Shown: positions 1 to 64,000 of the stretch, piece after piece | Layout of the letters: each line of letters opens with the position of its first letter | Position numbering within the stretch: the first letter of the stretch is position 1 | Sequence record: ON190024.1 | Direction: 5' to 3' (one strand) | DNA length: 64,000 bases | Notes under the pieces: generated by a model | The model's input: only the letters and a program-made list of their open reading frames with translations | The model's database searches: none | What the model was told of the DNA's origin: nothing | Position numbers and translations under genes: made by a program

Positions 1-104
1 ACTCGCCTTATGAAAATCTAAATCTCTTCGCATCTTTCCGCTTGACAGCCAATGCCATCCTGTGAGAGAATGAGAAGAGATTTGAACCGCCGACGGAGGT
101 AATT

Positions 105-251
105 GTGATTACATTGGCGTTATTTTATATGAGTCGCGACATGCAATACAGTGAGCGACCAAGTGACTTGTATCTCGGTACATGTATTTTAGACTTTGCA
201 TTAATCATTACGTTGTTCTGTGGTGTAATGATGTTCACGGGGAATTGGTAA
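105..251 (+). CDS. small membrane protein, 48 aa (below ORF-track cutoff)
   Basis: GGAGG RBS then GTG; hydrophobic C-terminus; TAATG overlap with next gene. Confidence 0.5.
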   Translation: MITLALFYMSRDMQYSERPSDLYLGTCILDFALIITLFCGVMMFTGNW

Positions 252-559
252 TGAGACGATTTAAACTTGGTAATCTCTTACGTGGTGGCTTTGCTGGTGA
301 GTTTGAGACGATAGAAGAAGCATGGGAGCAGCTTGGTTCACGCTTTCTACTGTCATTTCCGTGTGATGCATGGTCAAAAGAGCGTGGTGTTTACATCAAT
401 GAAGACGGTGGTCGCCATGTTTACATGTATGTAAAAGAAGAGAACAAGTATGGTCAGCTTGATTGGGCTCTGTGTAAAGGTGATGTGTTTTATATGAAAG
501 ACCGTGTGCCGGTTACTGCTGACGATTATGAATACTGTCGTGATGCTGAATTTTTCTAA
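251..559 (+). CDS. hypothetical protein
   Basis: ORF track 182..559; start moved to ATG 251 (TAATG coupling). Confidence 0.7.
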   Translation: MRRFKLGNLLRGGFAGEFETIEEAWEQLGSRFLLSFPCDAWSKERGVYINEDGGRHVYMYVKEENKYGQLDWALCKGDVFYMKDRVPVTADDYEYCRDAEFF

Positions 560-568
560 GGGTTAAAG

Positions 569-1174
569 ATGAAAAGAGTTGAGTTACACAAGAAAGTGGT
601 AGACAAGCAAGCTGTTCTGCCAGATCATTCCCATGTACAAGTTGAGACGTATTACCACACGTACAAGGGTTACATGAATTATCTAACTGGTTTGCGTGGT
701 GTAGAAGGTGATCAGTATCTACTTGTTACAGATGATGGTCGTTTTGTTCGAGTAGAAGAGAAACATCTAAACGGTCAAGAGCAGAAACAGCGCAAGATCA
801 GTGGTGGTTTAATTGATGTACGAGCGCGTTTGCAACTGCCAGCGAAAGATTGGGATTGGTATGATTGTATCTGGCGTAATGGTAAGATTGTTTACAAGTA
901 CCGCGAGACAGATTTCGTTACTGAAGAACACGAGTTAGTGGTTGGTGAGATAGTAGACATTTACGAGTCTAACGACTTTAATGGTGATTATCCGCATGAT
1001 GCTACAGTGGTGTTATCTAGACCGAAGCAAATGGTACTTGAAGCATATGGTAAACTAGTAGTGTTTACAGTGCCGAAAGAGCCATGTGGTGATAGTTTAG
1101 TCTCTGATTGTGGTGATTATCGTATTGCTGGTAATTACGCCGCGAGTGAATACGACGAAGAACTGCATTCGTAA
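569..1174 (+). CDS. hypothetical protein
   Basis: 201-aa ORF, co-directional, no recognised motif. Confidence 0.75.
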   Translation: MKRVELHKKVVDKQAVLPDHSHVQVETYYHTYKGYMNYLTGLRGVEGDQYLLVTDDGRFVRVEEKHLNGQEQKQRKISGGLIDVRARLQLPAKDWDWYDCIWRNGKIVYKYRETDFVTEEHELVVGEIVDIYESNDFNGDYPHDATVVLSRPKQMVLEAYGKLVVFTVPKEPCGDSLVSDCGDYRIAGNYAASEYDEELHS

Positions 1175-1180
1175 TTGAAG

Positions 1181-1260
1181 AAAAGGGTTGACGCTTGTCA
1201 GCCCTTTCTTGTATTATCTCTATATCGAAACGACATCGACTAACTAGAGAGAAAATTATG
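1181..1260 (+). promoter_or_regulatory. early sigma70-type promoter with terminator hairpin overlapping -35
   Basis: TTGACG 1188-1193, TATTAT 1212-1217, hairpin AAAGGGTTGAC-gctt-GTCAGCCCTTT, ATCGAAACG leader, GAGAGAAAATTATG. Confidence 0.85.
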
Positions 1261-1614
1261 TTTAACGCTACTACTGTTCTGAATCAACTAACTGCTTCAA
1301 ACCATGGTCATTCACGTCTTGTTGCTATGACTGGTGCTAAGAATATCATGCAATCTGTAGAAAATCGTTTTGTTTCTTTCAAGTTGCCGAAAGCAGTACG
1401 TGGTATTAACTACGTGAAAATCACTCTGACTGACGCTGATTTGTATGATATTGAGTTTGGTAAGCAATCTAGCAAAGCTTGTCCAGACATGAAAGCAATT
1501 GGTATTAAAGTGATGATGCCGCATTACGCTCAGAAGAAAGTCGTAAATGGTGTATACAACGACATGCTAAAAGAGATTTTCGAGCAAGAAACTGGTCTTT
1601 ATTTGTCACTTTAA
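1258..1614 (+). CDS. conserved phage hypothetical protein
   Basis: start after promoter leader; motifs AMTGAKN, ITL..DLY.IEF, IFE.ETGLY.SL recall a widespread phage family of unknown function. Confidence 0.75.
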   Translation: MFNATTVLNQLTASNHGHSRLVAMTGAKNIMQSVENRFVSFKLPKAVRGINYVKITLTDADLYDIEFGKQSSKACPDMKAIGIKVMMPHYAQKKVVNGVYNDMLKEIFEQETGLYLSL

Positions 1615-1616
1615 GC

Positions 1617-1690
1617 AAAAAGTGGTTGCTCTATGTAGCCACTTTCTGTATTATCTCTATATCGAAACGAGATACAGAGAGAACATTATG
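1617..1690 (+). promoter_or_regulatory. early promoter/terminator cassette
   Basis: AAAAGTGGTTGC-tctat-GTAGCCACTTT hairpin, TATTAT, ATCGAAACGAGATAC, GAGAACATTATG. Confidence 0.85.
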
Positions 1691-1936
1691 AACTTAATCA
1701 CACGCAGCAAAATCAATCACGATTCACTTTGGCTTAAAATCATTGCTTCTGACAAGAGCGAAGTAAAGCTATTCATCGGTCGTACTGGTGTAAAAATCAG
1801 CCACAAAACGACTGCTGCTTCAGCTACTGTTATTCGTGAAGTTGCGAACAACGTAAACAAAATGTTCAATGAGCTATACAAGAGTGGTTTGCCTTACGGT
1901 CAAATCATTGAGAAAATCGAAGCCGCTTACAAATAA
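1688..1936 (+). CDS. hypothetical early protein
   Basis: ORF track 1622..1936; start at leader ATG 1688. Confidence 0.75.
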   Translation: MNLITRSKINHDSLWLKIIASDKSEVKLFIGRTGVKISHKTTAASATVIREVANNVNKMFNELYKSGLPYGQIIEKIEAAYK

Positions 1937-1947
1937 GGGATAAAAAT

Positions 1948-2361
1948 ATGTCTTACAATGTCGTGCCAGTTATTAAGAAAACAGCTTTAGCCATGTCTGA
2001 AGACGATTCACTCTTACGTGACACGTTCGCGTATAGCTGCTGTGTCGTCTGTGATAAAGCAGCACTTGAAATCGACGATGAATTGCCAGAGAGTGATTAT
2101 GCCGTAATCTGGACAACTTGCAATCGCTTTGTTGAAAAAGCAGGTGAAGCGTTCTTGCGTCGAGTAATTGCCGATACCAAGTCTGTCCTTGGCTTTGATA
2201 TACCGCAATTGGTTAAAAACGAGATTCTAGAAGATCTTGAATACGATATGGTTGGTGCTTTTGTTCATACACTAGCGCGTTCATACGGGCCGTTGAATGA
2301 AGAGCATTTTGTACTTGCTCGTAAAGCATGGCTGCAATTTTTATCAAAATATGAGGGTTAG
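1948..2361 (+). CDS. hypothetical protein
   Basis: ORF track, co-directional. Confidence 0.75.
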   Translation: MSYNVVPVIKKTALAMSEDDSLLRDTFAYSCCVVCDKAALEIDDELPESDYAVIWTTCNRFVEKAGEAFLRRVIADTKSVLGFDIPQLVKNEILEDLEYDMVGAFVHTLARSYGPLNEEHFVLARKAWLQFLSKYEG

Positions 2362-2363
2362 AA

Positions 2364-2711
2364 ATGACTTTAGCTGAATTAGCAGTAGACCATCCGTATT
2401 ACTGTGCTGACTGTAATTACTACAGTCGCGAAGCTGGTGCAACTTACGACACAATGAAAGAGTTTTTAGACGAGTTCGAAGACGCTGACGTTGACTACAA
2501 CCTTGTTTTTCGTTGGGATGTAAAGCCGATTTTAGACGAACACGACAAGCCAACTGGTGAGTTTTACGCTGAAGTCTTTATCATGCAGCAACGCAAAGGT
2601 ATTTTCGCGCCGTTTTACATTCGTTCTATTACGGAAGATGACGTGCCGCGTTTTGTCGAGTACTTGAAGCCGCATAAAGAACGTCTTGAGCAAATCTGGA
2701 TGCCGCTATGA
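2364..2711 (+). CDS. hypothetical protein
   Basis: ORF track, ATGA overlap with next gene. Confidence 0.75.
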   Translation: MTLAELAVDHPYYCADCNYYSREAGATYDTMKEFLDEFEDADVDYNLVFRWDVKPILDEHDKPTGEFYAEVFIMQQRKGIFAPFYIRSITEDDVPRFVEYLKPHKERLEQIWMPL

Positions 2712-2956
2712 TTCTGAATATCTTAATGTGGTACTTCGGGATTGCACTTGTGTACTTTCTTTACTGTGAAGCACACGACTGGATTTTGTACTTCAAGAAC
2801 GGTCGTCGTGCAGACAACAAGTTCCCGATTACACACTCTGGCACTCATACGCTTTATTTGTTTATGGGTTTATTATGGTTCCCTTTGATGTTACTTTTGT
2901 TAAAGTGTGAACTTGAACTGCGTTTTAAAATGGTGAAACTATGGCTGAAGAAGTAA
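2708..2956 (+). CDS. hypothetical membrane protein
   Basis: two hydrophobic segments. Confidence 0.7.
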   Translation: MILNILMWYFGIALVYFLYCEAHDWILYFKNGRRADNKFPITHSGTHTLYLFMGLLWFPLMLLLLKCELELRFKMVKLWLKK

Positions 2957-3252
2957 AAGACTATGACCGCGCTGTTGTCGTGATCAACTATAAGAGTGGT
3001 AGAGCCGTTGCGTTTTGGGTTTATTCCTTTACGCATGAAGAAACGATGCGTGGCGCGTCTGTTGAGTGGCATTCAGCGACCAATCCGCTTGATGAAAAAG
3101 AGAGTAATGAACTTCGTGAGCGTTTAGCACGTCAGAACATTGCATTGTTAGAAGACCCAGTTCGACTCGCTACCGACGTTTCAGACATTGAAAGTATCTG
3201 GGTAGCAGAGCGTTATCTAGGTCAAGATGGGGAAATTCCAGAAGATGAGTGA
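2941..3252 (+). CDS. hypothetical protein
   Basis: ORF track, co-directional. Confidence 0.7.
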   Translation: MAEEVKDYDRAVVVINYKSGRAVAFWVYSFTHEETMRGASVEWHSATNPLDEKESNELRERLARQNIALLEDPVRLATDVSDIESIWVAERYLGQDGEIPEDE

Positions 3253-3475
3253 TTTAATTGCAGGTATTGTCGGCGTGTTCGTCGTCCTTTTCATGGCAAT
3301 TGTCGGTCTAGTGTGGTCGATTATTGAGTTTATCATTGGTGTGCTTGTGCTACTAGGGGCAGTAGTAGTGGGTATTATCGCGACTGTACTAGGCGCTGCA
3401 ATTGCAACGATTGCATGGCCATTTGTAGAAGCGCGAAAAGCTTACAAAGAACACCGTCGCAAGAAGAATGATTAA
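3245..3475 (+). CDS. hypothetical membrane protein
   Basis: long hydrophobic stretch, basic C-terminus. Confidence 0.7.
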   Translation: MSDLIAGIVGVFVVLFMAIVGLVWSIIEFIIGVLVLLGAVVVGIIATVLGAAIATIAWPFVEARKAYKEHRRKKND

Positions 3476-3788
3476 TCTAAGATCATTGATTGCCAGAGTC
3501 AAACAAGAACGTGATGGCCCCGTAATGGATGAATGTCGCTGTACTGTATGTCATAAAGACTTTGCAGTTGCAGATTGCATTCATGATTACGGGCATCATG
3601 ACGGTTGGGAAATGCCGCCTTATACTGAAATTCAATGTCCCGAATGTGAATGTGGCGGTTGTATTGAAGATTTCTGGTCGAGCGATAAAGCCGTTCTTGA
3701 ATATGGTGAATATCTTCAAGAGCACGAATCGAGTCGATTTGAAGAATACAAGTCGTATTTCCCAGATGTGTATGGAGAGACAAAATGA
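3468..3788 (+). CDS. hypothetical Cys-rich (Zn-binding?) protein
   Basis: CTVC and CPECECGGC motifs. Confidence 0.7.
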   Translation: MINLRSLIARVKQERDGPVMDECRCTVCHKDFAVADCIHDYGHHDGWEMPPYTEIQCPECECGGCIEDFWSSDKAVLEYGEYLQEHESSRFEEYKSYFPDVYGETK

Positions 3789-4219
3789 TTTACCGTTTCT
3801 GGAAAACACCCGATAATATCTGTCTCATTGAAATGACAGACGACCATGCCAACGAAGGCACACGAGCTTACATGACCGATATGCATGATCTATACAATGA
3901 AAATCATGGTCGTTATATGCTGCTTGGTCACGTTCATTCTTGGGGTACGGTTGATTTCACCGCTTACGATATTCGTGAGCTACGTTGTCTCGGCTCTATT
4001 GAAACTGAAGAACTGACGCTTTCAGCACAAGATAAATCGGTCTTGTCTCGAACGGTTGGTAAAGAAGGGTTCGATTACGCCATGTTGCATTACAGCGATT
4101 ACCAGTCTGTGATGCATAATGTCGTCGAGTCAAGAGAGTTTCACGTATTGAGAAACAACTTGATTAACGCACGAACTGAACTCGAAACGTGGTTACAGCT
4201 ACAAGGGATAGTAGAATGA
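3785..4219 (+). CDS. hypothetical protein
   Basis: ORF track, ATGA overlaps. Confidence 0.75.
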   Translation: MIYRFWKTPDNICLIEMTDDHANEGTRAYMTDMHDLYNENHGRYMLLGHVHSWGTVDFTAYDIRELRCLGSIETEELTLSAQDKSVLSRTVGKEGFDYAMLHYSDYQSVMHNVVESREFHVLRNNLINARTELETWLQLQGIVE

Positions 4220-4401
4220 ACGTAGGTGATGTTGTTAAAGTCACTGCTGCGCCAGCTAGTCGTTATCACAACATCGACGGTCAGCCAGTGACTATAATTG
4301 CAATTACTGAACATGACAACAAGCCGTTGTACGTGTTCTTTCATGGCGGTCAGAACGGCACTGGTTATGGTGCAATGCAAGAACACGGGTTTAAACGATG
4401 A
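4216..4401 (+). CDS. small SH3-like hypothetical protein
   Basis: MNVGDVVKV start typical of small beta-barrel phage proteins. Confidence 0.6.
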   Translation: MNVGDVVKVTAAPASRYHNIDGQPVTIIAITEHDNKPLYVFFHGGQNGTGYGAMQEHGFKR

Positions 4402-4549
4402 ACAAAATGTACGCCGTTCGTTCTTCTTTATACGGGTTGTTATGGAAAGTCGTTATTTTCGCGAACAACTACGACCGCAGAACCGTTTCATATCATTTCA
4501 CTTATAACGGGGCTTATGAGCTTTGTCGTAAGCTAAACGAGGAAAGACA

Positions 4550-5017
4550 ATGATACAGGTACAACATGTTTCACTCGATATTGACCAATGGCTTGAATAT
4601 TCTTTGCAGAAATTCGAAGATGCCAAGACGCAATATCTCAAAGCCGTGGCTACAGCGAATGCATTCTCATGGAAGAAAGAAGAGCCAGTTCTGGTGAAAA
4701 CGTTCTTCATGGAATACGGTGGTGAAAGTGATCCCCGTTATCTGCTTGAGTTCTGGTCTGAAGTCAATGCATATATTGACGAGCACACGAGCGACGACTG
4801 GCAGTTTTGTTGTATTGAAGAAAACGAGTATGACGCCAACGATGACCCGTATGAAGATTACGAAATGCTATCGACTTCTATTGCAGTATATGCAACGGTC
4901 AAAGGCGATGATTACACGCAGTCTGAAGAGTATCGAGCGTTGAAAGATGACGTTGATCGTTGTCTAGAGCATCTATTAGAATGCAAGGAAAATTTCAAAC
5001 GGGAGTTTAACAAATGA
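4550..5017 (+). CDS. hypothetical acidic protein
   Basis: GAGGA RBS, 155 aa. Confidence 0.75.
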   Translation: MIQVQHVSLDIDQWLEYSLQKFEDAKTQYLKAVATANAFSWKKEEPVLVKTFFMEYGGESDPRYLLEFWSEVNAYIDEHTSDDWQFCCIEENEYDANDDPYEDYEMLSTSIAVYATVKGDDYTQSEEYRALKDDVDRCLEHLLECKENFKREFNK

Positions 5018-5340
5018 GCCAAATGGAATACAATAAAGGCGTATTGCATCCAACTAGCAAGTCGATTGAAGAACTAGCTGAAGAGCTTGTGACAGATTTA
5101 CCAAGCTATTACGATTCTAAAGTCGAATATCTCTTGGATAATCACGTCGATTATGGGCTAGTTTTGGTTTGTGGCAAGCCTTACACTGTCACTTTTGAAG
5201 CCGAACGCGAAGACCTATATCATCTTGCACGTGCTGACGTTCAAGAAAACGGTGATATTCATTTCGAGACGTATCACTATAACGGTGGTGCTCATTGGAC
5301 TGAAGTAGTAGAAGATGCATTACGTGAGGTTAAGCAATGA
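5014..5340 (+). CDS. hypothetical protein
   Basis: ORF track, ATGA overlaps. Confidence 0.75.
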   Translation: MSQMEYNKGVLHPTSKSIEELAEELVTDLPSYYDSKVEYLLDNHVDYGLVLVCGKPYTVTFEAEREDLYHLARADVQENGDIHFETYHYNGGAHWTEVVEDALREVKQ

Positions 5341-5510
5341 TCATTCTTGAGTTCATTTTTACTCTATTAGCCGCATACGCAGGGAACTACATCGGTCGCT
5401 ATATCTCGGTGAATAATGGCACATACACTAAGCCGAATCCGTTTGCGTTTGAAAATCTCAATCACGAAGTCAATTGGGTATTGGCGATTGTACTAATGGT
5501 GATTGTCTAA
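5337..5510 (+). CDS. small membrane protein, 57 aa (below cutoff)
   Basis: fills gap with ATGA and TAATG overlaps; two hydrophobic segments. Confidence 0.6.
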   Translation: MIILEFIFTLLAAYAGNYIGRYISVNNGTYTKPNPFAFENLNHEVNWVLAIVLMVIV

Positions 5511-6094
5511 TGGCAAAACTTTACTACAATTATTCCGCTATGAACGCGGGTAAATCTGCACAGTTGTTACAAGCTGCTCATAACTACGAACAGACTGGTT
5601 CTACTGTGTGGTATTTTAACTACTATCAAGACGACCGTTTTGGCGGTGTTGGGAAGATCTCTAGCCGTATTGGCTTAGAGCATGACGCTGTGCTATACAG
5701 TGAAGAGTTCGATTTCATTGACTATGCTTTATTTGAGCGAGTTCCAGCCGCGATTTTCGTCGATGAATGTCAGTTCCTTACTGAGAAACAAGTACTTCAG
5801 CTTGCTACGCTGGTGGATCAGTACAACATACCAGTGCTTTGTTACGGTATACGTAACGATTACATGGGTAATTTGTTTGCGGGTTCTGCTGCGTTGATGT
5901 GTCATGCCGATGAGATTCGAGAAATCAAAGCTATGTGCTCAGTCGAGGGTTGTCATAAGAAAGCAACTCATATCGGGTTGTACATCGGCGGTGAGCGTGT
6001 AACACAAGGCGAACAGACATATATTGGTGATACTGATTACCGTAGTATGTGTCGTAAGCATTTTCTAAGGGATGCAAATGGACAGAGTACTTGA
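5510..6094 (+). CDS. tk: thymidine kinase
   Basis: YSAMNAGKS P-loop, IFVDECQFL, YGIRNDY, C-terminal Cys residues; start moved to ATG 5510. Confidence 0.95.
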   Translation: MAKLYYNYSAMNAGKSAQLLQAAHNYEQTGSTVWYFNYYQDDRFGGVGKISSRIGLEHDAVLYSEEFDFIDYALFERVPAAIFVDECQFLTEKQVLQLATLVDQYNIPVLCYGIRNDYMGNLFAGSAALMCHADEIREIKAMCSVEGCHKKATHIGLYIGGERVTQGEQTYIGDTDYRSMCRKHFLRDANGQST

Positions 6095-6380
6095 ATTGGA
6101 GTCGCAGATTGCGGCTCTTCAACGGGAATTACAAGACGAGCGTAACCGATGTCGTCATACTCGCGTTACATATGAGTTCAAGTCGAATACGGGTAATTAC
6201 GATCCGCATTCAGATTGCTACTGGAATGAAGTGCAGTGTATTGACTGCGGTTCTCGTATGCACTTCGACTCAGATGATGACAATGATAATTATCGCCTTG
6301 CTGGTGTAATCGGTTCTGAAGGTAAAGTTGAGAAACACGATTACGAAACATATTTGAAAGTGAAAAAGGAACTAGAATGA
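6072..6380 (+). CDS. hypothetical Zn-ribbon protein
   Basis: N-terminal coiled coil, CRH ... CIDCG. Confidence 0.7.
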   Translation: MQMDRVLELESQIAALQRELQDERNRCRHTRVTYEFKSNTGNYDPHSDCYWNEVQCIDCGSRMHFDSDDDNDNYRLAGVIGSEGKVEKHDYETYLKVKKELE

Positions 6381-6727
6381 AGTACGTACGTTATACTGAA
6401 TTCAATGACCACGAAGGTGAGACATGGCATCGTTTTATCCCGATGACAGATCCGTGTTTAGACAAGTTTCTAGATGTCATGAAGCTAGTTGAAGATGACC
6501 CCGAAGAAGCGTATTCGATTGAAGTCGATGCCAACGGAAAGCTTGTCCAATACGATGAGTCATACGTAAAAGTGCTAGTGGACGAAGCAGCCATGTATAT
6601 GAGCGGTTACATGAACATGTATGCCGTATGTAATATTAACGAAAAGCTATTCGAATGGGTTGCCGATGTCGATAATGACGTTGAAGCCGTTTGCGAAATG
6701 CTATACAAAATGGGGTGGGCGAAATGA
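6377..6727 (+). CDS. hypothetical protein
   Basis: ORF track, ATGA overlaps. Confidence 0.75.
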   Translation: MKYVRYTEFNDHEGETWHRFIPMTDPCLDKFLDVMKLVEDDPEEAYSIEVDANGKLVQYDESYVKVLVDEAAMYMSGYMNMYAVCNINEKLFEWVADVDNDVEAVCEMLYKMGWAK

Positions 6728-7047
6728 GCCAAGCACTATATGACGCAGTAAAAGCGTACAACGACGAACATGGTTATTCAAACGAGCCAGATTCGATGTA
6801 CGAGACGTTTGTAGAATGTCTAAGCAAACGCATTGTACAAGAAGAAACCGAATCTGAGCATCGTTGGTATGATGTTCGTTCTGTCGTACATGCTGTTGAC
6901 ATCGACGGGACAGAGCGATACTTCCAGACCTTTGATTATCATATTACTGGTGATAACTGTGCGCGTGACATGGATTTAGACATGCCGACGCTTGACAATG
7001 TAACAGAAGTGCATCCGCATCAAGTAACAATGACTGTTTACAAGTAA
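6724..7047 (+). CDS. hypothetical protein
   Basis: start moved to ATG 6724; ends before terminator. Confidence 0.75.
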   Translation: MSQALYDAVKAYNDEHGYSNEPDSMYETFVECLSKRIVQEETESEHRWYDVRSVVHAVDIDGTERYFQTFDYHITGDNCARDMDLDMPTLDNVTEVHPHQVTMTVYK

Positions 7048-7049
7048 CG

Positions 7050-7074
7050 AAAGCCCCTTAATTGGGGCTTTTTT
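7050..7074 (+). terminator. intrinsic terminator (repeated sequence)
   Basis: AAAGCCCC-ttaatt-GGGGCTTTTTT; same sequence at 24127 and 40729. Confidence 0.9.
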
Positions 7075-7116
7075 AGGTCTGAAGAAAAATAAAAGAAAAA
7101 AGTTTAAGTTTTTTGC

Positions 7117-7207
7117 AAAAAGTGGTTGCATGGCGAATGGCAATTTCCTATTATAGCTACATCGAAACGCACAACGCGCTAGACCAAAATAGAGAGATAA
7201 CAAAATG
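7117..7207 (+). promoter_or_regulatory. early promoter
   Basis: TTGCAT 7126-7131, 17 bp, TATTAT 7149-7154, AGCTACATCGAAACG leader. Confidence 0.85.
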
Positions 7208-7804
7208 GCAAGCAATCTGAACAACATCAAAATCAAAGACATTCGCGAATTCGGTATCAGCACTATCTCATACAAAGATTTCACTATCTTTGCTACTGAA
7301 GAAGCTGACGAGATTGTTCTACGCGCTGCTGTAGAATACGATGAGAACTCAGACGCTCACGTATCAGTTACTGAAGTGTGTGGTGACACATTGAAAGAAG
7401 CGAAAGCTTACTTGCAAGCTGAATTGAACGACGTTGAGCACACTGCTGGTCAGATTGCTGAAATGGCGATTGCTCTTGACTTCACTGGTCAATACGACGT
7501 TCTAGTTGAGAAATTCAACGCGCCGAAAGCGAAGCCAGTTGCAGTAGTCGCTCCTGTAGCTAAAGTATCTGCTCAAGTAGAAGAGACTAAGCCAGCGCCT
7601 AAGAAAACTAACGCACGCGGTGCTGCTGCACGTGAGCTAGTCGCTGAGAAAGCAACTGAAGTTCTTGGTCTGACTGACATCACTTTCGAGCAGCGTGGCA
7701 AATACAAAGACTGGTACATCATGGGTACTGACGCTGAAGGCGAAGCATTTGAGCAACGTCTAGACGTATTCAAGAAGAAACTAGTAGTAATGGGAGCATT
7801 GTAA
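7205..7804 (+). CDS. hypothetical early protein with Ala/Pro/Lys linker
   Basis: 199 aa; first gene after promoter. Confidence 0.8.
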   Translation: MASNLNNIKIKDIREFGISTISYKDFTIFATEEADEIVLRAAVEYDENSDAHVSVTEVCGDTLKEAKAYLQAELNDVEHTAGQIAEMAIALDFTGQYDVLVEKFNAPKAKPVAVVAPVAKVSAQVEETKPAPKKTNARGAAARELVAEKATEVLGLTDITFEQRGKYKDWYIMGTDAEGEAFEQRLDVFKKKLVVMGAL

Positions 7805-7974
7805 TGGTTAATCAAATTAGACGCATCAACGGTGATGATTACATCGTGAAATCTCACCGTGACAACAAGTGTGAAGTACAAAAACTTTCACATGCTGAAT
7901 TAGTTCTTGACACGTACGACGTTCACGAGCTAGAATCTTTCGAACTTATTACAACACTATCTGATACTTTTTAA
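7804..7974 (+). CDS. hypothetical protein, 56 aa (below cutoff)
   Basis: TAATG overlap, open to TAA 7972-7974. Confidence 0.6.
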   Translation: MVNQIRRINGDDYIVKSHRDNKCEVQKLSHAELVLDTYDVHELESFELITTLSDTF

Positions 7975-7983
7975 GGACATATT

Positions 7984-8565
7984 ATGAACATCAAAGCAGG
8001 TCAAATCGTAGTTTCAACGGCAACATCACACAAGTCAGTTGCCAAGAATGGCGAGCACGGATTGGTTATGCACGCCAACAACACTCTAGCAATCGTATAT
8101 TGGCCAAGCGCAGGTCGTTGTGTCAAACAGTTTTTCAAAAATGCGACTATCTCACGTGTAGAATCTGCTGACAGTGACCTTGTAGATATTAATCCAGACG
8201 AAGCCAGAGCTGCGTACGCGAAATACAAAACAGACATGGCAGACAAAGTAAAAGCAAAGAAAGGAAACAGAGCGCCTACTGTGAAACTTGGTACGGCTGA
8301 TAATGTTCTTGATGTAGTGAATACAGAAATGGGTGCGGTATCTGCTATCATGAGTGATGTGCAATACAGCCCACTTCAAGAAGCTGTAATCATGAACAAT
8401 CTAATGAAGCTAGTTGAACGTTGCCGAGTGAAGTTCGGGATGAAAGAGCTAATGCTAATGGGTGACGGTGTTGACAAAGCTGAAGAAACAATGCAATCCA
8501 TCAATGACATTCGCACCAAGATGGAAACTCTAGGCGCATCATTCGAAGACTTACTAAAACTTTAA
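7984..8565 (+). CDS. hypothetical protein
   Basis: AGGA RBS, 193 aa. Confidence 0.8.
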   Translation: MNIKAGQIVVSTATSHKSVAKNGEHGLVMHANNTLAIVYWPSAGRCVKQFFKNATISRVESADSDLVDINPDEARAAYAKYKTDMADKVKAKKGNRAPTVKLGTADNVLDVVNTEMGAVSAIMSDVQYSPLQEAVIMNNLMKLVERCRVKFGMKELMLMGDGVDKAEETMQSINDIRTKMETLGASFEDLLKL

Positions 8566-8613
8566 TACAACTTTAAGCATTCACATACATTTAACAATTG
8601 AGAGAATTACATT

Positions 8614-9171
8614 ATGAATAAATCAGTACAACTAGCAATCTCATTCGCTGGCACACACATGGTAACTGCATACGAGCTTGCTCAGAACTTCTATGACGAA
8701 AGCAAAAGCAAGTCATATATCGACTCAGTGCGTCGTCGATGTGCTAAAGAGCTTGAGGAAGGCGTGAAAGCGGGATTACTAACTCGTGTTAAAGGTAAGA
8801 AGTATGCTGGTTCAACTAAGTTCGCGCACCGTTACACATGTCGTAAGTACGCTGATAAGATTGGTCTGAAGAACGTACCTTACCGTGACGGTCGTAATGC
8901 TCCACCGCGTACTGGCATTATTGCACTGATTGAAAAATGCGTTGCTGAAATGATTGTTGACAAAACGTATCGTCACAAGAAGTTCACTTCAAACGAAGTT
9001 GGTATCGCTACTGTTATTCAATACATTCGCGAAGGAAAAACACCTGCTGCACGCAAGATCTTGAGCAGCCACGCGAACACATATGAAAAGAACGTGAAGT
9101 ACGTTGTTCGCAACCATCGTGGTGTCCTTGATGACAAAGGGCTTAACTTACGCGACTTAGTGAAAGCATAA
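8614..9171 (+). CDS. hypothetical basic protein (possible DNA-binding)
   Basis: Lys/Arg-rich, 185 aa. Confidence 0.75.
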   Translation: MNKSVQLAISFAGTHMVTAYELAQNFYDESKSKSYIDSVRRRCAKELEEGVKAGLLTRVKGKKYAGSTKFAHRYTCRKYADKIGLKNVPYRDGRNAPPRTGIIALIEKCVAEMIVDKTYRHKKFTSNEVGIATVIQYIREGKTPAARKILSSHANTYEKNVKYVVRNHRGVLDDKGLNLRDLVKA

Positions 9172-9240
9172 TGCAACCAAAGTGCATTACTATCTGACAC
9201 TTTGGAAAGATGATTTCCCATTAATTCAAAAATAACCAAA

Positions 9241-9315
9241 AAAAGGGTTGCTTCGGCAGCCCTTTTCTCGTATTATAGCTTTATCGAAACGAGATACGAA
9301 AGAGAGAACATTATG
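9241..9315 (+). promoter_or_regulatory. early promoter/terminator cassette
   Basis: AAAAGGGTTGC-ttcg-GCAGCCCTTTT, TATTAT 9271-9276, ATCGAAACGAGATACGAAA; near-identical to 37461 cassette. Confidence 0.9.
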
Positions 9316-9555
9316 ACTTCAGTAATCAACGAAAAATTCCTAGCAGTGATTCACGCAGCACAAGACGCAGTTGTTGCTGAAAATGCTTCTTTCGATTACG
9401 TAGCATCTAACGCTGAGATCGCAACTGACATTTGGCACAATCACATGACTCCATTCGAGCGTCTAGAGTTTGTTCAGTTGTTCACTAACGAGTCTCTAGT
9501 GATTGAACGTCGTTACGACCTTGCGCTTTGGTTAATTGAAAATTCTTTGAAATAA
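9313..9555 (+). CDS. hypothetical early protein
   Basis: GAGAACATTATG start. Confidence 0.8.
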   Translation: MTSVINEKFLAVIHAAQDAVVAENASFDYVASNAEIATDIWHNHMTPFERLEFVQLFTNESLVIERRYDLALWLIENSLK

Positions 9556-9558
9556 TGC

Positions 9559-9618
9559 TTGACGAGTTTCACCAAAAAGCCGATAATAGCTACATCAAAA
9601 CAGAGAGAGAACATTATG
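9559..9618 (+). promoter_or_regulatory. early promoter
   Basis: TTGACG 9559-9564, 17 bp, GATAAT, AGCTACATC leader, GAGAACATTATG. Confidence 0.8.
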
Positions 9619-9906
9619 AACTACACAACTGAAACAATCAAAGCATGTCTTGAACTAGTTGCAACTTTGAAATCAGACAAGATCACAAAAGGCAACGTAG
9701 AGAAGCTACGCGCTGCATATCGTGCGCAAGCTGACCAAGAAGTGTCTATTGCTATGTCTTCTATCTGTTCTATTGCAGAGCGTCATTTAGACCGCAAAGC
9801 AGCGAATCGTCCTGCAATGAGCAAGTGTGCTGAGTCTTACTTGAACTTTGATTGGCGTACAATCCCGGGTTGTGTTGGTTTTTCACGTGAAGTACTAGAG
9901 GTGTAA
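9616..9906 (+). CDS. hypothetical early protein
   Basis: start moved to leader ATG 9616. Confidence 0.75.
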   Translation: MNYTTETIKACLELVATLKSDKITKGNVEKLRAAYRAQADQEVSIAMSSICSIAERHLDRKAANRPAMSKCAESYLNFDWRTIPGCVGFSREVLEV

Positions 9907-9907
9907 C

Positions 9908-10189
9908 ATGGTTAGTCTTTTAAAAGCAGTTAATAGCGAGTTCACGAGCTATACAGGTCGTGTGCTGCCTGATGCGATTGCAAGTAAAGTCGCTCGTACA
10001 TGTGAGCGAGAATATTGGGCTACGTTTTACATGCACGATTGCACGTCACTAGACACCGCTGATCGTGATGTAGCTTTCGATCTCATTGCAAACGAGCTTG
10101 GTCTAGAAGATGGTTGGCCAATGTACGGATCGTCTGACGAGTACAAAACAAAGTTTCAACAAGAACTTGAGAAATTGGAGTTAGCATGA
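9908..10189 (+). CDS. hypothetical protein
   Basis: GAGG RBS. Confidence 0.75.
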   Translation: MVSLLKAVNSEFTSYTGRVLPDAIASKVARTCEREYWATFYMHDCTSLDTADRDVAFDLIANELGLEDGWPMYGSSDEYKTKFQQELEKLELA

Positions 10190-10470
10190 GTCTAATAGGT
10201 AAAGTCAAAGAATTTCTGTTCCCGACGATCACGCCGCCAGCAATTGGTGATAAATTTCGTCAAATCGAGAAGAATTGGGTTGACGTTGATCGCGATTCAA
10301 CTATAATCGTAATCACTAACGTATCGAAAGATGGTCGATACATCAAATACGAGTTTACACAGATTGAAGGTAAGCCTGTAGAAGTCACACACGTTGGTAG
10401 AACATCATCAAGTGTTTCATATGAGTTCCCGACGCATCAACTTTATAGACTATTCGAGAAAGTAGAATGA
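10186..10470 (+). CDS. hypothetical protein, paralogue of 11322..11675
   Basis: shared IGD.F/Y ... TII.IT..SKDG...Y motif. Confidence 0.7.
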   Translation: MSLIGKVKEFLFPTITPPAIGDKFRQIEKNWVDVDRDSTIIVITNVSKDGRYIKYEFTQIEGKPVEVTHVGRTSSSVSYEFPTHQLYRLFEKVE

Positions 10471-10883
10471 CACGAATCAATTGTATGCCGGTTGAAACGC
10501 TCTCAGACAAGCATTTGCTTGCAGAGTACAAAGAGATAACCAGACCGTTTAACAAGGTTGAGAAGCGCATACAAGCGCATACAATGGGTGATGTGAGCAT
10601 TCCTGAGCACTACGTACTTGGTACAGGTCACGAAACGTTCTTTTTTGATAAGTTGCATTATCTTTACGTTCGTTATCGTGACTTGTGTGAAGAACTATTG
10701 CACCGCGGTGTGAATATCAACGTTGAACAGTTCGATGAAATCTGCGAATGGATTGAGAACACGTTTGTTGACACGCCGTATTGGAACTATTGGACACCGC
10801 GACCAGAAGACATGTATTTGAACATGGCGCGACTTGTGAAGCGCAGCAACTTTGATGCTGCAAAAGCTGAAGCACTAAACTGA
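10467..10883 (+). CDS. denV: endonuclease V, pyrimidine-dimer DNA glycosylase
   Basis: MTRIN...LSDKHLLAEYKEITR and YVLGTGHETFFFDKL match T4 DenV. Confidence 0.92.
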   Translation: MTRINCMPVETLSDKHLLAEYKEITRPFNKVEKRIQAHTMGDVSIPEHYVLGTGHETFFFDKLHYLYVRYRDLCEELLHRGVNINVEQFDEICEWIENTFVDTPYWNYWTPRPEDMYLNMARLVKRSNFDAAKAEALN

Positions 10884-10893
10884 GGAAATTATT

Positions 10894-11325
10894 ATGACAC
10901 TAGCACATTTTCCACAAGACGAATTGCCTGAGCGTTTTGATTTTAAAATGCCTGACGAGCCTGAAACTCGAAAGACGCATTGCAAAGTAACTGAAGAGAA
11001 AGACAAGAACATCTTCAAGATCATCATGTTCTGGTTCTTCATGTCGATATTTGCAATCGGTGTAGCAGCGTTCTTTGGGTTTTTCAGCAAGATAGAAATC
11101 GGTGATCGTTATTACCTTCTGCAAGACGTGGGATGGGAACGCTCTCAGAGTGTATTATTCGGTATTGAAATCACAGACGTGAATTACGCAGCCGAGCGAG
11201 TACGGTACAAGTACATCAACTTAGATGCTGTAGATGAGAAAGAAATGGCGTTTAGTGCTTTGAAACGTTCTTACGTACCGGCTGACAGTGTTGAAATCAA
11301 TCAAACTATGGAGAAAACAAAATGA
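10894..11325 (+). CDS. membrane-anchored hypothetical protein
   Basis: one TM segment then IEIGDRY domain. Confidence 0.7.
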   Translation: MTLAHFPQDELPERFDFKMPDEPETRKTHCKVTEEKDKNIFKIIMFWFFMSIFAIGVAAFFGFFSKIEIGDRYYLLQDVGWERSQSVLFGIEITDVNYAAERVRYKYINLDAVDEKEMAFSALKRSYVPADSVEINQTMEKTK

Positions 11326-11675
11326 CAGCGACAAAATTCGTAGGTTCAATCGTAGCTGTATGGCTTGGTATTATATTTCTCGTAGCCATGAACATCACTG
11401 AGTATTCGTTATTCAAACCAGACATTAAAGTTGGTGACGTATATCAGTCTGTCAAAGAAGCAGAATTTGCCAGTGACCCCGATGAAGTAACGATCATCGA
11501 AATCACTGAAATCAGCAAAGACGGCGATGACGTTCGTTACATTTACAAAATGATAGACAACAAGGCGTATGAAAACGACGATCCATATCATTGGAAAATG
11601 AAAAAGCGTTATATCTACCGTTACTATGAGAAACTTGATTATGAAAGCAACGCAAAAACAGATCGAACTATGTAA
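11322..11675 (+). CDS. membrane-anchored hypothetical protein
   Basis: N-terminal TM then IKVGDVY domain. Confidence 0.7.
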   Translation: MTATKFVGSIVAVWLGIIFLVAMNITEYSLFKPDIKVGDVYQSVKEAEFASDPDEVTIIEITEISKDGDDVRYIYKMIDNKAYENDDPYHWKMKKRYIYRYYEKLDYESNAKTDRTM

Positions 11676-11865
11676 CTTACTCATTGACAACGGTGCTCCG
11701 TTTGAACTAAAACACCCACACGAAGATTCCATCGAAGCTGCTGATCAGTTCATCAAAGCGAATCGTCATTATCTACAGCGTGGTATCGTCAAGCACGAGA
11801 ACTATTATCACAAAGCAGTTGAGAACGGTTTGATGCCTGAAGACATCGGTGTATGGAATATGTAA
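11641..11865 (+). CDS. hypothetical protein
   Basis: ORF track 11626..11865, start moved. Confidence 0.65.
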   Translation: MKATQKQIELCNLLIDNGAPFELKHPHEDSIEAADQFIKANRHYLQRGIVKHENYYHKAVENGLMPEDIGVWNM

Positions 11866-11931
11866 AAAGTGGTTGCAATGCCGAATCAGATGCGTATAAT
11901 GAACTCATCAACTAAAGAGAGACACGTTATG
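11864..11931 (+). promoter_or_regulatory. early promoter
   Basis: AAAAAGTGG-TTGCAA, 16 bp, TATAAT 11895-11900, GAGAGA RBS. Confidence 0.7.
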
Positions 11932-12117
11932 ATTTTGAAATACATCATAATGCAATATGACGAAAAAGACGTGACGTATCATGATGAGTCTGTTTTCGAC
12001 TATCAACCAATATTCGTATCGTATGATTCTGCTGAGGCAATTGCCAAACTTGAATTGATGCGAAGATCTGAAACTAAAACACGTTGGTTTGCTTGCCACG
12101 TTGAGGAAGAGAAATGA
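11929..12117 (+). CDS. hypothetical protein
   Basis: start moved to ATG 11929. Confidence 0.65.
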   Translation: MILKYIIMQYDEKDVTYHDESVFDYQPIFVSYDSAEAIAKLELMRRSETKTRWFACHVEEEK

Positions 12118-12324
12118 GCTTTAAAACACGAGTACAAATTTGGCGCGTCGCACGAGTCATTGTGATGTTCACTTACAATCTCTCGGTCGCTATCTCGCGT
12201 AGCTTCTAACACACGAGGGATGGTATGCAGTTCACGCTATCCCTAAACGACTTATCACCAATGGGATTCGACGAGTTCAACAAAGCCGTCGATAAAGTCA
12301 GGGAAGAATCAGAGGAAAAGAATT

Positions 12325-12549
12325 ATGAAAGTAGTATACGAAAATGCGACAAAGCACGAGAAAGGTCTGCTTGTTTACTTGCATTTCAATGACGAGACTG
12401 AATATCGTGTTGGTAAGAATGGCACTGTTCAGCGTGGTAAGTCGTTTCACGGCAAAGTAAAGCGCGGTGAAAAGGTCTACGCAAACGAACATGTTGTCGG
12501 TCACAAAAGCAACACGCTTGAAGAAGCGAACAAGCGAGTATTCAAATGA
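12325..12549 (+). CDS. hypothetical protein
   Basis: ORF track. Confidence 0.7.
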   Translation: MKVVYENATKHEKGLLVYLHFNDETEYRVGKNGTVQRGKSFHGKVKRGEKVYANEHVVGHKSNTLEEANKRVFK

Positions 12550-12929
12550 ACGATAACGAACTAAAAGGCTTACCAACTGACATCGACTTGCTAGAAACAG
12601 CAATTCAGTTGCTCAAAGCAAAACCTTATGATCAGCGCCGTTTAGAGCATTTAGCAAATGTCATGACTCGCGTTCAGCCTCAAGTGCTCAAGCGAAAAGC
12701 TGAACTCGACTGCTGGGCAGTGAAGCCATTCACCAGAATGGATATGAAAAAGCTACAAATCGTACCAACGAACGGCGTGTTTTATCAAGATCAATTGATT
12801 CACACGTACGACAAAGACGCTCAAGCGTTTCACATGCTTGATTATTTCAAAGAGAACGACATCAAATCATACGGTGAGTTTCTTGACCATCTTAGCGAAT
12901 TGGAGAATAAAGTATGCACGCAGGTGTAA
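12546..12929 (+). CDS. hypothetical protein
   Basis: ORF track, ATGA overlap. Confidence 0.75.
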   Translation: MNDNELKGLPTDIDLLETAIQLLKAKPYDQRRLEHLANVMTRVQPQVLKRKAELDCWAVKPFTRMDMKKLQIVPTNGVFYQDQLIHTYDKDAQAFHMLDYFKENDIKSYGEFLDHLSELENKVCTQV

Positions 12930-13888
12930 TTGGCAAGTTCAACAACTATCATCAAGGTCATTTCAAACTGATCAAGTTCGCGCTATCGCTTGCAGACAAA
13001 GTAACTGTTTTGCTTTGCACTGAAGACACTGACCCGATTCCAGTTGAAACGCGCATGAAGTGGATGCACCAGGACTTCGGTAATCGCATTCGCATTAGTG
13101 TAATCTGTCCGAGTGATGAAAATCTATCGAACAAATCAGAGTCCGACCGCGAAGTATCGAAGCAGTGGGCTGCTTTCATCGACGAGCGTTACCCAGAGAT
13201 TGATGCATTCGTTGGTTCAGAGCAGTACATCAATTACTGTGCTGAGTACGGTAACTTTGACGGAATCATTTACGACGAAGAACGCGAGATCACTCCTTGC
13301 TCAAGCACTTCGGTTCGCGAGAACGATTCTCACGAGTTCTACAGCCCGAGCGCACAACAAGACCGAGTACGTCGAATTGCATTCATCGGTCCCGAGTCTT
13401 GTGGTAAGTCATGGAACGCAGCATCAATCGCAGCCGCTAACGGGTATGAACTTGTACTCGAAGCAGCACGCGACATCATGAGCGACAATCACTACACTGA
13501 ACACGATGTTCTTGAGTTCGCGATTGCACAAACTGCACGAATCGAAGCAACCGGTAAAGAAAGTGACACTGTAATCGTTGATTCTTCAGCTATTACGTCG
13601 GCAGTTTACAGTCAGTTTCAATTCAATCAATCATCGGTTCTTCTGAATGCATTAGCTGCTTTTGAAAACATTGATGCTTATGTACTCTTCCGACCAAACT
13701 GTGAGTTTGTTCAAGATGGTACACGCACACAGACGCAAGAAGACCGCGAACGCTGGTTTGAACTTGCAAAGTCTATGCTTCTTCGATTGAACAAGCCATT
13801 CTTGATTGTTCAGAAAGGCAATGATTGGGAAGAACGTTTACACGAAACTGCCAGTCATGTGGCATTATTGAGAGGTAAAATATGTTAG
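12914..13888 (+). CDS. nadR: NadR-like bifunctional NMN adenylyltransferase / ribosylnicotinamide kinase (no HTH)
   Basis: GKF...HQGH HIGH-type motif, SSTSVR, then P-loop GPESCGKS and VIVDSSAITS. Confidence 0.9.
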   Translation: MHAGVIGKFNNYHQGHFKLIKFALSLADKVTVLLCTEDTDPIPVETRMKWMHQDFGNRIRISVICPSDENLSNKSESDREVSKQWAAFIDERYPEIDAFVGSEQYINYCAEYGNFDGIIYDEEREITPCSSTSVRENDSHEFYSPSAQQDRVRRIAFIGPESCGKSWNAASIAAANGYELVLEAARDIMSDNHYTEHDVLEFAIAQTARIEATGKESDTVIVDSSAITSAVYSQFQFNQSSVLLNALAAFENIDAYVLFRPNCEFVQDGTRTQTQEDRERWFELAKSMLLRLNKPFLIVQKGNDWEERLHETASHVALLRGKIC

Positions 13889-14226
13889 TGAAAACTTTGG
13901 GCGCAATACTGCTATTCGTTTGGTTAGCTAATTTGGCGATTCCAGTAGTTCTATCACTCGGCGGGTCATTGATCAACTTCATGTTCCGTACCGAAATCCC
14001 ATTTATAAAGTGGGCTGAGAAATATCAAGAACTCAAATACGGGTGGTTGTTTACTCACTACATGGAAGCCGACGACCACGCAATTGCGTTTTTCATGCTT
14101 GATTTGATTGTGGGATTCATAGTAACATTAATCAGCTTGTGGCTGATTGAGCAAAGCATCGTCGTGTGGTTGATTATCGCCATGCCATTCATTGTCCGAT
14201 TTATTACAGGGTTGATTAAAAAATGA
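13882..14226 (+). CDS. hypothetical membrane protein
   Basis: three hydrophobic segments. Confidence 0.7.
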   Translation: MLVKTLGAILLFVWLANLAIPVVLSLGGSLINFMFRTEIPFIKWAEKYQELKYGWLFTHYMEADDHAIAFFMLDLIVGFIVTLISLWLIEQSIVVWLIIAMPFIVRFITGLIKK

Positions 14227-14489
14227 GTTTAGCAAATTACACCGAGAACGCTCTCCGCGAAGAACTACAACGTCGCGAAGCTGAACGCGAACTACTTGGT
14301 AGCATTCAAGTAGTACTTGACAAGACACCGGTTCAAGAAGTTGAAACACGACTAGTCAATTTGGCTAAATCATACCTCGAAGATGAATTGCAAGATCGAG
14401 AAATCGACACGCAATATGCATATGAAGAGATTATGATGCTCGTATACGGTAAAGACGTGTTTGATAAACTGAATCGTCTTCGTCGCTAA
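14223..14489 (+). CDS. hypothetical protein
   Basis: ORF track. Confidence 0.7.
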   Translation: MSLANYTENALREELQRREAERELLGSIQVVLDKTPVQEVETRLVNLAKSYLEDELQDREIDTQYAYEEIMMLVYGKDVFDKLNRLRR

Positions 14490-14513
14490 CAATTACTTTG
14501 AGAGAAATATATC

Positions 14514-15179
14514 ATGTTTGATTTACTGTTTAACATTAACCACACTGTGTTTTCAATTGGTGATTATGCAGTGTCTGGTCTAGAACTCTGGGCAACTCTT
14601 ACTGGTTTGATTTGTGTCATCATGGCACGAATGAATATGAAGCACAACTTCACAGTCGGCATTGTGAACTGTATCGGGTTCGCAATTCTGTTCTTCCAGA
14701 TTCAGTTGTATAGTGACGTGCTCTTGCAGGGGTTCTTCATTGCAATGTCGATCTTCGGCTTCTATCAATGGAACAAGCAAGGTACAGATGAAGTCAAAAT
14801 CCGTTACTTGAAGATGCGTAAATTCGCAGGTTCGATTATAGCGACGTTGATTGGTACTGCGGCACTCGCGTACTTCATCGACCCGATTATGAACTTCAGT
14901 GGTTCACTGCTTGTTACCGATTACGTACACGCCCCTGCTGAACTCGCTGTGCAAGATGCATTCACGACTGTAGCAAGTATCATGGCATTTATGCTCATGA
15001 TTCAGCGTAAAGTCGAGGCATGGTGGTACTGGGTTGCAGTAAACGTAGTGTGCATTGTGAACTACAGCACGCAGGGCGTAATTGTAGTTGCTGCTGAATA
15101 CTGCATTTTCCTAGCAAACGCGCTTTATGCAATCGTAATCTGGCATAAAGAAGGCATGAAAAACGAGGCACAAGCATGA
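14514..15179 (+). CDS. pnuC: nicotinamide riboside transporter PnuC
   Basis: multi-TM; QIQLYSD..LQGFF, GFYQW, DAFTTVAS, RKVEAWWYWVAVN. Confidence 0.92.
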   Translation: MFDLLFNINHTVFSIGDYAVSGLELWATLTGLICVIMARMNMKHNFTVGIVNCIGFAILFFQIQLYSDVLLQGFFIAMSIFGFYQWNKQGTDEVKIRYLKMRKFAGSIIATLIGTAALAYFIDPIMNFSGSLLVTDYVHAPAELAVQDAFTTVASIMAFMLMIQRKVEAWWYWVAVNVVCIVNYSTQGVIVVAAEYCIFLANALYAIVIWHKEGMKNEAQA

Positions 15180-15424
15180 GTACATGGGACGAAGTGAAAG
15201 ACGCTGTAAACGGCGTCTTCAAAACAACTGGTGAATTCACAAAACGATTCCCAGATACTGACGTTGTAGCAGTTGTCTTTGATAACGCACTACCGCAAGC
15301 ACTAGACAAAGCGTTGCAGCTTGCATTCATTCACAATCTCGACCGTAACAGCGTTGATTGTCAAGTCATGTTAAACGGTTACGAGCAACTAAAAACAAAA
15401 GGTTGGATTGGCGATGGTTGTTAA
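15176..15424 (+). CDS. hypothetical protein
   Basis: ORF track. Confidence 0.7.
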   Translation: MSTWDEVKDAVNGVFKTTGEFTKRFPDTDVVAVVFDNALPQALDKALQLAFIHNLDRNSVDCQVMLNGYEQLKTKGWIGDGC

Positions 15425-15701
15425 AGGGTTACCTGTTTATCTAGTCGGCGCACCGGTCATCATGATCGATGCGCAAACTAAAGCTCCACTAAATGGCACG
15501 GAAGGCGATGTCGAAAAGCAAGTATTGGAAATTCGAAGCTTCTTGAGCAAGCCGAACTGGTGGCTTGAGAAAGTACTCGAAGAACTAGCTGAAGGTGCAA
15601 TTCAAGAAGGTGCAACTGCACTGTACTTGTATGACGTTGATCATTATTCTCATATCCCGAACACGGGTATTATTTACAAGATTCGCGGGGCTTGGGCATG
15701 A
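15414..15701 (+). CDS. hypothetical protein
   Basis: ORF track 15408..15701. Confidence 0.7.
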   Translation: MVVKGLPVYLVGAPVIMIDAQTKAPLNGTEGDVEKQVLEIRSFLSKPNWWLEKVLEELAEGAIQEGATALYLYDVDHYSHIPNTGIIYKIRGAWA

Positions 15702-16195
15702 CATATCGAAAGTTCAACTTACGTGAGAACTTCGAACACTGCACAGATGAAGAAATGACCAATTTACACTTCGTATTTGAGAAAGTCGAACCGTATTGGC
15801 GTGATTGTAAGATGTTGACAGAAGAGCAGCGTTATCGTTTAGCTCAATGTCATACTATGGCAGTTGTTCAGACGTTAAGAAACGCTATTATTGACCGTGA
15901 GCGCGGTCGAATCATGGAACGATTACGACAAGAAGAAGCTGATCGACTATACAAAGGCGATAAATCGAAATTGTACTTGTACTATCCTCACCATCTTGTA
16001 GATGACGAGTACAAAGTCAAAGCATGTTGGTGGGTTGAATATTGCGAAGAAGACGCTGAAAACATCGAAGCTGCTCTTGTGAAAAGTAGCTATAGTGAAG
16101 GTCGCTTTATGACCCGTGATCGTTATCACCTTGAAACGATGATGAATGTTTTTGATGTAGTACGTGAAAAACTTGAAAGAAGATACTTGATGTAG
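15698..16195 (+). CDS. hypothetical protein
   Basis: ATGA overlap. Confidence 0.75.
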   Translation: MTYRKFNLRENFEHCTDEEMTNLHFVFEKVEPYWRDCKMLTEEQRYRLAQCHTMAVVQTLRNAIIDRERGRIMERLRQEEADRLYKGDKSKLYLYYPHHLVDDEYKVKACWWVEYCEEDAENIEAALVKSSYSEGRFMTRDRYHLETMMNVFDVVREKLERRYLM

Positions 16196-16215
16196 TGTTT
16201 TGATTCGTGTATACT
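16187..16215 (+). promoter_or_regulatory. possible internal sigma70-type promoter
   Basis: TTGATG, 17 bp, TATACT before AAGGAG RBS. Confidence 0.55.
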
Positions 16216-16234
16216 CTTAAAAAAGGAGTATCAC

Positions 16235-16429
16235 ATGAACCAAGTACCAGATTTAATCTTCCATCTAATGAACGACAATGAAATCATCACAATGTGTTTC
16301 ATTGTTGCTCTAACACTCGTGATAATGCACGCAATTACGTTTAGAAATTGCGTTGTGTTATTCTTTTCATCATTTATTCACGGCATCATGACGTTTGTTG
16401 CCTTATTCTATACGCCTATGGGAGGCTAA
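16235..16429 (+). CDS. small membrane protein
   Basis: AAGGAG RBS, two TM segments. Confidence 0.7.
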   Translation: MNQVPDLIFHLMNDNEIITMCFIVALTLVIMHAITFRNCVVLFFSSFIHGIMTFVALFYTPMGG

Positions 16430-16430
16430 T

Positions 16431-16700
16431 ATGAGCGCACCTAGTACAGCACACTTCTTTACTGTTCACGAAAACGGTGAACGTGAACACTTAGGTTATA
16501 TTTTCTGCAACTGTGGTTGGGTCTTCCATGAAGAACACTTCTTGGCTGATCTTGCAGACGACATCGAACACAGCGCGATTCTAAACGGCACTATGAAGAA
16601 AGGTGTTGAGTGGGATTATGTCGAGGCATATGGCATGGTATGGTCGAAAGAAACTGTCATGAGTCATCTACCAGAACTAGCACCAAGACGTGGTGAATAA
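16431..16700 (+). CDS. hypothetical protein
   Basis: GGAGG RBS, start moved to 16431. Confidence 0.7.
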   Translation: MSAPSTAHFFTVHENGEREHLGYIFCNCGWVFHEEHFLADLADDIEHSAILNGTMKKGVEWDYVEAYGMVWSKETVMSHLPELAPRRGE

Positions 16701-16918
16701 TGCTAGATGCAATTCATTACACGATCATCAAGTCACCAATCTTGTTCACTGTAATAGAAGCGTTTCTTCTTCTATTCACAGCGGGAGCAATGGAGTGGAT
16801 ACCCGAAACAGACGAATCAGAAATTGGAATAGCTGTATGTTTGTTTTTGATCTTTATGTCACTAATGGTATTCATTGCATACATGTGGTTTTTCTACGAA
16901 CCATCGTATGTTTTTTAA
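16700..16918 (+). CDS. small membrane protein
   Basis: two TM segments, TAATG overlap. Confidence 0.7.
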   Translation: MLDAIHYTIIKSPILFTVIEAFLLLFTAGAMEWIPETDESEIGIAVCLFLIFMSLMVFIAYMWFFYEPSYVF

Positions 16919-16939
16919 GACGCTTCGGCGTCTTTTTTT
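16917..16939 (+). terminator. intrinsic terminator
   Basis: AAGACGC-ttcg-GCGTCTTTTTTT. Confidence 0.9.
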
Positions 16940-16960
16940 CGGTTTGAAGAAAATAATTGC

Positions 16961-17035
16961 AAAAAACGGTTGCATGAAACAACGAATAGACCTAATATAG
17001 CTACATCGAAACGAGATACGAAAGAGAACATTATG
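16961..17035 (+). promoter_or_regulatory. early promoter
   Basis: TTGCAT, 17 bp, TAATAT, AGCTACATCGAAACGAGATACGAAAGAGAACATTATG. Confidence 0.9.
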
Positions 17036-17395
17036 AAAACTCATCTACGCGACAACGCAGTAACAAGCACAACTCACATCGAACTTGAAATCACAACTGA
17101 AGTACTTGGTTGGTTCAATAATGAATTCAATCAAGCTGACGGTTGGGTGATTGTTGCTCTTGATGAATTCGAAAAAGGTTTTCTTGAGAATGCATCAATC
17201 GATCATTCAAAAGTGTATCGCGTTATGAATGATGACCGTACAAGCTTATGTCGCATCAACGTTGAAAAAGAAACATATGCGTTTCTTGACAACGCTGAAC
17301 TAATGGAAACTGGCATGTATAAGTTCGAGCGCCCAGCGAAATACCGCTCACTTTACATTGACAGCAAAAACGAACTATTCAATCAAGGGAAATAA
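17033..17395 (+). CDS. hypothetical early protein
   Basis: start at leader ATG. Confidence 0.8.
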   Translation: MKTHLRDNAVTSTTHIELEITTEVLGWFNNEFNQADGWVIVALDEFEKGFLENASIDHSKVYRVMNDDRTSLCRINVEKETYAFLDNAELMETGMYKFERPAKYRSLYIDSKNELFNQGK

Positions 17396-17396
17396 T

Positions 17397-17627
17397 ATGT
17401 TGAAACTAACTGTATTTGATGTTGAACAACTTGTTCAAGTCGGTATGCCAATTCGTGTGCAAAACATTCGCACTGAACGAGTTTTCACAACTCACGTCGG
17501 GTTGATTCGCGGCACATGCGTTGCAGTATTCGAAGATGATGCCATTTATGTATTCTCTTCAGATAGTCGCAAAGACGATACTGAAATGTATCAACTAGCA
17601 GACAACGCAACACTTACTTTTCACTAA
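17397..17627 (+). CDS. hypothetical protein
   Basis: start moved to 17397. Confidence 0.7.
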   Translation: MLKLTVFDVEQLVQVGMPIRVQNIRTERVFTTHVGLIRGTCVAVFEDDAIYVFSSDSRKDDTEMYQLADNATLTFH

Positions 17628-17638
17628 GAGGACACATC

Positions 17639-17878
17639 ATGTTTGGTATTTTTGATAGCGTAGTAGACAGCGTATCGCGCACAGTAGATGATTTCATCGA
17701 CGATCCAGTTGGTCAGACTGTGTATCATGCAACTTCACCGATTCGTGACGCTGCTGAGATTATAGACGGTCTAACTGAAGGCGAGATCAGAGGCATGGCT
17801 GTAGCTCGGTTAGGCGCAGATGTAGCGGCTGGCATGGCAATTTCTGAAATCATCGAAGTACTTGAGTTAGGAGAATAA
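17639..17878 (+). CDS. hypothetical acidic protein
   Basis: GAGGA RBS. Confidence 0.75.
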   Translation: MFGIFDSVVDSVSRTVDDFIDDPVGQTVYHATSPIRDAAEIIDGLTEGEIRGMAVARLGADVAAGMAISEIIEVLELGE

Positions 17879-17879
17879 T

Positions 17880-18146
17880 ATGAAACAAAGTATCTGGCTA
17901 CCGCACGTTTCGTTAACTTACTTTCATGCATTCTTAGTATTGGTTAACTTGTGGACTGCTTCGACAATCTACGAATACGCTGTTCCAATGCTAATCGGTC
18001 TAATCCCTGGCATAGGTATCGGCATGAGCGTCACCCTTGTAGTATATCAATGGGAAAAGAACTCAGAAACGTTTGTTGCAGACGTTAAAAAGCCAATTCA
18101 ATTACTTCTTACCAAGATTCGCGGTAAGATTGGTAAGCAATCATGA
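17880..18146 (+). CDS. membrane protein
   Basis: two TM segments. Confidence 0.7.
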   Translation: MKQSIWLPHVSLTYFHAFLVLVNLWTASTIYEYAVPMLIGLIPGIGIGMSVTLVVYQWEKNSETFVADVKKPIQLLLTKIRGKIGKQS

Positions 18147-18310
18147 AAGCAGTATTCACACTATCTCGAATAGTAGCAATCTATGCAGCGGGTGTAATGA
18201 CGCCTGCTCTATACGCAAGCAATCCGTGGACAGTTATCGCACCAGCTATGGTAGTTATCGGATTTGGAATTTCACTAATCTCGGATGTAGTATCAAATGA
18301 AAAAAACTAA
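18143..18310 (+). CDS. small membrane protein, 55 aa (below cutoff)
   Basis: ATGA overlap, two hydrophobic segments. Confidence 0.55.
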   Translation: MKAVFTLSRIVAIYAAGVMTPALYASNPWTVIAPAMVVIGFGISLISDVVSNEKN

Positions 18311-19034
18311 AATCACAGCACAAGTCGGTATGATGTCTCTTTGTGGTGTATCAGGTTCATTTCCATTCTCACACGGTAATTACTGTAGCAACACACAAGG
18401 CTATTACTTTGTCAATCTATGGGCAGAGAATCTTAAACATCTAGTAGCTAACGATTACTTGCCTGACGGGCAAATCGAAGTGCTACTGTTTAGAGACAAT
18501 AAGCGCCAGAACTACGTTTATGCCTATGTTATTGACGAGCGTGTGCCGAAAGAAGCACTCCACGCGCCATACTTCTGTGGTATTGCGACCTCAGTTGAGA
18601 TCATGCGCTACCATCATCAAACACCAGACGATAAATGTCTATGCTATTCTGAAGACTACAGATTGCTTAGTATGCGTTCGCAAGACATGAAAGGTCGTTC
18701 AGTACGTCATTGCCCTGAGTGTGACACTCGCTACACGATTCAGCTACCAAGGCGCAACGATGTCTTTCGTGTTCAGACGTTCTCCGAGGATGGTTGGCAC
18801 AAGTGGAATCTGTTCTATCACAAAGACGGTGTTTTCTACACAATTCCCGAAAATGAGCCGGTGCCTGCCGAAGACATCATCAAGGTCGACGCGAAACCTG
18901 TCAATAACTTCGGTACTGGCGAAGAACAGCAAGCGGCAATCTCGCTTGAAGAGTTCAACTTCAGCGGCGTTGTTGAGAAAGCTGTCCCGAAAATCGAGAA
19001 TGGTCAGACACGATACGAAGTTGTACAAAAATAG
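18297..19034 (+). CDS. hypothetical protein with Zn-ribbon motif
   Basis: CLC ... CPEC. Confidence 0.75.
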   Translation: MKKTKITAQVGMMSLCGVSGSFPFSHGNYCSNTQGYYFVNLWAENLKHLVANDYLPDGQIEVLLFRDNKRQNYVYAYVIDERVPKEALHAPYFCGIATSVEIMRYHHQTPDDKCLCYSEDYRLLSMRSQDMKGRSVRHCPECDTRYTIQLPRRNDVFRVQTFSEDGWHKWNLFYHKDGVFYTIPENEPVPAEDIIKVDAKPVNNFGTGEEQQAAISLEEFNFSGVVEKAVPKIENGQTRYEVVQK

Positions 19035-19108
19035 TACAAAAAATCGGCGTTCCTGCGGAGCTGAGTGTCTGGCGACACTGTATCAGCTCCTTGGGTATTG
19101 AGGTACTT

Positions 19109-19426
19109 ATGGTATTCACTGAAGAGCAGCTTGATCAAATCGAGCACAACTACTCGCATATTGATACTGTCAATCTTGCAGATAGAAAGGGCGTGCCACA
19201 AGCGAAGTATGTCATAGAGATACGACAAGGCACGTATACTAAATTCAAAACATCTTGGTTAAGTCAAGATTCATGCGAAGAACTAGATATTGACCCAGAG
19301 CTAGTCGGCTACTGGATTCTATCTCACGAAATCGACCCTTATTGGTACTCAGTTCAAGAATGTTTGAAAGAGTATGAATGGGAACGAGCGCACGAAGTAA
19401 CAGTCACAACATGGGAAGCAATTTAA
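19109..19426 (+). CDS. hypothetical protein
   Basis: GAGG RBS, start moved to 19109. Confidence 0.75.
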   Translation: MVFTEEQLDQIEHNYSHIDTVNLADRKGVPQAKYVIEIRQGTYTKFKTSWLSQDSCEELDIDPELVGYWILSHEIDPYWYSVQECLKEYEWERAHEVTVTTWEAI

Positions 19427-19800
19427 TGAGCACAAATTCAAGCATTAGCATTACACAAGAAAACGGTCATGTTCGTTCAATCTACTGTCATTGGGATGGT
19501 GGTATGTGGACGGGTGGCGTAGCTGAAACCCTGATCGAGAACTATCGCACCGAAGCTGAAGTCAATGCACTGATCGACCAAGGTGGATGTAGCTCACTTG
19601 GCGGTACAATCGAAGATAGCGTTTTCTACGCACGTGACCGCGGTGAAGAACTCGAAATCTACATCGACAACATCCCCGAGCAAGAATACAACTACATGTT
19701 TAAAGACGGAAAATGGTTTGTATGTTGTCCGGAAACGAATTGGGAAGATGTCGTTCTAACAAATGAACTTCGTGTTGAACTTGAAAACTATGAAGAGTAG
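19426..19800 (+). CDS. conserved phage hypothetical protein (IYCHWDG family)
   Basis: MST.S.I ... SIYCHWDG motif; function unknown. Confidence 0.75.
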   Translation: MSTNSSISITQENGHVRSIYCHWDGGMWTGGVAETLIENYRTEAEVNALIDQGGCSSLGGTIEDSVFYARDRGEELEIYIDNIPEQEYNYMFKDGKWFVCCPETNWEDVVLTNELRVELENYEE

Positions 19801-19802
19801 CC

Positions 19803-20165
19803 ATGCCAGAATACAAACCCGCTGAAACAATCAAAGACTCTGCCGGTCATGAATATCAGATCGGCGCGTATTATAAAGTTCGTTGCACTGACAATGGCCC
19901 ATTCGGTTACGGTGAAACTAAAATCGTCCCGATGACAGCAAATTTCGATTTTGCATATCACACAGTCGAAGAAGTTCACGGTGTGTTTGGTACAATTCGC
20001 AAGCCACCACCGAAACTAATCGAAGGTAGGGCATATATGTTCTACATGTGCGATTCTAACGAGCGTAGCGTGGGTATATGGGGCGGAATAGACAAAGGCT
20101 TTGTATGCGGTCCCGTTAATCTTAAAATGTCTCAAATCGACGCACAGACGCTCTCAGAGGTATAG
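19803..20165 (+). CDS. hypothetical protein
   Basis: ORF track. Confidence 0.7.
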   Translation: MPEYKPAETIKDSAGHEYQIGAYYKVRCTDNGPFGYGETKIVPMTANFDFAYHTVEEVHGVFGTIRKPPPKLIEGRAYMFYMCDSNERSVGIWGGIDKGFVCGPVNLKMSQIDAQTLSEV

Positions 20166-20345
20166 ATGAAATGTGAAATCTGCGGACACCCTGACGGGTA
20201 CAGTGACGGTGTAGGTATGATTCTGTGCAATGACTGCTACAGTTTAGCACGTCGACCATTGATTGGTTACACTGAAGAAAGTCAGCCAGTTATCGTGCCA
20301 CCGTCACTTGTAGACAAAATCAAAAAACTTTTCGAAAAGGGTTGA
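20166..20345 (+). CDS. small Zn-finger protein, 59 aa (below cutoff)
   Basis: MKCEICG...CNDC; its TGA stop lies inside the next -35 box. Confidence 0.65.
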   Translation: MKCEICGHPDGYSDGVGMILCNDCYSLARRPLIGYTEESQPVIVPPSLVDKIKKLFEKG

Positions 20346-20409
20346 CTACGGTCAACCCTTTCTTGTATTATAGCTTCATCGAAACAAAACACGAAAAGAG
20401 AACATTATG
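20335..20409 (+). promoter_or_regulatory. early promoter/terminator cassette
   Basis: AAAGGGTTGAC-tacg-GTCAACCCTTT, TATTAT, CATCGAAAC, GAGAACATTATG. Confidence 0.9.
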
Positions 20410-20697
20410 ATTACACTATCTACTAACAAAGAACAACTAGCTATCTTCTGCGTACTTGATTCAGCACTAAGTGCTCCAATCATGAACTTCGTTGAGACGA
20501 AGACAGTTCTAGACATGACTGTGTATCATCTTGTATTATCTCGCGAAGATGTTCTCGCACTAGCAAAAGCAGTTGAAGCAAGTGACTTTGTTCACGAAGA
20601 TGAGTTCGGTCTTATCTTTAACGAAACAATGTCAGAACTGCTTTTTGAAATCTACGAAGAAAACGACACAGAATCTGTTCACGGTATCGCACTATAA
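20407..20697 (+). CDS. hypothetical early protein
   Basis: leader ATG. Confidence 0.8.
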   Translation: MITLSTNKEQLAIFCVLDSALSAPIMNFVETKTVLDMTVYHLVLSREDVLALAKAVEASDFVHEDEFGLIFNETMSELLFEIYEENDTESVHGIAL

Positions 20698-20707
20698 GGA
20701 GCGCATT

Positions 20708-21160
20708 ATGATTTACCCATTATCACCTGTACTTTGGTCTTTTCAAGATGTTGAACGCGAAACTGGTCTTCGCATTTGGGAAGAAATGATCCCTAACGTA
20801 GAAGGTACTGGCATTCGTCTGTTTGCTGCGAAGTACAATCAATTTGTATTCGACGCTGTTCACCCTAGTGTACCGCTGTGCGACCACTTTAACGTACTGC
20901 CGCCTCTTGATGCGACAATCAACTTTCATAAAAATAGCTATACGATTGTTATCATCACTGAAGATTCATTCGATGTGCTTTTCTCAGAGCGTGCAAGCGA
21001 ACGTACAATTGCAGACGTTGAACGTATCATTAACGATGTCGCCGAGAGTTGGAACGAACATCGCCTTTGTACTCACGAGCAGCGTTATACAATCGAGTGG
21101 TGCAGTGCTATTCAAGACTACATCATTAATACAGTCACGTTTGAACGCAAGTGGGGATAA
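20708..21160 (+). CDS. hypothetical protein
   Basis: AGGAG RBS, start moved to 20708. Confidence 0.75.
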   Translation: MIYPLSPVLWSFQDVERETGLRIWEEMIPNVEGTGIRLFAAKYNQFVFDAVHPSVPLCDHFNVLPPLDATINFHKNSYTIVIITEDSFDVLFSERASERTIADVERIINDVAESWNEHRLCTHEQRYTIEWCSAIQDYIINTVTFERKWG

Positions 21161-21162
21161 TC

Positions 21163-21429
21163 ATGGAATATATGTCTTTCATTGCATTTGTTGGTTTTGT
21201 TGCATATGCAATATACATTCTTGTGAGAAAAGAACCTTGCAAGCACGACTGGATTACTATCAAAGACGATACGACAAAATCTCGCGGTGAAATATACGGT
21301 GAAATGACTGGAAAAGTTCCCTCGCCGCGCAACTCGTATCACATGGAAGAGCTTACAAAGCGCAAACGTATCATAATTTTAAGCTGCTGCAAGTGCGGTA
21401 AGCTAGACAAAACAGTGGAGAATATCTAA
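21163..21429 (+). CDS. membrane-anchored Cys-motif protein
   Basis: N-terminal TM, CKHDW ... CCKCGK. Confidence 0.7.
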   Translation: MEYMSFIAFVGFVAYAIYILVRKEPCKHDWITIKDDTTKSRGEIYGEMTGKVPSPRNSYHMEELTKRKRIIILSCCKCGKLDKTVENI

Positions 21430-21707
21430 TGCAGTACACACTTGATTTACTCAATGAAAAGCTTGAATCCCTCAAGTCAGAACAATTCGGTTGGGTTGTT
21501 GCATTACCTAAAAAAGAAGGTGATGACATTGCAACTGTTCAGAAAATCATTACTGACATTGCAGTTCAGATTACATCAATCGAGCACGATATTAAACTCA
21601 TCGAAGCATCACGAGGTCTAAATGCAAGAGTAGTTAAGCAAATCGTCGATGAACATTACCGCGAACACTACAAACTTGACGAAAACGACAACTTTATCGG
21701 AGATTAA
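21429..21707 (+). CDS. hypothetical coiled-coil protein
   Basis: ORF track. Confidence 0.7.
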   Translation: MQYTLDLLNEKLESLKSEQFGWVVALPKKEGDDIATVQKIITDIAVQITSIEHDIKLIEASRGLNARVVKQIVDEHYREHYKLDENDNFIGD

Positions 21708-21708
21708 C

Positions 21709-22533
21709 ATGGAAATTGAAATCGAGCGCAAATGGCTAGTCACTGCTGAACAGTATCGTGAATTCGTAAACTGGATGCATTATCGCGATAACGGCGCCAC
21801 TTCAATGAACATCTTTCAGCGTTATTTCAAGAAAGATGAGATCTCATTCGTCGATGGCTCGTTTTACATCAACAGTCGAGTGAAGGAAGGTCGCGGTTAT
21901 TTGATTAAAGCACCGAAAGACTGTCCTGATCTAACTGGCGTGAATCTACGCAAGCTAGGTGCGCGTATGCGACTAACCACGTCTGAAAACTTCATTGACA
22001 AGCTTGAATTCACAATCAAGATTCCACACGGTGACGGCATTGCCAAGCGTGAAATCAATATCCCACTTGAATCTGGTTATGCAGACTTGATCACAGATTC
22101 GATTGAGAAAGATGACAAGCTAAATCGCAATACAACCGAAGTCGTCCCGACGGGATTGATTAAAAAGGTTCGGTGGTCAGGTGAAGTTGACGACGTACAT
22201 TACGATGCTGACCGTTTCACGAATCGACCTTTTTACATAATCGAAGCTGAATTCAAAGATGAAGCTGAAGCTGAAGCATTCGTCTCACCTTTTGAGTTCA
22301 TTCGCGAGGTGACGGAAGACAAGCGATTCAGCAACAAGCGAATGGCATGGAATCACGATGCCGCCGACGGGTTGGCTAGTAATATTCGTCTTTATGTCGA
22401 GAAGCTTGAGAAAGAAGCGAATGCATTGCGAAGTGATACGCTAGTATCAATGCGTGAAAGCGTAACGAACGAAATCATGGCAGAACGTTACGAGAAAATT
22501 GCTCGTGACTTAAAACACATTGTAGGTGCGTAA
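21709..22533 (+). CDS. CYTH-domain protein (adenylate cyclase/triphosphatase-like)
   Basis: MEIEIERKWLV, REINIP, IKKVR, IIEAEF, EVTEDKRFSN. Confidence 0.85.
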   Translation: MEIEIERKWLVTAEQYREFVNWMHYRDNGATSMNIFQRYFKKDEISFVDGSFYINSRVKEGRGYLIKAPKDCPDLTGVNLRKLGARMRLTTSENFIDKLEFTIKIPHGDGIAKREINIPLESGYADLITDSIEKDDKLNRNTTEVVPTGLIKKVRWSGEVDDVHYDADRFTNRPFYIIEAEFKDEAEAEAFVSPFEFIREVTEDKRFSNKRMAWNHDAADGLASNIRLYVEKLEKEANALRSDTLVSMRESVTNEIMAERYEKIARDLKHIVGA

Positions 22534-23015
22534 TGAAAGTAATTGCAATTCACATTAACAACTTAACAACTGGTATGATGTGCGGGTCTCCACTCGCACA
22601 AGGTTCTTTCAATCTAATCGTTGATCGTCTACCTAGCGAAGCAGTGTATGAACGACACGGGAGATTTCTGATCAGCAACACAGACGGTGTTTGGCGTCAC
22701 TTTACAATCGGCGAACAAGGCGGTTTTGCAGGTCGTACGTTCAAACTACGCATGAAGGGTGGTACTGTATTCAAGAACAAAGGTTATCATTATGAAGAAT
22801 TCAAAGGTAATCTGTGGGATACTGCTGCTGGATTGCAAAAGTGTATGGAACTTGCTGGCGGTCCCTTGATGAGCGTTTCATTGCGTAGTTGTCGAGACAA
22901 TGGCTGTTTCATTGGTGGATATTACTTCAGTCAAGAAGAAATTCTCTTGAAGTTTAGCCACTTGATTCGTTTCGCACCTGCGACTCAAAACAGCGCGATT
23001 ACATTCGGTGAGTAA
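22533..23015 (+). CDS. hypothetical protein
   Basis: ORF track. Confidence 0.75.
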   Translation: MKVIAIHINNLTTGMMCGSPLAQGSFNLIVDRLPSEAVYERHGRFLISNTDGVWRHFTIGEQGGFAGRTFKLRMKGGTVFKNKGYHYEEFKGNLWDTAAGLQKCMELAGGPLMSVSLRSCRDNGCFIGGYYFSQEEILLKFSHLIRFAPATQNSAITFGE

Positions 23016-23546
23016 ATGAATAGTCATAGAGCAGAAATCATCGCGTTAAAGAAACGAGTTTCTAAGCTAGAAGAATTGGTGAAAACTCTCGTAAATCGTG
23101 ACGTTACACCCCGTAACGTTTTCGAAGATGAAGAAGACGAGCCCATTTCATTGCATCCCGTTGATGACACATTCGATATGTTCCGAATCAAGCGTGAGCT
23201 ATTGCAAGCAATGTCTCAACAATCTGTGCGTTATCTCGATATTACGTTCGAGAATTACCCTGACGTAGCTAGACACAAAGTGTATCAGAATCATCTAATG
23301 CAAGATGTCGGTATGTCAGATACCGACCGCAAGAAACTTGCAAAGACTCGTTACATGATTGCCGATGAAATGTCAGTAGGTGATGAGTTCGAATGTCCTG
23401 GATGTGGTGAGAAAGTCATTAAGAAATCTTACCAGCATCGTTTCTGTGGCGTGAAGAAACAAGGTCAGAGCAATTGCAAAGACTTTATAAACAATTGGTT
23501 TAACCCTAGTCGATTAGAACGCACACTTGAATGGCTTGAAAAATGA
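23016..23546 (+). CDS. hypothetical protein with C-terminal Zn finger
   Basis: CPGCG...FC...C. Confidence 0.75.
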   Translation: MNSHRAEIIALKKRVSKLEELVKTLVNRDVTPRNVFEDEEDEPISLHPVDDTFDMFRIKRELLQAMSQQSVRYLDITFENYPDVARHKVYQNHLMQDVGMSDTDRKKLAKTRYMIADEMSVGDEFECPGCGEKVIKKSYQHRFCGVKKQGQSNCKDFINNWFNPSRLERTLEWLEK

Positions 23547-23791
23547 AGACAAGAATAGTAAGATTCGAAGACGGCACGGGAAAATCACTGTATCGCATAC
23601 AGTTCAAGAATTGGTATTGGCCATTCTGGACATTTTACAAACGCATGAACAACGGTGGCGGTGAAGGCATTGTTGAGTTCGAGACTATTGAAGGTGCAAT
23701 TGGGTGTCTTCAAGGCGACGCTCAACGAGAATTACACCGTCATCGTGAGTTCAAAGAAGTTGTAGGAATTTATGATGATCAAATCCGTTAA
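23543..23791 (+). CDS. hypothetical protein
   Basis: ORF track. Confidence 0.7.
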   Translation: MKTRIVRFEDGTGKSLYRIQFKNWYWPFWTFYKRMNNGGGEGIVEFETIEGAIGCLQGDAQRELHRHREFKEVVGIYDDQIR

Positions 23792-24125
23792 AGCTTTATT
23801 CAGCAAACGCAAATGGAATGTGGTAGGTCGTTCTGAAAATCTCGATTTATGGACAGTGACTACCCGCAGATCACAAGTGAAATGTCGATTACTATTGAAA
23901 GAAGATCAGTACGGGAATCGTGATTATGAACTTGACATGCTCGACGACTCTCCCGTTAATTACAATAGTTCAATTCGCTATTGCATGATTGACCAAATCA
24001 TCCCGCGTGAATACATTCACAAGTTCTTGAAAGGTTGGTCCGTAGACAAAATCAACCGTATTTACGGGAAGACTGTCTTTACCATTGAGAAAACGCCATA
24101 CGAGTCTTTCAAAGACTGGCGTTAA
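23772..24125 (+). CDS. hypothetical protein
   Basis: ORF track; ends at terminator. Confidence 0.7.
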   Translation: MMIKSVKALFSKRKWNVVGRSENLDLWTVTTRRSQVKCRLLLKEDQYGNRDYELDMLDDSPVNYNSSIRYCMIDQIIPREYIHKFLKGWSVDKINRIYGKTVFTIEKTPYESFKDWR

Positions 24126-24126
24126 T

Positions 24127-24152
24127 AAAAGCCCCTTAATTGGGGCTTTTTT
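24127..24152 (+). terminator. intrinsic terminator (repeated sequence)
   Basis: AAAAGCCCCTTAATTGGGGCTTTTTT followed by AGGTCTGAAGAAAA as at 7050. Confidence 0.9.
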
Positions 24153-24172
24153 AGGTCTGAAGAAAATAATTG

Positions 24173-24249
24173 AAAAAAGTTATTGACGAGTGTTTAGAAT
24201 TTGCCTAATATGTGTCTATCGAAACGAAACAACGAAAGAGAAAATTATG
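24173..24249 (+). promoter_or_regulatory. early promoter
   Basis: TTGACG 24183-24188, 17 bp, TAATAT, ATCGAAACG, GAGAAAATTATG. Confidence 0.85.
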
Positions 24250-24576
24250 ACTACAATCACATTTACGAGCGACACGCACTTCAGTCACGCTTCTGTTTCT
24301 TCAAATGATCTAGTGACTAAGCTGTTCAAAGAGATTCTTCGCAAGAACAACATTAGCTATCGCAAATTGTACCGCGAGAAACGCACGTCAACGCATCGTA
24401 GCAACATTAGCGGCAAGAGCGTACGATTCGTCGGGATTAGTCATACAATCGCTGAGAAGCGCATACAAGACGTTATAAACGTGTTCAACGCTATCATGCC
24501 AGATACTTACGTTGTTGAGTACAACAAGCCATGGTGTCGTTATGCATGTGCATCATTTCAAATTTTTAAGAAGTAG
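24247..24576 (+). CDS. hypothetical basic early protein
   Basis: leader ATG 24247. Confidence 0.75.
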   Translation: MTTITFTSDTHFSHASVSSNDLVTKLFKEILRKNNISYRKLYREKRTSTHRSNISGKSVRFVGISHTIAEKRIQDVINVFNAIMPDTYVVEYNKPWCRYACASFQIFKK

Positions 24577-24579
24577 ATT

Positions 24580-24927
24580 ATGATTAAAAAAGACGTTAGT
24601 CGCCTCACGGTAGGCGACATCAATTACGACACTGATTGGACGAGTACTATCATCTTAGATGAAGGCGTCTACAAACTTTCAGGTGTTCAAAAAGACGGTG
24701 AGAAACTGCCTGACTTTGAGCACGAAGAACTTGAACACGTGATCGCGGTTGTTAATCAATCAATCGCTGATAGAACAAGCGGATCATTCATGCGACAGTT
24801 CAATCGTCACATTGTCATTGAATCGACAAACAGCTTGCTGCATGTTCGCTTAGGTTACGGTTCGTATGATAGTAAATCACCAATGCATTACTTGCACGAG
24901 ATTAAAATCGAGGTTAAAAATGACTAA
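24580..24927 (+). CDS. hypothetical protein
   Basis: ORF track. Confidence 0.7.
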   Translation: MIKKDVSRLTVGDINYDTDWTSTIILDEGVYKLSGVQKDGEKLPDFEHEELEHVIAVVNQSIADRTSGSFMRQFNRHIVIESTNSLLHVRLGYGSYDSKSPMHYLHEIKIEVKND

Positions 24928-25354
24928 AGGTTGGTCAGATTACGAGCTTGAAGGTCGCTCAAAACAAGAACCTGTTCGACACAAGATGCAAGATTCAGTC
25001 GATGAAATGTGTCGTATTATGCGAGACGAGCATGATCGTTTCAGCGTCTCAACTCACACGGTTGATTTCGACAATGGGATTGAGTTATGGCGCACCGATA
25101 TGACTTGCATTTGGACTGGTAGAACTACTCAAAAGGTATTCACATGGGAACAAGCAAAACAGCTACGTGATGCATATGACGACGGTATGCAGACTAAGAA
25201 GACTAAAGCACAAGAAGAAATCGAACGCAAATTCTTGCGCAAAAAACAACGTCCTCAAGAGCCAGTAGCTGAGAAAAACAGTGATCGTGGCATTGGCGTT
25301 GAAATGGTTGGTATTAAGAAGTCAGATAAACGCTGGTGGGAGTTTTGGAAATGA
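24920..25354 (+). CDS. hypothetical protein
   Basis: GAGG RBS, start moved to 24920; ends WWEFWK. Confidence 0.75.
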   Translation: MTKGWSDYELEGRSKQEPVRHKMQDSVDEMCRIMRDEHDRFSVSTHTVDFDNGIELWRTDMTCIWTGRTTQKVFTWEQAKQLRDAYDDGMQTKKTKAQEEIERKFLRKKQRPQEPVAEKNSDRGIGVEMVGIKKSDKRWWEFWK

Positions 25355-25815
25355 AATCACAAGAAGAATTTGCACGTCAAGCAATGCGCGTAAGAGCAGC
25401 CGTTGGCTTGTTTGATACAGACATTAGCTTTCAAGAAGCATTAAATGATGATTTGTCTCATCGTGGTCAGCGTGTCATGTCAGCGTTACCAGACAACATT
25501 CAGTTCATGTGGCAGAAACGCGACGAAATGAACGAAAAGATTTTAGCTGAAATCAGTTGCATCCAAAAGCGCATTGACAAAACTCTATGCGAAATCAACG
25601 ATCCGTTACATGCAATCGGAAAATACGTAGCGAAGAAATCAGGCAAGCCGTTTAAAGGCGGCGAAGATATTGTCAAAGTGACGGGTATTACAAGACACCC
25701 TCACGTCGATGGGTATGCGTTTACTTACAACTACTCAGAAGAAGACGGTACACTGGCACAATCATACATTCACACAGCTATGGTAATTATCAACTATTCT
25801 AGTTTGAAATTATGA
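25351..25815 (+). CDS. hypothetical protein
   Basis: ATGA overlap. Confidence 0.75.
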   Translation: MKSQEEFARQAMRVRAAVGLFDTDISFQEALNDDLSHRGQRVMSALPDNIQFMWQKRDEMNEKILAEISCIQKRIDKTLCEINDPLHAIGKYVAKKSGKPFKGGEDIVKVTGITRHPHVDGYAFTYNYSEEDGTLAQSYIHTAMVIINYSSLKL

Positions 25816-26282
25816 TCATTTATGAAAACGGGATCCCCGTCAAGACTCACGAACATCAACCAGAGAGTAAAACAATGTTAGAAAAAGTAAACGAATTTGT
25901 AAAAGCAAAGCCACTTGTATCACTTGCCCTTGCCGTTGCAATCGGTGTAATTGGTACTAAAGTGATTCAATCTGATCCACTTGCTGAAAAACCGCTATTG
26001 AAATACCGCGTCGTGTACGAATACAACAAAGATTACGGTCGTGATTGTGGTGATTTAGGCGACGGTTACTACTGGTACACGCAAGAACTCAACGAAGGCA
26101 TCATCTTCGATAACTGGAAGCCAAGTGGCTGGTGTTCAGAAACTGAATCAGGTGCGCGTGAGTTGGCAGAAAGCGCGATTAAAAAGCGCATCGAAACTGA
26201 AAACTCGAAAGCGCGTGTATATCAAGCATGGGCAACTAAGGAAGACTCGGTTCGTTTCGAGCCTCTAAAGGTGACTGAATGA
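25812..26282 (+). CDS. membrane-anchored hypothetical protein
   Basis: single TM near N-terminus. Confidence 0.7.
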   Translation: MIIYENGIPVKTHEHQPESKTMLEKVNEFVKAKPLVSLALAVAIGVIGTKVIQSDPLAEKPLLKYRVVYEYNKDYGRDCGDLGDGYYWYTQELNEGIIFDNWKPSGWCSETESGARELAESAIKKRIETENSKARVYQAWATKEDSVRFEPLKVTE

Positions 26283-26608
26283 TCTCATTAGGTACATTGA
26301 TTGCACTGTTCGCATTGCATTTCATTGCTGATTTCTTCGTACAAACTGAGCATCAAGCAATGAACAAGAGCAAAGACATATGGCCACTAGCTAGACACTG
26401 CCTAACATACGCACTGTGCTTCTTACCATTTGGTATTATGTTCGCAATCGTAACTGGTATACTGCATATGGTTGTCGATTACATGACATCGAGAATGACA
26501 AGCTCACTTTGGGCGAAAGGTGAAACTCGTAAGTTCTTTCAAGTCATCGGCTTCGATCAGTTCTTACATGCAGTTAGTTTGGTAACGATGTACGTTATTT
26601 TGAATTAA
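26279..26608 (+). CDS. DUF3307-family membrane protein
   Basis: HFIADFFVQT...NKSK, HCLTY, HMVVD, IGFDQFLH. Confidence 0.8.
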   Translation: MISLGTLIALFALHFIADFFVQTEHQAMNKSKDIWPLARHCLTYALCFLPFGIMFAIVTGILHMVVDYMTSRMTSSLWAKGETRKFFQVIGFDQFLHAVSLVTMYVILN

Positions 26609-26614
26609 TTGAAG

Positions 26615-26694
26615 AAAAGTGGTTGCTTTATGCAGCCACTTTCTGTATTATAGCTACATCAAATGACGAGTTAAACAAAAAAGAGAACATTATG
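26615..26694 (+). promoter_or_regulatory. early promoter/terminator cassette
   Basis: AAAGTGGTTGC-tttat-GCAGCCACTTT, TATTAT 26646-26651, AGCTACATC, GAGAACATTATG. Confidence 0.85.
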
Positions 26695-26940
26695 AAAATC
26701 AATCTTCGCAAACTTCTAATGTGGTGGGACGAAAACGAACAAGCTGCTGACGAGTTCACGAACTTCGTGCTTGAGTATGCAATGAAAGCTGGTAGTGACA
26801 ACTTCATTTCAGATTATGCAACTCACTTGCGTGATTCTGGCAAGTACACTGTACCAAATCTAGCTGATTTAGAATCTCTTCTTCGTCATGCGGGATTAAA
26901 ATCTGAGTTTGATGGTCGTCATACTCGAATTGTTTTATAA
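26692..26940 (+). CDS. hypothetical early protein
   Basis: leader ATG. Confidence 0.75.
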   Translation: MKINLRKLLMWWDENEQAADEFTNFVLEYAMKAGSDNFISDYATHLRDSGKYTVPNLADLESLLRHAGLKSEFDGRHTRIVL

Positions 26941-26949
26941 GAGGTCATC

Positions 26950-27369
26950 ATGTTAAAGAAAATCTGGCAAACATTATTTCCAGACCCTGAATGGAAAGTA
27001 GCAGCATACACAGCTCAGAAGTCGTTCGATGTATCTAGCTCTTGGTGTCACAAGGGGGTTATTAAGTGTCGTGCAGTTATTCTAGTAGACAAGCATGACC
27101 GCCGACAAGTTAGAGTCGTATTCGATGAGTACGATTATGGTCGTGAAATATCAGCGTACAATGAGAACTTAATTCGAAAAATCTTATCGAGTAATAGTCT
27201 GGCATTGATTCGAGGCTCGATGAGTACCAGAAAGTTGAATAGCTATGATGGATTTGATCTGTGCGAACACCACGAAGCATTCTACGATTGGGAAACGTTC
27301 AAGAATAACTTCATCTATGGTGAAGTTGATCTATGCGGGAACTTAATTGAGAAAAGCGAAGCGGAATAG
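26950..27369 (+). CDS. hypothetical protein (TAG stop; possible in-frame extension to 27453)
   Basis: GAGG RBS; see findings. Confidence 0.75.
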   Translation: MLKKIWQTLFPDPEWKVAAYTAQKSFDVSSSWCHKGVIKCRAVILVDKHDRRQVRVVFDEYDYGREISAYNENLIRKILSSNSLALIRGSMSTRKLNSYDGFDLCEHHEAFYDWETFKNNFIYGEVDLCGNLIEKSEAE

Positions 27370-27399
27370 CCAACTGAGGCGGAAAAATTCCGCATCATC

Positions 27400-27448
27400 T
27401 TAGTAGAATTAGTGGTTTTAGTGAAGTTAGTAATATTAGGAGTATTAG
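27400..27448 (+). repeat. six TTAG motifs at exact 9-bp period
   Basis: TTAG at 27400, 27409, 27418, 27427, 27436, 27445. Confidence 0.85.
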
Positions 27449-27449
27449 A

Positions 27450-28145
27450 ATGAAGAAGCTCGTACTTGTAGCTGCTGCGGCTGTAGCTCTTGTTGGATGT
27501 GGTGATTTGCCACGTCTGGAAACTAAGACAGACAAGAAATTCACCACGGTTAATGCCGTTGTGAACAAAAAAGAGCGTGAAATGATTAACTACTGGATGG
27601 CAGATGCTGACGGTAGTAACTATCTTTACAACAAGCTTTGGACTGCACTTGCTACTCGTAACAAATACGGTTCTAATGCTGTGCGTCGTTCAGATGATGA
27701 AGTCCCGTTCTGTGATGTTATTGTAGCCCTTGCTAAATCTGAAGAAGGTATTCGAAGCACGTACGAGCGCACATTTAACAATCAGTGGCGAACTCAATAC
27801 GGCATTAGTCTTAATCAGCAATGTGGCTATACTCCACCAGAAACACTCGAAGAGCAAGCAGAGCGCATTGAGCAACTTGAAATGCAAGCTGATTTGAAAA
27901 AGCGTGAGCAACAAGCACAGAGTATTGAAACTCTTGATGACGTTGCCGACGCGACGACTGAGCTACTTGATCCGCATGAGTACGACTATCTAATCGAATC
28001 GGCACGCGAGTGTAATCGAGCCAAAACCAAATTGCTTGAACTAACGCAAGCAGGCAAACCTCTGACACAAGCTGACGGCTCAGATGCACGTAAGCTAATT
28101 ATCGAATGCAAAATGCATAAACTTGAAGTTGAATTGAATAAGTGA
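27450..28145 (+). CDS. lipoprotein, paralogue of 39992..40711
   Basis: signal peptide with LVGC lipobox; shared EVPFCDVI, CNRAK, KLEVELNK. Confidence 0.8.
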   Translation: MKKLVLVAAAAVALVGCGDLPRLETKTDKKFTTVNAVVNKKEREMINYWMADADGSNYLYNKLWTALATRNKYGSNAVRRSDDEVPFCDVIVALAKSEEGIRSTYERTFNNQWRTQYGISLNQQCGYTPPETLEEQAERIEQLEMQADLKKREQQAQSIETLDDVADATTELLDPHEYDYLIESARECNRAKTKLLELTQAGKPLTQADGSDARKLIIECKMHKLEVELNK

Positions 28146-28152
28146 GAAAAGC

Positions 28153-28935
28153 ATGTTGAGAACAAATATTGCAATTGAAGAACTGAAAATCCGAATGCAT
28201 CCGTTCGATCAAGTTGCGAACGCAAACAACGACGATAGCTCAGTTCGCGACTGGCGCCAAATCCCTGACGTTGCTAATGACAATATCTTGAAGAACTCGG
28301 TTCTACCGTCGTGGGTAATTCGAGAGTTTCACTGGCGTGATATTTCATTCAATCAACCATCAATGAGTGATCTGCCCGTTGAGTACAAAACAGAAGCAGG
28401 TGAAATCGGTAAATGTCAATCGCATTATCTCGGTGAACTTGATAATTGCAAGTTCTGGCGCCCTGATATTGTATCTTTGAATGCTCAATTCATTGATTCA
28501 AAAGACGTTGATAAAGCACTTGCAGAATTGCAAGCCGTTGATGTGTTTGACGCTTCACAAGGATTCGCTGACGGTCGACCTGACCCGGTTAGTCACAATG
28601 AACACGGTATAACCGATGATGAGCTTGAAGCTGCAATCGTCGAAGCTGAAATGGCAGCGGCTGTAGATGCTTTAAAAGTTGAGTCGCAATCGTTGTTCGA
28701 TCCAGATCATGTTTATTACATGAATGAAAAGTATTATATTATCGGTGACGACCCGTTTGACGAAAATTACTGCTATGCGTTGAATGCTGCAAAATACCCA
28801 CAGCGTATTGCAAAATCTCAACTCGTAACCGATGAGCAATACAAAGAAGCTGAAGTTTTGAAGAGTCAGTTCCCACAGATGTGGACTGCTCAAGATTACG
28901 CAAAGCTTGCTAAGTTCATTCGCAGCAAAAAGTAG
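28153..28935 (+). CDS. hypothetical protein
   Basis: 260-aa ORF. Confidence 0.75.
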   Translation: MLRTNIAIEELKIRMHPFDQVANANNDDSSVRDWRQIPDVANDNILKNSVLPSWVIREFHWRDISFNQPSMSDLPVEYKTEAGEIGKCQSHYLGELDNCKFWRPDIVSLNAQFIDSKDVDKALAELQAVDVFDASQGFADGRPDPVSHNEHGITDDELEAAIVEAEMAAAVDALKVESQSLFDPDHVYYMNEKYYIIGDDPFDENYCYALNAAKYPQRIAKSQLVTDEQYKEAEVLKSQFPQMWTAQDYAKLAKFIRSKK

Positions 28936-28964
28936 TTTCCGATGCGGGTTGTTACGACATCCCG

Positions 28965-28972
28965 CATAAATA
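28965..28972 (+). promoter_or_regulatory. T4-type late promoter
   Basis: CATAAATA, same as the element upstream of the tail-fibre gene (62447-62454, minus strand). Confidence 0.7.
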
Positions 28973-29004
28973 GTTCTATATGGACTAACAAGGAAATTAC
29001 GACA

Positions 29005-29535
29005 ATGCCAACTCCTACAACAGGTGCGATTTCAATCGGTACCGTTCGTGATTATTTCAGTAGAACCGGCGCTGCTTCATTGTCTCAGTACTACAGAGGC
29101 GGCGGTATTGTTCCTGATATTACTGAAAATGCTCACGTACCAACTTCAGGCGCGATTAGCTTGAATGACTTGCGCGGTGTATATCGCTTGTCAACGTATA
29201 CGACATCATTTACGACAACATACAACACCACTGTATCAACATCGAATACGACTTCGCGTAGTACATCAAGAAGTACAACTAGAAGTACTGCATACAGTAC
29301 AACTCGCTCGACTGCGTATACTACTAGTTGGACAACTAGCCGAACTACGTCGGTGGCGAAAGGATCGTATACGACCACATACGCAACTTCACGTGCTACA
29401 ACTCGTTCAACTGCGTATAACACGACACGTTCAACTGCTTATACGTCTACATGGACGACATCGTGGACAACGACGTACAACACAACAAGATCAACATCAA
29501 ACACAACTTCTCGAAGCACGCAAGTTGCAGTTTAA
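29005..29535 (+). CDS. Ser/Thr tetrad-repeat protein, putative virion fibre/adhesin
   Basis: AAGGA RBS; N-domain with two GAIS motifs; 26 X-[STNA]-T-[STA]-type tetrads. Confidence 0.8.
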   Translation: MPTPTTGAISIGTVRDYFSRTGAASLSQYYRGGGIVPDITENAHVPTSGAISLNDLRGVYRLSTYTTSFTTTYNTTVSTSNTTSRSTSRSTTRSTAYSTTRSTAYTTSWTTSRTTSVAKGSYTTTYATSRATTRSTAYNTTRSTAYTSTWTTSWTTTYNTTRSTSNTTSRSTQVAV

Positions 29536-29547
29536 CGAGGTTAAATT

Positions 29548-29766
29548 ATGAGCTACAATGAAGAACACGAGAATCGAATCAACGAGCTTGAGTCAAAGGT
29601 TGCAAGGCTTGAGTCGATAATTGAAAATCTGGTTGAGTCTATGACATCAAACAGCGAAGCTATTATCGAACACATTGCATCACTTGAGACCGAGAGAGAT
29701 TCGATTCTTGCATCATATGATGACAAACTTAATGAGATCGTGAACAAATATGAACCCAAGCAATAG
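29548..29766 (+). CDS. small acidic coiled-coil protein
   Basis: GAGG RBS, heptad pattern. Confidence 0.75.
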   Translation: MSYNEEHENRINELESKVARLESIIENLVESMTSNSEAIIEHIASLETERDSILASYDDKLNEIVNKYEPKQ

Positions 29767-30604
29767 AGAAATGACTGGGTTCAATAACATATCTCGCATT
29801 GGTAAGTTGAAATTACAATCCGATGCAGACAACGTCCGTGCCATGTGTATGGACGTTGTTCGTTTATTGAACTCCAAAAATATACCATCCAACTTCGACA
29901 TCAATCACAATGACGGTGGTAACATCGGCGTGCATGAGTGGGTGTCACAAATCCGCTTCATTCACTTGAAATACATGAACGTTAATTTTCAAACGAAGAT
30001 TTTCAAGCATGCCTATCACAACACTGAAAACGTCGTTGACTATTTTGACACGTTCAAACATTCTGATAAATATCATCTTTCGGCGAAGCCTCGATTCCTA
30101 GAATATGAAAACGTCGTATTTCTATGTGGATCGAATGTGCTTGAATTGGCAATTGACTTTGACAAGATTGATGCGTTAGTCGAACAATATCCTGATTTGG
30201 TGATTAAACCTCACCCGATTACGACGTTGTATTACATCAATATGCTTAAATCTAGATATGGTTCAAAGCGAATTCTATCCCAAAAGATCAGTGGTGTTGA
30301 TGTGCTTAAAGCTGCTAAACGTGTTTGGTTGCCTTCAACGTCTGAGTTCTGGTTTAGTGCCTTGAACTACGACAAAGAAATCGGGTTTATCTCTAAAGAT
30401 GGTTTCTGTGGAACGTACACGTCAATCATCAACGCAGTATGGGAATTGCATGAAGAAACCGGTGATCCATTGAAAGATATTGTGAATAAAATTATCTCGT
30501 CACCTTACTCAGGTCTGTATGGTAGTATGGCAGACTTTGAAGAGCATCACGAGAAATACTGTAATGTGATTCTAGAACTAGGGGGTAATTTCGATAATGT
30601 ATGA
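29750..30604 (+). CDS. GT-B glycosyltransferase-like protein (capsule biosynthesis KpsC/KpsS-like)
   Basis: LVIKPHP, then VWLPSTSEFWFSALNYDK resembling the S..G.EAL motif region; alternative start 29771. Confidence 0.6.
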   Translation: MNPSNREMTGFNNISRIGKLKLQSDADNVRAMCMDVVRLLNSKNIPSNFDINHNDGGNIGVHEWVSQIRFIHLKYMNVNFQTKIFKHAYHNTENVVDYFDTFKHSDKYHLSAKPRFLEYENVVFLCGSNVLELAIDFDKIDALVEQYPDLVIKPHPITTLYYINMLKSRYGSKRILSQKISGVDVLKAAKRVWLPSTSEFWFSALNYDKEIGFISKDGFCGTYTSIINAVWELHEETGDPLKDIVNKIISSPYSGLYGSMADFEEHHEKYCNVILELGGNFDNV

Positions 30605-31229
30605 TTATGTAATTCACACTTCGATTAGTGACAAAAGTCAGCTAAACCAACTAGTGATGTTTGTCGGGTCTTTCATCGAGACGCACAAAAAAGGTCGCGT
30701 GGTCTGCGTGACTGATCTTGAACTTGATTTCACGATGCCTCGACTGTCATTTGAGAAAAAACTACCCGAAGAGTACGTTTTCATTTCAGTTGACAATCTA
30801 TTTTTACAAAAAACATACGGCGTTGTTAGCTACATTGACAGTGGTACTTGGCGATGTACTTGGCAAAAGAATGATCATGATGATTTCGTCATTAAAAAGC
30901 ATGGCGAAAGAAGCGGGTTGATTCACCCTGATATTGCAATTGCAAATTACAATGTTTCGAGACATGGCGATCTCGACATGTATTACAACGCGCTTCGTTA
31001 CATTGAGAGCGCAATCACGATCAACTGCAAAGACTTTGCCCCTGCTGCTGAGAATAAAATCAACAGCTTTTACACGCTTGTATTTCCATGGGAGATTTAT
31101 TTTCACGTTATGATCACTTACCAAGAGTATATTGATTCTGAATACGTTGAGCGAGTTCGCGCTAACTGTCATAAGTTCGCACACTCGGTTTATTACAGAA
31201 AATCAGGGTTGTTACGTGATGGGTTATGA
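30597..31229 (+). CDS. hypothetical protein, possibly degenerate GT-A glycosyltransferase
   Basis: N-terminal beta-alpha-beta pattern ending VVCVTD, similar to GT8-type starts; weak. Confidence 0.4.
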   Translation: MYDYVIHTSISDKSQLNQLVMFVGSFIETHKKGRVVCVTDLELDFTMPRLSFEKKLPEEYVFISVDNLFLQKTYGVVSYIDSGTWRCTWQKNDHDDFVIKKHGERSGLIHPDIAIANYNVSRHGDLDMYYNALRYIESAITINCKDFAPAAENKINSFYTLVFPWEIYFHVMITYQEYIDSEYVERVRANCHKFAHSVYYRKSGLLRDGL

Positions 31230-31902
31230 TGAGATAATTTTAGTATCTGGTCTTGATAGTTTAGTTCTATATGAATTTCTTGAACGAAAGCCACACCCTG
31301 TTTACTTTAAATGGGGTTTTGCTATCGACGACATTGAAATGGCTGCTTTGCCTGAAGAAACAACTATCATAGAAATGCCAGAGATTTTGCATTTGAAACA
31401 TGATCCGTATGAGTTCAAGACACCAAGAAATCCCGATTTAATTGGTCGGAATACGTTGATGTTTAACTCAGTTTTCCATGCATTCAGACCAAACGTAATT
31501 TATCGCGGGATGTTGAAAGGTGATGATTTCTATTACGACGCATCGCCTACGCATTCAGATGAAATCGCAGCTATGTGGTCGAAAATGCTGAATAAAGAGT
31601 GTCGAATTGAACAACCGTTTAAAGACAAAACGAAACGTGACATAATGCAAATGGCGGTCGAATACGGTATTGATGCGAATTCATTACAGCATTGTTACAA
31701 TCGAGAACACAACTGCGGTCGATGTAGCAAGTGTGTGGATGCACATGTTAATTCTATGTACACCGACAACCCAGACATCATGTGGCTGAAACGAATAGTC
31801 AATGATTCGGGTATGTCATCAATGGCTAATCACATGTTTGGTGTTGATACAGTTGACAGAATAAAGGAATTTCTAGATGAATTTGATCGAACAGACTGCT
31901 GA
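31219..31902 (+). CDS. QueC-like PP-loop ATPase
   Basis: SGLDS, GRN, YYD, PFKDKTKRDI, CY...CGRCSKC Zn motif; 227 aa; PP-loop lacks one Gly. Confidence 0.75.
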   Translation: MGYDEIILVSGLDSLVLYEFLERKPHPVYFKWGFAIDDIEMAALPEETTIIEMPEILHLKHDPYEFKTPRNPDLIGRNTLMFNSVFHAFRPNVIYRGMLKGDDFYYDASPTHSDEIAAMWSKMLNKECRIEQPFKDKTKRDIMQMAVEYGIDANSLQHCYNREHNCGRCSKCVDAHVNSMYTDNPDIMWLKRIVNDSGMSSMANHMFGVDTVDRIKEFLDEFDRTDC

Positions 31903-32770
31903 TAAATTCGAGCATAGTTACCGAGAAGACGTTCAAGGCGTACAGTGGTATTTCGGTAGTCGAACGCATGATTTTTATCTGTATGGAATAGACTCTCTTA
32001 TTGATAAAGTCAAAGACTGTGATTTTATTGAAATCAAGCATGTTCAAGAGGGTACGCTGGTTAAACGAGGCGAAGCTGCGGTCACGGTTACGATTACAGA
32101 TCATAGTCGTATCGCATATGGGAACATGATTGAAACATTGTTGTACAATGAGTTGTGGTATTCGAGCACGGTCGGTACGATTTTACATCGTTGTCTTGAT
32201 GTGTTGCATGAAAACGGCTATGACGCTCGTTCAGCATACCCTCAAATCGGACGGGCGAGTTCAACGCCAGAACAGTCAGCTAAAGCAAGGGATGTGTTCG
32301 CACGTATATTTTATCAATCGTCGAATGAGAAAATACCCGTTGCGATGCACAGTGATATTTTAATCAACGGTGAGGAATATTGCATGGAACATTATAACGG
32401 CATTATGATTGATACTTTCGATAAGCAAGCTTGCATTGACTTGATCAACAAGAAAGACTTTCGAGGGACTGTGATGGTTGACTCTCAGCCAATAATTGAA
32501 ACAATTGAGAAAGTTCTAGCTGAAACAAAATGCTTTGTTGCACAAGCTGAAAGTGTTACACTCGATGAGTGGATAAAGATAGTGCGACATTTTAAAGGCA
32601 ATAAGCGAATTTTCTACGGGATTGGTAGCTTTGCATTTAGCAATATATCACGAGACACATTTGGTTTGATTTACAAAGTGTGTGCAGTTAAGAAAAACGA
32701 CAACTGGATCGGAGTTTCAAAGATGACGACAGGTAAACAAACATCGGCTGGTTATAAGGTTATAGGTTAG
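31877..32770 (+). CDS. compact NAMPT/NAPRT-like type II phosphoribosyltransferase
   Basis: aligns by eye to NAMPT at 35934 (EGT, ET....LWY..TV, IDTFD, DS, YGIG, RDT, KM...K...AG). Confidence 0.75.
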   Translation: MNLIEQTADKFEHSYREDVQGVQWYFGSRTHDFYLYGIDSLIDKVKDCDFIEIKHVQEGTLVKRGEAAVTVTITDHSRIAYGNMIETLLYNELWYSSTVGTILHRCLDVLHENGYDARSAYPQIGRASSTPEQSAKARDVFARIFYQSSNEKIPVAMHSDILINGEEYCMEHYNGIMIDTFDKQACIDLINKKDFRGTVMVDSQPIIETIEKVLAETKCFVAQAESVTLDEWIKIVRHFKGNKRIFYGIGSFAFSNISRDTFGLIYKVCAVKKNDNWIGVSKMTTGKQTSAGYKVIG

Positions 32771-32772
32771 TT

Positions 32773-33762
32773 ATGAATTATTGTATAGCGCCGTTTACAT
32801 CGCCGTCTATTACACCAGACGGTTTTAAAATTTGCAGCATGCCAGGTCAGAAAGTATACCCTGATATTTCATTCTGGAATAGTGATGAAGTGATCAAGAT
32901 TCGCGAACAGATTATCGCTGGTGAAATTCCTGAATCGTGCAAGGCATGTCGTAGTATGCGTGACGGGTTGATTGTGTCAAAAGAAAAACCAACTGATACT
33001 CATGTTGACTTGAATTTCAAAGCTCTTTACATTGCGCGGTCGAACAAGTGTGAATATGCTTGTGAAATGTGCAGTTCATCAATCTCACATAGCTATGACA
33101 AGAAATACAATGACGGTAAGTTGGGGATTATTGAGAATGACTTTGATGTTATTCCGTATCTGCACGAAACACAAGCCGTTGCTATTTCGGGCGGGAACCC
33201 TGTCATTGACAAAAAGGTTGCAGAGATTCTTGAGAATCTAGACCCTGACGTGGTAGAACGTTTCATTATTACTTCAAATGGGACAGTCTTTCCAGACAGA
33301 TTCTTGAATGCAATTAAGAGATTGAAATGTGACGCGACTTTGATATTCTCTATGGACGGACCGAAAGAGTTTAATGAAGTGGTTCGATCTGGTGCGAAGC
33401 AAGAGAGAATCTATCGCACCATTAATCGAGTTCTTGACGAGATTGAAGATTACCCAAACTTGCATGTGGCAATTGAGTATACTTTCACGAATAAGTCAAT
33501 TCATCACTACGTTGATTTGTATGATGAAATGCTCTTCGAGATCAACCCGAAGCATTTGAAAAACAACTCAGTTAAAGTGATTGCGAATATGTGTACATAC
33601 CCGCATCACCTTAGCGTTACAACTGTTCCCAAAACCGTCATTGATGACATATTGTTCAATCAGTTGCCATATTTGAGACAGCAACCCAGCCCATTGTCAA
33701 ATCAATTCAAACTTGGCTATGATAAGTTTTTGACTCAGTATCACAACAGCGTGATTATGTGA
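32773..33762 (+). CDS. radical SAM protein with N-terminal twitch domain
   Basis: C.APF...C...WNS...IRE...CKAC then CEYACEMC, GGNP, SMDG. Confidence 0.85.
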   Translation: MNYCIAPFTSPSITPDGFKICSMPGQKVYPDISFWNSDEVIKIREQIIAGEIPESCKACRSMRDGLIVSKEKPTDTHVDLNFKALYIARSNKCEYACEMCSSSISHSYDKKYNDGKLGIIENDFDVIPYLHETQAVAISGGNPVIDKKVAEILENLDPDVVERFIITSNGTVFPDRFLNAIKRLKCDATLIFSMDGPKEFNEVVRSGAKQERIYRTINRVLDEIEDYPNLHVAIEYTFTNKSIHHYVDLYDEMLFEINPKHLKNNSVKVIANMCTYPHHLSVTTVPKTVIDDILFNQLPYLRQQPSPLSNQFKLGYDKFLTQYHNSVIM

Positions 33763-34879
33763 TCAGATCATACGCTTTGATATGTGAGTAAAACTCTGGA
33801 CACGCAGACGATAAATTAGTTTTCGTCTTCGTGTCTATTCTTTTGTTAAGAACAAAGAATTCAGGGTTGAATTTACAAACACTGTGTTCCAGAGTAAGAC
33901 ATTCAGCAACGTGCTTAAATGGTCTAGCCAAATCCTCACGCCCATCTTTTAAATACGCTTCTTCTTTCACTTTGAATCTTGATAATAGCTGGTCTCGAAA
34001 TGCAACTGGAATGTTGTAAATTGAGTATGGATTATCAGGCTCACCGACGACATGCACAGACAAACGTACACGTTTACCATCATAAAGCGAATCAAAATCT
34101 GAAACCAATGTTTCAAGATGTTCAAGAGTCACGTTTGACACGGTCGCAGTGATAACTACATCAAAGTGTTGCTTGATGACTTCAATGTTTGATTTGACTT
34201 TTTTGATGTCTGCAAACAATCGAATATAATCTTGGTATTCTCGTAGACCGTCGATTGATACGAACACCGTTGATGCATTAGCTTCTTTAAGCGATTTGAT
34301 GAGATCTGAGCCATCGGCTAACACTAGTGATGAGCCATTCGTGAAAATATTCACTGCGGCTTTAATGTCGCCTACGTTGCGAAGAACTTCAGGAGCATTT
34401 GACGAGCGGGTAATTTCACCGCCTAGAATTGTCAATGACGAAAGTCCTTTGCTGATTGTGTTGATTGTCGTACTCAAATCATTGAATCGAGTACTTGAAT
34501 CTTCTTCATTGAACAATCTAGCTTTCAAGTCTGATAATTTGCTGTAGCAGTAACGACAAGCTTGGTTACATTCATTACTAGGGAATACTTGTAGCCAGCG
34601 AACTGAATCAGCGGGCATAATAGGTGAAACTTCAGAATCGTGTTCTGTTAGACGCTGTGGGTCATTATCAGTGATGCACATTTGACATGCCTTTGACAGC
34701 TTGCTCATGTCGTGGTTTAGCATTGCTTCACGATAAGCGACAAGCTTTTCATCATTCCAAGCGTCTGCTAGTGTTTTTTCATCAGTAAACCATTCATAAT
34801 CAGCCGAACAGCAAAACGTAATTTGATTGTTTGCTCGTGTGATGAACTGCTTGAACGGCATATAACATAGTGGTTTCAT
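33755..34879 (-). CDS. radical SAM protein with N-terminal twitch domain
   Basis: CYMPF...CC...WN...YRE...CQMC then CNQACRYC, GGE, SIDG. Confidence 0.85.
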   Translation of the reverse strand: MKPLCYMPFKQFITRANNQITFCCSADYEWFTDEKTLADAWNDEKLVAYREAMLNHDMSKLSKACQMCITDNDPQRLTEHDSEVSPIMPADSVRWLQVFPSNECNQACRYCYSKLSDLKARLFNEEDSSTRFNDLSTTINTISKGLSSLTILGGEITRSSNAPEVLRNVGDIKAAVNIFTNGSSLVLADGSDLIKSLKEANASTVFVSIDGLREYQDYIRLFADIKKVKSNIEVIKQHFDVVITATVSNVTLEHLETLVSDFDSLYDGKRVRLSVHVVGEPDNPYSIYNIPVAFRDQLLSRFKVKEEAYLKDGREDLARPFKHVAECLTLEHSVCKFNPEFFVLNKRIDTKTKTNLSSACPEFYSHIKAYDLIT

Positions 34880-34889
34880 GTTTCTGTCC

Positions 34890-35462
34890 TTAGTTAAAAA
34901 TGCTACTTGTATATATAGCAGTCTTCAGAGCATTGAAATGATCGTCAACTCTATTCACGTGTATGCATTCAATGTCAAATTTTTCTTGGATTTCTCGGAT
35001 GTTGTCTAGCGAGTCGTCGATGAAGTATTTCACCTCATGCAGTTCACACAGCTTCTCAACATATTTTGCCTTCGAGTCGAAGTACTCAATCGAAATCACC
35101 TCACTTATCATCCCTGGGAATAACGCATTTAGATTATGCACGCGATTTGACCATGAAGTTCTACTCATGCTGAACTTGGTTAGTGCAATGATGTTATACC
35201 GGTCTGAGAGTTCGCGTAACGCATCGTAAGCGTCTTCATATGCGGGTATGTACTTTGCACACTCATGTTCATTGTATGCACCTATAAGCTTGCCTAGCTG
35301 CATGTCACTCACGTTAATAAATAAAGAGCGTGCATCGGTATCAGTATTTGAACCGTTGATATTCAAATTATCAAGCATGCCTAATTGCATCATGAAGAAT
35401 GGCAAGTTGGCTTTCCAGTTAAGCAAAACCCCGTCTACATCTATGATGATCGTCTTTTTCAT
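34890..35462 (-). CDS. HAD-family phosphatase (5'(3')-nucleotidase-like)
   Basis: IIIDVDGVL, FIDDS. Confidence 0.85.
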   Translation of the reverse strand: MKKTIIIDVDGVLLNWKANLPFFMMQLGMLDNLNINGSNTDTDARSLFINVSDMQLGKLIGAYNEHECAKYIPAYEDAYDALRELSDRYNIIALTKFSMSRTSWSNRVHNLNALFPGMISEVISIEYFDSKAKYVEKLCELHEVKYFIDDSLDNIREIQEKFDIECIHVNRVDDHFNALKTAIYTSSIFN

Positions 35463-35492
35463 TACTACCTCGAAAAAAATTAAAATTTTTCG

Positions 35493-35531
35493 AAAAAAAG
35501 TATTGACACTTAGTTTCGTTCATGTAATACT
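35493..35531 (+). promoter_or_regulatory. early promoter
   Basis: A-tract, TTGACA 35503-35508, TAATACT -10-like. Confidence 0.7.
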
Positions 35532-35597
35532 TATCTCAACTTAACGAAACAAGTTAAACAAACAAGACAACATTTAATCAAAAAAAAGGAAATACAC

Positions 35598-35834
35598 ATG
35601 AAAAACTTCAAATCAATCGCAACTGCACTTCTTCTAACTATGACTTTCTCTGCTGGTGCTTTCGCACACGGCTCAGGCGGTACGCTAGGTGGTAACCTTG
35701 GCATCGAAATGTGCAAAATCGGAGCAATCAACTGCGGCTTCCCTAAACAAGAAGTTAAAGTTGAAAAAGAAGCACCAAAAGCTGAAAAGGCTGAGGTGAA
35801 AGAAGTTAAGCTGGCAACTGATCTGACAGCTTAA
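35598..35834 (+). CDS. small exported protein
   Basis: Sec signal peptide ending AFA, two Cys, Lys/Glu tail. Confidence 0.75.
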   Translation: MKNFKSIATALLLTMTFSAGAFAHGSGGTLGGNLGIEMCKIGAINCGFPKQEVKVEKEAPKAEKAEVKEVKLATDLTA

Positions 35835-35837
35835 TTG

Positions 35838-35868
35838 AAATGTGCAGATTCGTCTGCACATTTTGTTT
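35838..35868 (+). terminator. intrinsic terminator
   Basis: AAATGTGCAGA-ttcg-TCTGCACATTTT. Confidence 0.85.
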
Positions 35869-35933
35869 AATAACGACTCATCGAGACATATACTAAAGTC
35901 TCACACAATCAAGCATAAAATGGGAGCCATACA

Positions 35934-37427
35934 ATGCTAAATCTTAATCAAAATATCGCAATCGCAACTGACAGCTACAAAGTTTCACACTGGTCTCAAT
36001 TCCCTCGTGGTCTAGAGTACAGCCAATATTACGTCGAAAGCCGGGGTGGTAAGTTCGACAAAATTATGGTCGATGGTATGGCATACATGTGTCGTATTCT
36101 CGAAAAAGGTGTTTCGATGAACGATGTCAAGCGTGCGAAACGTCTGTTCAAAAAGCACTTCGGTTCTGAAGTCTTCAATGACAAGGGTTGGGACATCATC
36201 GTTAACGAACTGAAAGGCAAACTGCCTATTAAGATTCGTGCGGTCAAAGAAGGTACTGTAGTACCAGTTAAACACCCTATCTTGACGATTGAGAACACAG
36301 ATCCGCGTTTTGGTTGGCTGCCTGGCTATCTTGAAACGTTCATCTTGCGTGCTCTTTGGTACCCGACAACTGTAGCAACGATCTCGTTCGAGGTGAAGAA
36401 AATCATTCGCCAATTCATGAAGAAAACGGTTGATGATGAACGCATTGCAGAACAAGAGCCATTCAAACTTCACGACTTTGGTTCTCGTGGTGTATCAAGT
36501 GGCGAATCTGCGGCTATCGGCGGCTCTGCTCACTTGAAAAACTTCTTGGGTACTGACACTGTAGAAGCACTTGTTGCAGTTGAAGAACTTTACGCTGAAG
36601 ATGTTGAAGATTTCATTGCGGGATTCTCTATCCCTGCGCGTGAACACTCAACAACTACAATCTACAAAGAAGTTGGTGAAGATCAAGCATTCTTGAACTC
36701 TATCGAGCAATGGGGTGCGGCATTATACGCTTGTGTAATGGACAGCTACGACTACGAAGCAGCAATGAATCGTGTCTCAACTGGTCGCTTCAAAGAGCTA
36801 ATCATCAGCAAAGGCGGTACGTTTGTTGCTCGTCCTGACTCTGGTGTGCCTGTAGATGTAGTAATGAAAGGTCTTGAGATTCTTGGTAAAAATGTTGGTT
36901 ACACAATCAACAGCAAGGGTTACAAAGTATTGCACCCTAGCTACCGCATCATTCAAGGCGACGGCGTGAACATCGAAGAAATTCGTCGAATTCTGTCTTA
37001 CATGGAAAGTAAAGGCTGGTCGGCAGAAAACATTGCATTTGGTATGGGTGGTGGTTTGCTTCAGCAACTCGACCGTGATACTCAACGCTTTGCAATGAAA
37101 ATGTCAGCGGCAATCATCAACGGCGAATACGTTAGCGTGTTCAAAATGCCGAAGACTGATCCGACAAAAGCATCAAAAGCAGGTTTCTTGGATTTGATTG
37201 CAGTCGATGCAGACAATCCGAACCCAGCGGCTCGTGGTTACGTGACGTTCTCTTCTGAAGATTACGATAATCGCGTTCACCCGAAAAGCGTGATGCAGAC
37301 AATCTTCGAAGACGGTGTAACAGTTGCTGACTTCTCACTAGAAGAAGCTCGTAAACTGTCTGACGTACAAGCTGATTTCCTGAACGAAGGTGAATGGAAA
37401 ATCGCGAAAAAGATTCAAACTGCGTAA
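35934..37427 (+). CDS. nadV: nicotinamide phosphoribosyltransferase
   Basis: TDSYK.SH, LWYPTTVAT, HDFGSRG, PAREHST, RPDSG, IIQGDG, FGMGGGLLQ...RDT. Confidence 0.93.
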   Translation: MLNLNQNIAIATDSYKVSHWSQFPRGLEYSQYYVESRGGKFDKIMVDGMAYMCRILEKGVSMNDVKRAKRLFKKHFGSEVFNDKGWDIIVNELKGKLPIKIRAVKEGTVVPVKHPILTIENTDPRFGWLPGYLETFILRALWYPTTVATISFEVKKIIRQFMKKTVDDERIAEQEPFKLHDFGSRGVSSGESAAIGGSAHLKNFLGTDTVEALVAVEELYAEDVEDFIAGFSIPAREHSTTTIYKEVGEDQAFLNSIEQWGAALYACVMDSYDYEAAMNRVSTGRFKELIISKGGTFVARPDSGVPVDVVMKGLEILGKNVGYTINSKGYKVLHPSYRIIQGDGVNIEEIRRILSYMESKGWSAENIAFGMGGGLLQQLDRDTQRFAMKMSAAIINGEYVSVFKMPKTDPTKASKAGFLDLIAVDADNPNPAARGYVTFSSEDYDNRVHPKSVMQTIFEDGVTVADFSLEEARKLSDVQADFLNEGEWKIAKKIQTA

Positions 37428-37460
37428 AATGTGACATTGATCACTAAAAATCGTAAATTT

Positions 37461-37537
37461 AGGGTTGCTTCGGCAGCCCTTTTTTCGTATTATAGCTACA
37501 TCGAAACGAGATACGAAAACAAAGAGAGAACATTATG
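37461..37537 (+). promoter_or_regulatory. early promoter/terminator cassette
   Basis: AGGGTTGC-ttcg-GCAGCCCTTTTTT, TATTAT, AGCTACATCGAAACGAGATACGAAA, GAGAACATTATG. Confidence 0.9.
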
Positions 37538-37861
37538 CAACTAACTACTAACATGACTAAAGCGCAAAAAAATAAAGTTGTTGAAGGTTTCAACTTCGAG
37601 CGTGAAACAGGTCAAGGTCAATATAAGTTCCGTAACGGTTCTTATGCTATGGAAGGATCAGATGTTGCACGTCGATTCAATCTAATCTCTACTATCGTGA
37701 CTGGTAAGCCAGCGATTATTCCTGAAGCGACAGTTGCTGATTTTGACCGCATTGTTCTTATGCAAGCAATGACTGATCAGTTCTTAACAATGAGTGCTGG
37801 TAAATCTTCTCTTGAAGAATCTAACGAATTTGGTAAAAAAGTGCTTGCACACTTCGCTTAA
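37535..37861 (+). CDS. hypothetical early protein
   Basis: leader ATG. Confidence 0.8.
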   Translation: MQLTTNMTKAQKNKVVEGFNFERETGQGQYKFRNGSYAMEGSDVARRFNLISTIVTGKPAIIPEATVADFDRIVLMQAMTDQFLTMSAGKSSLEESNEFGKKVLAHFA

Positions 37862-37902
37862 TTCAATTAGAATACTTACATCAACTGAGAAGAGAGAACA
37901 TT

Positions 37903-38145
37903 ATGAAAGCAACTATCCCACAACTTAAAAAGAAAATCAATTCACTTGCTGACAAATACGGTTACGCTTTTGATAAAAACGCACCGTACTACGTAAACGA
38001 CGGTCGCATCAAAGCAATCGAAGCTGCCATCATTACTGTCAAAGAAGACGGTGAAGCGAATCCAACTCGTCGCTACGAAATCAGCGAAAGGCAGCTTGTA
38101 TCATTGAACAATTGGGTTCGTGATTTGAAACGCAAATATCTGTGA
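37903..38145 (+). CDS. hypothetical protein
   Basis: GAGAGAACATTATG start. Confidence 0.75.
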   Translation: MKATIPQLKKKINSLADKYGYAFDKNAPYYVNDGRIKAIEAAIITVKEDGEANPTRRYEISERQLVSLNNWVRDLKRKYL

Positions 38146-38151
38146 GGTAGA

Positions 38152-38391
38152 ATGTACGCAATAAAAGCAACAAGTCATTTCGTTCAATTCGTTCTAAAGA
38201 GCGTGAGCGTAAATGGCTTCCCGAAATACGTGCCAATGTATACGTTTAATTTGGGAATCATAACAACATTCGCAACTCTTGAAGAATGTCAAAAGTTCAT
38301 CGACGAGTACGATCCCAACCCCGACGCATGTCTGCCATGGCGTGCATATAAACTACACGATCTTGAAATCGCTCAACTGGAGACAAAATAA
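38152..38391 (+). CDS. hypothetical protein
   Basis: GAGG RBS. Confidence 0.7.
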   Translation: MYAIKATSHFVQFVLKSVSVNGFPKYVPMYTFNLGIITTFATLEECQKFIDEYDPNPDACLPWRAYKLHDLEIAQLETK

Positions 38392-39659
38392 TGGGTTCAT
38401 TTAACACTACTTGCGCAATCACTCGTACACCAATTCAAGAAGGCGGTCTTGCGCGTGTCTTTTTCTTAGAAATGGACGCATTTGCAACAAACTATTACGG
38501 TCGTCAAGGTCTGTTTAAGAACATCATGATGGGATGTGGTTGCTACCCGTGGGATAATTTCAAGATCATTGGTTACCCTTTGCTTGGCAAATATGCTGAT
38601 TACAACAATTACGAGTTTGAAGATGCAGATATGGCTAATATGACGCTGGCTGCAATCAACAAACGATACGTACCAAATCGAGTAGCTGAAGGTAAGACGC
38701 TTGAAGATTACAATGAATATCATGATTACATGGAAATCGACGAGATTTCAGACATGAGTCAGCTTCAAGATATGGAACACAGTGGTTCGCTTCGAGTTAA
38801 AGGTGCGCATGGTAATGTAACTGCGGTTGTTAAAATGGCAATGCATGAAGAAGTGTACCAAATGATGCTTGAAGGTAACGTGACTGAGGGTTGGGGTGAT
38901 GATGCGAAGACATATTCATTTGCCGACGACTTGAAACGTCTCACAGATAAGTATAGTGGTTCAGTATCAGGTTTTGATGCATTAACCGAGCAACAACAGA
39001 AGCGAATGAATGACATGCGTGATGAGCTTTACGCTAAGGCTGACGCGGGCGAAATCAATGAACGCACTGGCGAACCATATACTCGTGAACATGCTGACAA
39101 GAGCTTCGAACAAATGGTTGAATGGCTTGCTGAAGACCGTATTGAGCTTGGCGGCGAACGCGCTGAATGGTTTGCACATCAATCTCATAGCCGAGATATG
39201 GCAAATCTTAAAGACAATCAAGAACTACTTCACAAACTAGCTGAAGCAGTCGTAGGTGCAAAATGGTGTGCTCGATGGATGATGTGTAACAACTACGAAT
39301 TTGCACCTGTGATGACATGCGGTCAAGATTACGATACTGCTTCTCATGCGTCGCGTCTTCGTAAGCTTGCTGACATCATCGAATCGAAGAAAAACAAATA
39401 TCACTACGAAGAGCACGTTGAACTTGATGTAGTTCGTTCTGAGCGCGTTGAACTGTCTCTAAGTAATCTGAAAGAGCGTTTTGCTGATTGGTACGATGAA
39501 GATGAACAAGAATATCAAGATCTACTGTCAGCGATTGAAAGTGTAAAAGAACAATCAAGCTTTGTTTACGGTGATGGTTCTATTTTCGATAAATTCATTG
39601 AAGAATACGACGTTCTACGTGATGTTGAAGAAAATACACAAATTCATTTCAAAAAGTAG
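38391..39659 (+). CDS. hypothetical acidic protein, 422 aa
   Basis: MGSFNTTCAIT...I start; no assignable motif. Confidence 0.8.
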   Translation: MGSFNTTCAITRTPIQEGGLARVFFLEMDAFATNYYGRQGLFKNIMMGCGCYPWDNFKIIGYPLLGKYADYNNYEFEDADMANMTLAAINKRYVPNRVAEGKTLEDYNEYHDYMEIDEISDMSQLQDMEHSGSLRVKGAHGNVTAVVKMAMHEEVYQMMLEGNVTEGWGDDAKTYSFADDLKRLTDKYSGSVSGFDALTEQQQKRMNDMRDELYAKADAGEINERTGEPYTREHADKSFEQMVEWLAEDRIELGGERAEWFAHQSHSRDMANLKDNQELLHKLAEAVVGAKWCARWMMCNNYEFAPVMTCGQDYDTASHASRLRKLADIIESKKNKYHYEEHVELDVVRSERVELSLSNLKERFADWYDEDEQEYQDLLSAIESVKEQSSFVYGDGSIFDKFIEEYDVLRDVEENTQIHFKK

Positions 39660-39722
39660 TTGACAGAGCGTGTGAGTGGCTGTAATATGTCACTCAACGC
39701 CTAACGAGAGAACAATATTATG
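39651..39722 (+). promoter_or_regulatory. early promoter
   Basis: TTGACA 39660-39665, 17 bp, TAATAT. Confidence 0.85.
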
Positions 39723-39980
39723 AAAGATGAAATTACGCTGCACATTAAGAATCATTGGTTGCACCGTCGCGCATATTTCGTACTTTACAATAAACCGATG
39801 AAATTCAGAAAGAAAGCATTGGCTGAGTGGGAAGAAAAACGCAGTGAATTTTGGTACGTAGTTCAACGACTTAATCCTGAGTTTTTCGCGCAGTGTCCTG
39901 AAGGTATGCAACCGTATTTGTCTTGCGTACCAACCCCGCGCAATGGCGCACAATACTTCTACATCAAATTTGACAAATAA
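39720..39980 (+). CDS. hypothetical protein
   Basis: ORF track. Confidence 0.7.
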   Translation: MKDEITLHIKNHWLHRRAYFVLYNKPMKFRKKALAEWEEKRSEFWYVVQRLNPEFFAQCPEGMQPYLSCVPTPRNGAQYFYIKFDK

Positions 39981-39991
39981 GAGAGAACATC

Positions 39992-40711
39992 ATGAAAAAA
40001 TTAATCGCAATCGTAGCACTAGCAGCATCAGTAGCAATGACTGGTTGTACTGACACCATCGACAATTCAGCAACTGATCAGCTAAAAGCAGCCATGCCAG
40101 TTCTTTCTCAAACTGAAAAAGATATGCTGAATGTATTCGCTGCTCCGAACTTCTTGAGCCGTTACGACAACATGTATGCAGAAGTGGTCAAAAATCGCGT
40201 ACACTTCGGTCAGAAGCCGATTCCACGAGCAGATACAGAAGTGCCGTTCTGTGATGTAATCGACGCTGTAATCGCAGCAGAGCGCGAAAACAATCTAACA
40301 GAACGTGATTACTCACTGAGCAATCAATGGAAGATGAAATACGGCATCACACTTCTTGAGCAATGTAATCAATCAGACCGTGCTCGTATTGAAATGCAGA
40401 TCGCTAAAGCAAAAGCCGATGCTGAAGCAGCTAAAGATCGAGTAATCATCGAAGAACAAGAATTCAGCAAGAAAGAAATCAAAGCTGAGAAAATCATCGA
40501 AGACACCGTTGTAATCAAAGATGATGTGCTACTATCACCTGAACTTGTTCGTGAACTACGTGGCTCAGTTAAAGACTGTAATCGCGCTAAAGTCAAGCTA
40601 ATGAGTGTAGTTGATGCCGGTGAGCAGCTAACTACAAAGCACTACGACGAAGTTAAAGGTCTAGTTCTACAGTGTGAAATGTTGAAACTAGAAGTCGAAC
40701 TCAACAAATAA
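39992..40711 (+). CDS. lipoprotein, paralogue of 27450..28145
   Basis: signal peptide with MTGC lipobox; shared motifs. Confidence 0.8.
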   Translation: MKKLIAIVALAASVAMTGCTDTIDNSATDQLKAAMPVLSQTEKDMLNVFAAPNFLSRYDNMYAEVVKNRVHFGQKPIPRADTEVPFCDVIDAVIAAERENNLTERDYSLSNQWKMKYGITLLEQCNQSDRARIEMQIAKAKADAEAAKDRVIIEEQEFSKKEIKAEKIIEDTVVIKDDVLLSPELVRELRGSVKDCNRAKVKLMSVVDAGEQLTTKHYDEVKGLVLQCEMLKLEVELNK

Positions 40712-40728
40712 CATGACTTGAATCACAT

Positions 40729-40754
40729 AAAAGCCCCTTAATTGGGGCTTTTTT
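40729..40754 (+). terminator. intrinsic terminator (repeated sequence)
   Basis: AAAAGCCCCTTAATTGGGGCTTTTTT. Confidence 0.9.
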
Positions 40755-40759
40755 CGTTT

Positions 40760-40832
40760 TAGCGGTTGTATGATGAATGGCAATTGCCTAATATAGCTAC
40801 ATCGAAACGACGAACACAAAGAGAACATTATG
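40760..40832 (+). promoter_or_regulatory. early promoter
   Basis: TTGTAT, 17 bp, TAATAT, AGCTACATCGAAACG, GAGAACATTATG; spacer shares GAATGGCAATT with the 7117 promoter. Confidence 0.85.
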
Positions 40833-41138
40833 ATTATCACAGACTTCCACGCATTTGCACGCAGCGACATCGACTATAACGATAACGAGTACTTTTACAT
40901 CGTAGCTGAACTACCATGCGGTTTTCGATTCGCACTTCAGGGAACTAATTTCGGTGATGATGGTGACCGAGCAGAACGTTTCGCAGATAAGATTAATAAA
41001 GCGGGGCGTATTGACACAAATAATTGGTCAGAGATTGACCCTTGCTATGGGTCTGAAGCTCATCAACGAATCGGTGATTTTCATCTAATGAGCGAAGATG
41101 AACTCGAACACGGTAGAAAAATGGGTTATTGGTTATAA
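40830..41138 (+). CDS. hypothetical early protein
   Basis: leader ATG. Confidence 0.75.
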   Translation: MIITDFHAFARSDIDYNDNEYFYIVAELPCGFRFALQGTNFGDDGDRAERFADKINKAGRIDTNNWSEIDPCYGSEAHQRIGDFHLMSEDELEHGRKMGYWL

Positions 41139-41162
41139 AAAAGGGAGCACTAAGCTCCCTTT
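41137..41162. terminator. bidirectional terminator
   Basis: AAAAAAGGGAGC-actaa-GCTCCCTTT between convergent genes. Confidence 0.8.
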
Positions 41163-41163
41163 C

Positions 41164-42216
41164 TCATTTCACCATTTTGATTTGAATCTGATTGTCCATG
41201 TAAGCCATTTTCTTTTCAAATTCAACATCATATTCTGGTCGATGTTCGTATTCGACTGAAAGCATTTGCTTCAGACAACGGTACAATTCCGACTTGTAAT
41301 ACCCTTCTTTCATTCCCTTCATCTGTTCATATTGCTTTTTCATAGCAGCTTTGATTATCTTCGGGTCCATGAATTTGATTGACATTTCTCGCGGTGCTTT
41401 TACTGTGCCAAAGTCAACAAACACCTGAGCCTTTTCAGCTACTTGAATGAAGTCATAAATCGTGTCATAACTCATTCGACTTAGCGTGTGGTGCATACAA
41501 ACATGTTTGCTATGTTCTTTTAGCAACGGTACATTTGCAAGCATCAAGTCGTGGTCGATGTTCTGACGAATGTATTCGTTGCGCTCTTTTCCGCCGTCAC
41601 ATGAAATTGTAAACACTAGACGATGTTTGTACTTTTTACATATGGCTAGAATCTTCTTCGCAAGTGGCGTATGCAACACAGTACCATTTGTCAGAATGTA
41701 AACTTCCGCATTTGTTTCTTCCATGACTTCAGTCAGAACTTCGACTGTTCTCTTGTCCATGAACGGTTCGCCGCCGTATAGCACAACAGTTTCAACACCC
41801 TTCGGGATACTGAAATCGAGTTGTGTGTAATCGTAATGGTCGTCAATGTCATACAAGTCCATGTATGTTTTGCTATTCTTGCCATAGCACATTCGACACG
41901 CTAGGTTACATTTGTTTGACATCAATATTTGAATTGTTCTAGGATGCTCTTCGAGTGCTTCATATTCGAAGTACTTCTGATCAGACAATTCGCCATAACT
42001 CATACATTCTTTGCAGTATTCTGGTAAAGTGTCATACTCAAACATTTTGGCACGATGTTCATTGATGATGTCACTGTGCCACCAGTCTTCAACGTTCGGG
42101 AATGGTTCACTTAGCTGAGAACAGCAAATGTGATACCCATCAGGTTTTGCGTCACGTGTATTAAAGGGAGAGCCACAAAGTGGTCTCTTCCCGTCTTTAA
42201 ATCCGAATTTATCCAT
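41164..42216 (-). CDS. radical SAM protein with N-terminal twitch domain
   Basis: CGSPF...CC...WW...HR...CKEC then CNLACRMC, YGGEPF, TNG, SCDG. Confidence 0.88.
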   Translation of the reverse strand: MDKFGFKDGKRPLCGSPFNTRDAKPDGYHICCSQLSEPFPNVEDWWHSDIINEHRAKMFEYDTLPEYCKECMSYGELSDQKYFEYEALEEHPRTIQILMSNKCNLACRMCYGKNSKTYMDLYDIDDHYDYTQLDFSIPKGVETVVLYGGEPFMDKRTVEVLTEVMEETNAEVYILTNGTVLHTPLAKKILAICKKYKHRLVFTISCDGGKERNEYIRQNIDHDLMLANVPLLKEHSKHVCMHHTLSRMSYDTIYDFIQVAEKAQVFVDFGTVKAPREMSIKFMDPKIIKAAMKKQYEQMKGMKEGYYKSELYRCLKQMLSVEYEHRPEYDVEFEKKMAYMDNQIQIKMVK

Positions 42217-42488
42217 TAATCTAGCTCATCAAGAAGTGATTGAAATTCCTCGTCGCGTTCAGCGTCGATTGTACCAGTCATCAACTCTGTTAGAGTCTTC
42301 AACGACTTGATCTCTGGTGGTTGAGGGCGTAGATCTTCGAGAATGTGAATGATTGACTCGGCTGGGAGGTCGTGATTTACGATCTCATCTGGCAGGTGGT
42401 GTTTGTAAACGCAGTCGTCGCCCCAATCAATAACTACTGCATGTTCCCATTTGTCGATTTCTAGTATTTTAAAATTTGGTTTCATCAT
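42216..42488 (-). CDS. small acidic hypothetical protein
   Basis: ATGA-coupled to the glycosyltransferase gene. Confidence 0.7.
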   Translation of the reverse strand: MMKPNFKILEIDKWEHAVVIDWGDDCVYKHHLPDEIVNHDLPAESIIHILEDLRPQPPEIKSLKTLTELMTGTIDAERDEEFQSLLDELD

Positions 42489-43486
42489 AAGCCCCAGAGT
42501 TCTTTCCAATGTGTTTTAGCATCTTGTCGATACTTCTCAATGTCAAATTTTTGATATTTCTGTTCGATTGCATCATCAATGACGCGAATCAACGTATCAT
42601 TGTTTATATCAGCACGAATCACTGGGAAAATAAAATCCCGTGTGTAAGGTGCATCATGCTGAACAATACAAGGTATGTACTGACATGCTTCTAATAACGC
42701 ATATGGCATAATCTCGATTCGTGACATGTGAAGCAAAACTTTACTTTTCATCATATGTGCTATGACTCGCTCACGCCGTTGACAAGTTTCGACTATACAA
42801 TCAACCCCATTCGGGATTCTTATTGATTCGGTTGTGAATAGACGAATTTTAAGACCGCTGTATGCAAGCGCGTTTAGCATTTCGGGTATCTGCTTACGTT
42901 TGTATGCACCTGACACGATAATCACGTCAGACGCTTCAGCAGCGTCAATATCAGCTTGTGATATAGACGGAAGCTCAAATGGTTCAAATGCAGTCACATG
43001 TTTGCCACCGATTACTTCTCGACCCCATTGTGCAATCCCGTTCGATTGAGCAATGTTAGTGACTAATGACGTTGACATCATGTGTCGCCATTGAGGTAAG
43101 TTGTAAATTTGATGAATGTCCATGTATTCGCGATATGAATCTGGTACTATCAAGTCACCGAAATGATGTTGGTTGTAACAACGGCGCTTCGCTTCGATAC
43201 ATGCGCGGAGTGCTTCATATGAATGCGTATAGATAATCGCTTCGCTATCAATCGCGTTGATAACCATTGCGTTTGCCTTGTAGTCTTTATAAGACCGTTT
43301 CGTTAAAATGAAGTCACACCCGAAATCCCATTTACTCACGTGTGGACACGATTCGTCTCCGAGTACAATAACTTTGACATCACAGTTTAGTGATTGCATT
43401 AAACGAACGTGATCTTGAATGAATGTGTAAATACCGCCGCCAATCCCTAACATAAAGTCAGTTACTACGTAGCGAACTTTTTTCAT
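42485..43486 (-). CDS. GT-B (GT4-like) glycosyltransferase
   Basis: GIGGGI N-terminal motif, KRKQ, SRIEIMPYALLEAC (E-x7-E). Confidence 0.8.
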   Translation of the reverse strand: MKKVRYVVTDFMLGIGGGIYTFIQDHVRLMQSLNCDVKVIVLGDESCPHVSKWDFGCDFILTKRSYKDYKANAMVINAIDSEAIIYTHSYEALRACIEAKRRCYNQHHFGDLIVPDSYREYMDIHQIYNLPQWRHMMSTSLVTNIAQSNGIAQWGREVIGGKHVTAFEPFELPSISQADIDAAEASDVIIVSGAYKRKQIPEMLNALAYSGLKIRLFTTESIRIPNGVDCIVETCQRRERVIAHMMKSKVLLHMSRIEIMPYALLEACQYIPCIVQHDAPYTRDFIFPVIRADINNDTLIRVIDDAIEQKYQKFDIEKYRQDAKTHWKELWGL

Positions 43487-43487
43487 A

Positions 43488-43523
43488 AAAAGTGTTGACT
43501 CCCACTGTGTTTATCTGTAGACT
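43488..43523 (+). promoter_or_regulatory. sigma70-type promoter
   Basis: TTGACT 43495-43500, 17 bp, TAGACT. Confidence 0.7.
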
Positions 43524-43555
43524 AATTGTATCTCAAGCAGACTGGGAATTAAACA

Positions 43556-43762
43556 ATGCGACTATTATCTCAAGACCTAGTTCGCTTACGTGTAGAAGAG
43601 CTACCGTTCGTGAATTTAAGTGTTGAAACGCAGATCAAAATATGCGATTATCTCAACACGCTCGACGATGAGACTATTTACTCGCTTGAGAAGCATACTG
43701 AGACACCGCAAGGTGCAAGAAAACTATTAAACTTTTTATTAAAGAAGATTGGAGACACATAA
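43556..43762 (+). CDS. hypothetical protein
   Basis: ORF track. Confidence 0.65.
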   Translation: MRLLSQDLVRLRVEELPFVNLSVETQIKICDYLNTLDDETIYSLEKHTETPQGARKLLNFLLKKIGDT

Positions 43763-43763
43763 T

Positions 43764-44240
43764 ATGGCATATGAATCAGTTTTTAACGGTACAAACCGTT
43801 ACAAAGTTCTACGTGAAGGTCGTGAATACATCAACAAAGTTGCACATCGTCATGGCGCAGTTGACAAGGGTATTTACGTCACTATGGACTATCACGTGAT
43901 TGATCGCATCATGGATCATTCGTTCCCTGCACGTGTATTTGAAATCATCGTTGGTCGATTGATCAAAAATCACCAAGACGAGATTTTGAAAATCGCGAAT
44001 ATGCCAGCAGAAGAACGACCGAAGCACATCAATGTGTACGGCAACAAGCCAGATTCACCGTACATGGTTGGCATTACAATCAACAAAGCGCAAACAGGTA
44101 AAGTTTATGTGAACTTGAGAACGTGCTATAAAGAACGCAACAGCAAATACCGTCAACGCATCATCGAAGCATACAAGATTCGTGTAAAATCTTCTTCAGA
44201 ACTTGAAGGCGCAGAAAGTGAGGTTGATTCAGATCAATAA
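43764..44240 (+). CDS. hypothetical protein
   Basis: GGAG RBS, start moved to 43764. Confidence 0.75.
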   Translation: MAYESVFNGTNRYKVLREGREYINKVAHRHGAVDKGIYVTMDYHVIDRIMDHSFPARVFEIIVGRLIKNHQDEILKIANMPAEERPKHINVYGNKPDSPYMVGITINKAQTGKVYVNLRTCYKERNSKYRQRIIEAYKIRVKSSSELEGAESEVDSDQ

Positions 44241-44269
44241 ATAGAAAACAATTAACAAACGAGGGAATT

Positions 44270-46501
44270 TTGATGCTTGTAGTGAAGTCTTCTGGCATTA
44301 CAGAAGAATTTGAAGAAAGTAAATTGATGCGCGTACTTGGTGACGCATGTAAGAATACGACAATTGATCCACATCAATTACTTGCCCGCGTGAAAGCTCA
44401 ACTTAGCGACGGGATGACGAGCAAAGACATTCAAAAGGCAGCGATCAAAATCGCTGCCGATAGCATTTCAGTAGAAGAGCCAGATTATCAATACGTCGCG
44501 GCTCGACTGGCTATGTATGGTCTTCGCAAAGATGTATATGGTCAATTCGACCCTATTCCATTCAAACAACTCATTGAAAGAAACACTGCAATCGAAGTTT
44601 ACGATTCAGAGATTCTTGAAAAATGGTCAGACTCAGAACTAGAATACCTAGAATCTCAAGTCAAGCATGAACGCGACTTTGATTTTGCATATGCAGGTGT
44701 AATGCAATTCAAAGAAAAATACTTGTGTAAAAACCGTGGTACTGGTGCGATTTACGAAACACCGCAATATGCTTACATGCTCATTGCTATGTGCTTGCAC
44801 CAAGAAGAGAAATACGACCGATTAAAGCACGTTATTGACTTTTATAACGCTGTTTCAACTCAAAAACTTTCACTACCTACACCGATTATGGCAGGCGTTC
44901 GTACCCCGACACGTCAATTTAGCTCGTGTGTGAAAATCGAATCTGGCGACTCGCTGCGTTCGATCAACAAGGTATCTGAAGCTATCGTTGATTACATCAG
45001 TAAGCGTGCGGGTATTGGCGTAAACGGTGGTGCAATTCGAGCAGAGGGTTCGGTGGTACGTGCGGGTGAAATTCGTCACACTGGCGTAATTCCGTTCTGG
45101 AAACACTTTCAGACGGCGGTTAAATCGTGTTCTCAAGGTGGTGTACGTGGCGGTGCTGCGACTCTGACTTACCCGATCTGGCACTTAGAAGTAGAAAAGC
45201 TTCTTGTTCTGAAGAACAACAAAGGTGTTGAAGAGAACCGTATTCGTCATCTTGACTACAGCGTATCAATTAACCGATTGATGATGCAACGCCTAGTTAA
45301 TAACGAGTACATCACGTTATTCAGCCCCGATGAGCGTCACGGTGCGCTTTACGGTGAGTATCACACAAACCCAGAAGAGTTTGAGCGTCTTTACCTAGAG
45401 CTTGAAGCTGATCCTAAAGTGCGCAAGAAACGCATCAAGGCAACTGAACTATTCAGCATCTTTGGTCAAGAGCGTTCAAGTACGGGTCGTATCTACCCGA
45501 TCTTCGTAGATAACTTGAATGCACAGTCACCGTACATCGAAGCGATCAAGCAATCGAACTTGTGTATGGAAATCGCGCTACCTACGTACCCGCTTGGTAC
45601 TTCATATGAAGAAATCGCACTTTGTACGCTTGCTGCTTACAACTTAGGTGCAATTGAATCGCCAAGTGAATTTGCTCGACTAGCGCCAATCGTTATTCGT
45701 GCGCTTGATAATCTACTAGATTACCAAGATTATCCAGTAGAAGCCGCTGAAAAAGCAAAATATCGTCGCGCATTGGGTATCGGTATCACTAACTTTGCAT
45801 ATTTCTTGGCAAAGAACTTCGTTGGATACGACTCATCAGCTAAGTATCTCGTGCATGAATGGATGGAAGCAATGTCTTACTACAACATTCAAGCATCAAT
45901 GATGTTAGCAAAAGAGCGTGGCGCGAACAAATGGCATCGTAAGACGCGCTGGGCTAAAGGTCAGTTGCCAATTGACTGGTACAATAAAAATGTTGATAAG
46001 CTTGTCAAGCCGAATTATAATCTAGACTGGGAAGCACTTCGCGCTGACGTAATTCGTTACGGTATGCGAAATGACACCACTTCAGCTTTCATGCCATGTG
46101 AAAGTAGTTCTCAGATTAGCAACAGCACGAACGGTATTGAGCCACCACGTGGTCTAGTATCGACTAAGCAATCAAAAGATGGCGTTTTCAACCAAGTTGT
46201 GCCTGAAGTTGACTTGCTGAAAGATGAATACGGACTTGCGTGGAAAGTTTGCGAAAAAGATAACTTTGGTTATCTAACGCTTGTTGCAATCATGCAGAAG
46301 TTTGTCGACCAGAGCATTTCAGCGAACCAATACTACGACCCATCAAAATTCCCGAATGGAAAGATTCCGATGGAACGTATTTTCGAAGAACTGGCGTTCT
46401 GTAGCCATTACGGTCTTAAAACTTTGTACTACTCCAATGTTAGAGATGGTGCAAACGGAAACAACGAAGATGATGAAGATTGTGATGGGTGTAAAGTCTG
46501 A
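44270..46501 (+). CDS. nrdA: class Ia ribonucleotide reductase alpha subunit
   Basis: ATP cone (VVKSSG), TRQFSSC, QSNLCME, LCTL, C-terminal CDGC; uninterrupted. Confidence 0.97.
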   Translation: MMLVVKSSGITEEFEESKLMRVLGDACKNTTIDPHQLLARVKAQLSDGMTSKDIQKAAIKIAADSISVEEPDYQYVAARLAMYGLRKDVYGQFDPIPFKQLIERNTAIEVYDSEILEKWSDSELEYLESQVKHERDFDFAYAGVMQFKEKYLCKNRGTGAIYETPQYAYMLIAMCLHQEEKYDRLKHVIDFYNAVSTQKLSLPTPIMAGVRTPTRQFSSCVKIESGDSLRSINKVSEAIVDYISKRAGIGVNGGAIRAEGSVVRAGEIRHTGVIPFWKHFQTAVKSCSQGGVRGGAATLTYPIWHLEVEKLLVLKNNKGVEENRIRHLDYSVSINRLMMQRLVNNEYITLFSPDERHGALYGEYHTNPEEFERLYLELEADPKVRKKRIKATELFSIFGQERSSTGRIYPIFVDNLNAQSPYIEAIKQSNLCMEIALPTYPLGTSYEEIALCTLAAYNLGAIESPSEFARLAPIVIRALDNLLDYQDYPVEAAEKAKYRRALGIGITNFAYFLAKNFVGYDSSAKYLVHEWMEAMSYYNIQASMMLAKERGANKWHRKTRWAKGQLPIDWYNKNVDKLVKPNYNLDWEALRADVIRYGMRNDTTSAFMPCESSSQISNSTNGIEPPRGLVSTKQSKDGVFNQVVPEVDLLKDEYGLAWKVCEKDNFGYLTLVAIMQKFVDQSISANQYYDPSKFPNGKIPMERIFEELAFCSHYGLKTLYYSNVRDGANGNNEDDEDCDGCKV

Positions 46502-46512
46502 TTAGAATCGTT

Positions 46513-46560
46513 AGTCTCGCGTGTATAAATAATAACAATATTATACAAACACGCGAGACT
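46513..46560 (+). promoter_or_regulatory. RBS-sequestering hairpin with embedded late promoter
   Basis: 12-bp inverted repeat AGTCTCGCGTGT/ACACGCGAGACT; TATAAATA at 46524-46531. Confidence 0.85.
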
Positions 46561-46564
46561 ACCG

Positions 46565-47410
46565 ATGAACTACTCGAAAATATACGATGATTTGATGGAA
46601 AGAGCACGCTACCGAACAATTGATGGATATAGTGAAACACATCATATAATCCCGCGCTGCATGAATGGCGATGACTCAGCTTCAAACTTGGTTAAACTCA
46701 CTGCACGCGAGCATTATATCGCACATCAATTGCTTGCTAAAATACACCCAGAACACGCAGGGTTAGTTTTTGCTGCGATTCGCATGACAATGAGTCCTAG
46801 CGGGGATCGTGTCAATAATAGACTTTATTCATGGCTGAGAGAGAAAAATTCTGAGCATTCAAGTGAAAGAATGCGTGAATGGTATAAAAATAATGAACAC
46901 CCAAAGGGGTTCAATGGGAAGAGTCATTCAAGTGAAACCAAATCACTCATTTCGAAAAATACAACAAACGCATTGAGAGAAAAAATTGCAGTTGAGGTTC
47001 ACATGTTTGACATGAACGGAAAATACATCCGCACATTCGATGCATTGACAGACGCTGCAAATTTCGTAGGGGCTTCTAATGCATCAAACATAAAGTACAC
47101 CGCTGAAGGAAAGCACCAATATGCTTATGGGTATAGGTGGTCGTATGACCTCGACGCAAGTTTTGACGATATAAAGGCGCCCAGAGGGAAAAACAACGGG
47201 AAAATGTATATCACAAACGGCGTTGATAATAAAATGATCACGAAAGATGATGTAATCCCATCAGGGTGGCGTCGTGGGAAAACTCAGAAGAATAAGTCTG
47301 ATTCGTCGGCAATGAATCAACTCGCAACGTGTCCTCATTGCGGAAAACAAACGAACAAGGGTAATGCATTACGTTGGCATTATGATAATTGTAAGGAAAA
47401 ACATGTCTAA
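46565..47410 (+). mobile_element. free-standing HNH homing endonuclease (MobE-like position)
   Basis: ETHHIIPRC...NLVKLTAREHYIAH, NUMOD-like segments, CPHCGK...C; lies between nrdA and nrdB. Confidence 0.88.
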
Positions 47411-48527
47411 AACGATTTTCAATAAAAATAAGGTTGACCATCTTGGTCAACCTCTTTTCTTAGGCGAAGACCCAAACATTTCACGATTCGAAACGGTAAA
47501 ACACGGCGTATTCGAACAGCTTACTGAAAAACAACTTTCATTCTTCTGGCGTCCAGAAGAAGTCGATTTGACTCTTGACTCTCAAGAATTTGAACGAATG
47601 CCCGAACACTGGAAACACGTGTTCACGCAAAATCTGAAGTATCAATCACTGCTAGACTCAGTGCAGGGTCGTGCGCCTAATATCGCGTTCTTGCCTATCT
47701 GTAGTGACAACTCGCTTGAAAACTGGATCACTACGTGGGACTTCAGTGAAACTATTCACAGTCGCTCTTACACGCACATCATGCGCAACTTGTATTCAAA
47801 CCCGAGTGCGGTGTTTGACGAAATTGTTCTTGACAAGTCAATCATGGCACGTGCTGAAGCAGTTACCGAGCATTATGACAAGCTAATTGCCGAAACGCAA
47901 AAGCTAAATCAGCTCAAAACTATGAATCTAGATGAAGCTCACATTCTTATGCAAGAGAGTGCAGTGAAAGAAGCTCTTTATCTGTGTATGCACGCAGTAA
48001 ATGCACTTGAAGCTATTCGATTCTACGTTTCATTCGCGTGTACGTTCAACTTTGCCGAGCAAGGCATTATGGAAGGTAACGCTAAAGTAATGAAGCTGAT
48101 TGCTCGTGATGAACAGCTTCACTTGAAAGGTACACAAGCGTTGATCAGCATCTGGCAGAACTACAAAGACGACCCAGAAATGGCAGAAATTTCGCTTCGC
48201 CTTCAACCAGAAGCCGAAAAGATTTTCATGCAAGTCGTTGATCAAGAGAAAGAATGGGCACATTCCCTGTTCTCACAAGGTACAGTTCCAGGTCTAAACG
48301 CTCAAATTCTTTGTGAATATGTTGAATATCTTGCAGATAGTCGTATGCGTTCAGTTGGTTTGAATAGTCCGTACCCTCGACGTAAACACCCACTTCCATG
48401 GATTCGTAAGTGGCTAAATAGTGATTCAGTACAAGTAGCAGCGCAAGAAGCTGAACTTAGTTCGTACCTTGTTGGTCAGATTGACTCGACAGTACGCCCA
48501 GAATTCCTAAAAACGTTAGAGGTGTAA
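47403..48527 (+). CDS. nrdB: ribonucleotide reductase beta subunit
   Basis: WRPEEV, ETIHSRSY, EAIRFYVSF, RDEQLH. Confidence 0.97.
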   Translation: MSKTIFNKNKVDHLGQPLFLGEDPNISRFETVKHGVFEQLTEKQLSFFWRPEEVDLTLDSQEFERMPEHWKHVFTQNLKYQSLLDSVQGRAPNIAFLPICSDNSLENWITTWDFSETIHSRSYTHIMRNLYSNPSAVFDEIVLDKSIMARAEAVTEHYDKLIAETQKLNQLKTMNLDEAHILMQESAVKEALYLCMHAVNALEAIRFYVSFACTFNFAEQGIMEGNAKVMKLIARDEQLHLKGTQALISIWQNYKDDPEMAEISLRLQPEAEKIFMQVVDQEKEWAHSLFSQGTVPGLNAQILCEYVEYLADSRMRSVGLNSPYPRRKHPLPWIRKWLNSDSVQVAAQEAELSSYLVGQIDSTVRPEFLKTLEV

Positions 48528-48528
48528 T

Positions 48529-48828
48529 TTGGTAGAAATATTTGGTTGGGACGAAAGCGATTTTCGCTGCGTTCCTTGCTTGAAAGCAAAACGACTAGCT
48601 GAAACACGCGGCATGATCTTTGACTTCATCCCGCTTGCAAAAGAAAAGGTAACAGACGCACACAAACACAATCGAGAAGAACTAGAAAGGCGAATGCATG
48701 AAATGGGTAAAGAGCTAAAGACTCTCCCTCAAGTGTTCTTCGACGGTGTTCATGTGGGTGGTTTTGACGACTTCAAGGCTAAGATACATTCCATTGAAGA
48801 AGCTCGTTGGGATGCACGCATCAAATAA
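48529..48828 (+). CDS. nrdC: glutaredoxin (T4 NrdC-like)
   Basis: CVPC, TLPQVF, VGGFDD; TTG start. Confidence 0.88.
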   Translation: MVEIFGWDESDFRCVPCLKAKRLAETRGMIFDFIPLAKEKVTDAHKHNREELERRMHEMGKELKTLPQVFFDGVHVGGFDDFKAKIHSIEEARWDARIK

Positions 48829-48832
48829 TTAA

Positions 48833-48905
48833 AGAAAAGGGTTGACACATGTCAGCCCTTTTTTGTATGCTTCGTTTGCTAAATCGACAAAGAGTGAGAA
48901 ATATG
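48833..48905 (+). promoter_or_regulatory. promoter/terminator cassette
   Basis: AAAAGGGTTGAC-acat-GTCAGCCCTTTTTT, TATGCT. Confidence 0.8.
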
Positions 48906-49475
48906 AAAAAGCTAATGACACTGCTTCTAGCAGTTTGCGCGTTCAATGCATCTGCAAGCAATGTATGTCACGTCAAGTTCAACGGTCAAGAACTATCCGA
49001 GAAGCAATGGCACAATGTTCGTGCTGTGTTCATCAACGGCTGGTACAATGACTTGAGTTGGTCACTTGCTGCTATCGCTATTGTCGAATCTAGTGCTGGT
49101 GAGCAAATGATTAACAATCGAACGAAAGATTATGGTTTGATGCAAAACAACATCAAAACTGCGACTGCTCGATTGAAACGTTGGGAGAAAGCAGGTCGAG
49201 ACTTCGGTCCCTATGATCTCAACAATCCAGAAGATGTAAAAACAATATTGCTTACTGACCGTACGGTTTCAGTTCAGCTTGCAATTGAAGAGCTTGAATA
49301 CTGGAAGAAGATACGCGGTAAAAACAACTGGCGTGAAATCTATGCGAGTTACAATGGGGGTTTTTACAAAGATAAAACATGGGAAGCGCGTGCTGAAAAG
49401 TACTCTGAAAAAATCGTAATGACTATGCGCAAACTAAAACCTTGCAAAGAGCAACTATTGAGAGGGTTATACTAA
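48903..49475 (+). CDS. lytic transglycosylase (SLT-like) with signal peptide
   Basis: AIAIVESS, GLMQ, YASYNGG; N-terminal Sec signal. Confidence 0.8.
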   Translation: MKKLMTLLLAVCAFNASASNVCHVKFNGQELSEKQWHNVRAVFINGWYNDLSWSLAAIAIVESSAGEQMINNRTKDYGLMQNNIKTATARLKRWEKAGRDFGPYDLNNPEDVKTILLTDRTVSVQLAIEELEYWKKIRGKNNWREIYASYNGGFYKDKTWEARAEKYSEKIVMTMRKLKPCKEQLLRGLY

Positions 49476-49660
49476 TGGGACAGATATTAATTTGGGCAAC
49501 TGCGTGGGCGATTGTGATGAACAATCAGTGGATGTTGAAAATCTTTTGTGCGTTTGGTTGGCACACGTGGGAATATACGAAAGGCAGTAAGCGCGTATGT
49601 AAGCATTGCCAGAAGCGTCAAAGCCTAATTCGTGTCGGCAATGACACTGAATGGAAATAA
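49475..49660 (+). CDS. small Cys/His protein
   Basis: FC.FGWH.W ... CKHC. Confidence 0.65.
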   Translation: MGQILIWATAWAIVMNNQWMLKIFCAFGWHTWEYTKGSKRVCKHCQKRQSLIRVGNDTEWK

Positions 49661-49673
49661 ATTAAAAAAAATG

Positions 49674-49762
49674 AAAAAAGTGGTTGCGTTGGTCTCAAAA
49701 ATCATTAATATAGACGGTGTTGAAGAGAACAACGCAACTAACTAAAGAGAGAACATTATATG
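49674..49762 (+). promoter_or_regulatory. early promoter
   Basis: AAAAAAGTGG-TTGCGT, TAATAT, GAGAGAACATTAT. Confidence 0.75.
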
Positions 49763-50764
49763 CAAGCTATCATCACTAACGCACTTTACCGCAACACTGA
49801 AATCAACGGCACTTACACTCTAATCGAGAAAGTTTGGAATAGCTCAGACGCAGCACCAAAAAATGGTCGTATGAAAATCATGCTTGACGGTGCAGTACGT
49901 ACTATTCGCGTTAACAAAGAAGACGTGCAATACGTTGATGAAGCTGACGCATCACAAACAGCAGTACCTGCACTTGCACCAGTAATTGAAGCTGAAACTG
50001 AAGAGCAAATCGCACAACGCATCACTGAAGCGTTTGAAGCAATGGACATTTTCACAATCGGTGCTATCGCTGGTCACGTTAAATCACTAATTATCTCTGG
50101 TGCAGCAGGTGTTGGTAAGACGTTCACACTTGAGCGCGAACTAAACAAAGCTCAAGATCGCGGTGACATTAACTTCAAGAAAGTTGCTGGTACATGTTCT
50201 GGTATCGGTCTGTTCACCAAGCTTTGGGAATGTCGCAACCCAGGTGATGTTCTTCTTCTAGATGACGTAGACGTTTTCAAAGACGAAGATCAGCTAAACC
50301 TTCTTAAAGCAGCACTAGACACTGGTGAAGAGCGTTGGGTTTCTTGGATGAAAGCAAGTTCTTACCTAGAAGAGCAAGGTATCGAGCAAGAATTCTTGTT
50401 TGAAGGTACAGTAATCTTTATCTCAAACAAAGACTTCGACCGTGAACTTGATGCAAACACAAAGTTATCACCGCACTTCAGCGCACTGATTTCACGTAGC
50501 ATCTACCTTGACCTTGGTGTTCACACTAAAGAAGAAATCATGGTTCGCATCAAGCAAGTTGTTACAGCAACTACAATGCTAGAAGACCTTGGTCTAAACG
50601 GCGAGCAGATTGCTGAAATGCTAGTGTGGATTGAAAAGCACATGCTTGAACTGCGTACACTATCACTACGCACGTGTTTACACATTGCAGACATGATGCT
50701 AACATCACCTACTAAATGGGAAATGCTTGCGAAGATGACTATGCTATCTAAGAAGCGTAAATAA
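49760..50764 (+). CDS. AAA+ ATPase
   Basis: Walker A GAAGVGKT, Walker B LLLDD, ISN sensor, ALISR. Confidence 0.88.
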   Translation: MQAIITNALYRNTEINGTYTLIEKVWNSSDAAPKNGRMKIMLDGAVRTIRVNKEDVQYVDEADASQTAVPALAPVIEAETEEQIAQRITEAFEAMDIFTIGAIAGHVKSLIISGAAGVGKTFTLERELNKAQDRGDINFKKVAGTCSGIGLFTKLWECRNPGDVLLLDDVDVFKDEDQLNLLKAALDTGEERWVSWMKASSYLEEQGIEQEFLFEGTVIFISNKDFDRELDANTKLSPHFSALISRSIYLDLGVHTKEEIMVRIKQVVTATTMLEDLGLNGEQIAEMLVWIEKHMLELRTLSLRTCLHIADMMLTSPTKWEMLAKMTMLSKKRK

Positions 50765-50771
50765 ACTCTTT

Positions 50772-50795
50772 GAGGGGCTGAAAAGCCCCGTTTTT
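50772..50795 (+). terminator. intrinsic terminator
   Basis: GGGGCT-gaaa-AGCCCC-GTTTTT. Confidence 0.8.
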
Positions 50796-50809
50796 CATAT
50801 GAGGGATAT

Positions 50810-52096
50810 ATGCAACGTACACTATCAAGTATCGTTAATGACGAAGCGTTAGAATACGCTATGTATACCATCGAGAACCGCGCACTGGCAAACGGGATTG
50901 ATGGACTTAAACCTGTTCAGCGATTTGTTCTGTACAACGTGATTAAAGACGCTAGTACATCGTTTGACAAGGTCGCAGCGTTAGGTAGCTCAGTGTCAAA
51001 GATTGGTTACAATCACGGTGAGACTTCGGCACAAGACGCTCTAGCACTAATGGCAGCAGAATGGCAGAACAATGTCCCGATTGTACAAGGTCGCGGCAAC
51101 TTCGGTTCTCGAATGGTTAAAGAGTCGGCTTCTGCTCGTTACGTTTATGCAAAACTGCATGACAATTTTGATCTGTACTTCAAAGACATTCACTTGTCGC
51201 CTGAACATAAAGATCTCGAACACGTGCCGCCACAGTTTTATGTGCCTGTACTTCCGATGATTCTCATGAACGGTGTTCAAGGGATTGCGACGGGTTTCGC
51301 GTGTAACATTCTACCGCATGACCCTGAGTGGGTTAAGAAAGCTGTTCTTGAATATCTAGCGGGTAAAGAAATCAGCGAACCAGTTGTTAAGTTCCCTGAG
51401 TTTTACGGCAAGATTGAAAAGCTCGAACATAACAAATATGCTCAGATTGGTACAGTTGAAATTAGCGGTCTGACTGCGGTTGTTACTGAAATCCCGACAG
51501 GATTCGATCACGCGAAATACATCATTGAACTTGACAAACTCGTTGAGAAAGGTAAAATCAGTAGCTACGTAGACGAGACTAGCGAAACGTTTCAGTTTCG
51601 TGTGCGATTCAAACGTGGCGCGAAGATGACTGAAGAATCTGTAATCAAGACTCTGAAGCTGCAAAGCACTTTCACGCAGAACATCAACGTCATCGACGAG
51701 AACTATCAAATTCGTCATTTTGACGACGTGAGAGAGCTTGTGAAGTGGTTTGTTGATTTTCGCATGTCGTTCTTACCTAAACGCATTCAAGACTCGACAG
51801 AGCGCACAGAGAAGCGTGCTTCACTAGCAATTGCAAAAGTTGAGTTTATCAAACGTGTTGTTTCGGGTACAATTATATTATTCGGTAAGAAGCGTGCTGA
51901 AGTAGCAGCAGAACTTAAAGCCGATGAAGCATTTTCTGAGCATGTTACAGAGCTTCTAAATATGTCGGTCGACAAAATGACTGACGATGAGATTGCTCGT
52001 CTTGAGAAAGATGCCGCAGTAGCTCAGAAAGAACTTTCCTACTGGCAGAAAACAACTGCACAGAAAGAGTTTATCAAAGACATCAAGGCAATATAA
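50810..52096 (+). CDS. 52: type II DNA topoisomerase medium subunit (T4 gp52)
   Basis: RAL...DGLKPVQR, Y.HG..S, G.GNFGSR, SARY catalytic Tyr. Confidence 0.95.
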   Translation: MQRTLSSIVNDEALEYAMYTIENRALANGIDGLKPVQRFVLYNVIKDASTSFDKVAALGSSVSKIGYNHGETSAQDALALMAAEWQNNVPIVQGRGNFGSRMVKESASARYVYAKLHDNFDLYFKDIHLSPEHKDLEHVPPQFYVPVLPMILMNGVQGIATGFACNILPHDPEWVKKAVLEYLAGKEISEPVVKFPEFYGKIEKLEHNKYAQIGTVEISGLTAVVTEIPTGFDHAKYIIELDKLVEKGKISSYVDETSETFQFRVRFKRGAKMTEESVIKTLKLQSTFTQNINVIDENYQIRHFDDVRELVKWFVDFRMSFLPKRIQDSTERTEKRASLAIAKVEFIKRVVSGTIILFGKKRAEVAAELKADEAFSEHVTELLNMSVDKMTDDEIARLEKDAAVAQKELSYWQKTTAQKEFIKDIKAI

Positions 52097-52338
52097 TGAA
52101 CATAATCGTCGAAAACGGCAACATTTTGCCGACTGATCAAGCGACGTTATTTGCTGACGAAGAAGTATTGAGAGTGCCTGGCACTTTCAATCTTACTGAC
52201 TTGGTTTGTCATCTTGGTCTTTACAAATCAAAATCACAAGCCAGACAAGCGAATCGTGTCGGTGAAATTCCGACTGGTTACACTGAATTCAAAGGCAATA
52301 AGAAAACGCCTTTGTACGTCTGGAATCCAACAGAGTAA
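52096..52338 (+). CDS. small S4-like putative RNA-binding protein
   Basis: DL...LGL.KSKSQARQ resembles S4 domain helices. Confidence 0.5.
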   Translation: MNIIVENGNILPTDQATLFADEEVLRVPGTFNLTDLVCHLGLYKSKSQARQANRVGEIPTGYTEFKGNKKTPLYVWNPTE

Positions 52339-52346
52339 GGTAAATT

Positions 52347-53228
52347 ATGCAGGTAAGATGGACAGAAATGTTTTACAGCATTCAAGGCGAAGGGAAATAC
52401 ACTGGTCAAGCTAGTTTATTCTTTCGCTTCTGGGGTTGTAACTTAGAATGTCACGGCTTCGGGCAAGAAGATCCGACGAATAAAGATACATGGGTATTAG
52501 ACTTCAAAGACTACGACCCGAAAGCGAACAACGTGACTTCAGTCGAAGATCTGCCTGTATGGACTCGTGGATGTGACTCTTCTTACACGTGGGCTAAAAA
52601 GTATGCTCATCTTGCTTCAAAGTCTGAAGTCGCAGATGTATGCGAAGCAATGCTTGAGAAACTGCCTAATCGAGTTTGGGGAGATATTCATTGGGTAATT
52701 ACAGGTGGTGAGCCGATGATGAATCAAGCTCAAATCATCGAAATGATGAATTACTTCATCAAAATTGACAATTATCCAAAACATGTCACGATTGAAACTA
52801 ATGGTACGCGAGAACTCAAGCCAGAATTTGCAGAGCGTTGGGCGCTAATTCAGTGGAATACGCATAGTAATGTTCACTTGAGTTTCAGCGTATCAGCTAA
52901 GTTGTACAACGTAACTGGCGAAGTGCATGAAAAAGCAATCAAGCCAAAAGTTGTCAACAAGTATGCACGCATCGGAGAAGTCTGGCTCAAGCCAGTCGTC
53001 GTAGACAAGGAAGCGTGTTGGGACGAGCTTGATGCTGTGATCGCACAGTTCAAAGCAGAACGCAACTTACACAACGTTCCAGTGTATATCATGCCATGTG
53101 GTGCTACTCAAGAAGAGCAAGAACAAGATGGTTATATGGCGTCAATCGCAGGGAAAGCATTGGCGCGTGGTTACAACGTTTCTGTACGAACTCACGTATG
53201 GATTTGGGGTAACGCGGTGGGCACGTAA
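52347..53228 (+). CDS. queE: 7-carboxy-7-deazaguanine synthase (radical SAM)
   Basis: EMFYSIQGEG, F.RFWGCNLEC..F ... CDS, ITGGEP, IETNGT. Confidence 0.9.
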   Translation: MQVRWTEMFYSIQGEGKYTGQASLFFRFWGCNLECHGFGQEDPTNKDTWVLDFKDYDPKANNVTSVEDLPVWTRGCDSSYTWAKKYAHLASKSEVADVCEAMLEKLPNRVWGDIHWVITGGEPMMNQAQIIEMMNYFIKIDNYPKHVTIETNGTRELKPEFAERWALIQWNTHSNVHLSFSVSAKLYNVTGEVHEKAIKPKVVNKYARIGEVWLKPVVVDKEACWDELDAVIAQFKAERNLHNVPVYIMPCGATQEEQEQDGYMASIAGKALARGYNVSVRTHVWIWGNAVGT

Positions 53229-53263
53229 GTGCCCTTTTATTCCCTTTGAAGTGAGAAATTATT

Positions 53264-53518
53264 ATGATTCTATTTGGTCACGTAGTTGGTACAATCGGTA
53301 TGATTCTAATCTGTCTAGCATTCTGGATGGTGACGAGTGAAAAATATAAGCCTACCGATGATAAGTACTTGTGGACTAATATGTCGGGTGCTATACTGCT
53401 TACGATTAGCTTGCTAATCAACTTCAATCTAGGTAGCTTCATGATTGAGCTATTCTGGATTTACATTAGCGGCACCGCGCTATACAAGAACTACAAATTG
53501 CGAAAAAACGCTAAATAG
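53264..53518 (+). CDS. small 3-TM membrane protein (CBU_0592/SemiSWEET-like)
   Basis: G.IG.ILI.LAF, Y...N..GA.LL.ISL..NFNL.SF.IE.FW. Confidence 0.7.
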   Translation: MILFGHVVGTIGMILICLAFWMVTSEKYKPTDDKYLWTNMSGAILLTISLLINFNLGSFMIELFWIYISGTALYKNYKLRKNAK

Positions 53519-53586
53519 TAGTTGATAAGCTTGTCGATTCGTGTATAATCAACTGCGAATCGACAAACAAACTGGAGAATCTAATG
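53513..53586 (+). promoter_or_regulatory. early promoter
   Basis: TTGATA 53522-53527, TATAAT 53544-53549, GGAG RBS. Confidence 0.7.
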
Positions 53587-53742
53587 TCTAAAAATAAAAA
53601 GCCAAGCAATAAGCCACAAAACTTCGTTGCAAAGCACATGAATACTTTCAATCATGCTTCAGTTGAAGAAGATAGAAAGAAGAAGTCAAAGCGTTTAACT
53701 AAGCGCAAAATGAAACACAAAGGGAAAGCCTATGATGAATGA
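53584..53742 (+). CDS. small very basic protein, 52 aa (below cutoff)
   Basis: NFVAKH...KRKMKHK. Confidence 0.7.
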   Translation: MSKNKKPSNKPQNFVAKHMNTFNHASVEEDRKKKSKRLTKRKMKHKGKAYDE

Positions 53743-54031
53743 TGTTTTAGCTGGTATACCCATGCCGCCTCAGAAACCCAAGTTCATCCCAGAATCTGAC
53801 GACCATCAATTCTTTCACGATTGTGCTGGGTTTGATTGGTTCTATCAATTCAGTGATGATCACAGCGTATATCTTCGCGGTGAACGTGAATTGTCTAAGC
53901 TAAAGTCGCGAATGACAAACGAACGCAGAAATAAAATCTATGAAGCGTGGTGTCAGTATATGTTCAGCGGTCCCAATTTCGGGCTAGAGCAGCACCCTGA
54001 ACCAAAGTGGGAAGATTTTAAAGATGCATAA
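53732..54031 (+). CDS. hypothetical protein
   Basis: DWFYQFSDDHSVY.RG motif. Confidence 0.75.
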   Translation: MMNDVLAGIPMPPQKPKFIPESDDHQFFHDCAGFDWFYQFSDDHSVYLRGERELSKLKSRMTNERRNKIYEAWCQYMFSGPNFGLEQHPEPKWEDFKDA

Positions 54032-54293
54032 AGATGTACTCGGCAATGTAATCGAAATGAAAGATATTGTGTTTCGTCTTTCGAAAGAAAGATTATGCGT
54101 CGAACCGTGCATCGTAACCGGGTTTACACAGTACAAAGTGCTGTTAAATGATGGTCTTCAATGCGACCCAAATCGTGTCGTAGTTGTGACCGAACAAATT
54201 CAAAATAACGGTATCGACTTGTGGTCAAACACACTCGAATTCAAATATCGTGAGTATATCATCAAAGGCTATAAACGCCTGCAAAATAAGTGA
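54024..54293 (+). CDS. hypothetical protein
   Basis: ORF track. Confidence 0.7.
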   Translation: MHKDVLGNVIEMKDIVFRLSKERLCVEPCIVTGFTQYKVLLNDGLQCDPNRVVVVTEQIQNNGIDLWSNTLEFKYREYIIKGYKRLQNK

Positions 54294-54300
54294 GAAAAAC

Positions 54301-54573
54301 ATGACATTCTTTCAAAAACTAGTAGCAATCTTCACCAACACTCCTCGTCCAACAGAAGACATTCTGGAAGACATGAATCAGAAAGCGAACGAACTTCGCG
54401 CACGTGCTCAATTTGACCAAGAACAAATTGAAGCAAACGAAGCTGAAGAGCGTCGCGCACGTGAAGAAGTAGAGCGTCGTGCGCAAGAACTAGCAGCGCG
54501 AAATGCCGTTCATGCGCAGTCTAAAGAGCGTGCAGAACGTGTTGCGAAGCGAGTTGAAGAATTCACTGCGTAA
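54301..54573 (+). CDS. coiled-coil protein
   Basis: start moved to 54301; charged helix. Confidence 0.7.
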   Translation: MTFFQKLVAIFTNTPRPTEDILEDMNQKANELRARAQFDQEQIEANEAEERRAREEVERRAQELAARNAVHAQSKERAERVAKRVEEFTA

Positions 54574-54600
54574 TGTTCTAGAAACGTAACATAATCCCTA

Positions 54601-54650
54601 AAAAGCCCCGTTAATGTGCTCATTCAGTAACATTATCACGGGGCTTTTTT
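54601..54650 (+). terminator. long-stem terminator
   Basis: AAAAGCCCCG...CGGGGCTTTTTT with inner TAATGT/ACATTA pairing. Confidence 0.75.
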
Positions 54651-54658
54651 GTGTCTGT

Positions 54659-54666
54659 CATAAATA
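54659..54666 (+). promoter_or_regulatory. T4-type late promoter
   Basis: CATAAATA. Confidence 0.7.
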
Positions 54667-54687
54667 CAAATAAAATGTGAGGATGCA

Positions 54688-55806
54688 ATGAAAAATCTAA
54701 AATCTTTTATGGAAGAACTTCAATCATTGAACGAAGTCTTCATTCGTGGCGGTCGACCACGAAACGGGTCTAAGGTTCTTGCGAACGGCAAGAATATTTG
54801 GGTGTGGAATAACGATAGAGAGTTCGAACGTCTAGCGCCATTTATCAATCGTGAACTCGGAACCGACTTTGAAGAAGAGTACGATCTAGACTCTTGGTAC
54901 GAAGAGGGCGCACAAGCGGTATACGCGACGATTGAAAACGGCAAGCTAGATATGCAAGGGCAATCATCTTATCGCCCGTCTGTAGCGTCTGACACGCTTC
55001 GCAAGACTATTAAAGCCCTTAACCTGAACGGCGTGACTCGTCGAACGCAATCATTTAACCCTGATTACGATGAAGTTGAGCACGATTTCGAGACCGACCG
55101 TCGAGAATTCAACAAGAAACTGTCTCAGAAGACGTTCTATCACGGTACATCGACTACGTTCATCGAATCAATGTTGAAATTTGGTCTGAAACCGAATCCG
55201 AATGAAACGCAATTCGATAATATTGAACATGCTGATAAAGTCTTTATTACAACAGAACTTGACAAAGCAATGTTCCACGCGACACACTCAGCGAACCGAA
55301 ACAACTCGTTCCCTGTGATTATCGAGCTACGCATTCCAGACGAAAGCAAGCTTGTATCTGACTATGACGTTGTAATTGATGTTCTAGGCGCTAATTCGGA
55401 AGAAGCATCCGAGCTTGGGTATGCTGACATCTTCTATCAAATGCCACATTCGCGTGGTGACGGTACTAAGTATCACAGAGACGACATCGAAAGTCGATTT
55501 GGTAAACGCCTAGGCGGATTGAGTACTCGCATCGGTATCTTCGGGTACAAAGGTCGAATCCCTGCAAGTCATTTCAATTTCATCTACGCTGACGGTGACG
55601 TGATCGAAGAATCAATGCCAGAAATGTATTGGGAAATGGACGGCGAATTCGACATGGCAGAAATGCGTACTGAATCAGTCAACCACCGTTCGTTCGACTA
55701 CTGGGATCAATTCAAACCCACTAAATTCATTGCTCACTTCGAAGAACTTTGGGATGATCTCAAAGATGAATACGAAGACGAGGAAGAAGACGAAGATTGG
55801 GACTAA
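54688..55806 (+). CDS. ADP-ribosyltransferase-fold protein (KptA/Tpt1-like motifs), putative head-packaged
   Basis: FYHGTS...MLKFGLKP, VFITT...A..HA, VIIELRI; N-terminus MKNLKSFMEE. Confidence 0.65.
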   Translation: MKNLKSFMEELQSLNEVFIRGGRPRNGSKVLANGKNIWVWNNDREFERLAPFINRELGTDFEEEYDLDSWYEEGAQAVYATIENGKLDMQGQSSYRPSVASDTLRKTIKALNLNGVTRRTQSFNPDYDEVEHDFETDRREFNKKLSQKTFYHGTSTTFIESMLKFGLKPNPNETQFDNIEHADKVFITTELDKAMFHATHSANRNNSFPVIIELRIPDESKLVSDYDVVIDVLGANSEEASELGYADIFYQMPHSRGDGTKYHRDDIESRFGKRLGGLSTRIGIFGYKGRIPASHFNFIYADGDVIEESMPEMYWEMDGEFDMAEMRTESVNHRSFDYWDQFKPTKFIAHFEELWDDLKDEYEDEEEDEDWD

Positions 55807-55811
55807 ATACT

Positions 55812-55836
55812 AGGGAGCAATAACGCTCCCTTTTTT
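55812..55836 (+). terminator. intrinsic terminator
   Basis: AGGGAGC-aataac-GCTCCCTTTTTT. Confidence 0.85.
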
Positions 55837-55847
55837 AGGACTGAATC

Positions 55848-56333
55848 ATGTATAAATGTAAACATTTCAAAATCCAAGAGCTTGTAACTCCACAAATGCA
55901 CGCTGCATGGGGTGAAAGATGTTGGTCACTTTTCGATGACCGTCTATTACGCACGCTAGACGCGCTCAGAGAACGTTTCGGTCCCTGCACCATAAACGAT
56001 TGGAGTTGGGGCGGATCGTTCAAATACAGCGGTTTCAGAGACGAAAACTTCTACGGATCGACACAAAAGTACCTTGATAGCCGTTCTCAGCACAAATACG
56101 GTCGTGCAGCCGACTGCAAATTCAGAAATCACACCGCAGATCAAGTGCGTAAATACATCTTAGAGAACCCAGAAGAATTCCCTTATGTGAAATTCATTGA
56201 ATGTAGCCCGCTTGCAAACGGAACATCTATGTCATGGGTTCACATCGACGTACGTAACAGCGAAGATGTTCAATGCTGGTCTCCAAAAGAAGGCTTTATT
56301 GATGCTGACGAAGTAATCCGCAGAAAACTTTAG
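55848..56333 (+). CDS. peptidase M15 family Zn peptidase (endolysin candidate)
   Basis: LDALRE, SGFR, SQHKYGRAAD, WVHIDVR. Confidence 0.85.
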   Translation: MYKCKHFKIQELVTPQMHAAWGERCWSLFDDRLLRTLDALRERFGPCTINDWSWGGSFKYSGFRDENFYGSTQKYLDSRSQHKYGRAADCKFRNHTADQVRKYILENPEEFPYVKFIECSPLANGTSMSWVHIDVRNSEDVQCWSPKEGFIDADEVIRRKL

Positions 56334-56397
56334 TTTATCTGCCGATACATTGCCGTTACTATAAATCTGTCAAACAACACAACAAAAGGTCTACTAC

Positions 56398-57105
56398 ATG
56401 GGCAAAAAGAAGAACTCTGAAGAACGCACACTACAACGCATCGAGTTACTGACCTTCAACCAAGAGCAATACGCGGCTGCATTGCAGGAAGAAGTCGGTG
56501 AAGACGGCTCAGGTGCATTTGTATTTGCGATTGGTTCTGCGGGTACAGGTAAGACATGGCTTGCAACGACTCTAGGTGCAGACATGTACTCAGCTTTTGA
56601 CTACACCGAATTCATCATCTTGAAGCCGACGCTTTCATGCGGTGAAGAACTCGGTTACTTACCCGGTACTCTTGAAGAAAAGATGGAACCTTGGATTCAA
56701 ACAGTAACGCAGCCATTGAAAGACCGACTAGGCGCAGATAAATTCAAATGCGACTGGAACAAACGCATTCACGCTGAACCTATTCAATTCGTTCGAGGCA
56801 AGACATTCGACAACTGTTTTATCGTCGTCGATGAAGCTCAGAACTTAACTAAAACTGAAATTCAGACCATCATGACTCGTATCGGCGAGAATACGAAAAT
56901 GGTTTTCTGTGGTGACTTGAAACAAGACGACCACAAGATGATCTATCGTACTGGCCAGAAAGAAATCAGTGGTCTAGCGTGGATGGTCAATGAAATTCGT
57001 AATCAGCAACGCTCAGGCATCGAGATTATTGAGTTCACAAACAAGGACGTAGTTCGTTCTGGTGCTTGTAAGCTTGCTCTTGACATCATCGACAAGGCTC
57101 AATAA
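56398..57105 (+). CDS. phoH: PhoH-family ATPase
   Basis: GSAGTGKT, GYLPG, RG.TF, VDEAQN, TRIG, GD..QDD, DVVRS. Confidence 0.95.
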   Translation: MGKKKNSEERTLQRIELLTFNQEQYAAALQEEVGEDGSGAFVFAIGSAGTGKTWLATTLGADMYSAFDYTEFIILKPTLSCGEELGYLPGTLEEKMEPWIQTVTQPLKDRLGADKFKCDWNKRIHAEPIQFVRGKTFDNCFIVVDEAQNLTKTEIQTIMTRIGENTKMVFCGDLKQDDHKMIYRTGQKEISGLAWMVNEIRNQQRSGIEIIEFTNKDVVRSGACKLALDIIDKAQ

Positions 57106-57413
57106 TGGGAAAAATGATTGTAAATCAGACTGTGAAAATCACTGATACAGGCAATTTCAATACACTAGTCAAGTACTGGTATGCAGTCGGCGGAACTAAC
57201 GATTCGGTTGAACTTCAGTTAGAAGTCGGCGAAATCGTTAATATCAAGACGTTCCAAGACCCGACAGTTCCTGGTGGCGTGTATTCTCACATCACAAAAA
57301 CTTCGAAGCATTACACGAACGTGCTCGGCGTTTTAATTCAAGACCGTAATTCACCGGATTACGACATGAAGAAAGACCGACATAGAATTCAGGTAACTTC
57401 GAAACTCAATTAA
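57105..57413 (+). CDS. hypothetical protein
   Basis: TAATG coupling. Confidence 0.7.
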   Translation: MGKMIVNQTVKITDTGNFNTLVKYWYAVGGTNDSVELQLEVGEIVNIKTFQDPTVPGGVYSHITKTSKHYTNVLGVLIQDRNSPDYDMKKDRHRIQVTSKLN

Positions 57414-57414
57414 C

Positions 57415-57438
57415 AAAGCGCCTTCGGGCGCTTTTTTT
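57415..57438 (+). terminator. intrinsic terminator
   Basis: AAAGCGCC-ttcg-GGCGCTTTTTTT. Confidence 0.9.
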
Positions 57439-57481
57439 GTTTAGAACTCCCTAAACTTACATTAAAATATCTAGACGGGAG

Positions 57482-57703
57482 GTGTCGATGAAAGACAAGC
57501 AACAATTGAAAGTTCGATGTTCTATTCATATCGCAGAACAACTAATGCAGTTACCCGAATTTCGTGACATGTCGGTTACGAAAATCTTCCAAACACTATC
57601 TACAGATTATCTCAACAAGAGTGCGTTTCAGCACGTCGGGGCGATTAATGGAAAGAGCAGAAATCATCATTCCTACAAAAAGTGTAAGGAATGCGGGGTA
57701 TGA
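57482..57703 (+). CDS. small hypothetical protein (possible ribbon-helix-helix)
   Basis: GGGAGG RBS; QLKVRC then two helices. Confidence 0.55.
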   Translation: MSMKDKQQLKVRCSIHIAEQLMQLPEFRDMSVTKIFQTLSTDYLNKSAFQHVGAINGKSRNHHSYKKCKECGV

Positions 57704-58379
57704 GTTCGAAGTGATCGATACTAGCAAACTTGATCACTATCACGTGCGCTGTGTTACAAACACACTGTACGACAATAGAATCAAAGGGTCAAAACTAGAT
57801 GGTTTCAGAGCAGAAATTACGCTAATGGACGCGGAATCACTAGTTTTTTTAAACTCGATGAATCTATATGCTAACTTCACTGAATCTAACAGAGCAAACA
57901 ACGGCATGAAGCGTATCAAATCGGCAAGATACGACTATCATCATTATTATCAGCAACAAGAAGATTGGTTCAAATCAATATTACGTCAACACAAAATCAA
58001 AGTGAAATATCCAAACGGAGAGACTCGCGAGAAATTACCGATGTTCTACACGTGCGGGTTGCGACTTTCGAACGTTCGACGTTCAGCGGATAAAGCATGT
58101 GCAATGCTCGTTCTAGATGAGAATCAAAAGCCGAAGCTGTATGCATTTGCAATAGGTAAACTTAGGTATGTTGTAGACGCTTATGACAAGACTGCTAACC
58201 TAAACTGTCCGGCGCAGATCGGGAAGAAGACGGTTGACGTTATTGAGTGTTTAGACTATAATGATGAAGACGATTGGAATGATGAAAATGAACTCGAAGA
58301 AGTTCACAAAAAGATTGTTATTCCAGATGTATCCGATTTAGATAAAGTATTAATGTCGTTAGACGAAGAAGAGTTTTAA
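57648..58379 (+). CDS. hypothetical protein
   Basis: ORF track 57564..58379, start moved. Confidence 0.7.
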   Translation: MERAEIIIPTKSVRNAGYEFEVIDTSKLDHYHVRCVTNTLYDNRIKGSKLDGFRAEITLMDAESLVFLNSMNLYANFTESNRANNGMKRIKSARYDYHHYYQQQEDWFKSILRQHKIKVKYPNGETREKLPMFYTCGLRLSNVRRSADKACAMLVLDENQKPKLYAFAIGKLRYVVDAYDKTANLNCPAQIGKKTVDVIECLDYNDEDDWNDENELEEVHKKIVIPDVSDLDKVLMSLDEEEF

Positions 58380-58382
58380 TTT

Positions 58383-58682
58383 ATGAAAGAAGTATCAACA
58401 ACAACTTACAAAAGCACTCCAGAACTGGCTCTTGATATTGCAGCATATGCATCACTGTTAGTCAAGATGGGATATGATGAGTGTGTCACAAATCAGAAAC
58501 TCTTTGTTGAAATGTGCAATGAAGCAGGATTTAGAACTACAACGGGCAAAGAATTCACGCAGATGTCGTTTCGACAAATGTTTGCTCGTCTTCCGCAAGG
58601 GACTAAGCGCGAAGTTCGTGAATCGTTCTCGTGGGGTAATGTCCCGCAAGGTGAATCAATTTTAGAAAGCATTTATGTTTAA
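58383..58682 (+). CDS. asiA: anti-sigma70 factor AsiA homologue
   Basis: ASLLVK, VTNQKLF, NEAG, G...Q.SFR parallel T4 AsiA (ASILIK, VENRANF, NEIG, NQNSFR); T4-like position next to holin/tail fibre. Confidence 0.8.
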   Translation: MKEVSTTTYKSTPELALDIAAYASLLVKMGYDECVTNQKLFVEMCNEAGFRTTTGKEFTQMSFRQMFARLPQGTKREVRESFSWGNVPQGESILESIYV

Positions 58683-58690
58683 GGTAAATT

Positions 58691-58987
58691 ATGAATTTTG
58701 GAAATGCACTTGAATCTTTAAAAGCCGGTCGAAAAATATCACGCGAAGGTTGGAATGGTAAGGGTATGTTTATCGTTCTTATGCCAGCACTTTACTTGCC
58801 GCCTTTTAGCACGCAAGACACAATGCGAAAAGTCAATGATCGAACTGCAAAACACATCGGCGAAGATACGCCACTAGACAGTCAACCGTACATTGCAATG
58901 TTCACGGCTGAACAGAAATGGCAACCGGGATGGGTAGCGTCTCAGGCTGATATTTTAGCTGAAGATTGGGTCGTTCACGACGAATAA
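58691..58987 (+). CDS. DUF2829 protein, Tad2-like anti-defence signal sponge
   Basis: MNFG.AL..LK.G.K..R.GWNGKGMFI ... PGW.ASQ.D.LAEDW. Confidence 0.8.
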   Translation: MNFGNALESLKAGRKISREGWNGKGMFIVLMPALYLPPFSTQDTMRKVNDRTAKHIGEDTPLDSQPYIAMFTAEQKWQPGWVASQADILAEDWVVHDE

Positions 58988-58989
58988 AG

Positions 58990-59025
58990 AAAAGGGAGAG
59001 TAACAGTTGTACTCTCCCTTTTTTT
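58990..59025. terminator. bidirectional terminator
   Basis: AAAAGGGAGAGTA...TACTCTCCCTTTTTTT between convergent genes. Confidence 0.85.
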
Positions 59026-59027
59026 GG

Positions 59028-59603
59028 TCACTGTACTTTCTTAGTTCGCTTGTCAATCTCGTGAACTTTACTTTCAAGATTGTCAATACGAGTATTAAGC
59101 ATTTCTCCATCTTTCCCCGTAAAGCGGTCAGTTGAATCAATGTTAATCAATGTCTCGACTCTGGCTAAATCAGTCTCAATCTTAGAGTAACGTGAGTGGG
59201 TACCGTCTATCTTAGTAATAATGGCGTTCTGAGTACTTTTAATACTCTCCACTGAGTTTACTAGATTTTTGTCGCCCAACTCTGACGCACTCCTCAATGC
59301 TCTTACTTCGCTCTCAAGACTACCATAGTTTACAAGCACTTGATCTTGCTTTTTAACGATAAGAGCTTGCGCCCCTTCTAAGCCAATCAGTTGTTGTGCC
59401 TGCGTTGCGTTTGTTAGTTTGATGTCAGTTATTTCTTGCATGATTTTAGCGTTTTGAGCAACTGCGGTTTTACCTTGTTCTTGGACAACTTGTAATGCTT
59501 CCTGCATACTACCGTAGTTTGTCGCCACGCTCATTGAGGTGATAGCCAGAGGGATAAGAATAGTACCTATAACAGCTAACAAAAATTGCGCCATTTTACT
59601 CAT
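59028..59603 (-). CDS. single-TM coiled-coil protein, holin candidate
   Basis: MSKM start, one N-terminal TM, late promoter, position equivalent to T4 gene t. Confidence 0.45.
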   Translation of the reverse strand: MSKMAQFLLAVIGTILIPLAITSMSVATNYGSMQEALQVVQEQGKTAVAQNAKIMQEITDIKLTNATQAQQLIGLEGAQALIVKKQDQVLVNYGSLESEVRALRSASELGDKNLVNSVESIKSTQNAIITKIDGTHSRYSKIETDLARVETLINIDSTDRFTGKDGEMLNTRIDNLESKVHEIDKRTKKVQ

Positions 59604-59650
59604 AGTATTGGTTCCTATGTTGGGTTATCTTATTCTCTGACTGTCAGGTG

Positions 59651-59658
59651 TATTTATA
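59651..59658 (-). promoter_or_regulatory. T4-type late promoter
   Basis: TATAAATA on minus strand. Confidence 0.8.
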
Positions 59659-62416
59659 AACGAAGCAACTTCTTCCACCATGGGCGTTTAAGCTCGTGTA
59701 CTTCGTTCTGAAGCGTGTCTACTTTTGCATTAAGCTCTTTAATAGCTTCAATCAAAAGACCGTTCATATTGCCGTACGCGACTGATAGAATACGTTCTTC
59801 GTCGTCACTTTCCATCACTGCTTCTGGCAGTACTTTTTCCACTTCTTGCGCAATCACACCCGTCTCACGAATATATTCGTCAGAATCGAATGAACTACGC
59901 TTGTCATATGTATACCCGTTTAATTCACCTACTTTATTGAGTGCATTGTCAATAAGCTTGATGTTTTTCTTCAAACGTCGGTCTGAGTACGCTGTCACGT
60001 TACCCGGCGCAGTGAAGTTACCAGTTGAATACTGGAATGACCATTGCTTAGTCGTTGAGCTATTCAGCGACGAAACGATCTGAGCCGTATGCGCGCCAGA
60101 AGAACTCAAAATAGCACCGAATGAGTGCTGATAACGACCACCCGAGTGGTTAATATCACCTTTCATAAAAGCATGATATTCACTAGTACCCGAACTTGAT
60201 TTGTAGTGATAAAATGGGGCTTGTGACGTGTAATGCGAAGCATATGCATAAGACGCCGCAGATCCGTAAGCCGTCATCCTACCCGTAGACAACAATGCAC
60301 TTTGAACTGTTACATCAGTAAAGTCATTCCCATAGTTGACAATCAAGTTTGACGTTGTACCTACTAATGCTCGCTTATTACGAATCTTGAAATCTTGACC
60401 GCCATTTGAGCTAATCAAAGAAGACCCGAGATAGGTTGCTGTGGTAGCCGATGTCGCGTTGCCACTCAGAGAACCCACGAATGTCGGCGCTGTTACACTA
60501 TGCGCAAACACCGCAGTTCCGTTTTCGTTCAATCTGAAATCATCAGATGCACTACCGTTGTATCTAAACGCCATGACGCCGTTTTGATGGTCAAGCTGCC
60601 AGTAGTTATCGCTGTACGTACTGTCCATCAAGTTCAACTGAACGTTTGTGTGTCGAATCGTCAACTGTCCATTGATCGTATCACCTGACTTGCTAACTGC
60701 ACCAATTTCGGACAATGACCACGCAACGTTAGCAGATCCGTTTACAGATTTACCAGTGTTTCCGACTGTCAACGTACGAGCAGTTGTCCACGTGTCGGCA
60801 TTCGGGTGATAAATGTCAGTGAATATCTGAGCCCATGATTTCCATGTACCATTTTCTTGCGTGCGAACAAACCATTTATTCAAACGCCAGTCACTTGCCA
60901 GTTGAGTTTGCCACAAATCACTATATGATTGTGTCAATACTGCATGATCTTGCCCCGATGGTTTATTAGTCGCAGTTGACGTAGCATACATGAATGAATA
61001 TCCACTACCATCACCCGCTGTATCGAGGTTACTCGTGCTAATGTTAGACAAATATGGTGTTAAGATTCTTCCAGTGAATGTATCACCTGATACATTTGCA
61101 AACCGAGCGTCAGATTCAGCTTCAGTGTAGTATCGACCATCGTGCGTATGTGAGTCATTAGCAACCGTAACTGTCATTGTCGCATTTGCACTACCATCAA
61201 TAGAAACCGAGCCGCTTACATCGCCGTTTAATGTCAACGTACGAGCAGTTGTCCATTTGTCCGCGTTCGGGTGATATGCATCATGAAACACTCGTTGGTT
61301 TACTTTAGCAAAAATCTCACCTTCAACTTCAAGACCAGCAGGTGAACCAACACCGCCATTCTGACGAATGATCAACGCTTGACCATTTCCACCTGACGTG
61401 TTAATATCACCATCAGTGATCTCGTGAATCAATTCAAGGTTCTGGCTTGCACTGGTAATCCAGTTGATACCCGAGTTATCTGTTTGATAGTTTGTCTCGT
61501 TAAAACTCAAACGACCGCCAGCTTTGCTAATTGCAACGTTACCAGTGAACGTATCGCCAGCCACGTTAGCAAAACGAGCATCAGATTCTGTTTCAGTGTA
61601 GTAACGACCATCATGCGTGTGTGAATCGTTCGCTACAGTCGCTGTAACGGTCACAGTTGCGTTAGCCGACCCATCAATCGTCATAGACGCAGAACCGCTT
61701 ACATCGCCCGTTAGAGTCGTTGTGAGCGTGCGTGCAGTTGTCCACTTATCAGCATTTGGATGATAACCGTCGTGAAACACATTGTTATCTTTGTACTTGA
61801 TCGCAGTTGTATTAACAACAAACCCACTTGCAGTCGCTGAACCGACTTGCAACGTACCATCAGTACGAACTAGAGACGAGCCGAAGTATACCCCAGTTGT
61901 AAATGCGGCTTGGTCATTGATTCTCAACCACGAATCGAATCCGCGAAATGCTGTTTTCGAGTTGATGTCAATGTTCTCAATGCCGAAGTTTGCTGCCGCT
62001 GCATCAATACGGAAGCGAGTTGTCGCAGTATCATTTTCACGTAAACTAAAATTACCACCATCGTTGATCAGATACCAACGCTTTGTACCGTCATTATCTT
62101 GAAGCAACAGACGCGGAGAACCACCTCGAATCTCAATTTCATTCGCCGTATTTGTCAGTTTACCCGTCATCGTATCGCCGATCTTTTGAACGTAGCCACC
62201 GCCCGCAATCGGGGCAAATCGAGCATCAGATTCAGCTTTTGTAAATGCAGAAGTCGTCCCACCGTTACCTAGTTCGCCTGGCAGTGGTGTGTCGTGTTCT
62301 GTGTAAATTTTGTAGCCTTGGTAGCGGATAGTCTCGCCTTGCGGGTCAAAGCGAAGATTTCCTCCGTGCCAGACTATATTACCACCAATCGCGGTAGTTG
62401 ATCTTAGTTCTGCCAT
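59654..62416 (-). CDS. tail fibre with C-terminal peptidase S74 intramolecular chaperone
   Basis: YSDRRLKKNI...GYTY...GVIAQEV...VAYGN; internal repeats. Confidence 0.9.
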   Translation of the reverse strand: MAELRSTTAIGGNIVWHGGNLRFDPQGETIRYQGYKIYTEHDTPLPGELGNGGTTSAFTKAESDARFAPIAGGGYVQKIGDTMTGKLTNTANEIEIRGGSPRLLLQDNDGTKRWYLINDGGNFSLRENDTATTRFRIDAAAANFGIENIDINSKTAFRGFDSWLRINDQAAFTTGVYFGSSLVRTDGTLQVGSATASGFVVNTTAIKYKDNNVFHDGYHPNADKWTTARTLTTTLTGDVSGSASMTIDGSANATVTVTATVANDSHTHDGRYYTETESDARFANVAGDTFTGNVAISKAGGRLSFNETNYQTDNSGINWITSASQNLELIHEITDGDINTSGGNGQALIIRQNGGVGSPAGLEVEGEIFAKVNQRVFHDAYHPNADKWTTARTLTLNGDVSGSVSIDGSANATMTVTVANDSHTHDGRYYTEAESDARFANVSGDTFTGRILTPYLSNISTSNLDTAGDGSGYSFMYATSTATNKPSGQDHAVLTQSYSDLWQTQLASDWRLNKWFVRTQENGTWKSWAQIFTDIYHPNADTWTTARTLTVGNTGKSVNGSANVAWSLSEIGAVSKSGDTINGQLTIRHTNVQLNLMDSTYSDNYWQLDHQNGVMAFRYNGSASDDFRLNENGTAVFAHSVTAPTFVGSLSGNATSATTATYLGSSLISSNGGQDFKIRNKRALVGTTSNLIVNYGNDFTDVTVQSALLSTGRMTAYGSAASYAYASHYTSQAPFYHYKSSSGTSEYHAFMKGDINHSGGRYQHSFGAILSSSGAHTAQIVSSLNSSTTKQWSFQYSTGNFTAPGNVTAYSDRRLKKNIKLIDNALNKVGELNGYTYDKRSSFDSDEYIRETGVIAQEVEKVLPEAVMESDDEERILSVAYGNMNGLLIEAIKELNAKVDTLQNEVHELKRPWWKKLLRL
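60716..61781 (-). repeat. tandem tail-fibre modules
   Basis: two copies of VFHD.YHPNADKWTTARTL...GDVSGS...DGSANAT...VANDSHTHDGRYYTE.ESDARFANV.GDTFTG plus a partial third. Confidence 0.85.
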
Positions 62417-62446
62417 GTTATTCTCTCATTGAGTACGTTTATCATG

Positions 62447-62454
62447 TATTTATG
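62447..62454 (-). promoter_or_regulatory. T4-type late promoter
   Basis: CATAAATA on minus strand upstream of fibre gene. Confidence 0.75.
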
Positions 62455-62461
62455 AAGATAC

Positions 62462-62486
62462 AAAAAAAGCTCCCAAAGGAGCTTTT
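62462..62486 (-). terminator. intrinsic terminator
   Basis: AAAAGCTCC-tttg-GGAGCTTTTTTT on minus strand. Confidence 0.85.
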
Positions 62487-62487
62487 A

Positions 62488-64000
62488 TTAACTTAGTAGT
62501 GCTTCTAGTCTAGCGATTCGTTCTTCAAGAGCTTCGCGTTTGCGCTTCTCTTCTTTAATACCCTCAATCAATAGACCAACCATATTTCCGTATGCAACTG
62601 CATAGTGACCATCAGCATCGCCACCGGATTCAACAACAGCTTCTGGTAGAACTTCAAGAACTTCTTGAGCAATTACACCAGTTTGTCGCGGACATTCAAC
62701 GTCTGTACGATCATATGTGTAACCATTCAGACGGTCAATTTTCTCAAGCGGATTTGTGATTCGCTCAACGTTAGTCTTGACTCGCGCATCCGAGTATGCT
62801 GTAATATTACCAGCCGACTGAATGCTTTGATAGTAGTAGAAGCCGCTAGTCGCATCAGTTGAGTTGTGAAGCCAACTTGTGTTTCGATGACCAAAGTGCC
62901 ACGTTTTACCATTATCAGAACGGAAAACCCAACTACCCTCATTTGAAGATCTCTGCATGTATCGTGTAGTATCGCCACCCAATGCAATGACGTTCTTAAC
63001 CATCAAGTTGCCGTTTGTCGTTAATGACATTGCCCCATCAGTCGCTGCGTCACTCGAATCACGCCACAAGAATCCACGATCCGTATCGTTGTTCATTGTG
63101 AACGTCATTGCGTAGTCATTCAACCAACCAAAGGATTGTGCGCTTGCCATGCCGATTGTATATGAACCACTAGACCACACTCGAATCTTATCATAAGAAG
63201 AAACACCAGTTGAGATCAATGTCCCATTGACTGTGAAGCTCCCATCAGAATGAGTATGATTGTGTGAATCATCCGCAACCGCAACAGATAATGCAACGTT
63301 TGCGCTACCGTCGATTGAAGCAGAACCACTTACATCGCCGTTCAGAGTCAGAGTACGAGCCGTAGTCCACTTATCTGCCAACGGGTGATAAGATGAGTTG
63401 TAGTTAGCACGCCATCCCGGTGCATAATTAGAACCATTATCAATGTAAATGAATTCTCGTCTAGTTGTCGCACCAGAAGCAGTTGTCGGTGTAATAACTT
63501 TGATTGTGCAGTTTGTTGTTGAAGTACCATGAACTTCAATCACAGAACCCGCAGTACCAAACACACCAAATCCCGTGTCTACTGTCACCTGAGCAGCATA
63601 TGACCAACTACCACGACATGTCCAGTACCAAGTTGAAAACGCGCCTTTTGCAGACAGCAATGAAATAAATTCAGCAGTCGTTACTCGATTATTTGTCCCA
63701 AATGAAATTTGACCTGCACCGTTAGTGCCTGTAACCTCTTGAGGAGACCATGATACGTTCGCTGTACCGTTTACAGACTTGCCAGTTTTCCCGATTGTCA
63801 ACGTTCTCGCAGTCGTCCACTTCGTCGCTTGTGTAGCTGAAGTCGCAGATGTTGCAGTCGTAGCGTTACCACTCAATGCCCCGATGAATGTCGGTGCTGT
63901 GATATTCACAGTCGATGTAATTGAAGTACTCTTAACTGAAAATTGTTTATTGTCAGCTAGTATACCACCGACGCCAAGAACAATCTCACCTGCCGTGTTT
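62488..64000 (-). CDS. second tail fibre with S74 chaperone (5' end outside window)
   Basis: frame stays open to the window edge; YSDARVKTNV...GVIAQEV...VAYGN; shares WTTARTLT modules. Confidence 0.9.
   Translation of the reverse strand, partial: NTAGEIVLGVGGILADNKQFSVKSTSITSTVNITAPTFIGALSGNATTATSATSATQATKWTTARTLTIGKTGKSVNGTANVSWSPQEVTGTNGAGQISFGTNNRVTTAEFISLLSAKGAFSTWYWTCRGSWSYAAQVTVDTGFGVFGTAGSVIEVHGTSTTNCTIKVITPTTASGATTRREFIYIDNGSNYAPGWRANYNSSYHPLADKWTTARTLTLNGDVSGSASIDGSANVALSVAVADDSHNHTHSDGSFTVNGTLISTGVSSYDKIRVWSSGSYTIGMASAQSFGWLNDYAMTFTMNNDTDRGFLWRDSSDAATDGAMSLTTNGNLMVKNVIALGGDTTRYMQRSSNEGSWVFRSDNGKTWHFGHRNTSWLHNSTDATSGFYYYQSIQSAGNITAYSDARVKTNVERITNPLEKIDRLNGYTYDRTDVECPRQTGVIAQEVLEVLPEAVVESGGDADGHYAVAYGNMVGLLIEGIKEEKRKREALEERIARLEALLS

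What the first reader, a model, noticed from the sequence alone, without database searches (positions are those of the whole stretch)
31877..32770. Second, miniaturised NAMPT paralogue embedded in the modification cluster
Seen in sequence: this 297-aa protein aligns by eye with the 497-aa NAMPT at 35934. Matching segments are VQWYFGSR/SQYYVESR, IKHVQEGTLV/IRAVKEGTVV, ETLLYNELWYSSTVGT/ETFILRALWYPTTVAT, IDTFD/MDSYD, YGIGS...RDT/FGMGG...RDT and VSKMTTGKQTSAG/VFKMPKTDPTKASKAG. The substrate-defining TDSYK, HDFG and RPDSG motifs are altered. Inference: with a canonical NAMPT 3 kb away, this copy likely transfers phosphoribose from PRPP to a different acceptor (a deazapurine, a glycan or a protein), with the HAD enzyme removing the phosphate. 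PRTase plus HAD logic is known from toyocamycin biosynthesis and glycan ribofuranosylation, but with other PRTase folds.
Basis: partly seen in the sequence, partly recalled or inferred. Interest (0 to 1): 0.72.

Follow-up and report, generated by a model that had tools for sequence, protein, structure and literature searches.

The report
Shrunken NAMPT-like enzyme paired with QueC-like ligase
A 297-residue phage protein is a real, slimmed-down relative of the NAD-salvage enzyme NAMPT that keeps the sugar-phosphate transfer machinery but has lost the nicotinamide pocket, and it always travels with a Cap9/QueC-like enzyme, so it probably builds an unusual 7-deazaguanine-type nucleotide rather than NMN.

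Summary
Window 31877-32770 (+) encodes KVP40.0259 (the window is Vibrio phage PVA8, a KVP40-like phage).

It is not a recent copy of the phage's NadV. It belongs to a rare, deep-branching NAMPT-like clade of 10 sequences, 297-404 aa, separated from 24 NAMPTs with 100/100 support.

- **Kept in every member:** the phospho-histidine triad (human H247, D279, D313) and the PRPP and 5-phosphate contacts (R40, R392, K400, K415, K423). R196 is kept in nine members and is Lys in the tenth.
- **Replaced in every member:** the nicotinamide contacts F193, D219 and R311.
- **Selection:** dN/dS is about 0.07, the same as NadV.

The new finding is its partner. In five independent phage lineages the gene abuts a QueC-family gene that scores best against Cap9, the enzyme that ligates 7-carboxy-7-deazaguanine to amines. 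The Cap9 residues that contact the deazaguanine are conserved in it. Both genes occur in exactly the same 35 of 50,697 phage records. In this phage group the whole island is gained or lost as one block.

Best reading: an active PRPP-dependent transferase whose acceptor is a 7-deazaguanine carboxylate or carboxamide. The substrate is untested. The HAD link exists only in this phage group.

The parts
31877..32770 (+). Reduced NAMPT-like type II phosphoribosyltransferase, 297 aa (KVP40.0259 orthologue). This is the finding.
31216..31902 (+). QueC-family PP-loop enzyme closest to Cap9 (KVP40.0258 orthologue). It has GxDS, GR[ND], aromatic-x-[DE] and C..CGxCxKC motifs. Its 3' end overlaps the start of the PRTase gene.
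30597..31229 (+). 210-aa protein of unknown function (phrog_30897). It is conserved with the island in QD01 and D479.
29750..30604 (+). 284-aa protein with a weak GT52-like (glycosyltransferase) match. It is conserved with the island.
29548..29766 (+). 72-aa coiled-coil protein, conserved with the island.
28942..29535 (+). Thr/Ser/Arg-rich repeat protein with a conserved N-terminal domain (annotated 'cell wall mannoprotein'). It is the first gene of the island and a possible substrate or partner.
32773..33762 (+). Twitch-domain radical SAM enzyme, 329 aa (NF033640-like), immediately downstream of the PRTase gene. It is conserved in D479 at 55% identity.
33755..34879 (-). Second twitch-domain radical SAM paralogue, 374 aa. 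It is present in the KVP40 and QD01 groups but not in D479.
34890..35462 (-). HAD-like hydrolase related to T4 30.2 (phrog_420). It marks the last gene of the island.
41164..42216 (-). Third twitch-domain radical SAM paralogue, 350 aa. It lies 6 kb away but is missing from VH7D together with the island.
35934..37427 (+). Canonical NadV/NAMPT, 497 aa. It serves as the comparator, is not part of the island, and is retained in phages that lack the island.

Best explanation
The 297-aa protein is a catalytically competent, PRPP-dependent type II phosphoribosyltransferase from a distinct NAMPT-like clade whose acceptor pocket has been rebuilt, so it does not make NMN. It works as a two-enzyme unit with the overlapping upstream gene, a QueC-family ATP-dependent carboxylate-activating enzyme of the Cap9 type.

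Proposed sequence of events:
1. The QueC-like enzyme adenylates 7-carboxy-7-deazaguanine. That substrate can come from the phage's own FolE/QueD/QueE genes or from the host. The enzyme then converts it to a 7-carboxamide, using ammonia or a larger amine.
2. The NAMPT-like enzyme normally acts on a heteroaromatic carboxamide. Here it transfers 5-phosphoribose from PRPP to a ring nitrogen of this deazapurine, using the retained His-Asp-Asp phospho-histidine mechanism.
3. In KVP40-like phages the product is then tailored by the rest of the island: HAD phosphatase, twitch radical SAM enzymes and a GT-like protein.

Shown here: the fold, the pattern of retained and lost residues, purifying selection, the gene coupling, and the gain or loss of the island as one block. 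Inferred: that the enzyme is active, that PRPP is the donor, the identity of the acceptor, and the order of the steps.
For: - **Fold:** pLDDT 95.9; NAMPT is the top structural match, E 2e-18, TM-score about 0.82.
- **Residues kept:** across 10 clade members and 24 NAMPTs, R40, H247, D279, D313, R392, K400, K415 and K423 (human numbering) are invariant. R196 is R in 9 clade members and K in 1.
- **Residues lost:** F193, D219 and R311 are invariant in the 24 NAMPTs. In the clade F193 becomes Q/K/H/C, D219 is deleted or R/T/E, and R311 becomes M/I/L/V. Residue roles are taken from PMC3665594 and PMC12143786.
- **Selection:** dN/dS is 0.073 against QD01, compared with 0.069 for NadV.
- **Separate clade:** it is split from NAMPT with 100/100 support.
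- **Partner gene:** a QueC-like gene lies directly adjacent in the KVP40 group, L003, L005, L006 (two copies) and L010. Both genes are found in the same 35 of 50,697 phage records.
- **Partner family:** its profile hits Cap9 (9NTO) at E 1.4e-11, ahead of QueC 2PG3 (8e-10) and 3BL5 (1e-7). The PADLOC CBASS QueC model matches full length at E 2.3e-13.
- **Partner residues:** the Cap9 contacts to the deazaguanine (L83, R86, Y115, D117) align to invariant L74 and R77, an aromatic residue, and D/E.
- **Island behaviour:** VH7D keeps both flanks and NadV but lacks the whole block from the repeat protein to HAD, plus the third radical SAM gene.
- **NAD salvage already covered:** the phage encodes NadV, a NadR-like protein and a PnuC-like protein, so another NMN-forming enzyme would be redundant.
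Against: - There is no biochemical evidence for this protein or any clade member.
- The first Ser of the PP-loop (Cap9 S18, needed together with S23 for defence) is V/I/H in the phage QueC-like family, so its ATP chemistry is not assured.
- The ribose contacts G353 and D354 are changed (A/V/I/M/L and E/S/Q/D). G383 and G384 become E and K in two members.
- One bacterial member (P0007, L004) has no QueC-like neighbour.
- The sample is small: about six lineages in 1.8 billion representative proteins.
- Only a monomer was modelled, whereas the NAMPT active site is formed across a dimer.
- In four lineages the pair sits inside or just after tail-fibre modules. A small-molecule pathway does not explain that placement.
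Confidence: 0.45

Rival explanations
1. It is a PRPP-dependent transferase for some other acceptor unrelated to 7-deazaguanine, such as another heteroaromatic acid, a glycan or a lipid-linked sugar. The QueC-like enzyme then acts on the product's carboxylate, in the way NadE acts on NaAD or LarE acts on a pyridinium dicarboxylate mononucleotide.
For: The catalytic and PRPP residues are kept while the nicotinamide pocket is lost. PP-loop enzymes of the PF06508 superfamily act on ribotide carboxylates, for example LarE. The island also carries a weak GT52-like protein, and QD01 adds an RfaF-like heptosyltransferase, which points towards glycan chemistry.
Against: The partner keeps the specific deazaguanine-contacting residues of Cap9 and the QueC-type Zn motif, which LarE lacks. 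The GT-like genes are absent from the other four lineages that carry the pair.
Confidence: 0.25
2. It is an NAD-related enzyme: a minimal NMN- or NaMN-forming transferase, or a Namat-like enzyme that joins nicotinamide to ADPR-PP. On this reading it adds to the phage's defence against NAD-depleting immunity.
For: Automatic annotation already calls the orthologues nicotinamide or nicotinate PRTase. The best sequence match in the PDB is the phage Namat 9W5X, at E 2e-5 compared with 1e-3 to 7e-3 for the NAMPT chains. Namat shows that phages can retune NAMPT-like enzymes. This phage invests heavily in NAD salvage.
Against: Namat keeps the NMN-binding residues. Here F193, D219 and R311 are replaced in every clade member. 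The score against the NCBIfam equivalog is 64 bits against a cut-off of 405. None of the neighbours scanned matched a PRPS-like (Adps) or NMNAT family. NadV, NadR-like and PnuC-like genes are already present.
Confidence: 0.12
3. It is a non-catalytic derivative: a ligand-binding or scaffolding protein that only keeps the fold, for example a sponge for a phosphoribosyl-containing signal, or a structural partner of the QueC-like enzyme.
For: About 40% of the NAMPT chain is deleted, including the 75 C-terminal residues and several barrel loops. The ribose contacts G353 and D354 are altered. The gene is split into two pieces in phage phi-pp2.
Against: Eight catalytic and phosphate-binding residues, including the phospho-histidine triad, are invariant across a clade whose members share only 23-50% identity. 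A ninth, R196, is kept in nine of ten members. That pattern is hard to explain without catalysis. Purifying selection is as strong as on NadV.
Confidence: 0.08

Closest known systems
NAMPT / NadV (nicotinamide phosphoribosyltransferase; PF18127 plus PF04095), including the KVP40 NadV encoded 3 kb downstream
   Same: Same type II PRTase fold, with TM-score about 0.82. Same His-Asp-Asp triad, and the same Arg/Lys contacts to PRPP and the 5-phosphate.
   Different: It is 297 aa rather than about 490. It has no NAMPT_N domain match. Segments equivalent to NadV 57-95, 165-175, 205-219, 253-263, 288-296, 316-333 and 423-497 are missing. F193, D219 and R311 are replaced. It forms a separate clade and has a different gene partner.
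Namat of NARP1 (phage nicotinamide ADP-ribose transferase; PDB 9W5X and 9W5W)
   Same: It is also a phage NAMPT-like enzyme with retuned specificity, and it is the best sequence match in the PDB.
   Different: Namat changes the donor (ADPR-PP), keeps the nicotinamide and NMN contacts, stays full length, and pairs with a PRPS-like Adps. The enzyme here changes the acceptor pocket, is shortened, and pairs with a QueC-like enzyme.
Cap9-Cap10 of type IV CBASS, and QatC-QatB (QueC-family deazaguanylation of protein N-termini)
   Same: The partner gene is a Cap9-like QueC-family enzyme with conserved deazaguanine contacts. As in those systems, it is coupled to a second protein borrowed from nucleobase metabolism. 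The Cap9 authors note that N9 stays free for the addition of ribose.
   Different: Those systems are bacterial defence systems, the second protein is TGT-like, and the substrate has an N-terminal Gly motif. Here the system is phage-encoded, the second protein is a PRTase, and no conserved N-terminal Gly substrate is evident.
Toyocamycin/sangivamycin pathway logic (QueC/QueE homologues plus ToyH PRTase plus ToyI HAD phosphatase). This comparison is from my own knowledge, not from a tool.
   Same: A deazapurine base made by Que enzymes is phosphoribosylated with PRPP and then dephosphorylated by a HAD enzyme. This phage group has the same set of enzyme classes.
   Different: To my knowledge ToyH is a type I PRTase, a different fold. 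The HAD gene is not part of the conserved core here.

Membership tests
PF04095 NAPRTase/NAMPT superfamily (type II PRTase) | Pfam model score above the gathering threshold | tested here: met
   28.2 bits against a cut-off of 20.8, E 1.9e-6.
PF04095 NAPRTase/NAMPT superfamily (type II PRTase) | Type II PRTase fold: an open sandwich domain plus an alpha/beta barrel | tested here: met
   Model pLDDT is 95.9. The top 50 PDB matches are all NAMPT, with TM-score 0.75-0.84 normalised to the query.
Functional NAMPT/NadV (NMN-forming) | Catalytic His247 with Asp279 and Asp313 | tested here: met
   H158, D179 and D202 are invariant in all 34 aligned sequences.
Functional NAMPT/NadV (NMN-forming) | Nicotinamide-binding residues Phe193, Asp219 and Arg311, with Tyr18 from the partner subunit | tested here: not met
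   Q123, a deletion and M200 occupy the three positions. All three are also changed in the other nine clade members, yet invariant in 24 NAMPTs. The Tyr18 position is F11 and varies within the clade.
Functional NAMPT/NadV (NMN-forming) | N-terminal NAMPT_N domain (PF18127) and the NCBIfam equivalog score | tested here: not met
   There is no PF18127 hit. NF006629 scores 64 bits against a cut-off of 405.
Functional NAMPT/NadV (NMN-forming) | Homodimer with active sites at the subunit interface | not testable with these tools
   Only monomer prediction is available. R29 (human R40, from the partner subunit) is invariant, which is consistent with a dimer but does not prove one.
Namat (NARP1) | Retained NMN-binding core plus a PRPS-like Adps partner gene | tested here: not met
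   The nicotinamide contacts are lost. None of the island genes scanned matched a PRPS-like family in Pfam, PHROGs or NCBIfam. The adenine selectivity clamp was not examined.
QueC family, Cap9-like branch (for the partner gene 31216-31902) | C-terminal Zn-binding Cys motif C(x)nCxxCxxC | tested here: met
   C159, C166, C169 and C172 are invariant in the family.
QueC family, Cap9-like branch (for the partner gene 31216-31902) | Residues contacting the 7-deazaguanine (Cap9 L83, R86, Y115, D117) | tested here: met
   They align to invariant L74 and R77, an aromatic Y/F, and D/E. The contact residues are listed.
QueC family, Cap9-like branch (for the partner gene 31216-31902) | Pyrophosphate-binding SxGxDS loop | tested here: inconclusive
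   GxDS is invariant, but the first Ser (Cap9 S18) is V/I/H in the family. In most members the next residue is Ser.
Protein deazaguanylation systems (Cap9 with CD-NTase, QatC with QatB) | Adjacent substrate protein with an unstructured N-terminus that begins with Gly after Met removal | tested here: not met
   Only one upstream protein (L010, 319 aa) starts with MG. The window's repeat protein and the upstream proteins of L003 and L006 do not. This does not exclude other acceptor amines.
Toyocamycin-type PRTase plus HAD phosphatase pair | A HAD phosphatase gene consistently linked to the PRTase gene | tested here: not met
   HAD is adjacent only in the KVP40, QD01 and D479 phages. It is absent next to the pair in L003, L005, L006 and L010.

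The most novel reading that the evidence does not exclude
The pair builds a nucleotide on a protein. The Cap9-like enzyme would amide-link 7-carboxy-7-deazaguanine to an amine of a phage protein. Candidates are the low-complexity proteins encoded just upstream, or tail-fibre components. The NAMPT-like enzyme would then phosphoribosylate the free N9 of the tethered base. This would be the 'subsequent addition of ribose' that the Cap9 study left open, and it would give a protein-linked 7-deazaguanosine monophosphate. A related unexcluded reading is that the pair consumes host 7-carboxy-7-deazaguanine, which would starve type IV CBASS and Qat defence systems of their substrate.
Probability: 0.15. 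Interest if true: 0.88.

Novelty: new variant of a known kind. Interest (0 to 1): 0.64.

Why it matters
NAMPT-like enzymes in phages are currently read as NAD+ salvage or anti-defence genes, and orthologues of this protein are already auto-annotated that way. This clade shows the same scaffold stripped of its nicotinamide pocket and permanently coupled to a Cap9-like QueC enzyme.

If the pair makes a 7-deazaguanine ribotide, it would be a route to deazapurine nucleotides in phages that is independent of DpdA, and a new acceptor class for type II PRTases. If the base is protein-tethered, it would extend the recently discovered deazaguanylation modification from bacterial immunity to phages and add a ribosylation step.

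Either way it corrects a functional misannotation. It also gives a compact two-gene cassette that can be tested directly in E. coli.

Tried and rejected
- **Wider sampling found little.** Pattern-based scans of viral, metagenome and genome contig collections with the family alignment returned only KVP40 itself plus ordinary NadV-type or fragmentary hits. Word-indexed searches with the PRTase and QueC-like profiles added almost nothing. The family really is rare in these databases.
- **Expression timing could not be determined.** There is no T4-type late promoter (TATAAATA) near the island, and sigma-70-like sites are no more frequent than in shuffled sequence.
- **The shared N-terminal domain is only weakly supported.** I tested whether the window's repeat protein and the low-complexity proteins upstream of the pair in L003, L006 and L010 share an N-terminal domain. 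The upstream gene of L003 was the top hit among 1,098 ORFs, but only at E 0.11. The reciprocal search ranked the window protein second, at E 0.37. PHROG 26817 links them weakly. I treat this as a lead, not a result.
- **The fold search does not separate Cap9 from QueC.** The QueC-like model matches QueC 2PG3 (E 4e-7), Cap9 (best TM-score and rmsd) and QueC 3BL5 about equally. The Cap9 preference rests on the profile scores.
- The 210-aa unknown could not be modelled because two alignment rows came from annotated-record loci.
- **Two papers were not available.** Lee et al. 2017 on KVP40 NAD salvage and the 2024 MMBR deazaguanine review are not held in the library.
- **A recent in-genome duplication of nadV is rejected** by the tree.
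Full report
**Identity of the window**

The window is 100% identical, in the same coordinates, to Vibrio phage PVA8. It is 98.5% identical to KVP40, a Schizotequatrovirus. The ORF at 31877-32770 (+) is the orthologue of KVP40.0259. That gene is listed as 'hypothetical protein', with a note from the original annotation that it matches PF04095. More recent records call the orthologues 'nicotinamide phosphoribosyl transferase' or 'nicotinate/nicotinamide phosphoribosyltransferase'. The homology is therefore already in the databases. No function has been studied in the literature I could search.

**Checking the observation**

- BLASTP against the phage's 497-aa NadV gives two collinear HSPs, E 3e-8 and 4e-4.
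- Pfam PF04095 passes its gathering score.
- PHROG 448 matches residues 5-294 at E 9e-37.
- An AlphaFold2 model built on a 34-sequence alignment is very confident: pLDDT 95.9, pTM 0.91.
- Its best PDB matches are all NAMPT structures, with E about 2e-18 and TM-score about 0.82 normalised to the query.

**What kind of NAMPT relative it is**

An exhaustive HMMER search of 1.84 billion representative proteins found only a handful of true relatives:
- two further ~300-aa forms: P0006, from a phage contig, and P0007, from a bacterial contig;
- three 386-404 aa forms: P0009 and P0010 from phage contigs, and P0011 from a Chromobacterium genome contig where it sits among phage tail-fibre, lysis and replication genes.

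Everything beyond these is an ordinary NAMPT of about 420-570 aa, at E of 1e-6 or worse. In a maximum-likelihood tree the ten reduced sequences are separated from 24 NAMPTs, including the window's NadV, by a long branch with 100/100 support. The seven ~300-aa forms make a supported subclade. The protein is therefore not a recent duplicate of the neighbouring nadV. The tree is unrooted, so the direction of change is not shown.

**Active-site pattern**

I mapped human NAMPT residues through the phage NadV and took their roles from PMC3665594 and PMC12143786. The result is clear-cut.

| Residue group | In 24 NAMPTs | In the 10 clade members |
|---|---|---|
| R40, H247, D279, D313, R392, K400, K415, K423 | invariant | invariant |
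| R196 | invariant | R in nine, K in one |
| F193 | invariant | Q/K/H/C |
| D219 | invariant | deleted, or R/T/E |
| R311 | invariant | M/I/L/V |
| G353, D354 | G in 22 of 24; D invariant | A/V/I/M/L and E/S/Q/D |
| Y18 | invariant | Y in four of ten |

The phospho-histidine machinery and the PRPP and 5-phosphate contacts are kept. The residues that recognise nicotinamide are gone. This loss is shared by the longer members, so it predates the shrinking.

Relative to NadV, the 297-aa form lacks residues 57-95, 165-175, 205-219, 253-263, 288-296, 316-333 and 423-497. Between the window and QD01, dN/dS is 0.073, against 0.069 for NadV. The gene is therefore under strong constraint.

**The partner gene**

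In the KVP40 group the gene immediately upstream, overlapping by 26 bases, is a QueC-family protein. The same adjacency holds in four other, mutually distant phage contexts:
- L003: QueC-like then PRTase, with tail-fibre genes on both sides.
- L005: QueC-like then PRTase, followed by an internal virion protein.
- L006 to L008: QueC-like, a small RlmN/Cfr-like radical SAM gene, the PRTase, then a second QueC-like gene.
- L010: QueC-like, a radical SAM gene, then the PRTase, lying between the tail-fibre genes and the lysis genes.

These assignments also draw. In the 50,697-record phage collection, the two proteins are found in exactly the same 35 records. Only the bacterial member, P0007, lacks the partner.

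A profile of the partner family scores best against Cap9 (9NTO_B, E 1.4e-11), ahead of the two QueC structures. PADLOC's CBASS QueC model matches end to end at E 2.3e-13. The canonical QueC models match only the C-terminal half, at E 1e-6 to 5e-9.

Cap9 is an ATP-dependent ligase that attaches 7-carboxy-7-deazaguanine to the N-terminal amine of a CD-NTase. QatC is proposed to do the same to QatB. The Cap9 residues that hold the deazaguanine (L83, R86, Y115, D117) align with invariant L74 and R77, an aromatic residue and D/E in the phage family. The Zn-binding Cys motif is also invariant. The one deviation is the first Ser of the PP-loop. The fold model is QueC-like but does not discriminate Cap9 from QueC.

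Hutinet et al. had already noted that some phage 'QueC' singletons probably belong to a functionally different subgroup.

**The island in this phage group**

QD01 (76% identity) and D479 (51% identity) both keep these genes:
- the repeat protein;
- a 72-aa coiled-coil protein;
- the GT52-like protein;
- the 210-aa unknown;
- the QueC-like enzyme;
- the PRTase;
- one twitch radical SAM enzyme;
- the HAD.

VH7D keeps both flanks and NadV (97% identity) but lacks the entire block, and it also lacks the third radical SAM gene at 41164-42216. The block therefore behaves as one accessory module spanning about 28942-35462. The HAD and GT-like genes are not found next to the pair in the other lineages, so they are lineage-specific additions rather than core components.

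**Interpretation**

The simplest reading is an active PRPP-dependent transferase with a new acceptor. The conserved partner argues that the acceptor belongs to 7-deazaguanine chemistry. There is also a chemical logic to this. NAMPT's substrate is a heteroaromatic carboxamide, and the product of a QueC-type first half-reaction on CDG is a heteroaromatic carboxamide: ADG, or an N-substituted amide.

The Schizotequatrovirus group is reported to carry FolE, QueD, QueE, QueC and DpdA elsewhere in the genome (gene table), so CDG would be available.

Whether the base is free or tethered to a protein is open. Two things keep the tethered reading alive:
- The pair sits in or next to tail-fibre modules.
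- Low-complexity proteins with a weakly similar N-terminus lie upstream in four lineages.

Against it, the similarity is not statistically significant, and there is no conserved N-terminal Gly motif like that of Cap9 and QatC substrates.

An NAD-related role is unlikely. The nicotinamide contacts are lost, and the phage already has NadV plus a NadR-like and PnuC-like pair. That pair corresponds to the NARP3 type described in PMC13464706. A purely non-catalytic role is hard to reconcile with eight invariant catalytic and phosphate-binding residues, and a ninth kept in nine of ten members, across sequences that share only 23-50% identity.

**Verdict**

The feature is a new variant of a known enzyme kind, with a previously undescribed conserved partnership. 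No substrate has been tested, and the assays are straightforward.

Noticed in passing
window 28942-29535 (+); L002 6110-6622 (+): The Thr/Ser/Arg-rich repeat protein has regularly spaced Tyr and Trp residues and a conserved N-terminal domain. It lies next to three twitch-type radical SAM genes, an arrangement reminiscent of RiPP-like cross-linking substrates. In the public D479 record this ORF is not annotated, and small opposite-strand ORFs are annotated there instead.
   Followed up: partly
window 12914-13888 (+) and 14514-15179 (+): A NadR-like protein (cytidylyltransferase-like plus AAA_28 domains) and a PnuC-like NMN/NR transporter lie close together. They match the NARP3 type of NAD+ reconstitution pair recently described, and they occur in the same phage as NadV.
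   Followed up: partly
window 27450-28145 (+) and 39992-40711 (+): Two paralogous proteins (about 33% identity, both phrog_8733) bracket the region that holds the island and nadV. The first has a lipoprotein-like signal sequence. Both are retained in VH7D, which lacks the island.
   Followed up: no
phi-pp2 record JN849462.1 133480-134371: In phage phi-pp2 the orthologue of the reduced PRTase aligns in two pieces, and the corresponding database protein is only 210 aa. This suggests a frameshift or a sequencing error in that record.
   Followed up: no
L020 10989-12164 (QD01): QD01 carries an extra gene annotated as an RfaF-like ADP-heptose:LPS heptosyltransferase. It is inserted between the HAD gene and nadV and is absent from the window.
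   Followed up: no
L006 7570-8241 and 10203-10919: One phage lineage has two QueC-like paralogues (51% identical) flanking the radical SAM and PRTase genes.
   Followed up: no
protein P0008 (1877 aa, from the representative library): A very long protein gave 33 separate matches to residues 197-256 of the reduced PRTase (E 2e-35). It may be a tandem-repeat protein or an assembly artefact.
   Followed up: no
window 54688-55806 (+), 21649-22533 (+), 52347-53228 (+): A weak PARP-like ADP-ribosyltransferase domain, a CYTH domain protein and a probable QueE-type radical SAM protein (weak Fer4_12 match) lie elsewhere in the window.
   Followed up: no
L004 9243-9920 (-): The only bacterial member of the reduced clade (P0007) has no QueC-like neighbour. 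It is divergently adjacent to a Y_phosphatase3-family phosphatase and lies among transposase and group II intron genes.
   Followed up: no

Follow-up and report, generated by a model that had tools for sequence, protein, structure and literature searches.

What do two radical SAM genes that converge on one another and share their final base pairs do in the genome of a Vibrio phage, and do they act together? The 64,000-nucleotide stretch of record ON190024.1 analyzed here, hereafter the window, belongs to Vibrio phage PVA8, a KVP40-like Schizotequatrovirus. One gene, rSAM-A (32773 to 33762, plus strand), is the ortholog of KVP40.0260 and encodes a 329-amino-acid protein in which an N-terminal four-Cys twitch-like domain precedes a CxxxCxxC radical SAM core. 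The other, rSAM-B (33755 to 34879, minus strand), is the ortholog of KVP40.0261 and encodes a 374-amino-acid paralog of rSAM-A with the same architecture that is confined to Vibrio Schizotequatroviruses. Both open reading frames are intact.

The rSAM-A/rSAM-B junction

The stop codon of rSAM-A is the TGA at 33760 to 33762 and that of rSAM-B is the TAA complementary to 33755 to 33757, such that the genes converge with an overlap of 8 bp (33755 to 33762), as an earlier note on this DNA had described. The note had also claimed that the junction lacks a terminator whereas the two other convergent junctions have bidirectional ones, and both observations held. A terminator scan found no terminator-like site at the rSAM-A/rSAM-B junction, where fold stability was not unusual (z = −0.45), and bidirectional hairpins were present at about 41143 to 41160 (GGGAGC/GCTCCC) and at about 58994 to 59019 (GGGAGAGTA/TACTCTCCC). 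No T4-type late promoter (TATAAATA) was found within 29 to 44 kb of the window, and scans for sigma-70-like promoters and terminators gave nothing beyond shuffled controls.

One explanation of this arrangement is that rSAM-A and rSAM-B form a dedicated pair for consecutive steps and that the terminator-less overlap couples their expression by antisense RNA. Consistent with such a pair, the junction differs from the other convergent junctions in having no terminator, the convergent abutment is kept in two Schizotequatrovirus clades, and N-twitch rSAM genes of phages often lie near one another (25 of 132 neighbors of such genes are themselves rSAM genes). The overlap is likewise 8 bp in phage QD01, which has about 76% DNA identity, and the 6E35-1a clade has one of 6 bp, but about 190 bp separate the two genes in phage F86. 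Moreover, an overlap so small would be expected anyway from a compact phage genome and probably reflects gene packing.

Distribution of rSAM-B

The distribution of the two genes also argued against a dedicated pair. The L008 lineage and nine marine viral contigs carry rSAM-A orthologs but no rSAM-B, and of the 35 phage records with rSAM-A, 4 gave no rSAM-B match at E < 1e-20. In phage D525, rSAM-B is out of frame. A word-index protein search with rSAM-B returned three close relatives only and was uninformative about the wider family. Between Schizotequatrovirus clades, rSAM-B was 28% identical versus 55% for rSAM-A, making rSAM-B the faster evolving of the two. The sequential-step pair put forward in the earlier note fits poorly with these results, and we consider coupling of the two genes improbable. 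We conclude from the sequence comparisons that rSAM-B is an accessory, dispensable, and fast-evolving paralog.

N-terminal-twitch architecture of the phage proteins

In rSAM-A, the core C93-x3-C97-x2-C100 is preceded by C4-x2-P7-F8, C21, W35, R44, and C56-x2-C59, giving the layout C-x16-C-x34-C-x2-C ahead of CxxxCxxC. None of these positions varied across the three paralogs of the window, rSAM-A, rSAM-B, and rSAM-C (described below), and all seven Cys residues, four N-terminal and three in CxxxCxxC, were unchanged in 66 family members. Thus, the Cys/PF/W/R/CxxC module that the earlier note placed N-terminal to the core of both proteins is a conserved feature. The note had further called the proteins divergent paralogs of the N-terminal-twitch radical SAM architecture and had called that architecture a family of no known function. 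In agreement, rSAM-A and rSAM-B are 24% identical and fall into different subfamilies, and no paper in the literature searched gives the architecture a function.

The Pfam Radical_SAM model (PF04055) matched the two genes at 37.8 and 45.4 bits, above the gathering threshold of 29.5. The NCBIfam model N_Twi_rSAM (NF033640), which likewise has a Cys-rich twitch/SPASM-like domain first and the CxxxCxxC core second, aligned to the proteins over nearly its full length, with rSAM-B residues 2 to 365 on model positions 2 to 396 of 398 and rSAM-A residues 2 to 294 on positions 3 to 330. Kinship with the twitch-domain rSAM family, for which an HMM comparison had been suggested, was thus supported by nearly end-to-end alignment but not by score, as rSAM-A, rSAM-B, and rSAM-C reached 118.6, 127.9, and 134.6 bits, respectively, against a cutoff of 170 bits, and none of the four N_Twi_rSAM matches in the KVP40 genome reached that cutoff. 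The phage proteins belong to divergent branches whose members are almost all on uncultured, apparently viral contigs. A profile search returned about 20,000 homolog clusters, the closest 150 of which came mostly from contigs of that kind, and a genome-contig scan with the paralog alignment gave a single match, on a 2-kb Endomicrobiaceae contig.

The identity of the N-terminal domain was approached by profile and structure. The Pfam SPASM model (PF13186; threshold, 21.5 bits) matched the N-terminal 84 amino acids of rSAM-B over model positions 1 to 66 of 67 (E = 0.0015; 19.2 bits) and matched rSAM-C at 14.9 bits; rSAM-A gave no match. Tandem-fused homologs gave a strong SPASM match (E = 7.5e-23) on the domain equivalent to the N-terminal one. 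The solved structures nearest to an AF2 model of rSAM-A (pLDDT 94) were BlsE (Z 15.3), MoaA (Z 14.3), and SkfB (Z 14.1), each over the core only, and none spanned the whole protein (TM about 0.45). The nearest structures to the core were twitch/SPASM enzymes, including SkfB, CteB, SuiB, and anSME, and sugar/nucleotide enzymes and peptide enzymes had tied Z scores.

BtrN, BlsE, MoaA, SkfB, and anSME resemble the phage proteins in the radical SAM core (Z 13 to 15), in a four-Cys C..C..CxxC auxiliary domain, and in the presumed electron-handling role of that domain, but their auxiliary domain is C-terminal whereas that of the phage proteins is N-terminal. In BtrN, the auxiliary-cluster Cys residues are C169, C187, C232, and C235. 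The N-terminal domain of the phage proteins probably holds an auxiliary [4Fe-4S] cluster that its four Cys residues fully ligate, of the type that would accept an electron in oxidative radical reactions, and the CxxxCxxC cluster would cleave SAM. We infer that both genes encode radical SAM enzymes with two clusters each, from a branch of the N-terminal-twitch family that has expanded in phages.

Two other identities were rejected. Weak pVip HMM matches and a DefenseFinder label in a published annotation (PMC12028318, Table S8) suggest viperin-like enzymes that make chain-terminating nucleotides, which we consider exceedingly improbable, as scores were 24 to 41 bits against a cutoff of 180. Moreover, the matches span just the first 100 to 140 positions, in the generic rSAM core, with those from PADLOC ending at profile position 104 to 152 of 257 to 262, and viperins have no N-terminal cluster domain. 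Similarly, rSAM-A scored 29 bits on QueE models with an equivalog cutoff of 206, and the true QueE of KVP40 is KVP40.0284 (PMC8056088). We conclude that annotation of the rSAM genes should be corrected, as they are neither viperins nor QueE.

A three-part module around rSAM-A

rSAM-A had constant neighbors, with which it forms a conserved module. The module comprises rSAM-A, the beta-Kdo-transferase-like protein 0256, and one or two Ser/Thr-rich proteins with period-4 repeats. It was found in at least eight lineages of phages, which represent two or more backbones, with rSAM-A orthologs 41 to 80% identical in pairwise comparisons of eight lineages. In five lineages, the module lies beside tail-fiber genes. 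In the nine marine viral contigs, a 0256-like gene directly follows the rSAM-A ortholog, and tail-fiber and endolysin/terminase genes flank the module. rSAM-A itself was present in 18 of 18 genomes in a published comparison, with a dN/dS of 0.0066 and recombination events (PMC12028318, Table S8).

The repeat protein of the window, the KVP40.0254 ortholog (29005 to 29535, plus strand), carries period-4 (S/T)(S/T)(R/Y/W)(S/T) repeats and is a candidate substrate or acceptor. Repeats of this type were found upstream of every rSAM-A ortholog that has an upstream flank. By a compositional screen combined with a period-4 test, a repeat-protein open reading frame was flagged in 19 of 19 module loci with such a flank (18 related loci plus the window) but in none of 71 loci of distant paralogs, and 0254 alone was flagged among the 51 long open reading frames of the window. 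The neighboring repeat proteins are 119 to 373 amino acids long and thus are not short peptides, and one repeat protein of the marine contigs ends in a Hint-like self-cleaving domain. Neither the repeat protein nor the rSAMs have a listed abundance in the virion proteome of the related phage 6E35-1a (PMC12028318), but this is weak evidence because tryptic digestion would cut the repeats into small fragments.

The constant partner of rSAM-A, 0256 (29750 to 30604, plus strand), appears to be a GT-B protein like the retaining beta-Kdo/sialyl transferases. It gave a weak GT52 match, and alignment revealed invariant KPHP..T, SE, and SSxxSG motifs. An AF2 model of moderate quality (pLDDT 78, from eight sequences) matched the beta-Kdo transferase fold in two independent searches, Foldseek (WbbB, E = 7e-5) and VIA (KpsC, Z 10.1), and a Z near 10 is not overwhelming. 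The model thus resembles the retaining beta-Kdo glycosyltransferases WbbB (GT99), KpsC (GT107), and KrkA in fold and in the HP motif but has no detectable sequence similarity to them.

Because rSAM-A is always found with a sugar-transferase-like gene and a repeat protein, we conclude that it probably matures the repeat protein and does not work as one of a pair. The earlier note had guessed in passing at the repeat protein or sugars as substrates, which agrees with these findings for rSAM-A, and gene linkage does not separate sugar from protein as the rSAM target. Synteny among related T4-like phages may outlast any shared function.

The extended module of KVP40-type phages

In KVP40-type phages, the module has additional neighbors. 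Downstream of 0256 lie 0257 (30597 to 31229, plus strand), a QueC-like PP-loop ATPase (KVP40.0258; 31219 to 31902, plus strand), and a shortened NAMPT/NAPRTase-like phosphoribosyltransferase (KVP40.0259; 31877 to 32770, plus strand). 0257 is possibly a GT-A/GT8-like nucleotide-sugar transferase, a weak lead that comes from Atlas structural neighbors with GT8-like folds (TM 0.44 to 0.51; low-confidence model), and the gene is kept in the L008 and L013 modules. Beyond rSAM-B and in the same orientation is a gene for a HAD-like protein related to T4 gp30.2 (34890 to 35462, minus strand), which accompanies the extended module even where rSAM-B is absent (L008:13601-14188). The order QueC-like, NAMPT-like, rSAM-A is kept in three lineages, and in one lineage (L008 to L010) the QueC-like ATPase is fused to the N terminus of rSAM-A.

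These neighbors could indicate that rSAM-A, the QueC-like and NAMPT-like proteins, and the HAD protein together produce a modified nucleotide or nucleoside in free form by a toyocamycin-like logic (rSAM, QueC-type ligase, phosphoribosyl transfer, and dephosphorylation) for DNA/RNA modification or counter-defense, the repeat protein being unrelated. The conserved gene order and the fusion would accord with such a pathway, as would the presence of nadV nearby. Nine contigs with rSAM-A, 0256, and repeat proteins, however, had no QueC-like or NAMPT-like gene (tblastn, E < 1e-5), the genuine KVP40 preQ0 pathway (FolE, QueD, QueE, QueC, and DpdA) is elsewhere in the genome, and the QueE score of rSAM-A was far below cutoff. 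Because of the nine contigs, we conclude that the nucleotide genes are an add-on to the module and not its core, and a free nucleotide product seems unlikely.

Radical SAM and glycosyltransferase cassettes

The window contains a third N-twitch paralog, rSAM-C (KVP40.0272 ortholog; 41164 to 42216, minus strand; 350 amino acids), which is closest to GT8::rSAM fusion proteins. Its partner is a GT-like protein, 0274 (42485 to 43486, minus strand), annotated in KVP40 by PF00534, and relatives of 0274 lie between two N-twitch rSAM genes on other phage contigs (L098:5064-6047 and L099:545-1606). Comparison of 0256 with 0274 revealed no similarity, so the partners of rSAM-A and rSAM-C are different transferase types. 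GT8::rSAM fusions and rSAM-GT-rSAM cassettes were found beside tail-fiber and Caudo_TAP genes. Similarly, rSAM cassettes and GT8 genes were reported among the tail-fiber genes of a pelagimyophage host-recognition cluster (PMC7029224). The neighborhood is like that of rSAM-A and rSAM-C relatives, but the pelagimyophage reports give no family assignment, partner, or function and no link to a repeat protein or Kdo-transferase-like protein.

The recurrence of glycosyltransferases as partners across the family, including covalent GT8 fusions, bears on whether rSAM-A modifies protein or sugar. rSAM-A could be a maturase of the kind that acts on ribosomally synthesized and posttranslationally modified peptides (RiPPs), modifying the period-4 repeats directly while 0256 decorates the same protein independently. 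Candidate reactions would be C-alpha epimerization, stapling of a beta-ribbon by Arg/Tyr/Trp cross-links, or Ser/Thr oxidation; thioether chemistry is excluded because the repeats contain no Cys. Such a maturase would be consistent with the strict and subfamily-specific co-occurrence of the repeat protein, with the nearest structures (most characterized SPASM/twitch enzymes modify peptides), with the precursor-like appearance of the Hint-like end in one marine repeat protein, and with an extra Cys, C274, that is invariant in the rSAM-A subfamily and could donate a hydrogen atom as in radical epimerases. The glycosyltransferase partners and the lack of Cys in the repeats weigh against it, however, and a Pfam search found the rSAM core only and no RRE peptide-recognition domain. 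We consider direct action on the repeats a somewhat unlikely alternative to action by way of a sugar.

Discussion

We propose that rSAM-A takes part in glycosylation or maturation of the repeat protein as a tailoring enzyme with two clusters and that rSAM-B is an accessory paralog, a reading in which our confidence and our doubt are about balanced and in which the chemistry is inferred. rSAM-A would belong to a mobile three-part module and not to a dedicated pair with rSAM-B. By its resemblance to beta-Kdo/sialyl transferases, 0256 would draw on a CMP-ulosonic acid donor and O-glycosylate the repeat protein, after which rSAM-A may perform radical tailoring, such as oxidation, epimerization, or decarboxylation, on the transferred acidic sugar or its donor. 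Less likely, its target would be the repeat residues themselves.

In KVP40-type phages, the extension would contribute a QueC-like ATP-dependent carboxylate ligase, a PRPP-type transferase, a possible GT-A enzyme, and a HAD phosphatase, whose contribution, by analogy, may be decoration with amide and ribosyl groups. A further tailoring step may come from rSAM-B, whose gene sits between the module and the HAD gene. Ribf-Kdo capsule synthesis offers a precedent, in which PRPP-dependent ribosylation and then a HAD phosphatase operate alongside a Kdo transferase (PMC12887879), and the KVP40-type module likewise includes a transferase of the PRPP type together with a HAD phosphatase. In the module, however, the PRPP enzyme has the NAMPT fold where that of capsule synthesis has the GAPT fold, a phage protein and not a lipid-linked glycan is the likely acceptor, and known capsule systems contain no rSAM.

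More tentatively, the module may be a previously undescribed phage system in which an rSAM covalently matures a phage Ser/Thr-rich fiber or adhesin, either through a glycan or directly. One N-terminal-twitch subfamily now has a testable substrate hypothesis, in the form of a co-inherited repeat protein and a Kdo-transferase-like enzyme, and the test is practical because phages of the KVP40 type can be cultured and have been studied in depth. If the hypothesis is correct, the repeat protein system would provide the first substrate for the N-terminal-twitch rSAM family and a new kind of modification for phage surface proteins. It would also mean that a host-recognition protein undergoes radical-SAM-dependent modification by a cassette exchanged between unrelated marine phages and would account for a long-standing observation, the presence of cassettes of radical SAM and glycosyltransferase genes in the regions of marine myophage genomes that serve host recognition.

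Convergent radical SAM genes share their 3′ ends

Over the 6.5 kb around the gene pair, the sequence matched Vibrio phage PVA8 at 100% identity, with coordinates unchanged, and KVP40 at 98.8%; both phages are members of Schizotequatrovirus, family Straboviridae. rSAM-A (32773-33762, + strand, 329 aa) ends in a TGA at 33760-33762 and rSAM-B (33755-34879, - strand, 374 aa) ends in the complement of TTA at 33755-33757, and thus the convergent genes have 8 bp in common, as the earlier note had proposed. Their orthologues KVP40.0260 and KVP40.0261 are annotated merely as "MoaA/NifB/PqqE family" or "radical SAM domain-containing protein". In phage QD01, at ~76% DNA identity, the 8-bp overlap is retained; V. 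crassostreae phages of the 6E35-1a clade have an overlap of 6 bp, and in F86 ~190 bp separate the convergent pair.

A consensus terminator scan, which overlooked the bidirectional terminator at 41139-41163, gave no match at the rSAM-A/rSAM-B junction, and the RNA fold predicted there did not exceed shuffled sequence in stability (z = -0.45). By contrast, at 41139-41163 and 58990-59020 convergent genes are separated by clear bidirectional terminators, in each case a GC-rich hairpin preceded by an A-run and followed by a T-run. We conclude that the difference claimed between this junction and the other convergent junctions is real.

A conserved cysteine module precedes the radical SAM core

Both proteins scored above the Pfam Radical_SAM threshold. 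The proposed kinship with the twitch-domain family held in extent but not in score, as NCBIfam NF033640 ("twitch domain-containing radical SAM protein") aligned nearly end to end but gave 118.6 bits for rSAM-A and 127.9 bits for rSAM-B against a cut-off of 170. A third paralogue, rSAM-C (41164-42216, - strand), scored 134.6 bits, and beyond these three copies the only other radical SAM match in the KVP40 genome was weak and unrelated. Invariant among the three were C4, P7, F8, C21, W35, R44, C56, C59, and C93/C97/C100 (rSAM-A numbering), and all seven cysteines were invariant across 66 homologues from an exhaustive profile search, bearing out the reading that both proteins carry an N-terminal cysteine module before the CxxxCxxC core. 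The cysteines of that module are spaced C-x16-C-x34-C-x2-C, which resembles, at the level of sequence, the ligand spacing of twitch enzymes with a single auxiliary cluster, such as BtrN. Moreover, the N-terminal 84 residues of rSAM-B aligned with positions 1-66 of 67 of Pfam SPASM just below threshold (E 0.0015), and tandem-fused homologues matched SPASM at the equivalent position with an E of 7.5e-23. Several profile matches, P0010, P0012, and P0037 among them, are chains of 700-1076 aa containing two or three tandem N-twitch radical SAM modules.

The AlphaFold2 model of rSAM-A was confident (pLDDT 94.3, pTM 0.91), and its core was nearest to BlsE (Z 15.3), MoaA (14.3), SkfB (14.1), SuiB, viperin, CteB, anSME, and DesII, which were effectively tied; among solved structures, no chain spanned the whole protein (TM ~0.45). 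The DefenseFinder label "Viperin pVip 2.6e-4" on the rSAM-A orthologue (PMC12028318 Table S8) is considered a false positive, a partial match to the generic radical SAM core. The queE_1 label in the public annotation of 32773-34879 (GenBank MN794232) likewise rests on such a partial match.

rSAM-A and rSAM-B belong to separate subfamilies

The two proteins share 24% identity, and BLAST against the 150 best profile matches placed them in different subfamilies, as expected of divergent paralogues. The rSAM-A subfamily contains P0005, P0006, P0009, P0008, P0007, P0011, and P0023 (31-61% identity), rSAM-C groups with fusions of GT8 and radical SAM domains (nearest P0014, P0020, P0022, and P0025), and the relatives of rSAM-B in that comparison came from Schizotequatrovirus only. 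Between KVP40 and the 6E35-1a clade, rSAM-B retains 28% identity, whereas the values are 55% for rSAM-A, 51% for the NAMPT-like protein, 52% for the HAD protein, and 86% for nadV. At the same threshold, cultured Vibrio phage records contained rSAM-A in 35 cases and rSAM-B in 31, the latter being missing from D479, D480, D484, and D525. In D525 (L012:9000-10200, OZ195947.1), the N-terminal half of rSAM-B has lost the reading frame and is interrupted by several stops. Its C-terminal 257 aa are intact, as is the adjacent rSAM-A, and the apparent frameshift could be a sequencing error. These comparisons run against the suggestion that the pair perform sequential steps. We conclude that rSAM-B is accessory and that, judged by sequence, the two are not close partners.

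The rSAM-A orthologue is core, being present in 18/18 genomes, with a dN/dS of 0.0066, three recombination events, and a minimum identity of 50%; the virion abundance data there hold no entry for rSAM-A, rSAM-B, rSAM-C, or the repeat protein (PMC12028318 Table S8).

rSAM-A is linked to repeat proteins and 0256

The closest relative of rSAM-A beyond the genus, P0005 (558 aa, 61% identity), is a QueC-like domain fused to an rSAM-A orthologue. Its contig is ordered repeat protein, 0255, 0256, 0257, fusion, NAMPT-like gene, and convergent HAD gene, without rSAM-B; in the window, the QueC-like and NAMPT-like genes lie at 31219-31902 and 31877-32770. A role for rSAM-A in a free-nucleotide pathway might be read from such neighbours and is improbable. 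KVP40 encodes a published, genuine 7-deazaguanine pathway (FolE, QueD, QueE, QueC, DpdA, and QueF) elsewhere in its genome, and the module QueC-like gene is therefore a second, different enzyme. Moreover, an IMG/VR scan found nine further rSAM-A orthologues (L018-L026, 46-53% identity) whose loci contained no QueC-like, NAMPT-like, HAD, or rSAM-B gene (tblastn E<1e-5).

In all nine, a 0256 homologue was the next gene downstream of rSAM-A, and upstream lay two Ser/Thr-rich proteins of four-residue repeats (such as RSTS, RSTT, YTTS, and WTTS) in the style of the window protein at 29005-29535. A screen for 60-residue stretches in which Ser+Thr made up ≥55% and Arg/Tyr/Trp ≥12% was positive in 19/19 module loci with upstream flank (18 related loci and the window), in 0/71 loci of the distant N-twitch paralogues, and at no other place in the 64-kb window. 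In all of the repeat proteins so flagged, Arg/Tyr/Trp positions recurred sharply with periods of 4 and 8. Eight lineages, with no more than 80% identity between them, make up the rSAM-A orthologues, which occur on two or more unrelated backbones. We conclude that repeat protein, rSAM-A, and 0256 are linked.

Flanking the module on the marine contigs are tail-fibre genes, identified by PHROG matches to products of 889 and 1762 aa, on one side and genes for endolysin, terminase, and portal on the other. The first of the two marine repeat proteins (L018:5514-6491, L019:5664-6590, L020:5488-6516, and L023:5317-6426) combines the period-4 repeats with a Gly-rich linker, then a Cys and a ~150-aa domain closing in THN or NHN; this domain is probably self-cleaving given its weak, sub-threshold Hint_2 and Intein_splicing matches. 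A protein target for rSAM-A is somewhat less likely than a sugar.

Module relatives also carry variable extra genes, including MobA-like nucleotidyltransferase, weak fructosamine-kinase-like, and weak UDP-GlcNAc 2-epimerase-like genes (L013:11068-12402, L008:12266-13642, and L013:13280-14365), which suggests lineage-specific sugar activation. In QD01, this region holds a further sugar-transferase gene, for an RfaF-like heptosyltransferase (L007:9253-10428), inserted between the 0263 homologue and nadV.

0256 (29750-30604) has motifs invariant in eight homologues (G-x-N, KPHP-x-T, SE, and SS-x-x-SG), and CMP-ulosonic-acid transferases typically have an HP motif. Two independent searches with its model (pLDDT 78) gave the retaining beta-Kdo transferases WbbB and KpsC as best matches (Foldseek E 7e-5; VIA Z 10.1 and 9.1 over ~215 residues), with KrkA and sialyltransferases just below. 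Based on these model matches and the HP motif, we read 0256 as a putative glycosyltransferase that would use Kdo or a related acidic sugar.

Distant relatives associate with sugar enzymes and fibre genes

Fusions of GT8 to N-twitch radical SAM domains numbered 4-6 among the 150 best matches, one of them amid further GT8 genes. On one contig (L098), a relative of 0274 is flanked by two N-twitch radical SAM genes; two tail-fibre paralogues enclose this group, which adjoins a Caudo_TAP fibre-assembly gene, and the radical SAM-glycosyltransferase-radical SAM order recurs on L099. Radical SAM proteins made up 25/132 neighbours of 37 non-redundant distant paralogues, and thus clusters of N-twitch radical SAM genes are common. 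Within the window, rSAM-C occurs with a 90-aa ORF and the glycosyltransferase-like 0274 (41164-43486). Radical SAM cassettes and GT8 genes had already been noted, without explanation, in the host-recognition cluster by surveys of pelagimyophages (PMC7029224).

The additional genes of KVP40-type modules would be consistent with known glycan chemistry. In the E. coli K13 capsule, ribofuranose is added next to Kdo by a PRPP-dependent transferase and a HAD phosphatase (PMC12887879), and the phage PRPP-type transferase and HAD phosphatase might add ribofuranose similarly, although the folds of the two enzyme sets differ. By analogy, the QueC-like PP-loop ligase could serve to amidate the carboxylate of a sugar. 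We propose that 0256 would glycosylate the Ser/Thr face of the repeat protein and that rSAM-A would catalyze a redox-coupled radical step on sugar or protein via a fully ligated auxiliary cluster, with a sugar tentatively favored as its substrate at somewhat short of even odds.
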